The notes below the pieces were generated by a model. That model was not told the DNA's origin. It saw only the letters and a program-made list of their open reading frames with translations, and did no database searches. Positions 1 to 64,000 of a stretch of 64,000 nucleotides of DNA are shown in pieces (position 1 is the stretch's first letter; each line of letters starts with the position of its first letter). Where the stretch lies: NCBI GenBank assembly GCA_002269645.1, contig NIVC01000482.1, positions 248,001 to 312,000 on the forward strand. The letters are read 5' to 3'. This DNA is from Macrostomum lignano. Lineage: Eukaryota. Made by a program: the position numbers and the translations under genes.

Positions 1-941
1 CGTATATATACTAAAGTTGACGCGTTGTTTGTCTGTCTGTCTGTCTGTGTGTCTGTCATTTCGACAACTCCTCCTTGAATAGTGGCAACTCAGCGTTGAA
101 ACTTATATGGGAAGATTGGAAATTATCCGAGGTCGGCTATAGGCTATTTTAATTCTGAAATTTTAATTTCTAAGATCCTCAAAAAAGCAGAAAACTGCCT
201 TTTTGACCCCCAATAACCTTCTTTTGCTACTCTGCCTGGGGCTGCAGCCAGTTTGTAAAAATAGCCACCCCAACCTCCGCCCGCGGGCTGCTGTGTATTG
301 AGGGGTGGTGGGTGCGCGTGTTCTGCGTTCAATGCAAATAAAACCCCCCGCGTGTTGGGGGTTGAGTTAAATTTAATGGTTTCCCCAGAACGGGGGTAGG
401 GCTTGGGCTGAGTGTACATAGCAGTTGTACAGTGTAAATAGATAGACTGTTTCGAGATTCAATTGGTTTTATTATCGGCCCTGTGTATTTATTAGCTTGG
501 CAATGAAATTCAATGAACAAACTTGCGAGCCTCTCAGTCAAGCAGTCGGGAAATTGGGAAATTTCAAACGCTAACTGTTCCTCGAGTTTCAAACTTTGAG
601 AGGAGATACTTATATTGCTGGAAAGATCTTGGAACGCTGAGTTCGGGGATATAAGTTGTTTGCTTTAAATATGAAAAGAAAAAGCACAGCATTGAAAAAA
701 CTATTTCCATACATTTAACTTTCTGCAAAAATTGTACTCAGTTTTGCGAGACGTAATAGATAAAGTTGGGGGGAGAGTTCAACTTCTCACTGCTGCTGTG
801 TATTGGAGGGTTGATTTAGATTGCGCAATGTTTTTCTTAACTTTAACTGAGACTGATACTGACTGACTGAGAAATCGGTTGCGCAATCAATTGATTCAAT
901 TGGTTCAATTTTTTATTTGAACACGCAGCTGTGTGTTGCTT

Positions 942-976
942 TAACCCTAACCCTAACCCTAACAATAACCCTAACC
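942..976 (+). repeat. Interstitial telomere-type (TAACCC)n
   Basis: Three full TAACCC units plus degenerate units inside Helitron-like unit 1. Confidence 0.85.
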
Positions 977-1179
977 AATGAATCCTGATATTTATTTTTT
1001 TTGACGGAGAAAATTTCGATTGAGTCCAGTTTAAAAGAGAGAATTTCGATGGTTTTCAGTTTCACGGAAAGGATTTCGAAGGAGTCCAGTTTCACGGAGA
1101 GGATTTCGATGGTTTTCAGTTGCACGGACAGGATTTCTGCTTCGCGGAGAGGATCTTGATGGATTTGGCATCTTCAATC

Positions 1180-2185
1180 AGTCAGAGAAAAGAGTAAAGA
1201 GAAGAATGAAAGCAGAAGAGAGATGAGATGATAGAAAACAGAGTAGAAATGAGTGGAGATATTAGACATGACAGATTGGAGAGAAGAGGGGATTTAGGCG
1301 GGAACGAAGAGGGAGAGAGAAGAAAAGAGGAGAGAGGAGAGAAAATAGATTAGGGATAAGAGCGTACAGAGAAAATAGAAGAGAGGGGAGAGTAGAGGAG
1401 AAAGAAAGAGTGAGATGAGGAAATGAGGGATGAGAGAGGAGGGGAGACAGGAGAGACAAGAAAGGAGAAAAGAGGGGAGAAAGGAGAAAGGAGAGAGTAG
1501 AGACGAAGGACCAGTTAGAAGATATAAATACGGTAGTAGAGATGAGAGGAGAGATAGGAGAGAGAAGCGAGAGAAGAAGCGAGAGGAGACGAGAAAGAGG
1601 AGAGAGGAGAGAGATGAAATAGATAAGAGAGGAAAGAGAGGAAAGTAGTGAGGAGAGGAGAGATGAGAGATGCGATGATAAGCGATGAGTGAGAACATAA
1701 GAGAGAAGAGAGAAGAGATTAGAGAAGAAAGGGGAGAAGATAAAAGAAGCAAGGGGAGGACAAAAGAGAGAATGGAGAGGATAGAAAAGAGAGAAGAGAA
1801 GAGACAGGGAAAAGTGGAAAGGAGGAAAGAAAGATTGGAGACAAGTAAGTGGAGTGTGAGAGCGTATATGAGATATGAGAAATGAGAGCAGAGAGGAGAG
1901 AAAAGAGGTGAGAGAGAGAGAGAGAGAGGGTTAAGAGAGACGATAGATAAGTGAGCAGAGATGACATATGAGAGAGGAGAGAAGAAGGAGAGATAAGAGA
2001 GAAGAGAGGAGACAAGAGACAGAAGTGAAGAGGAGAGATATGAGAGAAGAGAGGAGACAAGAGACAGGAGAGGGTACAGACGAAAGACGAGGGAGAGGAC
2101 ATAAATAAGGAAGTAGGGGTAGAGATGAGATGAGAGAGAGGAGAGAGAAGAGAGTCACGATAATAGCAAAGAGAGGAGAGAGGAG
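1180..2185 (+). repeat. AG-rich low-complexity tract
   Basis: Almost purely purine GAGA/GGAGA sequence; source of spurious Leu/Ser and Arg/Glu ORFs. Confidence 0.95.
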
Positions 2186-3352
2186 ATTTGAGAGACATGA
2201 AAGTCTTTGAGCTATGGTCTTTAAAAGGTTTTGCAAAAAATTTGGAGAAGATTTGGAAGATAGGGTTCAAGACATGGAATTTCAGTTGATGGATATTTCA
2301 GGAAATGGAATTCCGGTGATGGAAGTTCTTCCCCTTTCTCCTCCGAAGGAGGAGTTCCACTCGTTAATACTAAAAGTGGTGCGTTGTTTGTTTGTGTGTT
2401 GCAATTTTTCTCCTAGACTACTGGCAAGTCAGCGTTGAAACTTATATGGGAAAACTGCAAATTTTCCGGATTGGGTTTATAGCAATTTTAATCTTTCATT
2501 TTTACATTTTAAGATCCCTAGAAAAGCAGAAAACTGTTTTTTTAACCCTCAATAACCTTCTTTGGCCACTCTGCCTGGGGCTGCAGCCAGTTTGTAAAAA
2601 TAGCCACCCCAACCTCCGCCCGCGGGCCGCTGTGTATTGAGGGGTGGTGGGTGCGCGTGTTCCGCGTTCAATGCAAATAACCCCCCCGCGTGTTGGGGGT
2701 TCAATTAAATTTAACGATTCCCCCGGAATGGGAGGGGGTTGGGCTTGGGCTGAGTGTACATAGCAGTTGTACAGTGTAAGGAGATAGCTAGGACTGTGTC
2801 GAGATTTAATTGGTTTTATTATCGGCGGCATTCAATAGGCAGCCATGTGTATTTGCTGGGCAGTAAAATTTAATGAATAAACTTGCGAGCCTCTTTAGCA
2901 GGCTGTGAACGTACACTCGATACTTTAATGCTTTAAATCAGGAAATTTCAAGCGCTAACTGTTCCTCGAGTTTTAAACTTTCAGAAGAGAGACTTATATT
3001 ACTGGAAAGATCTTGCAATACTGAGTTCGGGGATATAAGTTGTTTGCTTTAAATGTGAAAACAAAAAGCACAGCATTTAAAAAACGATTTCTATACTTTT
3101 AACTTTCGGCAGTGTACTCATTTTGGAGTTCAATGGGGGTTCGACCAACCCCCCAAAAGTTGGTGGGAGGGGGGGTTCAACTTTTAATTGCCACTGCGTA
3201 TTGGAAGGGGGTCAGTCGCTGTGTATTGGAGGGTTGATTTAGTTTGCGCAATCTTTTTGTTAACTTTTACCGAGACTGATACTGACTGACTGTGAAATCG
3301 GTTGCGCATTCAATTAATTCAATTGGTTCAACACGCTGCTGCGTTGTAGCTC

Positions 3353-3381
3353 TAACCCTAACCCTAACCCTAACCCTAACC
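3353..3381 (+). repeat. Interstitial telomere-type (TAACCC)n
   Basis: Four full units plus one partial, at the same relative position as in unit 1. Confidence 0.9.
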
Positions 3382-3480
3382 ACTAAATCCTGAGAGTTGA
3401 TTCTTTTTTACGGAGAAAATTTCGATTCAGTGCAGTTTAATGGAGAGAATTTCTGTTTCGCGGAGACGATTTTGATGGAT

Positions 3481-3740
3481 GTCAGTTTCACGGAGAGGAT
3501 TTCCATGGAGTCCAGTTTCACGGAGAGGATTTCTGTTTCTCGGAGGGGATTTTGATGAATGTCAGTTTCACGGAGAGGATTTCCATGGAGTCCAGTTTCA
3601 CGGAGAGGATTTCTGTTTCTCGGAGGGGATTTTGATGAATGTCAGTTTCACGGAGAGGATTTCCATGGAGTCCAGTTTCACGGAGAGGATTTCTATTTCT
3701 CGGAGGGGATTTTGATGAATGTCAGTTTCACGGAGAGGTG
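3481..3740 (+). repeat. 80-bp tandem repeat
   Basis: GTCAGTTTCACGGAGAGG recurs at 3481, 3561, 3641 and 3721; the unit is built from 30/20/30-bp subunits. Confidence 0.95.
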
Positions 3741-4489
3741 TTTGATGGAGTTCTCTTTTACGGAGAAGATTTCGATGATGTTCAGTTTCGCGGAGAGAAG
3801 TTGGATGATGGGATTCAGGGAATGGCATTTCAGGGAATGGAGTACCGGTGATGGGAATTCTTCCCCTTTCTCCTCCAGAGGAGGAGTTGGCCTCGTATAT
3901 ACTAAAAATGAGTTGTCTGTATATGGGTATGCGATTGATTTCAGAAAAAATGGCTTAACCGATTTTCTTCAAACTTGCACCATTCGATCAGAAATTTTCC
4001 TGGGACGGTACATGCATCTTGGCTAAGAAATTGCTCAATGCTAAAGGGATTAAATATTCGAAAAACATGCTTTTTTGCAAAGGTCAAGCAAACTTTTCGA
4101 CTTGAAATGCATTGTAAGAATGCTAGAGAAAAAACTGACTGGCTGAATTCCGATTGTGATAAAGATTGCATCACAACAAGTTGAAAACAGTGTCAAAGAA
4201 ATGCACACACGACTTGATTTAAATTGCGTAACCATATTGCTAACTTGAATTGAGACTGATACTGGCTGACTGAGAAATTGATTATGTCATAACTTTTTAC
4301 TCCAATTGACTTGCTGTAAGGATTGAATTATAAAGGCCACAATTCATGTTTTCCAATTGAAAAGAGATAGCCCTGATGCGAACAGACTGGACTGCTAATG
4401 TAGTGACCTGGGTTCGAATCTTAGTAGTGCAAAAAGATTTTTTTATCAAAACACCTTAAAAACACAACAAAACTGCTAAACATCAAAGA

Positions 4490-5620
4490 AGCGCAATGTC
4501 AAACATAGAAGAGCCAACATAACGAACATAAAAGAGTTACCATGTCAAACATAGAAGAGCCACCATGTCGAACATTAAAGAGCCACCATGTCAAACATAA
4601 AAGAGCCACCATGTCAAACATTTAAGAGCCACCATGTCAAACATAAAAGAGCCAACATTTCGAACATTAAAGAGCCACCATTTCGAACATTTAAGAGCCA
4701 CCATTTTGAACATTAAAGAGCCACCATGTCAAACAATTAAGAGCCACCATGTCAAACATTAAAGAGCCACTATTTCGAACATTAAAGAGCCACCATGTCG
4801 AACATTAAAGAGCCACCATGTCTAACATAAAAGAGCTATACCATGTCAAACATTAAAGAGCCACCATGTCAAGCATAAAAAAGCCACCATGTCAAACATT
4901 AAAGAGCCACCATGTCGAACATTAAAAAGCAACGATGTCAAGCATAAAAGAGCCACCATGTAAAACATTGAAGAGCCACCATGTCGAACATTAAAGAGCC
5001 ACCATGTCCAACATATACGTGACTCCATGTCAGACATTAAAGAGCCATCAAGTCAAACATTAAAGAGCCATCATTGCAGACAGTAAAGTGCCACCAGGTC
5101 AACATTAAAGAGCCACCATGTCAAAAATTAAAGAGCCATCATGTCGAACATAAAGAGCCACCATGTCAAACATAAAGAGCCACCATGTCAAAAATTTAGG
5201 AGCCACCATGTCAAACATATATGTGACTTTATGTCAAACATTAAAGAGCCACCATGTCGAACATTAAAGAGCCACCATGTAGAATATTAAAGAGCCACCA
5301 TGTAGAATATTAAAGAGCCACCATGTCAAACATAGAAGAGCCACCATGTCAAACATAAAAGAGCCAACATGAAGAACATTAAAGAGCCAACATGAAGAAC
5401 ATTAAAGAGCCACCATGTCAAACATAAAAGAGCCACCATGTAGAATATAAAAGAGCCACCATGTAGAACATAAAAAAGAAACCATGTCAACCCGAAAAGA
5501 GCCACTATGCCTGACATAAAGAGCCACCATGTCAAACATGGAAGAGCCACCATGTCAAACATAAAAGAGTCACCATGTCCAACATAGAAGAGCCACCATG
5601 TCAAACATTAAAGATATACT
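4490..5620 (+). repeat. 23-bp minisatellite (AAACATTAAAGAGCCACCATGTC)n
   Basis: Directly visible degenerate tandem array. Confidence 0.95.
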
Positions 5621-5705
5621 ATTTGAAATGTAAAGGTATAAAGCGCTATGCCAATATAAAGGAGCCACTATAAAGCTAAGGAAATTGTTGCACTAGCTAC
5701 TTATT

Positions 5706-7250
5706 GTCTGGAGGATGTTTGCTATCTGGGGGATGCTTGCTATCTGGGGGATGCTTGTTATCTGGGGAATGCTTGCTATCTGGGCGATGCTTGCAATCTG
5801 GAGGATGCTTGCTTTTTGGGGGATGCTTGCTATTTGGGGATGCTTGCTATCTGAGGGATGCTTGCTATTTGGGGGATGCTTGCTATCTGAGGGAGGCTTG
5901 CTATCTTGGGGATGCTTGCTATCTGGGGGATGCTTGCTATCTGGGGGATGCTTGCTATCTGGAGGATGCTTGCTATTTGGGGGATGCTTGCTATCTGAGG
6001 GATGTTTGCTATCTGGGGGATGTTTGCTATCTGGGGGATGCTTGCTATCTGGAGGATGCTTGCTATCTGGGGGATGTTTGCTATCTGGGGGATGCTTGCT
6101 ATCTGGGGAATGCTTGCTATCTGGGGGATGCTTGCTATCTGGGGGATGCTTGCTATCTGGGGGATGCTTGCTATCTGGGTGATGCTTGCTATCTGGAGGA
6201 TGCTTGCTATTTGGGGGATGCTTGCTATCTGGGGAATGCTTGCTATCTGGGGGATGCTTGCTATTTGGGGATGCTTGCTATCTGAGGGATGCTTGCTATT
6301 TGGGGGATGCTTGCTATCTGAGGGAGGCTTGCTATCTTGGGGATGCTTGCTATCTGGGGGATGCTTGCTATCTGGGGGATGCTTGCTATCTGGAGGATGC
6401 TTGCTATTTGGGGGATGCTTGCTATCTGAGGGATGTTTGCTATCTGGGGGATGCTTGCTATTTGGGTGATGCTTGCTATCTGAGGGAGGCTTGCTATCTT
6501 GGGGATGCTTGCTATCTGGGGGATGCTTGCTATCTGGGGGATGCTTGCTATCTGGAGGATGCTTGCTATTTGGGGGATGCTTGCTATCTGAGGGATGTTT
6601 GCTATCTGGGGGATGCTTGCTATTTGGGGGATGCTTGCTATCTGGGGGATGCTTGCTATCTGGGGGATGCTTGCTATCTGGGTGATGCTTGCTATCTGGA
6701 GGATGCTTGCTATTTGGGGGATGCTTGCTATCTGGGTGATGCTTGCTATCTGGAGGATGCTTGCTATTTGGGGGATGCTTGCTATCTGGGGAATGCTTGC
6801 TATCTGGGTGATGCTTGCTATCTGGGGGATGCTTGCTATTTGGGGATGCTTGCTATCTGAGGGATGCTTGCTATTTGGGGATGCTTGCTATCTGAGGGAT
6901 GCTTGCTATTTGGGGATGCTTGCTATCTGAGGGATGCTTGCTATTTGGGGGATGCTTGCTATCTGAGGGAGGCTTGCTATCTTGGGGATGCTTGCTATCT
7001 GGGGGATGCTTGCTATCTGGAGGATGCTTACTATTTGGGGGATGCTTGCTATCTGAGGGATGTTTGCTATCTGGGGGATGCTTGCTATCTGGGGGATGCT
7101 TGCTATCTGGAGGATGCTTGCTATCTGGAGGATGCTTGCTATTTGGGGGATGTTTGCTATCTGGGGTGCTTGCTATCTGGGGGTGCTGCTATCTGGGGGT
7201 GCTTGCTATCTGGGGGTGCTTGTCATCTGGGAGGAGGGGGGATGCTTGCT
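5706..7250 (+). repeat. 18-bp minisatellite (GGGGGATGCTTGCTATCT)n
   Basis: Directly visible; gives the spurious GDACYL / GGCLLS ORFs. Confidence 0.97.
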
Positions 7251-7405
7251 GTCTTGGGATGTTTTCTTTTTGCATTGCGCTTTATTTGAGCAGTTTTTCT
7301 GTTGTCTTTGTGAAGACTCTATTTGGCGGTTTTTTTTTACTTGTAGAGAACAGAAGTTCTATCCAGATGTCCCCCATCGGGGGGCGAAGATTGCTAGTAT
7401 CATCA

Positions 7406-7762
7406 TCCTATATACTAAAAATGAGTGTGGGACGGGGCAAATTGTGTGTTTTTTTTCGTACATTTGGTTGACTCAATAAGCATTACGTGTTTATTGAAAA
7501 AGGGTTTTGGGCTGATGAAGAAAACTTTTTTAACTGATGAAGGTTCTGATTCATGGCAATTTAATTATGCCAAAATAAGAAAAGTTATTTTTTTTAATGG
7601 AAATCAACATTTTAAATAAATATAGTAAGGTTATTATGGACATTCATTCACGCATACAAAAAAATATTAGAGATTTAAGTATTAGGTAGATTACTCTTGT
7701 GCCAAAATAAAAACCAGTTAGTGTCATTTTTAAGGCTCCCCAGCGGGGGGCTAAATGGCTAG
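7406..7762 (+). mobile_element. Short Helitron-like unit 4
   Basis: Starts TCCTATATACTAAAAATGAG (5' TC). Ends in hairpin GCTCCCC-AGC-GGGGGGC (7735-7751) then CTAG (7759-7762). Confidence 0.75.
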
Positions 7763-9320
7763 TCCTATATACTAAAAATGAGTTGCTTGTTTGTTTGTTT
7801 GTACGCAATCGATTAGAGAAAAAATGGCTGGACCGATTTTCATGAGACTTGCACTGTTCGATCAGAAATTTTCCCGTGACGGTACATGCATCGTGGCTAA
7901 GAAATTGCTCGATGCTAAAGGCATTAAATATTCGAAAAACATGCTTTTTTGCAAAGGTCAAGCAAACTTTTCGACTTGAAATGCATTGTAAGAATGCTAG
8001 AGAAAAAACTGACTGGTTGAATTCTGATTCTGAAATAGATTGCATCATCACTGAATTGTAACTCCAACTTGAATTGAAAATGCAGTGTGGAAGCGTAGCA
8101 CCAGACTTGATTTAAATTGCGTAACCATATTGTTAACTGATACTGACTGACTGAGAAACTGATTATGTCATAACTGCTTTGTGTGATTTACTCTATGCTT
8201 GGATTTTAAAGTGTTGAATTATATAAGTGCAAAATTTGATGTTATCAAAACGATGAGAGCTAGCCTAGAGGTGAACAAACTGAACTGCCAAATGCAGCGA
8301 CGATGGTTCGAATTTTCATGGAGTATAATTTTTTTAATTAAAGCTTTTTAACGTCAGGAAAACTAAAAGACTTTTTAAAAAGAAGCGTCATGTAAAAAAT
8401 CATAGAAGTGTCATGTAAACAATCATAGAAGCGCCATGTAAAAAATCGTAAAAGCGTTATATAAAAATCATAGAAGCGTAATGTAAAAAATCATAGAAGC
8501 ATCATGTAAACAATCATAGAAGCGTCATGTAAACAATCATAGAAGCGTCATGTAAACAATCATAGAAGAGTCATGTAAACAATCATAGAAGCGTCATGTA
8601 AACAATCATAGAAGCATCATGTAAAAATCATAGAAGCGTCATGTAAACAAGCATAGAAGCGTCATGTAAACAAGCATAGAAGCGTCATGTAAAAAATCAT
8701 AGTTGCGTCATGTAAAAAATCATAAAAGCGTCATTTAAAAAATCATAGTTGCGTCATGTAAAAATCATAGAAGCATCATGCAAACAATAATAGAAGCGTC
8801 ATGGTAAAATCATAGAAGCCTCATATAAAAACTAATGAAAGTGTCATTTAAAAAATTAAGAAGAATAATGGAAGAATAAAAGAAGCGTCATGTAAAAATC
8901 AAAAGAAGCGCCATGTCAGACATGAAAGGTGTCATATAAAAATTAAATGAAGCTATAGTACAGTGCTGTGCTGGGGAGAATTACTGAGACGTCAAGGCTC
9001 TCAGAGAATAACTGAGATTATGGGGGGGGGGGATTTCTGAGATGTCAAAGTAAAAGTCAGAAGCTACTTCAAAGTTCATGTACTTTACTCAATTTTTATT
9101 ACATTCATTGTTGGCTCGCCACAGGGGGGGCGCTGATAGAAGCAGAGTCATGTAAAAAATAAAAGTAGCCAAAGTAGCCAAACCCTAACCAAAATTAGGG
9201 TTTTGGTTAGGGTTAGAATTTTGACAGGAGATTTTTTAAGATTTCAAGGCTACATGTAGCTTATTAAAAATACGTGTATTGCATTTCTTTGGCTCCCCAA
9301 CGGGGGGCATAGATTGCTAG
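7763..9320 (+). mobile_element. Non-autonomous Helitron-like unit 5 (subfamily B)
   Basis: Starts TCCTATATACTAAAAATGAG-(TTTG)n...GGCTGGACCGATTTT. Ends in hairpin GCTCCCC-AAC-GGGGGGC (9292-9308) then CTAG (9317-9320), followed at once by another TCCCATATAC start. Confidence 0.8.
8380..8940 (+). repeat. 23-bp minisatellite (AAACAATCATAGAAGCGTCATGT)n
   Basis: Period 23 (e.g. 8531, 8554); aligns loosely with the 23-mer at 4490-5620. Confidence 0.93.
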
Positions 9321-9400
9321 TCCCATATACAAAAAATGAAATGTCTGTAGCTATGCGATAGATTTATTCTAAAAATATAACATTAAGAATTATATTTCTA
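9321..9400 (+). mobile_element. Degenerate 5' stub of a sixth Helitron-like unit
   Basis: TCCCATATACAAAAAATGAAATGTCTGT directly after the CTAG of unit 5; no matching 3' end seen. Confidence 0.5.
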
Positions 9401-10918
9401 GACCTTAGTTTTGATGACTTAAATTATAAGATAAAATTTGGCATTATTTTCATTTAATAAAAAAGTAACAAATTAAAATAAAAAAACTAGCTGCTTTTTA
9501 TTTTATATATTGCTTGCTTTGATTAAAATATGCCCAGCCCTAGACCTAGGTCAATTACTATGCCTTGGTTTGCTCTAAGGCATGCCAATGAGTAGACTAG
9601 CTTTAGTATCCCTACTAAATTTGTGCTTTTATATATGCAAAGTTGGCATGGGAGTTGTATATTGTGTTGGTTTTTGCCATCTTGAATGTAATGGCCCTCC
9701 TCTTTTTGCCTACTGAAGGTTTTTATACCCAGTTTCATAAGAGCTCATTCATAGGACTGCATTCCCATTCTTGCTAACCTTAGTCAATTTTAAGGCTAAC
9801 AAGTTGCTAGGTAATCAATATTCTATAGCCTGAATAGAAACACACTAGGGTTAATTACGAGTATAATGCTATTTGCAAAAGAACAAAAGTATAACAATGG
9901 AGCATCTGAGACTAGCTAATTTGAATACTATATGATATAAGAAGTGACAAGACTTATATTGTCATTATTTAGAATGAATATATCATATGCAAGTATAAAC
10001 ATTTCTAAACATATCATTGTTAATGAGAGTTATATGTGATAGGAGCTGGGCTTTTTGTCAAAATTGTTATGCCATTTGGTATAATGGGCTAATGGCATCA
10101 AAATTGTTATGCCATTTGGTATAATGGCATCAAAATTGTTATGCTATTTTTAATTTAAATATGCCATTAGCATAAAATATAAAATGATAAAATGCAACTT
10201 GCTATTGATTGTAAAGTGCAAGTTGTAAGTCATGCAATTGTCATAACAAACAAGGTAATATTTGGACAAATTTAAAAGCAAAAATTAAGTTTGGAATTGG
10301 AGATTCAGCATTGACAATTTGGCAATGGCATAATGGCAAAAAAATGTTACATCATTTTTGGCATAATAGCATCAAATCATTATGATCATTTCATAATCAT
10401 GATCATAATCAGCAAAAATCTCCATTATTATTAAAGATTGAATCATTTTTAATTTTGACATCTCATGGCATGCCTATGACACAAAAAACCTAGGATAGGA
10501 GCACTTAAAGCCTACAAGCATATAATAATTATTCTTTGTTTTCCGGCCAAATAGCAATTAGGAATATCTGGTTATTAGATACCTTGGATTTAGAGCTAAA
10601 GAGGTAGGGGCCTAATTGCTATATAAAATCAAAGAAATAGGCCTAGGATTATATGTAGGCAAATTCAGGCCCCAATCTAATTAACACACATAACAAACAA
10701 TTTCAATTTGTTGAAATAAGTCTAGGCCCTAATTCTTCTAATTGATAAGTAAGCCTATGCTTAAAGAAAAAGTAGGCCCAAGAATTCAAACTTTGACTAT
10801 GTCTTAGCTATCAGGAAATAATATATAGGCTTAAACTGACTAATTAATATACAAAATATGATAGCACCAGCAGTGCGTAGTGCCAGTAATAGTACTAGTA
10901 GTAGTAGTAGTAGCACAA

Positions 10919-11235
10919 AGGTAATGGCTAGAGTTCTGGCACCAGAACCATGAGAACCTGTTTTCTAATGGCTATGGATCCGGCAGTCTTCTGCAGGCAG
11001 TTATCTAATCTATAATGAAGTCTTTGATTTGAACATTAGAAGTATCTTGTTTTGAATCTCATCGTTTCGTTTCGATCTTATCTTGAACAAAATATTAATA
11101 TCAACAACCCGTTAAAAAGTAAAATGTTTCTGCTATATTATACCCATAAATTGCACCACTGGAATACCACTGCTGAATCCATAGCCGTTAGAAAATGGGT
11201 TCCGGTGCCGGAACTCTAGACCCTAGCCATTGCCT
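10919..11235. mobile_element. MITE-like element with ~60-bp imperfect terminal inverted repeats
   Basis: ATGGCTAGAGTTCTGGCACCAGAACC...TTTTCTAATGGCTATGGATC (10924-10981) is the reverse complement of 11175-11230. No TSD identified. Confidence 0.6.
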
Positions 11236-11447
11236 GCATAAGAACACTAGCTCGTAAGCTAGGCTACATTTTGATTTTTAGGTCTATATTTTGGCTGTGT
11301 GGGAAGATTACAAGTGATACAGTAGGTAGCAGTAATATTAAATGTCTTATTTCTAGAGATTTGTTGAAGCGCTATAATGCTGTACTGTAACTGTAACGAT
11401 AACATTGAACTAAGCTTGTTAGAATTAGTGGACTTAAAAACGTCCAC

Positions 11448-11770
11448 GTAGTAGTAGTAGTAGTAAGTTGGCTCAGGCAAGAAGCCTGTTTGGCCAGTAT
11501 ATTTCTGTGTATTTAAGTTATTTTAGCATTAGTTGTTTAATTACGATTAAGTTCAAAAGGTTAAATTTGTTCAAAAGGTTAAATTTTTACACCAGTTACG
11601 ATGCGAGTTACGATATTTGTAAAATTATTAAGGTATTTGAAAGAGCGTTTTTTGTAAAAAGATATAGTATTTTGCAAGCGCGCAATATTTCAAAGCGTGA
11701 AAAACGAACGAAAAATGAACAAAAACGAACTTCGAAAGAAATTTACGTTAAACGAATAGCGACAATTTAA
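11448..11770 (-). mobile_element. 3' end fragment of the LINE family at 18.6-21.4 kb (stem-loop plus (TAC)n tail)
   Basis: 11448-11515 is a near-exact reverse complement of 21381-21450; weaker similarity continues to ~11700. Confidence 0.75.
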
Positions 11771-12264
11771 ATAGGTATTAGATAGGAAACTAATTAAATA
11801 TTAATTAAATGCTAATTAAATAGGAAATTAAAAAGGCAGTAAATGAATAAACAAAAGAAAAGCGGATTTATTACACTGCTGATATGTCTGTTTCAGTTTG
11901 CATAACTGTTTTAGCTATTCATGACTTCATATATTTTAGCTCCACGATTTCATGGAAATTTATTTCAAATATTTTCATGATATAAACTAAATTTCTAGCG
12001 ATGAATATATATTGCTCGAGCACCAATAAAAACATATCCTTTGATTTTTAAAAAATTATATTTTCGAAGTAGGCTATGCGGCATAATTATACTCAAGTAG
12101 GACAGGAAATAAAAATTCTTGGGATTTTTTGGAGGCAGGTTTTACCGAAAAAATACATCACGGAGATAGTAGAGCTAGGTCATCATTTTTTCTGTTCAAA
12201 AATGTGTTTTTGCTTTTGAGCCCAGAGGCAGAGCCAATATTCATCTTTGATAATATGTCCTTAC

Positions 12265-12768
12265 CAGAGCGTCCCTCTCCCTCTCCCTCTCTCTAATTCT
12301 CTACTCTTACAAGTACATGTAATCTCTTCCTCGCCCCCGGGGGGGGGGCAGCTTAGGGGCCACGTCCCCCATTAAAAGCTATATGGGGGGGGGAATATGC
12401 CGATGCTTTGCCCCACCTACCCATTGTGGAAATCAATGATTTATTTTAGAGCTGTAAAATATAGCACCTGCGCGCATGAGCCACCCAAAATGAATGGCCG
12501 CGGCGCTAATAAAATTTGAGTGCCTGCGGCGCCAAAAAAATTAGTGACTGCGTCGCCAAAATGAGTGACTCCGAAGCCAAATGAGTGCTGGGCAGCACCG
12601 ATTCGCAAAATAGTGTAAATGTGTAGGAAATCTCTTCTGTAAGACAATACACAGGCACAGCCACACCAATTCTACTTCTCCACCTTTTTGAGTGGCTAAC
12701 AAACACTCGCAAACACTTGCCGGATAGTTGCTCGCTACACTCACCAAAAATTCATGACGACGCCCCTG
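12265..12768. mobile_element. hAT-like MITE family A, copy 1
   Basis: Right TIR TGACGACGCCCCTG, degenerate left end CAGAGCGTC, 8-bp TSD GTCCTTAC/GTCCTTGC. Interior homologous to 31427-32163. Confidence 0.7.
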
Positions 12769-13236
12769 GTCCTTGCCTTTTTATATAAAATTATAAGCTC
12801 TATTGATATTCATATAGAGCTTTTATTTTTGATCGTTTAAAAAATTTGTATTGACGTATACTATCTGTGTTGATTTGATATCCTACTGTACACTGGTACA
12901 TGTACATGTGTCTTAATTAGAATAAAAAAATTGTAACAGAAAATAAAGGCACATAGTGTGTGCAACGTCTGACTATGAGAAAAGTTAGCGCCGCACTGTA
13001 TACACCCTGTTTCTGTAGACTATATATAGTGTATTTTCTACTGTCTGGCTAAAGATCGACTTCACGTCGTCTTTGATTTTTGAGCGCCAAAAAAGTCCCA
13101 ACGGCAAGCTCATAAAATACGAATATAGAGAAATGCAGCGCTACCGAACTAATAATTTCCATCTATATTTTTATTAAACTGGTGAAGAAACTATATGTAA
13201 AATTGTAGTTAGCCTTAGTAGACGTCAAACTAATAG

Positions 13237-16200
13237 CTAGATTTTCATCTTGTAAACGGACATAAAACCGTCGCCTCCGCACGGCTCCGCCGTCTGGTCC
13301 TCCTCGCCCGGGCACCGGTTGTCGCAGTCATATTCAGTGCCTTGCCCAATCAGTCCGAAGTTGTTGCTGCAAAAGCATTGCAGTATCTTTTTGTCGGCGG
13401 GATCGGTTCGAATAGCAAAATATTTCGTGGCGAATATTGTACACTTGGAGCTGCACTTGTCTTTGTTCATCCTGCGGCCATCTCCGCCTGAAATTGGCGT
13501 AATAGAATATTTAGGCCTCAGTTTATAAAACCAATGTTGAAATGGATTCAGTGTAGTTCACAATCAAACGCTTAACAAGTCTTTATTCAGGAACTTTCCA
13601 AGATCTTGCCTTACAACAATCAAACATGCCAGAATACTGTCAATTCAATGTTAATAAAATGCATACACCAAATTTCCATTCTTAGTAAGTCCGGAGACGG
13701 AAAACACTTTTTACCTCAAGGGCCACGCGGAGAACCTAGCGCATGACTGCGGCCCAGAGGAGGGGAGAAAGGAGAAAGAATAGGGAAGAGAGAAGAGAGA
13801 TAGGAGAAAGGAGAGACGAGGGAATGAAGGGGAAGAAAGGAGACGAGAGGAGAGAAGAGGAGAAAAGAGAGAAGAGAGGAGAGAGAAGAGGGGGAGGAGA
13901 GAGAAGAGGGAGAGAGAAGAGGGAGAGGAGAGAGGAGAGGAGAGAGGAGAGGAGAAGAGAGGAGAAGAGAGGAGAAGAGAGAGGAGAGAATAGAGGAGAG
14001 GAGAGAAGAGACGAGAGGAGAGAGGAGAGAAGAGACGAGAAGAGAGGAGAGGAGAGAGAAGAGAAGAGGGAGAGAAGAGAGGAGAAGAGAGGAGACAGAA
14101 GAGGGAGAGACAGAAGAGGGAGAGAGAGAAGAGGGAGAGGAGAAGAGAGAAGAGAAGAGACGAGAAGAGAGGAGAGGAGAGAGAAGAGAAGAGAGAGAGG
14201 AGAGAGGAGAGGAGCATAGAGAGAAAAGGGCAGAGAGGGATTAGAGAGAGGGGAGCTGAGAAGAGAGAAACCCTGAGCGGGCCGGATTGCTATTTGTGTT
14301 GTTGCTAGTGCTATTAAAGGACAGATGGACGGATAGGGAGACTGCGGGCCGCTGGGTCTAAGAAAGTCAAGCCTCAATCGAACACTCAACATTGTTGCGC
14401 AGGTAAATGCAAGCTCAATGCAGTTTACATATCTGGTATCCCGATATTAAATGCCCAGACACTACAGTAGAATTCTTTCACCTATAAAATACAGGCCCCT
14501 GTCAATCTTGTCCTGATTGTCATGGTAGCAGCCCTGAGGCGCGTAGCCGCTCTTTGGCGGCTCAGAGGCCGTTGGACTCGCCCCGGGAGGTGTTTTCGTA
14601 GGATTCGCCAACCTGTAGGCGCCGCGCGTGAGCTTGGCGGTGCCGACCACGGCGGTTTTCACACCGGATGCTGCTGTTTTTATGCCAGACCAGGCCCAGC
14701 CGACAGGAGCGAGTGGATCTGTCAGTAGGTTTGAGCACAGGTATGCGTTTAGCGACTTAAAGTATCGATCAAGGTAAACATTAACAGGGTATAAAACAAG
14801 GTACTCAAGTGGAAGGACGGGACACAATACGTTTCTTGGAAAATGCATTACGGAGATAAGAAGTTTGCATTTTTTCAGCACAAAAATTGTTATTGCTTTC
14901 GATAGACGATAGTAGGAGACAGACTCAATATTCATCTTTTGATATGTTGTGCCTTTCGTTTATCTCTATTGATATTCATAAAGCTTTTCGTTAAGAAAAA
15001 TAGGACTCTATGCTATTTTGTATTCTACGTACAATTGTGCATGTCCTGTCCCTACGAGTAAAAGCCATTAAAATGGCATATGGCTCGGCTCATTGGTTTT
15101 ATGAATCTATTTTATTATTCTTAGCTGACTGTGTAACAATATGTGTAACAGAGATGGTAAAATAGATTCACAAAAGTAAAACCAATGACTCGAGCTGTGC
15201 CATGCATTTTCATTTCTTCTACTAGAGTAGTCCCTTGGTATAAACTTAGTTCACTGAAACAACCCATCCCCGCGCAGCAATCCGACGTTCCCGAAAGTCT
15301 ATCGACGTCGCTGTCAAATATGCACTTCTACATTACATCGACTTTCTTCCGTATTTCGTAAAGTACATATACTTGCCTATGCGATCACTATGTCAAACAA
15401 CCGGTGTCAATAATAGTGTGGCGACCCTCGCCTTCCCGTTGGGTCTGCGGACCACCCTGCAGCTAGGTCAAGTGATCGTCAAGTGCTAAATAAACATATC
15501 CTTATCAAAACCCTTGGGTCGTGGTCTTTAACTGGATATAAATTAATCGCGGAAATCTGATACCGAATTCTAGAAGTTTTGAAACTTAAAACTAGTATTT
15601 TTCACTTCTGTTGTGTTGAAACCGGTAATTTACCAAGAAAGAATTCATAATGATTTCTATTGTCACGCACATGTAGAGCTGTGACGTTGTCAGTTTAAGG
15701 TGGTCCCGCAAAAGGGCCGTTGGACTACAATTTCACTACAATTTCTCATTTAATATTCTCCAATCGTGTATTCTCACGTTTACTTGTAGTAGCGCCCAAC
15801 GAATCTGTATCAATTGCTAATCATTGCGTACATTGTAATCTTTGCGTACGTCTGTAGGGTCTCGCGCGATCAATAATTTCAGTTCTCGCTTTTCCCCCCG
15901 CCAGCCAATGATAACTCTCCGCATATATTATGCTAACCCTCCTGCGCTCCTTTATTAACCCCGCCTGTCTCACGCCTTTCTCTCACGCCTCCTTTCGCTC
16001 TCCTTCGTTCACTCCTCCTCCTCTCTCTCCTTATCTCTCGCCACGGCCCCACCCTGTCTGGGCCAGACTTGTTTATGCAATCGTGCTCCACCTTGTACTG
16101 CCACGGGCTAGCGCCCAATCACGCCACTACTTGTCTACTTGCTACTCACTGCCACCACCGTACTCAGCGCCATCACTTGCTACTTTGCTTCACCATCATC

Positions 16201-16686
16201 CTTCATCATCTGCTTGACTTCATAACTTCAATTACATCGACCCGTTGTTGCAGCCGCCAGTGCCCCAGAACGCTATAACTCTTGTATTGACATTAATCAT
16301 ATTGACAACGACAATAAACGGTTTACGGCAGTCCTCTGCCATCATACGCCAAGTGCTTCCGCTACACAACCCACTCCGCAAGAGTTTGACTTCACCATTA
16401 ATTTGGGACTACAACGACTACAAAAACGTGACAGAGCAATACATTACACTTGAGAATAAGGCCTCTGTAAAAATGTAGTTATTTTTTCAATTTTTTTGGG
16501 TCAGAACAGTGTGTCTAGCTCACGAATCAGAACTCGATTAAGTACAATTCTTCTCAGCGACTTACCAACCAAAACGCACGCATCGCCTTGTCCGACGCAA
16601 CCGCCCAGCAGCGTCATCAACGCGCATGCCAACCAAAATTTGAAGCTCCACACTGGCAATTGTAGAGCCCTATTGTGTGATGACAT
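13237..16686 (-). CDS. Secreted WSC-domain protein, about 202 aa (exons 16686-16566, 14718-14482, 13487-13237)
   Basis: GT-AG introns with matching phase 1/1; spliced length 609 nt. Hydrophobic signal-like N-terminus. C-terminal WSC domain with 8 Cys (GCYHD...CSSKC...YF...CFC...CDNRC...CGG...SVY). Confidence 0.75.
13750..14270 (+). repeat. AG-rich low-complexity tract in WSC gene intron
   Basis: (GAGAG/GAGAA)n visible. Confidence 0.95.
14797..15237. mobile_element. hAT-like MITE family B, copy 1 (internally deleted)
   Basis: Ends CAAGG...CCTTG; 8-bp TSD GTATAAAA/GTATAAAC; interior matches 32605-33026 and 47917-48580. Confidence 0.75.
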
Positions 16687-18622
16687 TACTCAGTCTAACT
16701 TCGTGGTCATGGGGAAGCTTGCACACAGAGCATCGTTACTTGCATTTATTAATACTTTTATTACCGTATTATCAACTTCTCAAGGCTTGAATTTAATGTT
16801 ACCTATAGCAACTGTCTGTGGTAGCTCTTGATTTCTTCACTTAATTTTGCAATTTTTACATCCTGAAGTGCACATGGTCGAATTTATTCGTAGTAACTAT
16901 ATATCGTTCGTACTTTTGCGACCTTAATTGACACAAATTAATTTAAAAAATATCAAGTTCCTCTTCTATCAATTCTGTTTTTTTCTGTTTTAATTGTTTC
17001 CGAGCTCATGGTCTCTGGCATATATACTTTGGCATGTATTGTAACAGAGAAATGTCGTGACTTCATGGGTTCTTGCATGTGGATTTCAGCTGCTTTTAGC
17101 TCTAATGCTGATCGAACTGTCTACATGTTCTGGCAAGGTCATTGGGCTTGCTGCCTGGCAGGTTTTGCCGCGTTGCATGAGAGCTGTGTCTGCCCGATCG
17201 CCGCATCAATAGCAGCTGGTGGGCCCGCTGTTGTTAGGCTGTCAGGGCCCCTCTAGCTGACTAGTCGACGAAGATGATTGACACGGAGCGCTGGTGGGTC
17301 TTGCAGCAGGCCTCGATCGATACCACTAAGACTATACACAAAATATATAAAGAAGGCGTGTCATATTACAGCTGCAGCCTCAGTATTGCCGGATGATTAG
17401 CATTCCATCTCATCAATTAGCTTAAGCTTTCTCAAACTTCTCAAACCGTATTCCTGATCCGGAACATGGTTCAAGAACCAATTCTGAAAACGGAACAGAC
17501 AATATATAAAAAGCCTATAGGCTTGCTGCTATGCCCCACGAGGATTGCAGTGAAAAGCATGAAAATTTTTATATACTGCCCAGATAAACAAAAACTGATT
17601 TAGAGCTAAACATTCGTTAATAAGATATTTTTAAAAGGTGTTTTTGTTAAAAATCTTACTTTTTTTGTAGAAATTTCGAATGAATTGCAAATTTGGCAGT
17701 CGGGTGCCACTGGTTTGGTTTTGAATTTTAACTAACCGTTTATTTTAATAACCCTTTTAAACTGCTACAAACATTAATTTTCTTGTCCGCTCGCTGATTA
17801 TTTTTTGTCATTTTTCCGTCGATTGGAGGTCCAGCAAATGTTTTTTGTTATCCCATTCTGTGGAAAGGCAGTTTCCCCCCGCTGGAATTTTGTTTTATTT
17901 TTCATTTTTGCATGTTAGTAAGCCGTTCCATCCGTAGTATCCACGCCCGGGACTTTTGGTCCATTGGTGCGACCAGCGGCTGCCTCACTCGTTGACTGCG
18001 ACCTCCCTCATCAATACGGCCCATGATGTGCCGCCTAATGTTAGTTTGTTCTGCGGTTTCCATGTTTTCCCGTTTTTTGTCGTTTTGTTCCCTCGCGCGT
18101 TTTGTTCTGCGTTTTGCCAGTTTAGTTCAACTTTACTTTTAACTAGCCTTTGCGCACCGGCGCCCGCGAATATCATCTTCGTTTTAAACATAATCCGTAG
18201 CAATAAGTTTAATTAGTAATAGCATTATTATTAAATTTTCTTTAATAAGCCTGCTGATTTAATAATAAACAATACCTAAATAAACTTTAACACCCTATTT
18301 ATTTGTTGAAGTTAAGCCATAGTATTGCTTGAGTCATTTGCCCGTGGGGCGTAAAATAACCAAAGATCTCATCTCAAAGAAAGCTCTGAGACAATTATTC
18401 GTTCCGTAATACGTAAATTACGGTGGTGGCAGCAACTTACCCTACTGAAAGTAACAAGCTCAGCAAATTCGACACAGTAATTCACGGTGTCAGGATCTCC
18501 GGTGCTCATCATCTACTGAACGACCGTGCCGCTCTTACGACCGCTCCACTACGATTACGACTACCCTCCCCCCGGACTTGAGAACGCGGCTGTCGGAGTA
18601 AAACAGGAGAAAGTAATTCGTT

Positions 18623-20389
18623 GTGATTCCTCTGCGCGATTTTCCGGATTCATTCGTTCGAACGCAACGCCGACCGGCTTTCCAAGAAAACCCGAAGAAC
18701 CCAATTTCAAATCAAACACCAATTCCTAATTTTGATACAAGACAGCTTTGGCGCTTACTGAAACCACATAACCGCTCCAATAACAATGCAGCAATTGACG
18801 AAAACTTTGAGAAACATTTCCAAAACCTTGTTACTGAGCAGAATAGCAATATTAGACTTTCATACAACCTACACCTAGACAGCCCTACTCTAGCTGGTCT
18901 AGAGCACTTCAATGCCCCCTTCACTAAAGATGAAGTTATAAGACATATCAAAAAGCTCAAAGTCGACAAAGCACCAGGTCAAGATAAAGTCTACGTAGAA
19001 ACCCTACAATACCTTGAGAATAAACTCTCTGACTTCCTATGTTCACTCTTCAATGAAATTCTTAAACAGCAAACCTTCCCAACCAGTTGGATAACCAATA
19101 CACTTTGCCCAATTTACGAAAACAAAGGCAACAAAAATGACCCCAATAATTATAGAGGTATATGCATCCAACCCATTCTTGGCAAGCTGCTCTGCCAAAT
19201 AATCAAATCAAGACTTGAAAAACTAGCACACTCAAACGACCTCATCTCAAAATACCAATATGGTTTCAAGCCCAATCACAGCACAATCGACCAGTGTTTC
19301 AACCTTTATAACATTATTAATCAATCTATGTCTAGCAAAGAGGAACTTTTTATTGGGTTTGTTGACTACGAAAAAGCTTTCGATAGCCTAAACCAACCAA
19401 CCCTCTGGCACAAAGTTGATAACCAGGGGATAAAGGGTCAAATGATGGAACTTATTGAAAACATGCATGAAAATGCATGCTTCATCCTGAAAAAAGATAA
19501 CAATGATGAAACCCAACCAATCAGAATTTCTAAAGGAGTCCTCCAAGGGAACCCCCTTTCTACTGTGCTTTTCGAGCTATATATCAATGATATTGTTGAA
19601 TACCTTGAGCTTGCTAGTCCCAGATACTCTTTCACTAGGCATACCTTCCCACGCATCCTTCTTTTCGCAGATGACCAAGCTATACTAGCAAAAAGCAAAG
19701 ATGAACTCCAAGACACTTTTAATAATATGGAAAATTACTGCAAACAAAACTACTTGAAAGTAAATGCGAGCAAAACAAAATTCATGCAAGGCTGCACTAG
19801 CCAGAAGACCAACATCGATAACACTGATAACAAAATATACTATGACCTTCAAGAAATTGAGAAAGTTAACGAATTTAAATACCTGGGAGTTATATTTGAG
19901 CCAAGAAACAGCTTCAAAAAATGTATTGAGCACCAGACTAGTCAGGGTTACACAGCTATGTTCTCCCTGCTCCACAAAGTAAAGAATACATCCCTCATGG
20001 ATATCACTCTCATTCGCAAACTATTTGACACCCTCGTTTCTCCTGTTATCACCTATGGTTGTGAACTTTGGGGACCCCTGGCCACCCTTTCCGACGCAAA
20101 TGCTATCGATAATATCCAATTAAAGTTCTACAAATACCTTCTTAACCTACCAAAATATGCGAGCAACAGTGTAATATCATCCGAACTCGAGCTCATACCA
20201 ATCTCTCAACAGATCGCAAAAACCTATCTTACTTACTGGCTAAAAATCAGACACAAAAAACTCTGTCCAACAACACTTGATATTTTTCACTCAAATACCA
20301 GCCAAAATAACCCTTGGGTAACAAATGTTCAAAAGAAACTGAAAAGTATAGACCTCGAGACACTATACAAAGATAAAACCCCCAATTAA
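18623..20389 (+). pseudogene. LINE reverse transcriptase (ORF2 remnant)
   Basis: Motifs KAPGQD, NYRGI, QYGFKPNHSTID, DYEKAFDSL, GVLQGNPLSTVLF, LLFADD, KVNASKTKFM, YLGV. No APE domain upstream. Confidence 0.93.
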
Positions 20390-20412
20390 GTTTTAACAAT
20401 GAGAAACTTCCA

Positions 20413-20838
20413 GTGAAAAAGCAACTGCACATGTATAGAGAAAGAGAACTAAGCCGAAAGCTAGACAACCAGCACCATATTAAATATTACAAAAGCGCTT
20501 ACTTAGTCAAAAAAACCTGCAGACCTGTCCTCTCAAATTACTTTCCAAGTCTATTTAGAAACAAAAAATACCTAACGACCCTTCTGAAACTGAAATGTGA
20601 ACTCACGCCCAAGGCATTCTCTCAGGAAGCTTGTGGACTCTGTGGAGCAAGAAATGGAGCCGATATTCTCCACTACCTAAGTGAGTGCCCACAAACACTA
20701 GAAATTAGGAAAAAATACTTTTCTCAATACCTTCTAGATGCCACACACATGCATAAAATAGGGTATGCCACAAATGAAAAAAGAGTCAGAAAAGAGCTCT
20801 CCGGAGTAGCCAAAATTTACGATGTCATGTACAGCTAA
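20413..20838 (+). pseudogene. LINE ORF2 C-terminal part with C-x2-C-x9-H-x4-C motif
   Basis: CGLCGARNGADILHYLSEC; different frame from the RT ORF, implying a frameshift near 20385. Confidence 0.75.
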
Positions 20839-21524
20839 ATTTATTTGCATGAAATATATAACATGTTTATATACATACATAGCAGTTAAGTACTGAGTCC
20901 GCTTCTTACCCCCCCCCCACCTTCACGTTTTCAAAAAATCTAGATCTTTTTTAAAATGCTATTGTAATTACGGTTATATGCTTTGATATTGGCATAAAGT
21001 AGTTATTTTTTTTCTTTTCTTTTGGATTTTTCGTTCGAACTTCATTCGCAACTTATCGTAATCAAAGTAATCTCGCAATTAAAGCTATACCTCGTAATTC
21101 GTACTCATTTTTTAGTATTAATACTCGTTGTTAGTTGATAGTCGTCACTTTTCGTCCAAAAATACCGTAGAAATTCTGGCGCGCTTTCAAATACTTTATC
21201 TTTTTCAATAACTCAAGTGACACCATACTTGTCTTTTAATTCCTTACTTAAATACTTTTTGCTTTGTTTGCCGTTAAAGATTTTTGAAGTTTCGTAGAAA
21301 AAAAAATTGGCGCCCTTTCAAATACTATATTATTGTAAAACTCGCCGCACAGATCCCATTCTATCGAAATAATATTAATATTAAATACACTGACATATAC
21401 TGGCCAAACAGGCTTCTTGCCTGAGCCAAACTTACTACTACTACTACTACAACTCGTCAAATCGTCGTCAAATCGTCTTTATAAACTTCTATTTAGAAAA
21501 TTTTTCCAAATACATAGCTCTATA

Positions 21525-21586
21525 ATATATTGGCCAAACGGGCTAATTGCCTGAGCCAAATTCTTACTACTACTACTACTACTACT
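21525..21586 (+). mobile_element. Second, diverged LINE 3' tail
   Basis: TGGCCAAACGGGC-TAATT-GCCTGAGCCAAA followed by (TAC)n. Confidence 0.75.
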
Positions 21587-21950
21587 ATTTTTATTTCTCC
21601 ACCCCACCTCACAAAAAAAGAAGATTTTTGATCAAGCCGAGCCTAGACCTATCAAAAAATAATAAGCATGATATTAGACTAGACCAGCTATAATTTTTTA
21701 TTGTGACTGACAATTTTTTAAATCTTGCCTTGCCTGTTGGTCTAAACTTCAATGCAAACTTAAAAGCTTCCGTTATGGCTTATGCTGATTATCCTAATCA
21801 GTATTAGTATTAGTAGGCCTGGTTATTGTTGTTAAAAATAGCACTTTAAACACTAAAGATATAAAAGATAGGCCCTACTTTTAACACTTTAATTTAAATA
21901 TATTTTATGCATTTGCCAACATATCTTTCCATTTGGATTAGGATAATTGG

Positions 21951-22502
21951 TAGAGGTCGGATAAGATTGAAATCTTCGGGTGGGATTGGGATTGGGAATA
22001 ATTTTTTTTTATAATAATACCTATAGATATATTATATAGGTATTATATAGGTATATAGATATTATATAGATATATATAATATATAGATATATAGATATTA
22101 TATAGATATTATATAGGTATTATCATTATAATAATTTTTTTCTCAGGATCGGGATTGGGATCGGGATTTGAGAATCAAGATTGGGTCTTTTAGTGTATTG
22201 TCCATGTAAAGTTAAACTAAATTGAGAGAAGATTGTCAAGATCAAGAAGTAAACACAACAAAACATAACAAAAACACAATAAAATTGATATGAAGTTTTG
22301 TAACCAACAAAGTAAATAATGTAATGAGTATAAGTTAAAGCAAAATACCTTCAAGTAATCATTAATTCTATAAATTTTTAATCAAAAGACCTGTTCCTGA
22401 ATCTCAAGTTTTTTAGGGTCGGGATTCTGGTCCCATGGGAATTCAATTTTCTTTGGGATCCCGAGATTTTAGGATCGGGATTAAGATCCCATCCAACCTC
22501 TA
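21951..22502. mobile_element. hAT-like MITE family C
   Basis: TIR TAGAGGTCGGAT / ATCCAACCTCTA; perfect 8-bp TSD ATAATTGG (21943-21950, 22503-22510); subterminal GGATCGGGATT repeats. Confidence 0.85.
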
Positions 22503-23992
22503 ATAATTGGATCTGTTATATTATATCTATGGTCTTGGCTTGTTGAAACACTAGGCTATTCTAACAAGTCTAAGATTGAGGTCTAGGCCTAAGGTCTACT
22601 ATGTATGCACCAAAAGATCATCTATAGTTGTTTTTACACTAGCCATTTATGCCAATCCATTTTCTATTAATTCTTACACCAAACATTTATGCCAAGGCAA
22701 ATTAATTTTTGTTTAGAATTATGCTAGAGATTTCTAGCATAACTGTAACAAAACAGACTATGGCCTCTAAATTTGTAGTATATGCTTATAAGCCAATTGG
22801 AATTGTGGCCACTTTATTTAGTTTTAGACTTTACTTTAGTATGTGGCTACTTTAAAGAAAGATAGGCCCTCGCCCTTAGCTTTCAACCTCTTAATTATGA
22901 ATACTATTGCCTTGGCTGTTTCTAGCTCCTGGGGTTTAAAAAGATAATTGTATATAAATGCTATCTAAAACTAGATAGTTTGCAAATAAAATAAAATAAT
23001 TAATGAAAGAATTTCTATTTTTTTATTTTAGCCTTTCTTCTCCTTTAAACTAATAAGAAATAGGTTTGTCTTGTAGCCATATTGGTCTATAGCCATCTTG
23101 GTCCATTACAAAATTCATAAACATCTGAGTTATCAATGTGACAATCTAGGTTTTTGCAAGAGTCAATGTGTAAAATTGCACCTTGTACCTATTTCAGGGT
23201 ATAATTTTAAGGCTCAGAGTGCAATTTCTCTCATAAAAAAACTAGGATTATAGATAGGCCTATCTATAAATATTTTCTTATATTAAAAATATGCATTGAC
23301 CTATTGTCTTATTTTTAAAAATCTTATTCTAAGGCAATGCAAATAAGGCTTAAAAGGAAAATAAGTTGTAAGACTGCATTTAAACCATTCTAACTTTTTT
23401 AAATTTCAAGGTACAATTTCAAAATTCAGGGTATATATATATATACTATATATCTATAGGTATATCTATAAAAGTTGTACCTTTTTGATATTTAATAATC
23501 TTATAAGTTTTTACTTTATTATTTATAAAGTAAATATTTAAATATATATTTGAATATATAAATATATAAGGTTATATATAACATTAGGCCTATGATTGTG
23601 TACTATAATATCCAGGAACATTTGTAGCAATGGATGACTATAATAAAACAATTGATAGATTAATAAACTATGAAATAAAATAAACTATATTTTTAGGCTT
23701 TTGTTATTATTGAATTTTATGAAAAACTTGGTCATACTAGCCATATAATATAACAAGGCTGTGCATGTATGATTTAACTTATTTGTTGTCTTGAGCAATT
23801 GTTAAAATTATATAATATACTAGTGTAGTCTTACTATACTGGTTCTTACCATAGTCAAAGCTTGCCTAAAACAAGCAAGACATGTATTTACAATAGACAA
23901 TAAACATTTACAATGGTAAATAATGAACAATAAGAATTTAGATTTTGATTTCTTACAATTTTTTATATTGATTTGTTTGCCACTCATTCAAG

Positions 23993-25309
23993 CATCCAGC
24001 ATCTGCCAGTGTCACTTGGTGCCCAGCCATCAATCAATTCTTGGTGTGGGACGCCAGTTCAGCGCAATGGCTGAGACAAGCCAGAGTCCTTGCTGTCCTT
24101 GTTGGCACATTGCCACGCTGTCCGCGTCAGAATCGGTGCCTTTACCTGCCCTGTGCGCTAACAGCCGAACAGGCAGCTGTTGCTGCTGAAGAATTGCAAT
24201 CTGACATTCGATTCAGCTGTCAGACTGCCTGTCCTGACCATCCGGCTGACTCCGCCACCATCGCTGAGTATGCCAGGCAGCGTGAACAGAATTACAGTGA
24301 AGCTACAGAAGTTCTGTTAGCCAGGCGTAGGCTGAGGATGACGCCTCACGCGGCTAAGATTGCGGCCGGTCGAGCTGTTAAAAGGCGTAGACAGGAGCAG
24401 AAAATGGAGCACCAAACTGGAAGTAACAAATTAAAAGAACAAAAAACTGAAGTTGAAGCAAAACAACAAACTGTTTCGAAAATGGAAGTTAAAGAAAGCC
24501 ATAAACTCTTGGAAACAAAACCGGAAGTTGAAGGAAACCAAATGCTTGGCGTGGAAGCGAAACCAGAAGTTGAAGGAAACCAAATGCTTGGCGTGGAAGC
24601 GAAACCAGAAGTTGAAGGAAACCAACTGCTAGGCGTGGAAGCAAAACCGGAAGTTGAAGAAAACCAAATGCTTGGCGTGGAAGCAAAACCGGAAGTTGAA
24701 GAAAACCAAACTGCTATTGAAGAACTGGAAGTTGATCTAGAAGCGGAAGCTTTAGCCGAAGGTCTTCCAACCTTAGACAGGGTTCCAATTCACCTGCCGA
24801 CTCGAACCCCGGACTCTTGGCTTCGAAGAGGCGAACTTCTGCCCCATGACTGCGGCGCTGCGCCATCATCGCCGCCAGAAACGGCGCGCAACCGGCTTCG
24901 CTTAAACGTTTGGCGCCAATTATGGCGCCTAGGCTACTATCTGACTAGCGGCGCCGCTAATTTCGGTGCCGATTTCCTGCTCTACCAGGGCGAGCCGTTG
25001 CGCTATCACGCCACGCATCTTGTCCTGTGCTGCCCGTCTGGCTCACTGCCTCCACCTCGGTCGCTCACCTGTCACCTGCGAGTGGCTAACGATGCAAAGA
25101 AATTGCTATTGATTGCCCTGCCAGTTGATAATGGCGCAGGCGTGGCATTTCGCGTGTTCGCCTGGCGCAGAGGCGAAGCCGTGGAGTTGGAGTTGGGCAG
25201 CGAGCAGGAGCGAGACGCTTTGGATGCCATGGAGGCGGCGGCTGCAGCTGCTGCAACTGACGGACGGCTGAATGAGATGGACTGCGATGATGAGGAAGAG
25301 GATCTTTGA
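23993..25309 (+). CDS. TSEN34: tRNA-splicing endonuclease subunit Sen34 (start codon not in this exon)
   Basis: N-terminal LVWD...LVGTLPRCPRQN...LPCAL and C-terminal FGADFLLYQGEPLRYHA...RVANDAKKLLL...AWRR match TSEN34; catalytic Tyr, His and Lys present. In-frame stop at 23969 and no ATG between it and the conserved N-terminal block. Confidence 0.9.
   Translation, partial: HPASASVTWCPAINQFLVWDASSAQWLRQARVLAVLVGTLPRCPRQNRCLYLPCALTAEQAAVAAEELQSDIRFSCQTACPDHPADSATIAEYARQREQNYSEATEVLLARRRLRMTPHAAKIAAGRAVKRRRQEQKMEHQTGSNKLKEQKTEVEAKQQTVSKMEVKESHKLLETKPEVEGNQMLGVEAKPEVEGNQMLGVEAKPEVEGNQLLGVEAKPEVEENQMLGVEAKPEVEENQTAIEELEVDLEAEALAEGLPTLDRVPIHLPTRTPDSWLRRGELLPHDCGAAPSSPPETARNRLRLNVWRQLWRLGYYLTSGAANFGADFLLYQGEPLRYHATHLVLCCPSGSLPPPRSLTCHLRVANDAKKLLLIALPVDNGAGVAFRVFAWRRGEAVELELGSEQERDALDAMEAAAAAAATDGRLNEMDCDDEEEDL
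24513..24720 (+). repeat. 42-bp coding minisatellite in TSEN34 (VEAKPEVEGNQMLG, about 5 copies)
   Basis: Visible in DNA and in the translation; frame-preserving. Confidence 0.9.
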
Positions 25310-25361
25310 GTTGGAGTTGCCTAAGATTTTTTGCCACTGTTCACTAATTATTTGATTTCTT

Positions 25362-26090
25362 CCTATCCGCTCTCTACCCAATGTTCTACTCATCTGATCC
25401 GCTCTCTACCCAATGTTCTACTCATCTGATCCCCTCTCTACCCAATGTTCTACTCATCTGATCCGCTCTCTACCCAGTGTTCTACTCATCTGATCCGCTC
25501 TCTACCCAATGTTCTACTCATCTGATCCGCTCTCTACCCAATGTTCTACTCATCTGATCCGCTCTCTACCCAATGTTCTACACATCTGATCCGCTCTCTA
25601 CCCAGTGTTCTACTCATCTGATCCGCTCTCTACCCAGTGTTCTACTCATCTGATCCGCTCTCTACCCAGTGTTCTACTCATCTGATTCGCTCTCTACCCT
25701 GTGTTCTACTCATCTGATCCACTCTCTACCCAATGTTCTACTCATCTGATCCGCTCTCTACCCAGTGTTCTACTCATCTGATCTGCTCTCTACCCAATGT
25801 TCTACTCATCCGATCCGGTCTCTACCCAGTGTTCTACTCATCTGATCCACTCTCTACCCTGTGTTCTACTCATCTGATCCGCTCTCTACCCTGTGTTCTA
25901 CTCATCTGATCCGCTCTCTACCCAATGTTCTACTCATCTGATCCGCTCTCTACCCAATGTTCTACTCATCCGATCCGGTCTCTACCAAGTGTTCTACTCA
26001 TCCGATCCGGTCTCTACCCAGTGTTCTACTCATCTGATCCACTGTCTACCCAGTTTTCTACTGATCTGATCCGCTCTCTACCCATTGTGA
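25362..26090 (+). repeat. 32-bp minisatellite (TGATCCGCTCTCTACCCAATGTTCTACTCATC)n
   Basis: Period 32 (25381, 25413); lies between TSEN34 and MBD2/3. Confidence 0.97.
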
Positions 26091-26421
26091 ACTTCGTAAA
26101 GTGCATTTATGATTAATGTTTTCTTGCTTGAGGACAGTGTCTGTCAAATCTTCATTGTTGGTCAAGTGTTGTAACACTCACTGCGAATGCAATACACTTG
26201 TCGCATTTTATAATTGGCCAAAAAATTTCCAGTATCTGTAATGAGCGATTGTTTTTACTTTATTTTGTTCTCTAACGGAAAGAATAAATAATGTTTTTCA
26301 TTACCTATTGTCAGCATTTTTGCTAACTTTAAAAAATTCTATCCCAATTTCTGTTTGGATAGAAAAAGTCTTTTTCCTTTGTCTCGAACAAAAGATCCAA
26401 AGATCAACTAAACCAGTTTCC

Positions 26422-28351
26422 ATGGCTACCAACCTCACTTCCGTTGTCGGCCTGCCGCCCGGCTGGAAGCGCGAGGAGTCGCTGAAGCAGTCCGGTTTGT
26501 CCTCGGGCAAGACCGAAGTCTATTATGTCAGCCCCGGCGGCAGGAAGCTGCGAAACCGGGTGGAACTGCAGCGAGCTCTGGGCGATCGATACGATCTCAG
26601 TAATTTCGACTGGCGCACAGGCAGGTTTCACCCCTATGCTAGGCCTCAGCAACACCAGCACCAGCATCATCACCAGCATCATCAACAGGCTTCGTTACAG
26701 TCGGCTGGTCGGATAAAGACTCCAGCCGACATGCTCTCGTCTGCTGCCGCCGCTGCTGCTGCTGCCGCGGCCGCCGCCGCTGCCACCACTTCGCAGGCAA
26801 CCAGTTCGCGATCTGGCGCAGGCGCCGGCTCTTCGGCCTCCAGCCGGGCAGTCACGGATCCGTCGTTGCGATTGCCGGTCAGACAGACCGCTTCTATGCT
26901 GAGGCAGTCGGTGAGTGGCTTTTGCAGCTGATTGCTTTATGGCTATGAGATATGTTGCTTGTAGAAATTGCAAATGCTGACTCAAATTCTGACCAACTGC
27001 TGACCTACATGCTGACCTACATGCTGACCTACATGCTGACTTAAATGCTGACCCAAATGCTGACCTACATGCTGACACAAATGCTGACTCAAGTGCTGAC
27101 CTACTGCTGACCCAAATGCTGACCCAAATTCTGACTCAAGTGCTGACCTACAAGCTGACTCAAATGCTGACCCACTGCTGACCTACATGCTGACCCAAAT
27201 GCTGACTCAAATGCTGACCCAAATGCTGACTCAAATGCTGACCCAAATGCTGACTCAAATGCTGATCCAAATGCTGACTCAAATGCTGACCCAAATGCTG
27301 ACTCAAATGCTGACCCAAATGCTGAATCAAATGCTGACCTACATGCTGTCCTACACGCTGACCCAAATGTTGACTCAAATGCTGACCCACTGCTGACCTA
27401 CATGCTGACACAAATGCTGACTCAAGTGCTGATCTACATGCTGACCCAAATGCTGACCTACACGCTGACCCAAATGCTGACTCAAATGCTGACCCACTGC
27501 TGACCTACATGCTGACCAAATGCTGACTCAAATGCTGACTCAAATGCTGACCTACATGCTGACCCACATGCTGACCCATGAACTGATCCCTTATGCCTGA
27601 CCCATGAACTGATCCCTTATGCCTGACCCATGAACTGATCCCATATGCCTGACCCATGAACTGATCCCATATGCCTGACCCATGAACTGATCCCATATGC
27701 CTGACCCATGAACTGATCCATATGCCTGACCCATGAACTGATCCCATATGCCTGACCCATGAACTGATCCCATATGCCTGACCCATGAACTGATCCCATA
27801 TGCCTGACCCATGAACTGATCCCATATGCCTGACCCATGAACTGATCCCATATGCCTGACCCACATGCTGACTCACGCACCCGCAGGTGGAGCTGGTCCG
27901 CGGCCACCCAGACAGCCGGCGCAACGATCTGCAGCACGGGCCCAAAGACCGGCCCCGCCAGCTATTCTATCACAAGCGATTCGACAATCTGCGCGCCTGC
28001 GACCCGGACACTGGCGAGCCCAGTCCGGAGATTGGCCTGCCGAAGCACCTGCAACCGGCCGGTGGCGGCCCGGTCACCGGCACCGACCAGCTGGTGCTCA
28101 GCGTTGCCGACTGTCTCAGCAGTGTCGGCGGTGGCCACTCCGGCGCTGTAGCCGTTGTCGGCCAGCAGAACTGCAAAGCATTCGAAAAGAATCCGCACGT
28201 GTCCGTGAACCCGGACCAGCCGCTGGTTCGCTATCATCTGGTGTCTGACGACGAGGTCCGCCAGCAGGAGGCCGTGGTGCGCGAGGCTCGTCGAAGGCTG
28301 GCCTTGGCCCTGCGGCTGTTCAAAGCTGGCAGGGAGGCTTCGGCAGCTTAA
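26422..28351 (+). CDS. MBD2: Methyl-CpG-binding domain protein MBD2/3, about 317 aa (exons 26422-26910, 27887-28351)
   Basis: MBD (LPPGWKREE...VYYVSPGGRKLR), LPVRQTASM, PRQLFYHKR, EKNPHVSVNPDQPL and the coiled coil VSDDEVRQQEAVVREARRRLA match MBD2/3; phase-0 GT-AG intron. Confidence 0.92.
26985..27870 (+). repeat. Intronic minisatellites: 12-bp (CAAATGCTGACY)n, then 26-bp (CCCATATGCCTGACCCATGAACTGAT)n
   Basis: Fill most of the MBD2/3 intron and run up to the acceptor. Confidence 0.95.
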
Positions 28352-28375
28352 TGGACTCGCTTTGTTCTCGTATTG

Positions 28376-28628
28376 GTTGCTAAGCAACGGGTTAGTTTGC
28401 TTAGCAACGGGTTAGTTTGCTTAGCAACGGGTTAGTTTGCTTAGCAACGGGTTAGTTTGCTTAGCAACGGGTTAGTTTGCTTAGCAACGGGTTAGTTTGC
28501 TTAGCAACGGGTTAGTTTGCTTAGCAACGGGTTAGTTTGCTTAGCACCGTGTTGGTTTGCTTAGCAACGGGTTAGTTTGCTTAGCAACGGGTTAGTTTGC
28601 TTAGCAACGGGTTGGTTTGCTTAGCAAC
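28376..28628 (+). repeat. 20-bp tandem repeat (TTAGCAACGGGTTAGTTTGC)n
   Basis: About 12 near-identical copies starting ~25 bp after the MBD2/3 stop codon. Confidence 0.97.
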
Positions 28629-29389
28629 GATTATGCTTAGTTTGCATGGCAAATAGAGATGTTATTTAGGAACTGTAGAAGTGCAAAATCCATTCTTGTA
28701 CCAGCTTTATCTGTCTGGCTCTCTAGCCTACCAGCATCCTTCATCCCGTCTTATGCCCTCAGTTATGTTTTTTTGCGTCTGTCTGTCCTGTGTCCCATTA
28801 GCAAGTTTTTGTGTAAATAATTTTGTCATTTGGGGTTTCACTTATAAATGCTGCTTGTACATGTACCGTAATGTGCGAAGCTAATACCGACATCAAGTTA
28901 ATGTTAATTGTCTATTATTGTTGTATGTCTATTAAAAGTACAAAATTAATCTGCCCTTATCCGCTATGGAGCTGATTATTCCCTAAGCTGTTGCTTATAA
29001 ACAAAAATTTCGTTAGCAAATTAATCTGTAATATATTACTTATATAAGTAGCTATGTTTGCTTCCCAGTGAATTTAATACGCCGTTTGCTTATGGTTCAT
29101 TCAGAATTGGCAATTATAAGGTCATAATTTTATGCTGACTTTTTTGTTTAAACTAACAATGTTAATAAAACTGTGTAAGTTATCGCGCTAGCTGTTCCCG
29201 CGAAAATGAAATTATAATTCTGAATTCTGAATGAATGGCGTTTCGTGTTGTTCTTTATTTATGCTTGGTATATATGATCTAGTCAGTTAGAACTGTATGC
29301 TCAGGTTGATTGCTTGTGGTGGATTTTTAAAAAAAATATGGGGAGTATTCTTAAACATACTCTTAGCTCAAGAGTCTACACTGTCTAAT

Positions 29390-30790
29390 CTTCATCTGAG
29401 CCCTTCCCTCACCTTCTCTCTTATCTTGCTCTCCCTCCCTTCCCCTCTCCGTCTCCCTCTCTCCCCGCTCCGTCTCCTCCCCCGCTGTCTCCCTCCCCCC
29501 GCTGTCTCCCTCTCCCCGCTGTCTCCCTCTCCCCGCTGTCTCCCTCCCCCCGCTGTCTCCCTCTCCCCGCTGTCTCCCTCTCCCCGCTGTCTCCCTCTCC
29601 CCCTCTCCGTCTCCTTCTCCCGCTCCGTCTCCCTCCCCCCGCTGTCTCCCTCCCCCCGCTGTCTCCCTCTCCCCGCTGTCTCCCTCTCCCCGCTGTCTCC
29701 CTCCCCCCGCTGTCTCCCTCTCCCCGCTGTCTCCCTCTCCCCGCTGTCTCCCTCTCTCCCGCTGTCTCCCTCTCCCGCTGTCTCCCTCTCCCCGCTGTCT
29801 CCTCCCCCCGCTGTCTCCCTCCCCCCGCTGTCTCCCTCCCCCCGCTGTCTCCCTCCCCCCTCTCCGTCTCCTTCTCCCCGCTCCGTCTCCCTCCCCCCGC
29901 TGTCTCCCTCTCCCCGCTGTCTCCCTCCCCCGCTGTCTCCCTCTCCCCGCTGTCTCCCTCCCCCCGCTGTCTCCCTCCCCCCGCTGTCTCCCTCCCCCCG
30001 CTGTCTCCCTCCCCCCTCTCCGTCTCCTTCTCCCCGCTCCGTCTCCCTCCCCCCGCTGTCTCCCTCTCCCCGCTGTCTCCCTCCCCCGCTGTCTCCCTCT
30101 CCCCGCTGTCTCCCTCTCCCCACTGTCTCCCTCCCCCCGCTGTCTCCCTCCCCCGCTGTCTCCCTCCCCCCTCTCCGTCTCCTTCTCCCCGCTCCGTCTC
30201 CCTCCCCCCGCTGTCTCCCTCCCCCGCTGTCTCCCTCCCCCGCTGTCTCCCTTCCCCCTCTCCGTCTCCCTCCCCCCGCTGTCTCCCTCCCCCCGCTGTC
30301 TCCCTCCCCCCGCTGTCTCCCTCCCCCCGCTGTCTCCCTCCCCCCTCTCCGTCTCCTTCTCCCCGCTCCGTCTCCCTCCCCCCCTGTCTCCCTCTCCCCG
30401 CTGTCTCCCTCCCCCCGCTGTCTCCCTCTCCCCGCTGTCTCCCTCTCCCCGCTGTCTCCCTCCCCCTCTCCGTCTCCCTCCCCCGCTGTCTCCCTCCCCC
30501 CGCTGTCTCCCTCCCCCCTCTCCGTCTCCTTCTCCCCGCTCCGTCTCCCTCCCCCGCTGTCTCCCTCCCCCCGCTGTCTCCCTCCCCCTCTCCGTCTCCC
30601 TCCCCCCGCTGTCTCCCTCCCCCCGCTGTCTCCCCTCCCTCCATCTCCCTCCCCCTCCCACCCTCCGTCTACCTCACCCTCCTCCCTCTCCCACTCCCCG
30701 CGCCGTCTCCTCTCTTCCCTTTTCTCCCTTTTCTCCCTCTCCTTCCCTCCTTCTCTCCCTTTCTCCCCGTCTAACCCTTTCTCTCTTTCC
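29390..30790 (+). repeat. CT-rich minisatellite / low-complexity tract (CCCCCGCTGTCTCCCT-like units)
   Basis: Directly visible; source of the 512-aa and 432-aa spurious ORFs. Confidence 0.96.
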
Positions 30791-30997
30791 CTCTGCCAAG
30801 ATCAATCGAGCAAGCAAAAAACTTTCTTTTCTTAAAAACTTCTTGACGTCTCCAGTATGTGCGCATAAAAAAGTTGCCATGCACCTGCATGATAGGAAGT
30901 TGATTTACAAGCTGACAATTTATGGTGCTATAGAGGGGAACTGAGAGGTACAATACAATACAAGCTAAACCTGTTATTTTCCCGCACCTGGTGACCC

Positions 30998-33498
30998 ATG
31001 CCTGACTACCGGTTCTCCATGGACCAGGTGATCCCAGGCCTGTGGCTTGGCGGTCGCAACGCGGCCAAGAATGCTCAAGTGCTCCGATCCAGACGGGTCA
31101 GCCGCGTTCTAACAGTGGACGATTTGAACCTGCCAGACCGTCTGTTGGAGCAGTTTGACGATGGAGCGCATCGGTTTGTTCGGCTTGAGGATCACGCCAG
31201 GGAGAACCTGCTGGACCGGCTGCAGGAGTGCCTGCAGTTTATTGGCGAAGCCTTGGAAGGCGGGCACAATGTACTGGTGCACTGGTGCGCGCACTCTGCT
31301 GGCTCTGGACGGGAAAAGCTGGGGGGGGGGTTGCTGGGAAAATCGCACAAAATATCCAGCTGCTGAGTTCGCTAGCTGGATGATGCTGATATGCTGATGG
31401 GTTGTCTAGGAGGGTGTGATTAAACCCAGGGGCGTCGCCACCGGAGGGGGACAGAGGGGCATGTCCCACCCAGTAAAAGCTATGGGGGGGACATGCCAAT
31501 GCTTTGTCCCCCCCACCCCCACCTTGTTGACCCGTTACGTTATGGAAATCAATAATTTTGCTTCAGGGCGACAAAACATAACGCCTGCAGCACCAAAATG
31601 AGTGCCTGCAGCACCAAAATGAGTGCCTGCAGCGCCAAAATGAGTGCCTGCAGCACCAAAATGAGTGCCTGCAGCGCCAAAATGAGTGCCTGCAGCACTA
31701 AAATGTGTGTCTGCGGCGCTAAAATGGGGCCTGCGGCGCTAAAATGAGTGCCTGCAGCACTAAAATGAGTGCCTGCAGCACCAAAATGAGTGCCTGCAGC
31801 ACCAAAATGAGTGCCTGCAGCGCTAAAATGAGTGCCTGCAGCACTAAAATGAGTGCCTGCAGCACCAAAATGAGTGCCTGCAGCACCAAAATGAGTGCCT
31901 GCAGCGCCAAAATGAGTGCCTGCGGCGCCAAAATGAGTGCCTGCAGCAACAAAATGAGTGCCTGGGGCGCCAAAATGAGTGCCTGCAGCGCCAAAATGAG
32001 TGCCTGCAGCAACAAAATGAGTGCCTGCGGCGCCAAAATGAGTGCCTGCGGCGCCAAAATGATTGATGACAACACCGATTCGAAAATAATGTACATGTAG
32101 GAATTTAGTCATGTACATGTAGAATACTGTCCCCCCACCATAAAATCCATGGCGACGCCCCTGATGAAACCTTTAATTCCTAATAGTACGATTTCTTGCA
32201 AATAGTTGCGTTGGAGTAAAGATATTCTATTAGTAACATCCTTTTAGGACTAAAAGTACACTAAACATACATAGATAGGGACAACTGCAAGTTTTTCAAA
32301 ACCTTGTCACTAAACCATCTATTGATCAAGCAAAAGCTTGGAAGATACTCGTAAGGGGGAGTTCTAAAGTGATGAAACCTTAGCGTAGAGGAGATAATGC
32401 TAATGTAGAGAGGAATGTACAGATTTATTCGGCTAGCATGACAGCAGCTCTGGCTCTCGTGCCACAACCTCCTGAGTGGCCTGCAATTATTTTTATTAGC
32501 TAGTGTACATCGTCTAATAACGATGTCGACATTGTCTCCCAACCTCGCGTACACACGCTCACACAGGGTCCATCATGTGTGAGAATCGCACGACAAATCT
32601 TCCCCAAGGGCTACTCAAGTAGAAGCTTGACGGGAAACCTCGTTTCCAGGGAAAATTGTAGAAGGCAGGTTTCCGAAAAAATACACTACCGAGATGGCTT
32701 AGCTCATTGGTTTTATAAATCAATTTTGTCATTCTTAGCTGACTGTGTAACAATATGTGTATCAGAGATGATGAAATAGATTCATAAAACCAAAGTCGAG
32801 CTGTGCCATGCATTGTTATGATTATCAATAGAGCTGTAAGAAAGGCACAACATATCAAAAGACGAACATATTGGGTCTGCATGCCTCCTATCGAAAGCAA
32901 TAACAGTTTTTGTGCTGAAAAAATGAAAACCTCCTATCTCGGTAGTGTATTTTTTTGGAAAAGTCTGCCTTTTACAATTTTCCAGGAAACGAGGTTTCCC
33001 TTAAGCTTCTACTTAAGTAGTCCTTGTGGTGTCCTTGCAAATCCGCTAGCCTATTTTCGTATTTCGAGACCAAGGGCCTCGGAGCGAGAGTCGGAAGTGC
33101 TTGCCGCTGAGCTGACCAATCAATCAATCTCAACCATTCCAGTCGGGTGGGCGTCTCTCGCAGCGCATCCGTTGTCATCGCTTACCTGATGCAGAGTCAG
33201 CAGCTGGCCTTTCAATCGGCTTATGATTTGGTCAAAGCAGGCCGGCCTGTCATTGGGTGAGTCTGGCCGTGTTAGCTTTGCTCAGATTTCATCAGACCAA
33301 CCTGTTTCAAAATTCCTTCTCTGCAGACCAAACGACGGTTTTGTAGAACAGCTGCGTCTGTTTGAGCAGATGGGCTGTCAAGTTGACAAAGACCACGCCG
33401 GCTACAAAGAGTTAGTAGAGCGGCTGAAAGAGGAGACTGCAATTTTGGAGAATTCCAAACTACCTGCTCCATCGCCTCGCCAGGGTGACTTAAGTTAG
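30998..33498 (+). CDS. DUSP12: Dual-specificity phosphatase, DUSP12/YVH1-like catalytic domain (exons 30998-31284, 33143-33256, 33327-33498)
   Basis: Splicing rebuilds the active site VLVHC-RVGVSRSASVVIAYLM and GPNDGFVEQLRLFEQMGCQVD...YK; both introns are phase 2; 190 aa if it stops at 33498. Confidence 0.85.
31427..32163. mobile_element. hAT-like MITE family A, copy 2, with internal 21-bp array
   Basis: Perfect 14-bp TIR CAGGGGCGTCGCCA / TGGCGACGCCCCTG; 8-bp TSD ATTAAACC/ATGAAACC; (AAAATGAGTGCCTGCAGCACC)n at about 31581-32060. Confidence 0.9.
32605..33026. mobile_element. hAT-like MITE family B, copy 2
   Basis: About 90-bp imperfect TIRs starting CAAGG(G/A)CTAC; no matching TSD found. Confidence 0.8.
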
Positions 33499-33725
33499 TG
33501 ACTCAAGTGACTCAAAAAAGATTTTCATTTTTTTTATAAAACTGCAATATGATTTCTGTGCTATTTTTTGTTTTTCACGAGTATAAATACATGTACATAT
33601 ATTGTCTGTTGATATCTAAGGGAGCGGTACACCTCCACAGGTAAGGAGGCAATTAAAGTTTAATTGTCACTTATTTTCAGAGTCACTTGATTTTCCGACC
33701 GTGCATTGCTTTTTATCTGCAGGTA

Positions 33726-34090
33726 CTTATTTTTTATTAGAGGCAGGGGGGTTGTGTGCACCCTGGCGCACTTTAAGCGACATAGGCACACATCCGGCGA
33801 GAGGCATTACTGCCCATTCCGCCGACTCCCCTGAGCAGGCATACAAGCTCGCGGATACGTACGCAGGCACACACTCACACAGGAGTGTACAGCGGCCCTA
33901 ACTTTATTTTATCGTTAGGCATGTACACTTCACTGCGCCTTGGGGGGTTGGCTCTCAAGGCCGTTAATTGCACGAGCAGAGCCAAGCCGAGATTCCAATT
34001 CAGCCCCAAATTAATGTGACTGCACTTGGAATTGAGCCTGGGTCGCTGGCACACCAGAGCAGCTGCGCTACCGCTGGGCTACGGCCCCCC
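33726..34090 (-). mobile_element. tRNA-derived SINE
   Basis: Minus-strand head GGGGCCGTAGCCCAGCGG (A box) ...GGCTCAATTCC (B-box-like); A-rich tail with AATAAA; 10-bp TSD TCTGCAGGTA (33716-33725, 34091-34100). Body resembles 47700-47820. Confidence 0.8.
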
Positions 34091-34260
34091 TCTGCAGGTA
34101 TTTACTTGATGGATGAAGTTTCTATCATTCAAAAATAAATTTCCAAGAAAATACAGTTACATTCATTTTGCTAGCAGAACAGTATCTCAAAGGGTGAAAT
34201 GAGTTAATTTAAATCAGGATTATTTTCTTTCAATTTATTATTTTCTTAAATTTATTTTAG

Positions 34261-35056
34261 AGGTCGTGAAAAGCATGGATTATGATCAAATGCTACACGC
34301 CCTTAGGCGTTTTGTTGCTCGAAGAGGGATACCATCTGTAGTCAGTGACAACGCACGCACCTTTCGAGCCGGAGCTAAATTAATTGGTGCGCAAATTTCC
34401 GAAGCCTTGCAGGCGTTTTGTTCATCAAGGAAAATCAGCTGGCATTTCATTCCTGAGCGAGCCCCGTGGTGGGGAGGTTTCTGGGAGAGGCTCATTGGAT
34501 TAGTGAAGATGTCACTTAAGAAAGCAGCAAAACGTCAACTCCTAGACTTTGATCAGTTAGTGACTCTGGTGCTTGAGACCGAAGCAGTGGTGAACTGTCG
34601 GCCGCTGCTGTATGTGTCATCTGATGACAGCACCGAGGTGATCACACCGTCGCACTTTATTGCAGCGGGACGACTCACTCAAGAATCTGGCGGGGTTGAG
34701 AATGATGGTGAGTCGTTGCTGCCACTTCCAAGAAGATTATAAAGATGCTCATAGCTGCGCTAGACTGGTTTTGGCACCAGTGGAAAACAGCCTATCTTCA
34801 GGCGCTTCGTGAAAAGGCTTTGAAGGACCATCCTGAAAGTCGTGTACCACGTGTTGGTGAAATGGTTCTGCTCGTCGGGGAAGTCCACCAGCCGAGGCTG
34901 AGGTGGAGGCTTGGGTTGGTTGAAGAGATTCGCGTTGGCCGTGACGGTGCAGTCCGTTCGGCGGTCGTCCGAGTGTCGGGTGCTGGGAATTCCCGGCGCT
35001 GGGAGCGGGTGGGGAGACCAGTTCAAGCTTTGGTGCCGCTAGAGATTCAGTCTTAA
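34261..35056 (+). pseudogene. BEL/Pao LTR-retrotransposon integrase C-terminal fragment (core plus DUF5641-like tail)
   Basis: ALRRFVARRG..SDNA, WHFIPERAPWWGGFWERLI, EAVVNCRPL, ITPSHF, FWHQWKTAYL, WRLGLVEEIRVGRDGAVRSAVV, RPVQALVPLE; frameshift near 34740; 5' truncated. Confidence 0.92.
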
Positions 35057-35400
35057 GTCTCGTTTTTTTGCGCTTGGCTTCGGCTACTGAATTTTCAAAT
35101 TTCGTCGTTATATCGATAGTCTGTTTGGTTGATTTGGCTGGTTATGTTAAATTGCGTTGTTTTTTTCTGCGTTTGCGTTTAGCGTTTTTTTGAGATTTGC
35201 AATTCTCATCATTTTCCGGTAATTGGGTTTATTTTCCTTGAGAATCGTTCGTTTGGGTTATTGTTAAATTTGATTAATTTCACTCAATGTATCTTATTAC
35301 AATTGATTTCTACCATTATAACATCGAATATATTGTTAAAATTTGTGTTAATATTCGAAGGTTAATTTTCTGATAAAAATGCTTCCCATTTTTGGAGAAG

Positions 35401-37650
35401 TGTCGCGTTCTTTGGTGCATGCATGCTAGTGATGAGGACGCACTTTTTTCCAAATCCCGCGCTAGCACATGGGCTCTAAACTTACTAGCCTACTGACAGC
35501 AGGCTAAGGGCATTTTTATTCTTTTTCTGCGAATTGTCATAGAATCTATACTAGATATAATGTCTGGTCATAATAGTAGTCATAATAACATAGGCGCAGC
35601 TTTTTGGGTCATAAATCATCGCTTTCGAAGCTGGTCTGACAGCCACCTGCGCCTCACTCAGTGTTGAGGCGGGCGCCAGATGGTTTGAGAGGATGCGGGC
35701 GGTAGCTTTTTTCTCATCATTTTTGACAGGCCATCAAGATTTATGAGGTCAGAGCCTATTGTTCGTGTTCACTCAAGCGTGTGACAGCTTTGACAGCTAT
35801 GCGTTTTACCCCTAAAAGTACCTTGGGATTAGCGATTAGTGATTTCTCTTCATTATCTTCACTTTCTATTTAATAAGAGCTTTCTAATGTATGTTTTTTC
35901 ATTAATTTCTGTCAATCCTACGCGAAAAGTCATAAATCATTTTGTTGCGATTTTGATTGATTTATGGCCGCACCTGTCATCTTTTTACGACCCTGTGGGA
36001 ACTGATAGGATCTCCCGGTCACGTGATTCTGGGTAGCAACAAACTTAGCCAATCAGAAAATTCGGCGCTCATTTTAACAAAACGGCTCAGCCAATCAGAA
36101 TCGACGTGTTCCATTATAACAAACTGTGGTCCAGTTGGCGGCTATTTAAGCCGGTTTTTTTGGCCCGCTCGGACCACAACCGGCTCTCCCGCGGAGGAAC
36201 CTTCCCGACATTTCTGGTTCCCGGAGCCCGACCGTCGTTTCTTGATCCCCGGATTGCGACTTCCCCCTCATCATCAAGGACGAGTCCCCCGGTCATCAGC
36301 AGCGAACATCAAAGTTAAGATCATCACCTGCTAGCTATCTGCGAAGACTGTGACAGCATCATCCCGAGTCTACAGCTGCGAAGCATCAAGCCGATTCGGG
36401 CACTGTGGATTGCCTGGTCCTCCGGCTGTTAAGTTTCTGATTGGTTGGGTGAGAGGCTGCCTAGACTTGCTTGATTGGGTGATTCCTTATCTGTCCCCTG
36501 TTTCAGTAGCTGGATTAGGCGCACACTTTTGCTCATTTTGTTCAGTAGTGCTGTTGCTGAGGCAGAGGTCATTCAATAATACTGCTAGTAGTCTAAAACT
36601 CCAATTCAATCTGAAGTGTGAAGTGATCTGAGGAGAAGGTTAAATCTGACAGTTATTTTTATCAGTTTTATTTCTTTGTTCGCCGATGGCTCAGATGAGT
36701 AGCAAAGCTAGTAGGCGCCGGTCACAGTGGACCAATGGCAAGGCAGTTCTCAGTCGATCAATCTATCAAATCAGTTAGCGAAACTGCCAGAAGTGCAGAA
36801 TTGGCGCCAGAGATGTACTTTGTGCACTCTAGGTTAGCCAAGCAGCTCGGGTAATGAATCATGCGGTCTCTGAAGTTTGAGTTAGTCTATCATCAGCGCT
36901 ATGAGAGGCTAGTTGGCGCGTTGAAGGCCAAAAGTACATATCTTCGTATTTAGCAATGTAATAGTACATGTAGCTACCCCATAATCTCGCCACTGCAAGA
37001 ATCCCCTGCACAAGTCCCCTCTGTACCTGCATGGCCAGTGCGATCTAGTCCCAGCAGTGTCCCTTAACATCGGCTATGACTTCGAGATTGACAGCAAAAA
37101 GACACTAGTTGGCAGGTAAGTGCGAAGCCCCCTCTAGTCGGAAGCCCGATTTCGAGAGTCCCGGTGTGGTGAGCCAGGACGTACGGGCTGGTTGCAGCGA
37201 GTTAGTTGATCTGCGGATTAGCTAATTTCTACTTTCAAAATTCTCCCTGCTCGTCTCTCGCTGTCCCTCTCTTAGCTATAGGACCTAGACTGCTCGCCAC
37301 ACGATCAAGCTACCATGGGGCTGACCATCTGACAGGAGTGGGGGGCCAGGACTCTAATGGATTCATTTCTGAGACCTGAGGCCCGAAGGCTTCCCCACAA
37401 GGGGGCCGGAAGGTCGAAACCCATCACTAGTGGAGTGGTTAAATCTATTATCGATTTTATTACAAGCCTATCACTACCAAGCCTATCAAGCCTATTACAA
37501 GCCTATCACAGAATCGGCAGAATCGCCTCAGAAGCGCTGCTTGTTGGACGATATCGCCCAAATCTGCTTGCCCAAATATCGTAGATTCGCAGCACGCAAC
37601 AGACCAGGACGCGACTCTTCGAGAATTATAAATTATTGTTTACACAACTG
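35401..37650 (+). mobile_element. Candidate 3' LTR of the BEL/Pao element (right end uncertain)
   Basis: Purine tract GGAGAAG directly followed by TGT at 35401, downstream of the integrase stop. The right boundary is a guess at a TTTACACA near 37645. Confidence 0.3.
36015..36150 (+). promoter_or_regulatory. Pol II promoter-like cluster
   Basis: E-box GTCACGTGA, two GCCAATCAG CCAAT boxes and TATA-like CTATTTAAG in the usual order. Confidence 0.45.
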
Positions 37651-37749
37651 CCTTGAGAATTCCTGAATTTCACCATTAAGCCAACCGCCATGTCCCCAAA
37701 TAGGAAATTCTACAATTTAATAGGTGAACTCTTTCCTGCATCCAAACAA

Positions 37750-38710
37750 GAAATCTCCCCACAAATCCCGATACAGGTAGAAATCTCCCCCCCCACAAAT
37801 CCCGACACAAGTAGAAATCTCCCCCACAAATCCCGACACAAGTAGAAATCTCCCCCACAAATCCCGACACAGATAGAAATCTCCCCAAAAATCCCGACAC
37901 AGGTAGAATCTCCCCCCACAAATCCCGACACAGGTAGAAATCTCTCCCACAAATCCCGACACAGGTAGAAATCTCTCCCACAAATCCCGACACAGGTAGA
38001 AATCTCTCCCAGAAATCCCGATACAGGTAGAAATCTCTCCCACAAATCCCGATACAGGTAGAATCTTCCCCATCCCACAAATCCCGATGCAGGTAGAAAT
38101 CTCTCCCACAAATCCCGACACAGGTAGAAATCTCTCCCACAAATCCCGACACAGGTAGAAATCTCCCCCCCCACAAATCCCGATACAGGTAGAAATCTCT
38201 CCCACAAATCCCGATACAGGTAGAATCTTCCCCCCACAAATCCCGATACAGGTAGAAATCTCTCCCACAAATCCCGACACAGGTAGAAATCTCTCCCACA
38301 AATCCCGACACAGGTAGAAATCTCCCCCCCCTCACAAATCCCGATACAGGTAGAAATCTCTCCCACAAATCCCGATACAGGTAGAATCTTCCCCATCCCA
38401 CAAATCCCGATACAGGTAGAAATCTCTCCCACAAATCCCGACACAGGTAGAAATCTCTCCCAGAAATCCCGACACAGGTAGAAATCTCTCCCACAAGTCC
38501 CGACACAAGTAAAAATCTCCCCCCCCCCACAAATCCCGACACAGGTAGAATCTCCCCCCCACAAATCCCGACACAGGTAGAAATCTCCCCCACAAGTCCC
38601 GACACAGGTAGAAATCTCCCTCCCACAAATCCCGATACAGGTAGAAATCTCTCCCACAAATCCCGACACAGGTAGAAATCTCTGCCACAAATCCCGACAC
38701 AGGTAGAAAT
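37750..38710 (+). repeat. ~31-bp minisatellite (CCCACAAATCCCGACACAGGTAGAAATCTCT)n
   Basis: Directly visible. Confidence 0.97.
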
Positions 38711-39152
38711 GCCAGCAGTTCAAGTTTATCTTTCCTTTAATCATGAAATGCAAATGTTTTTTTCAGACGCCAACTTTACTATCAATTTATATTCTGAGCT
38801 CGATGGGTCAGTGTTGTGGTCATTCACAAATGACATTCAAAAAATTCAGCAAAGCAGACCTAGAATTAGTGAGCTTTTTATGCACGAGAGGAGTTCAGCC
38901 ATAACCCAAGACATCAATGGCAATAACAATCCGAAAAATTTCTATGTATTGTGTTGCTTTGTTGTAAAAATAAAATTTGTAAAAATTTCGATTTTGGTAG
39001 CTCGTAGAACAAACTTGCCTATAGTTCTGGCCATAGACGGCAGGACGGGGCTCGAGTGCCTGCTCGAGTCGAATTGCATCCGCGATGTTTTTCCTTAAAC
39101 CAGCTCAAAAATATTCATAGCCGCATCAGCCATACGATCAAGTTGTCCAACA

Positions 39153-41385
39153 ATGTCCATCGATCAGTTTCAATGCCCTACTAATGAGAATGTGAGCAAT
39201 ACGACTCTGCGAACCCTTGGTGACAGCGTCCTGTTCGACGAGATCATGCTGAGGGAACTGGAGGCTAAGCAGCAGCTCGAAAGCCAGTCTGTTGAGTCTG
39301 AGCAGCTGCGCAACGTCGAAATCGAGGCGGCGGCTTCGAGGGTTCTGGCTCTGATCATGGACAGCTCGTTCAAGCGAAAATATGGACAGGACTTTGCCTA
39401 CCCAAAGTCCATCCACTGCTACCTGTTCACGCAGCAGCCGCGCAATCATACCTACGCTTTTGAGGCCTTTGCTGCGGTTGCCACGGTCACACCGAATGCG
39501 TTGAAGCGTAAAAAAGAGGAGATGATCTTTCATCCCATGTTTGAGAATGTTATCGAACGGTATACCAATTCACGAGCTAAGCCAAATCCCGTGCTCATGG
39601 AGACTCGAAACAGCGAATTCTGCTACCGGCTGTCCATCCTGGTTGAGGCTGTGCCCATCAGTGTTCAGGTGACTTCGGGCTCTCCATTCGTTTTAGAATT
39701 TCTACCTTTAAAAAAGCTTTTTGCGACAGCTACTGCACTCCATTTTCGAGATAGTTCTAGAACCGACTATACTCAAGTCAAGACGTTTTTAGAACAGACC
39801 AGTCCATCAAGACCTTTTTAGAACAGACCAGTCCACCACGATGTTTTTACAACAGACCCGTCCATCAAGACGTTTTTAGAACAAACCAGTCCATCAAGAC
39901 GTTTTTACGAGTAGAACAGACCACTCCATCAAGAGGTTTTTAAACCTGCGAGGTACCATTCCATTATCAAGACGGTTTTATAGTCGTCAACTCCTATTGA
40001 AAAGCTTTCACACTATAATCACATTTAAATCAGTTGAAACTAAATTACGGCTCGTACATAAAGTATTTACTTAACCACACTAATTACGTTAGTCTGATAA
40101 ATGCACTCTGATATTCCAACACCCGCATTCCCAGGCGTCTTTGGGATTCGGCATGTCTAGCCTGCGACTAATTCGCCAATACGAGATCCTTTACTACATC
40201 TGGGAGACGTTCCGCCACGATCTCGAGGTCAAGAAGTGCTATTCAGACCAGCTAATCGGCATCCCCATGCCGTTCGAGTTTGTCAACGTGTGCGGCAACG
40301 AGTACGACTTCGAATTCTCCGAGCACTCCATCAACTACTACGACATCCGGGGCGCCTACGTGCCAGTCAACAGCTCCAGGATACCCGGCGCCGGCAAGGG
40401 CAAACCGCTGGGCTCGTTTCTCAGCTACATGTCCATGGAGAAGCTGGGGCCCAGTCTGGCCTACATGGCCGACTTGTTAAAATCGCAAAGGAAATGGTTT
40501 AAAATGTCTACTGCGCTGAAACTGTTGGACCAAATCCTGTGCAGGCTGATGGTGCTGCACAGGTATGGCATCATCCTGGGCAACCTGGACTTTCGATACC
40601 TGAACTTTGGTGTACGCGAGGCCATCAATGTGCTCTACGTCAGCAGTTTTGATTGCGCCGTTCAGGCGCCGACAACGCAACGACCGTTGAACTATTTCAA
40701 CGAGCGCTTCGCCTCGATTGGCGCATTGAAAGGAGTGGCGCATTTTGTCAATGACATTGAGACGGCTTTCTATCTGTTTCTGGCCATGCTGTCGCACCGG
40801 CTGCCCTGGGACCAGAAACTCCCAGTCAGCGAGACGCCGCTGACTGACCAGCAGACGCAGCAGCTTCAGCAGCCGCAATTCGACGGCTCCTGGGAAGTCG
40901 GCGGCAACACCAGGTATCAATCGACTCTTAGGACGCACCTAGACGAGAGGACCAAGCTGTGGGACACCACCAGCTGGATAGACCGCATGCTGAACTCGTA
41001 CACGCTCAGGAACCAGATGAAATCGCCAGCTCTTGAAGGCTTCGCTTTCGACATCATCCAAATGGTGTACCAGAAAACCAAGGAGGCCATCAGTTGCGCG
41101 TCGATTCCGCAGCAAGACTTCATGACCAATGTCATGACGCCGTCCACGACGGCAAACAACGCTTACATGGGCATTAGAAAGGTCATCGTGTCCTTCTTCC
41201 GTTTCGAAAGTCTCAGCAACAACCTTCGAGATGCCACCTGCCAGAACAAGGTGGACCAGCTGTTGGCCACTGAGGAGTCCGACGGCAGAGCACTGTGGGA
41301 CCTGAACAACTGGTGCTGGAATGTGTTCGAGACTTCATTCATGAGCAATGCTCGATCTTCAAGACGCAGCATCGTCAAGTTTTGA
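39153..41385 (+). CDS. Casein kinase 1-family pseudokinase, about 588 aa (exons 39153-39668, 40135-41385)
   Basis: CK1-like segments MSMEKLGPSL, ALKLLDQILCRLMVLH, RFASI, NDIETAFY, RLPW; phase-0 GT-AG intron; catalytic motifs degenerate. Confidence 0.75.
39779..39945 (+). repeat. 29-bp intronic tandem repeat (AAGACGTTTTTAGAACAGACCAGTCCATC)n
   Basis: Period 29, about 5 degenerate copies. Confidence 0.85.
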
Positions 41386-41843
41386 TAATGGAATCGCTTG
41401 GAAGTCTTTTACTGCCTCTGAGATGGACGAGTAATGTATATTCATACTTTCTGGTAGACTGTACCGTTGTTAAAGATAATAACGTACCAACGTACTGTAA
41501 ATACGTCAGCACAACTTCTGCAGATTGTCTTGAGAGTACAATTCAATGTGTCAATTTTTCATTGTCAGCAATTCGCTGATTGAGGAAGCAACGAACAACA
41601 ACGGTTCATGTTCGCTTTCCTTTTTAAACTTGTTTTCATACTCTGTATCCGCGTCTGTGTCTAGTGGTACCCGCACATATAAGCTCGGTTTTGTGCTCGC
41701 ATTGATTTTTTTAAATAAAGAAAATCAGCGTTATAACGTAAAATATAAATACGAAAATAACTACGTCGACTAAAACACCTGCATACTGGACTCGCGGATA
41801 GCGAAAAAAAAGAAGTTAATCCATTTTCTCTTTTTTTATTTAA

Positions 41844-41866
41844 TGCCTACCCTGTCTGCCTGTCTC

Positions 41867-41929
<63 letters not shown>

Positions 41930-41932
41930 GAC

Positions 41933-41963
<31 letters not shown>

Positions 41964-41964
41964 G

Positions 41965-42043
<79 letters not shown>

Positions 42044-42085
42044 ATGTCTGTCTGTCTTTCTCTCTCTCTGTCTGTCTGTCTGTCT
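41844..42085 (+). repeat. (TCTG)n microsatellite
   Basis: Directly visible. Confidence 0.98.
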
Positions 42086-42255
42086 TGTGTCCAACACTGG
42101 GCTTGGACAGAGTGATGTCTATGGCCAAAATGCTCCACTTTCGCTGCAGCAATGAGGAACAAATTAAGCATGACGTGAGTCGAGAGCATCTTGTGCAGTT
42201 GCCTGTGATGGACTACAGGAAATCAAAGTCAAATCTATTTATTTTTATACTATAG

Positions 42256-44410
42256 CTGAGCACACAAGCTCCGACAGCCACCACATAAATCTTAAAATGG
42301 ACGACATCACGTGCACGACGAAGGAGGTCGCACCGAATCACAAGTTGATATTTTTTCACAATGATACAAGGATATTCGGGGACTGGATTTCTCCGCCGAA
42401 GCCCAACTCCAAGAATGACAATCTGGCAAGTAAGTTGCGGGGAATTCTTTATCGGCCTGTATTTAAGGAGTGTCCGTTTATTGTGTGTTTATCATATGAC
42501 TTGTGTTTAAGGAGGGTGTGTTTATTGGTGAGACTTTCATTGAGGGATCGCAATTATGGGCTGTGGCCTGTGCTTGAGACGTTGCGCTTTTTTCGTGTCC
42601 ACTTCCTGAGGCGGTGTGTTTATTGAAGCAGTTTGTTTCCGGTCTGCGTGCCCTTCGATAGAGGATATCAAACATCTTGTGTTCTACACGCACTAGAGAA
42701 GCTCAGCCACCCGATGCACACCTTCTTCCGAGACGTCATCTTCGTCGACGACTCGGTATCCGTCAGCCGCCTTCGCCTGGCCCAGGCGCCCGAGGCCCGC
42801 GTCGAGCTGGACTTTCAGCTAGCGGGATCCTGGTACCAGCGGCTGCAGCTGGAGCTGGACGGCACCTGCACCTGGCCTGGAGACGATGGAAACTATGTTG
42901 TGGTGAGCCTAACGATGCTGAAATGTTACAGCCACCGATGCCCACCACACTCCCTGCCCCACCTCACTCCCAGCATCCCACCCCACTCCCTGCCCCACCT
43001 CACTCCCAGCATCCCACCCCACTCCCTGCCCCACCTCACTCCCAGCATCCCACCCCACTCCCTGCCCCACCTCACTCCATGCCCCACCTCACTCCCTGCC
43101 GCACCTCACTCCCTGCCCCACCCCACTCCCTGCCCCACCTCACTCCCTGACCCACCTCACTCCCTGCACCACCCCACTCCCAGCCCCACCCCACTCCCTG
43201 CCCCACCTCACTCCCTGCCCCACCCCACTCCCTGCCCCACCCCACTCCCTGCCCCACCTCACTCCCTTACCCACTCCACTCCTTGCCCACCTCACTCCCT
43301 GTCCCACTTCACTCCCTGTCCCACTTCACTCCCTGTCCCACTTCACTCCCTGTCCTACCTCACTCCTACCCCAGCTCACTCCCTGTTCCACCTCACTCCC
43401 TGCCCCACCTCACTCCATGCACTACCCCACCACCACCTCACTCCCTGCACCATCCCACTCCCTGCCCTACCTCACTCCATGCCCCACCTCCCTCCCTGCC
43501 CCACCTCACTCCCTGCCCCACATCACTCCCTGCCCCACATCACTCCCTGCCCCACATCACTCCCTGCCCCACATCACTCCCTGCCCCCTCACTCCCTGCC
43601 CCACCCGATCACTCCCTGCCCCACCCCCACTCCTTGCCCCACTTCACTCCCTGTCCCACTTCACTCCCTGTCCCACTTCACTCCCTGTCCCACTTCACTC
43701 CCTGTCCTACCTCACTCCTACCCCAGCTCACTCCCTGTTCCACCTCACTCCCTGCCCCACCTCACTCCCTGCACTACCCCACCACCACCTCACTCCCTGC
43801 ACCACCCCACTCCCTGCCCTACCTCACTCCATGCCCCACCTCCCTCCCTGCCCCACCTCACTCCCTGCCCCACATCACTCCCTGCCCCACATCACTCCCT
43901 GCCCCACATCACTCCCTGCCCCACATCACTCCCTGCCCCCTCACTCCCTGCCCCACCCGATCACTCCCTGCCCCACCCCCACTCCTTGCCCCACTTCACT
44001 CCCTGTCCCACTTCACTCCCTGTCCCACTTCACTCCCTGTCCCACCTCACTCCTACTCCAGCTCACTTCCTGTTCCACCTCACTCCCTGCCCCACCCCAC
44101 TCCCTATCCAACCAATCACGCTTAACCATCCCGGTTTGTAAAGTCATATTTGCTTTTAAGTACGCTCGTAATATTATCTATTTCCAAACACTTTTGATAT
44201 GTTGACACGCAGTGCAGAACCTATTGGAAGACGCGAAAACTGGTAGTGGTCATTGAAGACGATAAAAATTTTGAGACCAACGAGGATCGGGGCAGCGAAA
44301 ACCGGATGTTGGTCATCTCCGTGTCCGAGTCTGATGCGAGTCGGCTGGAGCTGGTGGGAATCTATTTGTCTGTCTGTCTATCTTTGTATCTATGTATGTA
44401 TGTATGTATG

Positions 44411-44468
<58 letters not shown>

Positions 44469-44631
44469 ATTCTGCTAAAAATTTATTCATTAAAATCTAC
44501 CCCTGAATGCACGGCAGTGGCTGAAGTGGAAGTACCGGGGCGAGTGCGAATATTATATAAAAGAATTCAAGCGGGTGACGGCCAAGGAGATACTGATGGT
44601 CGACCAGCAAACGAAGAAGTCCTACATCTGA
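42256..44631 (+). CDS. Multi-exon gene of unknown function, 5' end unresolved (exons ~42256-42429, 42697-42902, 44213-44353, 44518-44631; possible upstream exon 42111-42174)
   Basis: Four GC-rich non-repetitive islands joined by GT-AG introns in consistent phases (1, 0, 0), ending in TGA at 44629-44631. No family recognised. Confidence 0.55.
42940..44105 (+). repeat. C-rich ~17-bp intronic minisatellite (CCCCACCTCACTCCCTG)n
   Basis: Directly visible; source of spurious Pro/His ORFs. Confidence 0.95.
44365..44468 (+). repeat. (TATG)/(TATC)n microsatellite
   Basis: Directly visible, intronic. Confidence 0.95.
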
Positions 44632-44864
44632 GGCCCATTGTAGAAAACCTGTCACGTTGATTTTTACTTAAAACTTTAAGTAAATAAAATGTTTTTGGAA
44701 AGTCAAAAGGAAGCAGCATGGCCTACTACTTTCAGTGGGATCTCATCTCGTCTATGTAAATATTTTTACTTAAGAAATATATTATATAATTATATTTCCT
44801 ATGACGAGGAATGCTCATCTTGGAGTAGTACGTATAGCAAGTTAGCTTGATTATCTGACCTGCC

Positions 44865-45245
44865 ATCAATGCTTTGCCACACCTGACATCAATGCTTTGC
44901 CACACCTGACATCAGTGCTTTGTCACACCTGCCATCAATGCTTTGCCACACCTGAGGTCAATTCTTTGCCACACCTGAGGTCAATGCTTTGCCACACCTG
45001 ACGTCAATTCTTTGCCACACCTGACATCAATGCTTTGCCACACCTGACGTCAATTCTTTGCCACACCTGACATCAATGCTTTGCCACACCTGAGGTCAAT
45101 TCTTTGCCACACCTGACATCAATGCTTTGCCACACCTGAGGTCAATTCTTTGCCACACCTGACATCAATGCTTTGCCACACCTGACATCAATGCTTTGCC
45201 ACACCTGACATCAATGCTTTGCCACACCTGAGGTCAATTCCACAC
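44865..45245 (+). repeat. 23-bp minisatellite (CACACCTGACATCAATGCTTTGC)n
   Basis: Period 23 (44881, 44904). Confidence 0.95.
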
Positions 45246-45599
45246 GCATTTTAGGCACTAAGCATAGAAAGTTAATAAACTATGAAATGCTATGCAAATA
45301 TATAGCGAAATAATTCACCGAGTTTTGCTATTTCGCCACCCTTTGGAGGCTTCAAGCATAAAGGGTTAGGGTAGATTTCGAACATTTTCTTTGCACACAA
45401 GCAGAGCTCCAGTTGTTAAGCACGAAAGAAGAAATGAGGTGGCGAGTAAGGCAGAGCAAGAAGTCTAGAGCAGTTGAGCAATGTACATTGAGTGCAATGC
45501 CACGCATATAAAGCATTCCTCTATACTACTATACTAAAAAAGGCCTTTTGACAATCATCTTGCATCTTTAGAAGCAAAAAGGCGCCAAACAGGAAACAC

Positions 45600-48500
45600 A
45601 TGGACTCGCACTTTCTGCACGAGTTCACTCACGCGGCCGAGTCGCACGGCGTTTACGCCGAGGACTTCGCCGATCGGCTGTGCTCGAAGTACACCTGCAT
45701 CGGCCTCTTGTTCCTCGCTAGTGTCGGCGTTATGCGCCAGTACGTCTTCAAGCCGATCCAGTGCTGGGTGCCCGCCGAATGGCCTCGGCCTTGGGAAGAG
45801 TTCGCCGAGAACTACTGCTGGGTGCAGAACACCTACAGGGTGGCGTTGCGGGAGCCGAGCTATCCTGAGGCCAGGGAGAGGGGTGGGCTGGAGATTGGTG
45901 AGATGTGCTCTGTAGTCTCACTGCTCATGTCTGATGAATGTGTCTTAGCAATGACTGCTCATGTCTGATGAATGTGTCTTAGCAATGACTGCTCATGCCT
46001 GATGAATGTGTCTTAGCAATGACTGCTCATGTCTGGTGAGTGTGTATTAGTAATGACTGCTCTTGTCTGATGAGAGTCTTAGTAATGACTGCTCATGTCT
46101 GATGAATGTGCCTTAGCAATGACTGCTCATGTCTGGTGAGTGTGTATTAGTAATGGCTGCTCATGTCTGATGAATGTGTCTTAGCAATGACTGCTCATGC
46201 CTGATGAATGTGTCTTAGCAATGACTGCTCATGCCTGATGAATGTGTCTTAGCAATGACTGCTCATGTCTGATGAATGTGTCTTAGCAATGACTGCTCAT
46301 GCCTGATGAATGTGTCTTAGCAATGACTGCTCATGTCTGGTGAGTGTGTATTAGTAATGGCTGCTCATGTCTGATGAATGTTTATTAGCAATGACTGCTC
46401 ATGTCTGATGAATGTTTATTAGCAATGACTGCTCATGCCTGATGAATGTGTCTTAGCAATGACTGCTCATGCCTGATGAATGTGTCTTAGCAATGACTGC
46501 TCATGCCTGATGAATGTGTCTTAGCAATGACTGCTCATGTCTGATGAATGTGTCTTAGCAATGACTGCTCATGCCTGATGAATGTGTCTTAGCAATGACT
46601 GCTCATGTCTGATGAATGTGTCTTAGCAATGACTGCTCATGTCTGATGAATGTTTATTAGCAATGACTGCTCATGCCTGATGAATGTGTCTTAGCAATGA
46701 CTGCTCATGCCTGATGAATGTGTCTTAGCAATGACTGCTCATGTCTGATGAATGTGTCTTAGCAATGACTGCTCATGCCTGATGAATGTGTCTTAGCAAT
46801 GACTGCTCATGTCTGATGAATGTGTCTTAGCAATGACTGCTCATGTCTGATGAATGTTTATTAGCAATGACTGCTCATGTCTGATGAATGTTTATTAGCA
46901 ATGACTGCTCATGCCTGATGAATGTGTCTTAGCAATGACTGCTCATGTCTGATGAATGTGTCTTAGCAATGACTGCTCATGTCTGATGAATGTTTATTAG
47001 CAATGACTGCTCATGTCTGATGAATGTTTATTAGCAATGACTGCTCATGTCTGATGAATGTTTATTAGCAATGACTGTTCATGCCTGATCAATGAGTCTT
47101 AGTAATGACTGCTCATGTCTGATGAATGTGTCTTAGCGATGACTGCCGATCATATCTGAGGAGTGTTTTTCACATCGCAGCTTCTCCATCTCAGTCAACC
47201 AGAACCCCATCCGCTCGCACTCAGGCTATTACCAGTGGGTGCCCATCGTGTTGCTGGCGCAGGCCCTGCTGTCCATGGCCCCGCACCAGCTCTGGCTGTT
47301 GGCCTCCCGCCGTCTGGCCGGCTTCGACCCGCACTCGGTGCTCCGCTTTGCCCGAGAAGTTGAGCACGCGGGCAACAAGGACACAAGCAAACGGTTGCTC
47401 ACCTATGCTGCCTGGCACTTGGCCTGGGGCGCGAGGCTTTCCGGCCGAACCTACGACCCGGATGGCGCACTGCTGACTGACGACAAGCCGAACAAGCTGC
47501 AAGCGGAGCGGCAGCAACAGCAGAAACCACAAGGCCGAAGAAGCTGCTCCGAGGCAGTGAGACAGAGCGGCTGCCTGCTGTTCATTCTGTACCTGCTCAA
47601 CAAACTGTTGTGCGCTGGAACTGCCGCTGGGCAGGTATAAATTAGCTTTCTGTCAACACTTGTATTAGCTGCCCTTTGATGGGCCGCTGGGAGCTTCTCA
47701 CAAGCTAGATTCCGTAGACTCCTGACTGAGCACATAGAGGAAAGCTAGCACGCATTCAGTGCGGTGCTCACACAGGGTGTACAGCGACTGCCCTGACTTT
47801 CTAATCTCGTCAGGTATCTATCTGTCACCAGACAACTGTCACCCTCTGTTATAATTTGATTTGATTGATTTGATTGATTGATTAGCAAAATAGTTGAAGC
47901 TGATACATGTACAGCACAAGGACTACTTAAGCAGAAGCTGGACGGGAGGCCTCGTTTCTTGGAAGTTTTTGGAAGCAGGTTTTTCCGAAAAAAACATTAC
48001 AGAGACAGGTTTTCAGCACAAAAATTGCTGTTGCTTTTGATAAGAGGCAGATCCGGTGTTCATCTTTTGATATGTTGTTCCTTTTTATTTCTCAATCGAT
48101 ATTTATAAAGCTTTGCGTTTAGAAAATTAGGATTTTATGTTATATTTTCTATGTTCAATTGCACATGTCCTGTGTCTAAAAACCATTAAAAAGGCGCGAC
48201 TCAGCTCATTGGTTTTATAAATCCATTTTATCATTCTCAGCTGACTGTGTAACAATATGTGCAACAGGGATGGTATAATAGATTCATAAAACCAAAGTCG
48301 AGCTGTGCCATGCATTGTTATGATTCTTAGGTACAGGAAATGTACGGAGAATTAAAAATTAACATTATATTCTAGAATCCTAATTTTCTAAACTATAAAA
48401 AGCTCTAAAAAACTAAAAACAGTTGTCTAAACATTGGGTCTGCCTCCTATCGAAAGTAATTAACAATTTTTGTGCTGAAAAATGAAAGCTTCCATCTCCG

Positions 48501-49310
48501 TAGTGCGTTTTTTCGGAAACCTGCCTTCTACAATTTTTCCAGGAAACGAGGTTCCCCTCTTTCTACTTGAGTAGCCCTTGGAACAGCATCGCTCACTACT
48601 AATAATAAGCATGGTCTTATTGTCGAATTCGTCCCGGGCAGGTGTTCCTCCTGCAGAGCTACCTGGGTTTCGCCAGTCCGCTGTTCGGCTGGCAGTGCGC
48701 CAGCAACCTGCTCAGGGGCGGCACCTGGGAGCTGACTGGGGTGTTTCCCAGGCTGACATTCTGCGACCTGCCACTGCGGCATGTTGGTCAGTTCAACCTG
48801 CGCTCGGTCCAGTGCGTCCTGGCGTCCAACATGATGAACGAGAAAATCTTTGTCTTCCTGTGGTTCTGGTTCGCAGTCTGCTGCTTGACCAGCCTGATGT
48901 ACACCATCAGCTGGATGGCGCAGCTGCTGCCACCGACGGAGCGGACCAGACTGGTTCGCCGCTACCTCAGCCTGCAAGCGAGGCGCGGTCACGGACAACA
49001 AAGACCAGCGGCCAATGGACGGGAAGATGTCTACAAAGCGTCCAGACAGCTGACTGACTTGCTGCGTCTGGACGGCGTCCTGCTGCTGCAGATGGTGGCC
49101 GACAATGTCGACTGTCTGTGCGCTGCCCAGCTGGCCGGCCGGCTGCGAGACCAGAGAGATCGCACCTTCGACACGAACGACTACTGCTCCGAAGACGACG
49201 ACCTCCAGCTGCGGCCGTTGATCAACGATGGAATCAGCAGCGAAGGATCTTCGGGCGACGGCTTGCGACAAAAAGTGCTGACGACAGAGCTGAAGATATC
49301 ATCGGTCTGA
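45600..49310 (+). CDS. Innexin (gap-junction protein), about 458 aa (exons 45600-45897, 47225-47634, 48642-49310)
   Basis: EDFADRL, IQCWVP, ENYCWVQNTY, YYQWVP, FPRLTFCD, QCVLASNMMNEKIFVFLWFW; intron phases 1 and 0 are consistent; 1377 nt spliced. Confidence 0.95.
45921..47150 (+). repeat. 34-bp intronic minisatellite (CTGCTCATGTCTGATGAATGTGTCTTAGCAATGA)n
   Basis: Period 34; fills innexin intron 1. Confidence 0.97.
47917..48580. mobile_element. hAT-like MITE family B, copy 3 (longest)
   Basis: Long TIRs CAAGGACTAC...GTAGCCCTTG; 8-bp TSD GTACAGCA/GAACAGCA; in innexin intron 2. Confidence 0.85.
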
Positions 49311-49404
49311 CAGCTCGAATGCAGCTTGGCTTACCTTGGGTTTTACTCAGTATTCCTCTCTGCTGTCTACACTGACATCCTTTTGAAGGCCGATTTCTGG
49401 ATTC

Positions 49405-50275
49405 AATAGAATCGCCCCTATAACCATCTATACAATCGCCCCTATAACCATCTATTAAAATCCCCCTTTACCCATCTATAGAATCTCCCCTATACCCATC
49501 TATAGAATCGCCCCTATAACCATCTATAGAATCGCCCCTATAACCATCTATAGAATCCCCCCTATAACCATCTATAGAATCGCCCCTATAACCATCTATA
49601 GAATCGCCCCTATAACTATCAATAGAATCGCCCCTATAACCATCTATACAATCGCCCCTATAACAATCTATTAAAATCCCCCTTTACCCATCTATAGAAT
49701 CCCCCCTATAACCATCTATAGAATCGCCCCTATAACCATCTATAGAATCCCCCCTATAACCATCTATAGAATCGCCCCTATAACCATCTATAGAATCGCC
49801 CCTATAACTATCAATAGAATCGCCCCTATAACCATCTATACAATCGCCCCTATAACAATCTATTAAAATCCCCCTTTACCCATCTATAGAATCGCCCCTA
49901 TAACCATCTATAGAATCCCCCCTATAACCATCTATAGAATCCCCCCTATAACCATCTATAGAATCCCCCCTATAACCATCTATAGAATCCCCCCTATAAC
50001 CATCTATAGAATCCCCCCTATAACCATCTATACAATCGCCCCTATAACAATCTATTAAAATCCCCCTTTACCCATCTATAGAATCGCCCCTATAACCATC
50101 TACAGAATCCCCCCTATAACCATCTATAGAATCCCCCCTATAACCATCTATAGAATCGCCCCTATAACCATCTACAGAATCGCCCCTATAGCCATCTATA
50201 GAATCGCCCCTATAACTATCTACAGAATCGCCCCTATAACTATCTATAGAATCGCCCCTTATCAACCCAGAATAA
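49405..50275 (+). repeat. 24-bp minisatellite (AATCGCCCCTATAACCATCTATAG)n
   Basis: Period 24; between the convergent innexin and PRP4K 3' ends. Confidence 0.97.
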
Positions 50276-50737
50276 GCCTTATTATTTTTAAGGAACGAAC
50301 GACTGCTAAATATTATTTTCTATAAGCAGAGATTTGTTAATTATTTTCGTAACTTTGCATAACTGCACCAGGATTTCGATCTTGAAAAATCCTTTAAAAA
50401 GTGGAAACTTCTACAAAAAATGAAGTGGATAAAGCTCAAGACAACCAGGTATTGCATGTACAGTCGGCTCAATAAGCCAATTGAAATGTAGGAAAGTGTT
50501 GGCTTTTTCTGCTTTTAAAGTACATGTTTAAAATACACGCTATGCCTTGTTTATTATTATTATTATTATTAATATAATCAACTGGTGTACTTTATCAAAT
50601 TTTATTTACAATCAAATAGCGCGCGTCAAACGGGATTAATAACAATATTTTGTTTATGCGCAAAGAAATTCATTTTTTTAAAATTGAACTGTTATTTCTA
50701 CTCATCAGTAAGTAGTCAGAGCAGCGCACGTCAATCA

Positions 50738-56182
<5,445 letters not shown>

Positions 56183-59100
56183 TTATGTAAATAAAATATA
56201 GAGCTTGGTTTGTTTGACAACAAAATCCACCTGCTGATATGAAATAATAATGGAATAAGCTAAGTTAGTATATTTGCCTATTATGGTGCACACAACTCAC
56301 GAATGCATAGCTGCCACACAGGCTGTGTAGAGGCTGCCGACCAACTGCAACTGCGTTTGGAGAGAGAGAGAAAACAAATAATAGCAGAGATGGGACTTAA
56401 TAATATGGTTTCCATCTTATTCAATATTAATATATCATAAAGGCTATAGTCAAATTTTCAACTACTTGAGCACAATATTCTTGCCTCTGACATAAAACAA
56501 AGACTCAATATTTAGATATATATTTGGGCTTTGTGATACTCATACAAGTATAAAGTTATATTATGTCAAAATAAGTTGCTATGCTTCATTAATAAATAAT
56601 AAGCATAAACATACATGCGCAAACTCCAAAATTCAGTCGGCCATGCAACTTAGTGTTAACAAAAATGCGACATAGTTTTTGGCCAAAAATGCAACTTACA
56701 TGTAAAAGAAACCCTAAAGCAAAATTAACACAACTTTGGGTAAACAGCAGGAGTAACTATGACTGTCTTATTAAGCCAAAATACCTCATTATCTACTTAG
56801 TACTTAGTCACTTGGGTATTTATTCGGGTGGGCATTTTTGTGACTTACTTTGGTTGGCCAATTTGGCTGACTATTGCCCATGTATGAGCATAAATTTATT
56901 AGTCTAGTTTGATAATCACTTAGTTCAATTGCTTACTATATTAAAACTCTAGCAAACTACTTTAAAGTGAAGCAGCTTCCTAAACTAAATAAATATGGAA
57001 AACCAAATGTCTTGGGGGTTCAATTCTTGATCTCACTTGTAACAATTTATGTCTTTAAGCAAGATAACTCTGCATTGTTTCAGTTCACTTAGCTATAAAA
57101 TGGGTGCTAGCATTAGCTAGGGTAACTAAAGGTATATGGCAACCCATCAATCTTTGGACTAAATAGCTATATAGAGCCTTCAGATATGCTGTACAATAGC
57201 TGCAGCTAAGCTATCAGTTGCATATCTAGCCTAATTTGAGCAGGTGAAAATCAAAATCAAATATCTTAATTAAAAGACAGTTTTTTCAAGACTCATATTA
57301 ATAAATATATAGCTTTGGCTATATGACACAATAATATATAATTATTGTTCTTTTATATAAACTTAGTTGATATATATATACTTATATAAATATAAATATT
57401 TATATATATATATATATATATGTATAGTAAATTAAATAATAATAATATTTAATATTAATAATAACAAGAATAATAATAATATTATTGTATATATAACATA
57501 TAAATGAATATGCTAAGACAATAAATAAGATTTGTATAAGAAAAAAGAAACCTTTTGTGTCCCAGAATTATTTTAAATAAAACAAGAGACATTTCAAATA
57601 AAAAACATGTCAGCTTAAGAAATGAATAGTTTAGGCTTAGTTATTTAAGTTAAAGTAAATATTAGTTATTACTAGGGCAAATGAGCATTTTTCTTAGATT
57701 AGGGATTACTTTAACTTAATTTTGGCATCTAATTCTAGTAGCACTACCGTAATTTTTGAGAAGGTAGATTTTGAAGGGTAAAGGCCCAAAGGGAAGTAGA
57801 GAGAGAGCAACTATTTTTGGCAAAAGTTCATTTAGCCCCCTTTGATTTTTTGGTCTCTGCCTAAGAGGGAGGATAATTGCCTTCCCTTGGTTTCTAGTTC
57901 ATTCATCTATTCATAGTTTGTGTACTGTACTGAGTAGACAAAAAGTCTTTTTCTTTTAAAAACTCTTTGTCTGCTAGGAAATAGGGCTAGGGTCATAGGG
58001 ATAAAAAGTTTTAACATTGTTAAAGTGCTGAAAGGGTCTTCTATCATTTTAACAAACTATTTTAAAATATATACCTATAATAAGAAAGCTAAAATAGTAA
58101 TAATAAAACAAAAACAATTCAAAATTTGCTAAAAATAAAAAGTATCAATAAGTATAAATAAAAATAAGTATCATATAAATATTTATCCTTTACTTGTACA
58201 CTTTGTAGATAACTATCAAAATATCAAATAACTTTTTGTGATTTTTTAGGCCTAAGTCCATAGTTAGGATGATGTACATTACACCGGAAATTTCTGGCGT
58301 ACAATTGAAAATTTTACTTTTTTGGCATAGAATTGGTATAAAAAATGAGGCAAAATATATTTGGCATACCTTTTAGCATAACGCTGTGGTGTAAATATGC
58401 CAAGCAGTGTATGCCAACTCCAACCTTCATGCCAAAGTTAATATTAACAATTGTTGGCATAACGCCGTAACCTTAGAATCTTATTATAAAATCATAAAAA
58501 CTATAAAACTCGAAAATGAAAGTTCATAATTATTTATGATTTAATAAAAATTTAAAATGCAATGCAAACTAATCATGTAATTTTATAAAAAAAAACTTAA
58601 ACAAAAAATTGATTTTTATTGGCATTATTTGTAAGCCAGTTTACTTTAAATGAAAACCACACATTTGTTAAATAATTATAATTACAAAGTAGGCAAAAAT
58701 GTGTAACATACAAAAAAGGTCATTTATTGTCGCAAAGCCTAGAAAACCTGGCATAAGTTCCTAGCACCTTGGCGTATATTTCAGTATGAAGTGGCGTAGA
58801 TTTTTAGGGGACTTTTTATTCCGACATATACTATGACATGATCCTGACTATGGGCCTAAGTCTAAGAAGCTTTCAAATCTAGAATTGTTGCTATATATTG
58901 TGTCCTCTCTTTTTAAAACCATTTTACTTAGACGGCTAGGCCTAGTAACTTGCATGTCACTAACTATATTTGGGGTATACAATTAAAAAATTGACCAAGT
59001 CCCTTCTAATAAGCCTATAATTTATGGATAGGCCTAGCATTTATCATTTTTGAGGAGCCCAATATCCCAATAGCTTTTTAACAAATGAAAAGACTAGGGC

Positions 59101-60822
59101 CTATTAGATAGCTCATTATCTCACTCTATATTTTTATTCCAATTTCTTAGCAAATAAATGATTTTAAAAGAGAAAACTTTTTGTCTACTTAGCAGATGAA
59201 CTGTAAACAGAAGAAATGACTATAACCCCCCTTTCCTTGGTTGTGCTACTATTTGAATTCTAATTTGTAATTTAGATCAAAATCCCAAATATAGGTAATA
59301 GGGGCCTAGACATCAACTCAACATAGTAGGACTACCAAAAGTCCAAAATGCTAGGTAACAAAGAGCATATATACCAAAAAAGTGTGGATATCTTTAGTAT
59401 TTGAAGGCTGAATACAATTGTCTAAATACAAGTCCTAAAAATCATCAAGCTAAGAACAAACAAAAAAGGCATGAAATATTAATAATTTAGATATTGATTG
59501 GTGTTGGTGGCATTGGCCTAGTTTGCAGCCAATCCACTAGCACTAGACTCCAGATCTAATAATATCTGTAACTTATCAGAAAGAGCAGCTTATTTCAACC
59601 ACTAATGCATCAAATATTGATAAAATCACATACATAAGTCTAAGAATTTATTTAGGCGGTTAGGCCTAAATGTAATCTAGTATTATACCTATCAGCATTA
59701 CGATTATGTTGCTGTCGTAGTGTCGTGTAGAGTCTGTAGACCTAGGACAGTACACCGCCCCTTGACGATTGGGTCTACACCAGAAGAAAAGTGGCAAGCA
59801 GATTGGATAAGCCTAGACATAGCATACAGCCTAGCCTCATTTCATGACAAAATATAGGCAACTGTTCAAAATTTCTCTTCGTACCGTTTTGGAATTTTTA
59901 TTACTTTGCTTTTACGGGGTTATTGACGGCGTTAGGCTTCGGTAACCTCTAACCTATAATTCTAAAATATCTTAATTCAATAATTATTTAGTTAAATATT
60001 TTTGCACTTTGAACTTTGCATAAGGAATTATATTCAGCTGTAACGTCTTTTGCAGTTGTTTTTGTTAAAACTTTTCTCGCCTTACGCATTTTTAACCAAA
60101 ATTTTCACAGGAATAACATGATCTAAAACTAAAACACTGACTAGTGACTACGGAATAAGGAATACGAAGGATGAAGTCATGATCGTGCTCGGTCGGCTAG
60201 GCCTAAGTCACGTTAAACTACGGAAATATTGTATTCAAAATTTTAAGCAGTGAACTTGTTCAAAAGTAGACTATTTCTGGAAAATAAATAATTTATGGTA
60301 ATAATAGGTCTTGCTTGCTATGCTAAGTGTGCTGTTGACTATTTATTAATTAGTGTCAACTGTCGTGTCAGTCAATCATTATCATTGCTATTCATTGTGT
60401 CATGGATTGATGACTATATTACTTGAAATTTAAATACCTGTTACAAATTCACAATTGCTAACCTCATCATTTTTTCATATTCTTATATGTGGTTGGCTTA
60501 AAGTCAAGGCCAAATATTAATGTTTTGTATTATTTATTTGGGACTGGCCTGGGCCTACTTATTATTTTATTTTGAATAAAATATACAGATTCTAAGCCTA
60601 TTAAGTTATTTAAAAGTAAATTAAATGTGTCTACTCTAAAGATTATTTTGCAATGTTATTTTTAGGCCTAGTATTAGCTTAGAATAAATTTATTTATTAT
60701 ATTTTTATTTTATATATTATATATAATTTTAGTCTGGTTTTAATTTTTATATACTACAATAATTTTAAATCAATAGATTCACTAGGCTTATTAGGATTAT
60801 TAAGTAAAGCTTTAAGTTTTGT

Positions 60823-60994
60823 CATGCTTGGGCGCAACCTTGGGATTCACCCGGCCGTTTCTATTGGCAACACACGCATGTAAGTCGCTATTGGCTGAGA
60901 GCAGTCACGTGACTACTGTTCTGTCCAATAGCGACTTACATGCGTGTGTTGCCAATAGAAACGGCCGAGTGAATCCCAAAGTTGCGCATGTATG
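60823..60994. mobile_element. 172-bp palindromic (fold-back) MITE
   Basis: Two 86-bp arms around centre GTCAC|GTGAC; 8-bp TSD AGTTTTGT (60815-60822, 60995-61002). Confidence 0.85.
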
Positions 60995-61041
60995 AGTTTT
61001 GTCATAAAAAGCAAGAATTCAATCTATTGCAAAAATATAAA

Positions 61042-61662
61042 GGTCTGCGGTCATTTCGTCTTCCGCCTTTTCGTCTGCCAAAGAATTTTAGCAGACGAAA
61101 CGACTTTTTTATTTATGTTTATTTTGGTTCACTTATTTAGTATTTTTTATGTAGGGAATTAAAATAAATTAGTATAAGCAAGTTTTAAGTATGTTTTCTT
61201 ATTTATATTGATACATTTTGTTTTTCTTCATTTTCTACGAAACCTAACTAACCTATATAATACTTTCGACGCATCGATGCGTGTGTGCCTACAATTTCGA
61301 TTGCTCCTTACATTTTAAACTTTGTGCATTTAAGCTAGTTGTATTCGTGAATAAATTGCATATGAGTTTACATACACGAAAAAAAGAAAGTTGGAAGGAA
61401 ACTAAACGGTTGGAGATATTTGCTTCTGGCTTTGTGTATTTATATGCAACAAATTAGCTCCGGAACTTTCAGAAAAATCCTAGCATTATAATAAATTACA
61501 ATTAATAAGACATTTACATTACACTTCCATACGAAGCTTGATGACATAATTAGTTATTCCGATTTATATATTATATATATTGGCAGACGAAACGACTTTA
61601 TCGTATATTGGCAGACGAAAAGGCGGCAGACGAAAAGGCGGCAGACGAAATGACCGTCAACC
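61042..61662. mobile_element. MULE-like MITE with ~40-bp TIRs
   Basis: GGTCTGCGGTCATTTCGTCTTCCGCCTTTTCGTCTGCCAA versus the reverse complement of the right end GGTTGACGGTCATTTCGTCTGCCGCCTTTTCGTCTGCCAA; 8-bp TSD AATATAAA. Superfamily inferred from the GG start and long TIR. Confidence 0.8.
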
Positions 61663-62769
61663 AATATAAATTATACTATGGGGCCTTTTTTATTAAAATT
61701 CTTTGTATATTCTATTTATTTGAAATCTCATTCAGATATATTATTCCTTAGTATTTATAGGCTAAATATAAACTATTTATACTTGTTTTGTTTTAGACTA
61801 TGTATATTTATATTGTGTTATATATGCAAGTGTTGCAAGTGTATAGGCTTATAGCTATGTTATTTTCAACCTAGTCTTAGTATAATATTGTATTACAACT
61901 CTATTGGCTTTTATAATTGTTGTATAGGCCTACTATTGCACTTTGCAATACTAGGCATACTTATATAATTTTTGAATCATACTCGAAGTATGCAAGTGAA
62001 AAAACCTAGTTTCAAAAGTATGGCATAGGCCTATAGCATAGTCAAATAAATTGCTATTTAGCTTAGCTAAATCTTATTTAAAAGTATAAACAAAATGATT
62101 TCTATAAATGAAAATAAGTTTAATTGAATAAGTCCACATTTAATCTGCTTATTAGCCGTGTATAGCTTGTATTAATATGATTTGAATAGTTCTAATATAG
62201 GTATAAACTTGTTTGTATTGTATGCAAATGGCTATTATACTTTTAAATACTCGTATTTTAACATTCTAAATATATATTTATATAATTGAGGAAGTGTGGC
62301 TTGGCTAACAAATAATAGGAAAATAAGCGTCAACAAAAACATAAAATAAAATTTTTCTTTTTAGCCAATGCGTTTTGTCAAACACAAGACATTGTCAAGG
62401 CAAATTCAACTAACCTTAATTTTCAGCACTAATATATTTAAGCAAAACAAACTGTACAGTCCAAAGGCGGGTCAAAACAGTCTAGTAGAATTTAGTCTAG
62501 AATCTAGTAGAAGTACATAACAAAGGAACAGAGAGAGAAAAATAGGCATGGCTCTGCTCATAGTACTCTTAGCTCATGCTCTACCCCATTGCTAGCAAGC
62601 TGTACATTTAAGTTGGGTTTCTGCATTCTGATATAAGAAGCTTCAATAATCTTAAGCTTATGGTCAAATTTGCACCCATCCATTATATAATTGAATTTAT
62701 GATAAACTTTGCCCATAAGGCTTCTATACTTGGAGTCTTATAAAGCAGAATTGAAGCCAGACTGCAGCA

Positions 62770-62989
62770 ATGCAGCTGTTGGAGTTGCCATTGTCATTGG
62801 CATTTCTGCTACTTATAATTAACCATCAATGTTCTGGTGATACTTCTATTCGTTTAATACAGATTTGTCAGGGCAAGTCTGACAGGACAAACAGATTCAA
62901 TATAACTGCTAACAGCTCTGAAAAGATTACTTTTACATTAAGTGGTTATGAATCATTGACTCAATGCATTCTGCGAGTCAGGGCTAGTG
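62770..62989 (+). CDS. First coding exon of a secreted or membrane protein
   Basis: ATG, hydrophobic signal-like stretch (LPLSLAFLLLII), two Cys, N-glycosylation sequons NIT and NSS, strong phase-1 donor G|GTGAGT. Remainder lies outside the window. Confidence 0.55.
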
Positions 62990-63104
62990 GTGAGTGTTAG
63001 TTTTTGTTTCATTTGAACTTGTTACTAGCTTGCAGATCACATATTTGAGACAACGGCCAGGACACTTCAGACAAAGACTAGGACTAATGTCTGCCTTAGC
63101 GTGT

Positions 63105-63380
63105 CTTACTGTTTTTCTCAGTGTGTCCTGATGTCTGTCCCAGTGTGTCCTAATCTTTGTCTTAGTGTGTCCTAATGTCTGTCAGTGTTTCCTAATGTCT
63201 GTGTCAGTGTGTCTTAATGTCTGTCTCAGTGTGTCCTAATGTCTGTGTCAGTGTGTCTTAATGTCTGTCTCAGTGTGTCCTAATATCTGTGTCAGTGTGT
63301 CTTAATGTCTGTGTCAGTGTGTCTTAATGTCTGTCTCATTGTGTCCTAATGTCTGTCCCAGTATGTCTTAATGTTTGTCT
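63105..63380 (+). repeat. 22-bp minisatellite (TCAGTGTGTCCTAATGTCTGTG)n
   Basis: Period 22. Confidence 0.93.
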
Positions 63381-63387
63381 CATCACA

Positions 63388-64000
63388 ATATACTAAATCT
63401 CTAAGATCTGACCGGTATTTCAGTCTACAGCCTGAATGCCTGAACCGATTTTCTTCAAACTTGCTTTATTCAACTCAAAATTCTTGTGAGATTGTGTGGT
63501 TGTAATTGCATTGAAAAATTCGAATGGGAAGATGATTAAAAATTCAAAAAATCCAATATACTAAAAATGAAAATCTTGCTTGCTTGTAATCGATTAGAGA
63601 AAAAATGGCTGGACCGATTTTGTTCGAACTTGCACTGTTCGATCAGAAATTTTCCCGTGACTGTACATGCATCGTGGCTAAGAAATTGCTCGATGCTAAA
63701 GGCATTAAATATTCGAAAAACATGCTTTTTTGCAAAGGTCAAGCAAACTTTTCGACTTGAAATGCATTGTAAGAATGCTAGAGAAAAAACTGACTGGTTG
63801 AATTCTGATTCTGAAATAGATTGCATCATAACTGAATTGTACCTCCGACTTGAATTGAAAATACAGTGTGGAAGCGTAGCACCAGACTTGATTTAAATTG
63901 CGTAACCATATTGTTAACTGATACTGACTGACTGAGAAACTGATTATGTCATAACTGCTTCGTGTGATTTACTCTATGCTTGGATTTTAAAGTGTTGAAT
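63388..64000 (+). mobile_element. Helitron-like subfamily B 5' regions (stub at ~63388; copy from ~63556 running off the window)
   Basis: 63556-64000 is highly similar to 7766-8230; 63388-63480 has ATATACTAAA...AACCGATTTTCTTCAAACTTGC as in unit 3. Confidence 0.8.

What the first reader, a model, noticed from the sequence alone, without database searches (positions are those of the whole stretch)
30998..34742. DUSP12-like phosphatase lacks its zinc-binding domain and can splice in frame into a BEL/Pao integrase core
Seen: no CxxC-rich DUSP12 C-terminal exon is visible before the next gene. Exon 3 has a phase-1 donor candidate G|GTGACT at 33484/33485, the same hexamer as the inferred pseudokinase donor. 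The integrase fragment begins exactly after a T-rich TTTTAG acceptor (34260). Joining them gives G+AG = Glu, restoring the E of the usual HLE motif, then VVKSMDY...; the product is a 346-aa phosphatase-integrase chimera ending at 34742. An optional 42-nt phase-1/1 mini-exon (33681-33722) keeps the frame. The chimera would hold the second Asp (SDN) and the Glu (WER) but not the first Asp of the DDE triad. Inference: possible exonisation replacing the native nucleic-acid or ribosome-binding domain. The simpler alternative is a truncated 190-aa phosphatase next to a dead element.
Basis: inference. Interest (0 to 1): 0.7.

Follow-up and report, generated by a model that had tools for sequence, protein, structure and literature searches.

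The report
Short DUSP12 phosphatase beside dead retrotransposon
A flatworm (Macrostomum lignano) DUSP12-type phosphatase gene really does lack the usual zinc-binding tail, but the "integrase" it could splice into is a decaying retrotransposon scrap whose reading frame is broken in the gene's two sister copies, so the proposed fusion protein is most likely a coincidence.

Summary
The window is Macrostomum lignano (Mlig_3_7, NIVC01000482.1). A three-exon DUSP12-like gene runs 30998/31019 to 33498 and is GenBank Mlig010338.g2. A GGTGACT donor-like site sits at 33484/85 and a TTTTAG at 34260. Joining them gives an in-frame 346-aa product. No zinc-domain exon exists anywhere in the 64 kb.

The exonisation reading is not supported.
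- The "integrase" is a 5'-truncated BEL/Pao pol relic (34257-35056), already present before this locus was triplicated.
- In both sister copies a 2-bp insertion ends the same hypothetical fusion 41 codons after the junction.
- Further deletions of 10, 13 and 139 bp break the frame in those copies.
- In the window itself, the stop at 34740-42 is created by a 2-bp insertion.
- The DUSP coding sequence has no indels, and dN/dS is about 0.2-0.3, against 0.6-0.9 for the relic.
- Frame compatibility is the 1-in-3 chance value.
- All four database models end at the TAG.

What remains mildly interesting is a conserved DUSP12 orthologue without the zinc domain. Whether a zinc-domain gene exists elsewhere in this genome could not be determined.

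The parts
30998..31284 (+). DUSP12-like exon 1. The ATG at 30998 is not conserved in paralogue g1, so the probable start is Met8 at 31019. The exon ends inside the catalytic Cys codon (TG|T, phase 2).
   Evidence: the same intron position and phase occur in rhinoceros DUSP12
31285..33142 (+). Intron 1 (1858 nt), filled with repeats: a TIR-flanked element carrying a 21-nt tandem array, and a foldback element.
33143..33256 (+). DUSP12-like exon 2, encoding the rest of the active-site loop (C)RVGVSRS.
33327..33498 (+). DUSP12-like exon 3, the terminal coding exon. It carries the DUSP12-specific MGCQVDKDHAGYKEL linker and ends ...PRQGDLS-TAG.
   Evidence: all four database models end here
33485..33512 (+). 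Micro-repeat with three copies of GTGACT at 33485, 33498 and 33507.
33681..33722 (+). It is in frame in the window, but a 4-bp insertion in paralogue g3 shifts it. Its 'donor' lies in the target-site duplication of the neighbouring insertion.
33726..34091 (-). Insertion of about 366 nt flanked by the 9-bp direct repeat CTGCAGGTA (33717-25 and 34092-100). Its head resembles tRNA box A and box B, and its tail is A-rich, so it is probably a tRNA-derived SINE. It is present in all three paralogues.
   Evidence: ARAGORN and Rfam were negative, so the classification is inference
34255..34260 (+). TTTTAG acceptor-like hexamer. Its last four bases belong to the retained pol codons TTA-GAG.
34257..34742 (+). 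BEL/Pao pol relic, the C-terminal half of the integrase core. It aligns to residues 1485-1633 of a 1754-aa BEL/Pao polyprotein. The second Asp and the Glu are present; the first Asp and the H2C2 finger are missing.
34738..34739 (+). Window-specific 2-bp (TA) insertion. It frameshifts the relic and creates the TAA at 34740-42 that ends the hypothetical chimera.
34745..35056 (+). BEL/Pao pol relic, the C-terminal DUF5641 region, in a different frame from the integrase part in this copy.
   Evidence: (PF18701, E 3.6e-14)

Best explanation
Two unrelated things lie side by side.

(1) Mlig010338.g2 is one of three paralogous copies of a Macrostomum lignano DUSP12/Yvh1-family phosphatase gene. It consists only of the catalytic domain plus a short linker (183-190 aa) and terminates at TAG 33496-98. 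It appears to be a functional, selectively maintained stand-alone phosphatase.

(2) A dead, 5'-truncated, roughly 0.8-kb remnant of a BEL/Pao LTR-retrotransposon pol gene lies 0.76 kb downstream on the same strand. It covers the last part of the integrase core plus DUF5641. It was already there, already truncated, and already separated from the gene by a SINE-like insertion, before the locus was multiplied by the recent genome duplication of M. lignano. It has since decayed neutrally and independently in each copy.

The in-frame donor/acceptor pair is a one-in-three coincidence. The long open frame in this copy is simply the copy that has so far taken only one frameshift.

Shown: gene structure, family assignments, absence of a zinc-domain exon, presence of the relic in three copies, and the frame-breaking indels.
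Inferred: that the phosphatase is functional, that no chimeric mRNA of significance is made, and the order of events.
For: Identity of the locus:
- The window is 100% identical to NIVC01000482.1.
- The gene is PAA82275.1, Mlig010338g2, with paralogues g1 and g3 in syntenic loci.

DUSP12 assignment:
- The best PDB hit is the DUSP12 catalytic domain, with the alignment running into the DUSP12/Yvh1-specific linker.
- The protein aligns to mammalian DUSP12 residues 27-196 of 340.
- Intron 1 splits the catalytic Cys codon at the same base and phase as in rhinoceros DUSP12. Intron 2 is also at the homologous position and phase.

No zinc domain.

BEL/Pao assignment:
- The closest full-length relatives (1734-1804 aa) carry Peptidase_A17, DUF1759, RVT_1, Integrase_H2C2 and DUF5641.
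- 34257-35062 is the only pol homology in the 64 kb.

Decay of the relic:
- g1 and g3 share a +2 bp insertion after 34351. g1 also has -13 and -139 bp deletions, g3 has -10 bp, and the window has +2 bp creating its stop.
- The same splice in g1 or g3 would add only 41 residues.
- The DUSP coding sequence has zero indels across all three copies, with omega 0.19-0.32, against 0.6-0.9 for the relic.

Chance level of the join: frame compatibility is 19/55.

Gene models: all four database models, three from GenBank (built from RNA-seq-guided transcripts) and one UniProt entry, end at ...GDLS.

Genome duplication in M. lignano: PMC10468722.
Against: No RNA-seq could be examined.

The GenBank annotation was deliberately filtered to remove transcripts overlapping repeats (PMC5730564). 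A chimeric isoform would therefore have been discarded, and its absence from the databases is only weak evidence.

The donor-like and acceptor-like sites are conserved in all three copies, although almost everything around them is as well.

Substitution counts are small (2-13 per partition), so the dN/dS contrast alone is not significant. The argument rests on the indels.

Small indels could in principle be assembly errors. The 10-, 13- and 139-bp deletions, and the 2-bp insertion shared by two independent contigs, are unlikely to be.
Confidence: 0.85

Rival explanations
1. Exonisation. In this copy (g2) an alternative isoform splices 33484 to 34261, optionally through 33681-33722. It would make a 346-aa phosphatase fused to an integrase-core remnant that substitutes for the lost zinc domain.
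For: The join is in frame and open for 160 codons. The GT and AG dinucleotides and a T-rich tract are present and conserved in all three copies. The annotation pipeline would have discarded such an isoform, so its absence from the databases is uninformative.
Against: In g1 and g3 the same splice stops after 41 codons, and further frameshifts follow. The stop that ends the chimera is itself a frameshift artefact in the relic. The donor is weak: C at +5, G at -2, and part of a threefold GTGACT micro-repeat. Frame compatibility is at chance level. The fragment lacks the first catalytic Asp and the H2C2 finger. Candidate poly(A) signals, ATTAAA at 33652 and AATAAA at 34134, lie before the acceptor. 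No chimeric protein exists in a collection of about 15 billion proteins.
Confidence: 0.04
2. The gene is not really truncated. Its zinc-domain exon lies outside the window or on another contig and is joined by long-range cis- or trans-splicing from the 33484 donor.
For: The donor-like site is phase 1, the same phase as intron 3 of vertebrate DUSP12, which lies in the same linker. The stop comes only four codons after it, as expected for read-through of a former donor.
Against: No zinc-domain similarity was found in the 30 kb downstream, in the rest of the window, or in the 10-kb flanks of both paralogues. Other same-strand genes intervene at 39153-41385 and from 42297. All database models stop at the TAG. 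Relative to the conserved YK motif, the vertebrate intron maps about 13 residues upstream of this site.
Confidence: 0.04
3. The short DUSP is itself a non-functional truncated remnant, a pseudogene in waiting, while a separate complete DUSP12 elsewhere in the genome does the work.
For: The zinc domain is the part needed for the conserved ribosome-stalk role of Yvh1/DUSP12, and the phosphatase domain is dispensable in yeast (PMC2753163). The gene models are flagged partial, and the first ATG is lost in g1.
Against: All three copies keep an intact ORF, intact splice sites and an intact HCxxGxxR motif with no indels, while DNA 0.8 kb away accumulated many. Omega is about 0.2-0.3. The gene models come from RNA-seq-guided transcripts, so the gene is expressed. 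No second M. lignano DUSP12-like protein surfaced in the homology search, but that search has limited sensitivity.
Confidence: 0.07

Closest known systems
DUSP12 / hYVH1 (human) and Yvh1 (yeast), atypical dual-specificity phosphatases
   Same: DSPc fold with the HCxxGxxR(S) active site. The DUSP12-specific post-catalytic linker motif (MG..VD....YK) is present. It is the best match among solved structures and database proteins. Introns 1 and 2 are at the same positions and phases as in a mammalian DUSP12.
   Different: It lacks the whole C-terminal Cys-rich zinc-binding domain, about 130 aa. In yeast that domain binds the 60S subunit and is necessary for Mrt4 release, whereas the phosphatase domain is dispensable (PMC2753163).
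BEL/Pao (Belpaoviridae) LTR retrotransposons; the flatworm example Sinbad of Schistosoma mansoni is cited from memory
   Same: The 34257-35056 segment is 50-60% identical to the integrase-core C-terminal half plus DUF5641 of 1.7-1.8-kaa polyproteins that carry the Pao peptidase A17, DUF1759, RT and the H2C2 finger.
   Different: Only about 15% of pol remains. There is no gag, protease, RT, H2C2 finger or first catalytic Asp, and no LTRs were detected. The relic is frameshifted in every copy.
Host-gene/transposase fusion genes created by exonisation, such as SETMAR (SET domain plus mariner transposase) (from memory)
   Same: The geometry is similar: a host gene followed on the same strand by a transposable-element coding remnant, with GT and AG sites that would join them in frame.
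   Different: True cases show an ORF preserved across copies or species, purifying selection and junction transcripts. Here the TE-derived ORF is broken in two of three copies, and no junction evidence exists.

Membership tests
DUSP12/Yvh1 subfamily | Dual-specificity phosphatase catalytic domain with the HCxxGxxR motif | tested here: met
   PF00782 DSPc, E 3.4e-27; VHCRVGVSRS in the translation
DUSP12/Yvh1 subfamily | Closest similarity to DUSP12 rather than other DUSPs, extending into the post-catalytic linker | tested here: met
   PDB: DUSP12 4jnb is the top hit and, like Yvh1 6n8m_Y and 5m43, aligns through residue about 163, whereas the other DUSPs end at 148. The top non-self database hits are named DUSP12. 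The protein aligns to residues 27-196 of a 340-aa DUSP12. The margin over DUSP19 in the PDB is small.
DUSP12/Yvh1 subfamily | Shared intron positions with bona fide DUSP12 genes | tested here: met
   Intron 1 splits the catalytic Cys codon TG|T in phase 2 in both the flatworm and the rhinoceros gene. Intron 2 is phase 2, immediately before xN(D/E)GF, in both. Only one outgroup gene was examined in detail.
DUSP12/Yvh1 subfamily | C-terminal Cys-rich zinc-binding domain | tested here: not met
   No tblastn or motif match in the 64-kb window or in the paralogous loci. All protein models end at GDLS.
DUSP12/Yvh1 subfamily | Binds the pre-60S subunit and releases Mrt4 | not testable with these tools
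   Functional assay needed. From yeast data it is expected to fail without the zinc domain.
BEL/Pao LTR retrotransposon | pol homologous to polyproteins carrying the Pao peptidase (A17), RT and integrase | tested here: met
   Relatives P0150, P0155 and P0160 carry PF05380, PF03564, PF00078, PF17921 and PF18701. The fragment aligns to their last roughly 270 residues and hits DUF5641 above threshold.
BEL/Pao LTR retrotransposon | Complete element: LTRs, gag, protease, RT/RNase H and a full DDE integrase in an open frame | tested here: not met
   Only 34257-35062 is homologous. There are no long direct repeats in 33400-37700. The first Asp is absent, and every copy has frameshifts.
Exonised / domesticated TE coding sequence | Reading frame preserved in paralogous or orthologous copies | tested here: not met
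   +2, -10, -13 and -139 bp indels in g1 and g3, and +2 bp in the window. The hypothetical fusion stops after 41 codons in g1 and g3.
Exonised / domesticated TE coding sequence | Purifying selection on the TE-derived part | tested here: inconclusive
   Omega is 0.6-0.9 for the relic against 0.19-0.32 for the DUSP, but it rests on very few substitutions.
Exonised / domesticated TE coding sequence | Transcripts spanning the host-TE junction | not testable with these tools
   No RNA-seq access. The databases hold no chimeric protein, but the GenBank annotation excluded repeat-overlapping transcripts.

The most novel reading that the evidence does not exclude
Macrostomum lignano may have no zinc-domain-bearing DUSP12 at all, or may encode that domain as a separate gene. 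In that case the phosphatase half of DUSP12/Yvh1, which is dispensable for ribosome-stalk assembly in yeast, would be maintained on its own under purifying selection in three copies. That would be a natural separation-of-function experiment, pointing to an independent role for the conserved phosphatase domain whose role is still unknown. The loss may have been caused by the same deletion that truncated the neighbouring BEL/Pao element.
Probability: 0.2. Interest if true: 0.5.

Novelty: new variant of a known kind. Interest (0 to 1): 0.2.

Why it matters
As an exonisation candidate it does not matter, because the evidence points to a dead retrotransposon fragment and a coincidental frame match.

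The residual value is modest. This DUSP12 orthologue has lost the domain that carries the family's only firmly established function, 60S binding and Mrt4 release. It is nevertheless kept intact in three paralogues. It could therefore help show what the conserved but so far substrate-less phosphatase domain does by itself.

The locus is also a clean example of using the recent genome duplication of M. lignano as a built-in test of coding constraint.

Tried and rejected
(1) Search for a second, complete DUSP12 or a stand-alone zinc domain in M. lignano. Two database searches used zinc-domain profiles. The first returned no flatworm hit among 137 candidates. The second returned 737 hits, but only the best 120, mostly vertebrate, were listed.

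(2) Transcript evidence through exact-protein look-ups. The integrase ORF (155 aa) is on no contig in the collection.

(3) Classification of the 366-nt insert as a tRNA-derived SINE. ARAGORN and Rfam found nothing, and there are no other copies in the window. The call rests only on the 9-bp target-site duplication, the box A/B-like motifs and the A-rich tail.

(4) LTRs or other parts of the BEL/Pao element. None were found.

(5) The idea that G|GTGACT is the relic of the ancestral intron-3 donor, with GDLS* as a read-through tail. The phase matches vertebrate intron 3. However, the position is about 13 residues off in a poorly alignable linker, and the hexamer is part of a threefold micro-repeat. 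I kept it only as speculation.

(6) A literature search for the gene identifier found nothing.

(7) Pfam has no model for the DUSP12 zinc domain, so the domain's absence had to be tested by tblastn.
Full report
ORIGIN OF THE WINDOW

Window 21004-43498 is 100% identical to Macrostomum lignano assembly Mlig_3_7, contig NIVC01000482.1:269004-291498. The gene in the finding is GenBank PAA82275.1, 'hypothetical protein BOX15_Mlig010338g2, partial'.

Two further copies, g1 and g3, lie on other contigs (loci L002 and L003). They have the same neighbours: a TSEN34-like gene, a 339-aa gene, the DUSP, then (called in L001 and L003) a 588/702-aa gene and a 197-aa gene. M. lignano is a hidden polyploid with a recent whole-genome duplication (PMC10468722). 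These are therefore paralogous or homeologous copies that diverged 1-5% at the nucleotide level.

CHECKING THE OBSERVATION

The exon structure is 30998-31284, 33143-33256 and 33327-33498. It gives a 190-aa protein with an intact VHCRVGVSRS active site and a TAG at 33496-98.

G|GTGACT at 33484/85 is a phase-1 GT. TTTTAG ends at 34260. The join is in frame and open for 160 codons to TAA 34740-42, giving 346 aa. The 42-nt mini-exon also keeps the frame.

Three details need correction.
- Similarity to BEL/Pao polyproteins starts at 34257. The AG of the 'acceptor' is part of the retained codons TTA-GAG (L-E of the HLE motif), and the Glu is already encoded genomically.
- The ATG at 30998 is CAG in g1, and every database model starts downstream of it. 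Met8 (31019), which aligns with Met27 (the start of the aligned region) of a mammalian DUSP12, is the likelier start.
- The donor hexamer is the first of three GTGACT copies in a 28-nt micro-repeat.

None of the splice arithmetic exceeds chance. 19 of 55 GT/AG combinations are frame-compatible. GTGACT occurs 17 times on this strand against about 15.6 expected, and TTTTAG occurs 28 times.

THE PHOSPHATASE

Pfam gives DSPc (E 3.4e-27). Among solved structures the human DUSP12 catalytic domain is the best hit. Only the DUSP12/Yvh1-type chains align past the catalytic domain into MGCQVDKDHAGYKEL. The best non-self database hits are named DUSP12. The protein aligns to residues 27-196 of a 340-aa mammalian DUSP12.

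Intron 1 splits the catalytic Cys codon (TG|T, phase 2) exactly as in the rhinoceros gene. Intron 2 is also at the homologous position and phase. I therefore treat it as a DUSP12 orthologue or very close relative.

The zinc-binding domain is absent. That probe, the Yvh1 segment and 15 diverse database zinc domains gave no tblastn hit in the zinc-domain part of the queries with E below about 0.2, in the 64-kb window or in L002 and L003. Motif scans were empty. The only significant hits were to exon 3 itself, from the linker parts of the queries. All four protein models, three from GenBank and one from UniProt, end at ...PRQGDLS.

THE 'INTEGRASE'

The 160-aa segment has more than 13,000 homologues. 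The best full-length ones (1734-1804 aa, 50-59% identity) carry Peptidase_A17 (Pao peptidase), DUF1759, RVT_1, Integrase_H2C2 and DUF5641. They are BEL/Pao polyproteins, and the fragment aligns to their last roughly 270 residues. Pfam finds DUF5641 above threshold at 34745-35056 and a sub-threshold rve match.

No other pol homology exists in the window, and no LTR-like direct repeats flank the fragment. It is a 5'-truncated relic lacking the H2C2 finger and the first catalytic Asp.

Between the gene and the relic lies a 366-nt insertion with a 9-bp target-site duplication and SINE-like features. The donor of the 'mini-exon' sits in that duplication.

THE DECISIVE COMPARISON

The relic, its truncation point and the SINE-like insert are present in all three paralogous loci. 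They therefore predate the duplication. Since then the relic has changed as follows.
- g1 and g3 share a 2-bp insertion after 34351.
- g1 has additional 13-bp and 139-bp deletions.
- g3 has a 10-bp deletion, plus a 17-bp deletion in the T-rich tract before the AG.
- The window copy has a 2-bp TA insertion at 34738-39. This separates the integrase frame from the DUF5641 frame and creates the very stop codon that ends the proposed chimera.

None of these indels is a multiple of three. Applying the same splice to g1 and g3 gives only 41 residues after the junction. The mini-exon is frameshifted by a 4-bp insertion in g3.

In contrast, the 573-nt DUSP coding sequence has no indel in any copy. Nei-Gojobori omega is 0.19-0.32, against 0.6-0.9 for the relic, though the counts are small. 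This is the signature of a maintained gene next to neutrally decaying DNA.

TRANSCRIPT EVIDENCE AND ITS LIMITS

The GenBank models derive from an RNA-seq-guided transcriptome with experimentally supported boundaries. The models show that mRNAs reading through 33484 to the TAG exist, but they cannot exclude a minor chimeric isoform.

No protein joining the two parts exists in the searched collection. The integrase ORF is on no other contig. Candidate poly(A) signals lie at 33652 and 34134, upstream of the acceptor. That last point is inference only.

MECHANISM AND HISTORY (INFERRED)

The ancestral Macrostomum DUSP12 lost its zinc-domain exons before the genome duplication. One deletion with breakpoints downstream of exon 3 and inside a neighbouring same-strand BEL/Pao element would explain both the missing exons and the 5' truncation of the element. 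This cannot be tested here.

The phase-1 GT at 33484 might be the old intron-3 donor, since vertebrate intron 3 is also phase 1 in this linker. The positions differ by about 13 residues, however, so this remains speculation.

In yeast the zinc domain is what binds the 60S subunit and releases Mrt4, and the phosphatase domain is dispensable (PMC2753163). The flatworm protein is thus unlikely to perform that role and presumably acts as a stand-alone phosphatase.

Whether a zinc-domain protein exists elsewhere in the genome could not be determined. The two profile searches were uninformative for this species.

VERDICT

The sequence features are real, and the 'lacks its zinc domain' part is supported. 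The exonisation hypothesis is not supported. Interest is low. The only point worth following up is the conserved zinc-less DUSP12.

Noticed in passing
window 29435-30710: A 1.3-kb C/T-rich minisatellite (17/34-nt unit CTCCCTCCCCCCGCTGT, about 73 copies) lies directly upstream of the DUSP start. It generates spurious ORFs of 400-500 aa on both strands.
   Followed up: partly
window 31427-32163 (intron 1): An element bounded by perfect 14-nt terminal inverted repeats (CAGGGGCGTCGCCA / TGGCGACGCCCCTG). It encloses a 21-nt tandem array of about 23 copies (31583-32062) and looks like a non-autonomous DNA transposon.
   Followed up: partly
window 32602-33029 (intron 1): A foldback or MITE-like structure. 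Several overlapping inverted-repeat segments form arms of about 95 nt around a 240-nt core. An indel difference between the paralogues lies near 32695.
   Followed up: no
window 33717-34100: A 366-nt insertion with the 9-bp target-site duplication CTGCAGGTA. On the minus strand it has a tRNA-like box A/B head and an A-rich tail, and it is shared by all three paralogues. ARAGORN and Rfam do not recognise it.
   Followed up: yes
The GenBank and UniProt models are 5'-partial and start at different residues (P2, D3, R5). Met8 at 31019 is the probable initiation codon.
   Followed up: partly
window 31284/33143 and 33256/33327 vs L004 (rhinoceros DUSP12): The positions and phases of introns 1 and 2 are identical between the flatworm gene and a mammalian DUSP12, including the split catalytic Cys codon TG|T. 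This is an ancient conserved gene structure.
   Followed up: yes
window 37749-38710: A 31-nt minisatellite of about 30 copies lies between the relic and the next gene. It is present with different copy numbers in all three paralogous loci and produces long spurious ORFs.
   Followed up: no
window 34812-37657 (vs L002) and 35238-37477 (vs L003): About 2.2-2.8 kb downstream of the relic has no blastn counterpart at the homologous position in the two paralogues (285 unmatched bases lie there in L003). This is a large indel or replacement of unknown content, with no Pfam-scale ORFs or repeats noticed.
   Followed up: no
window 24029-43498: A same-strand gene series is seen in the paralogous loci: a TSEN34-like tRNA-splicing endonuclease subunit at 24029-25309, a 339-aa gene at 26356-28351 and the DUSP in all three, then a 588-aa gene at 39153-41385 and a 197-aa gene from 42297 (called in L001 and L003, not in L002). 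The 339-, 588- and 197-aa products have no Pfam hit.
   Followed up: no
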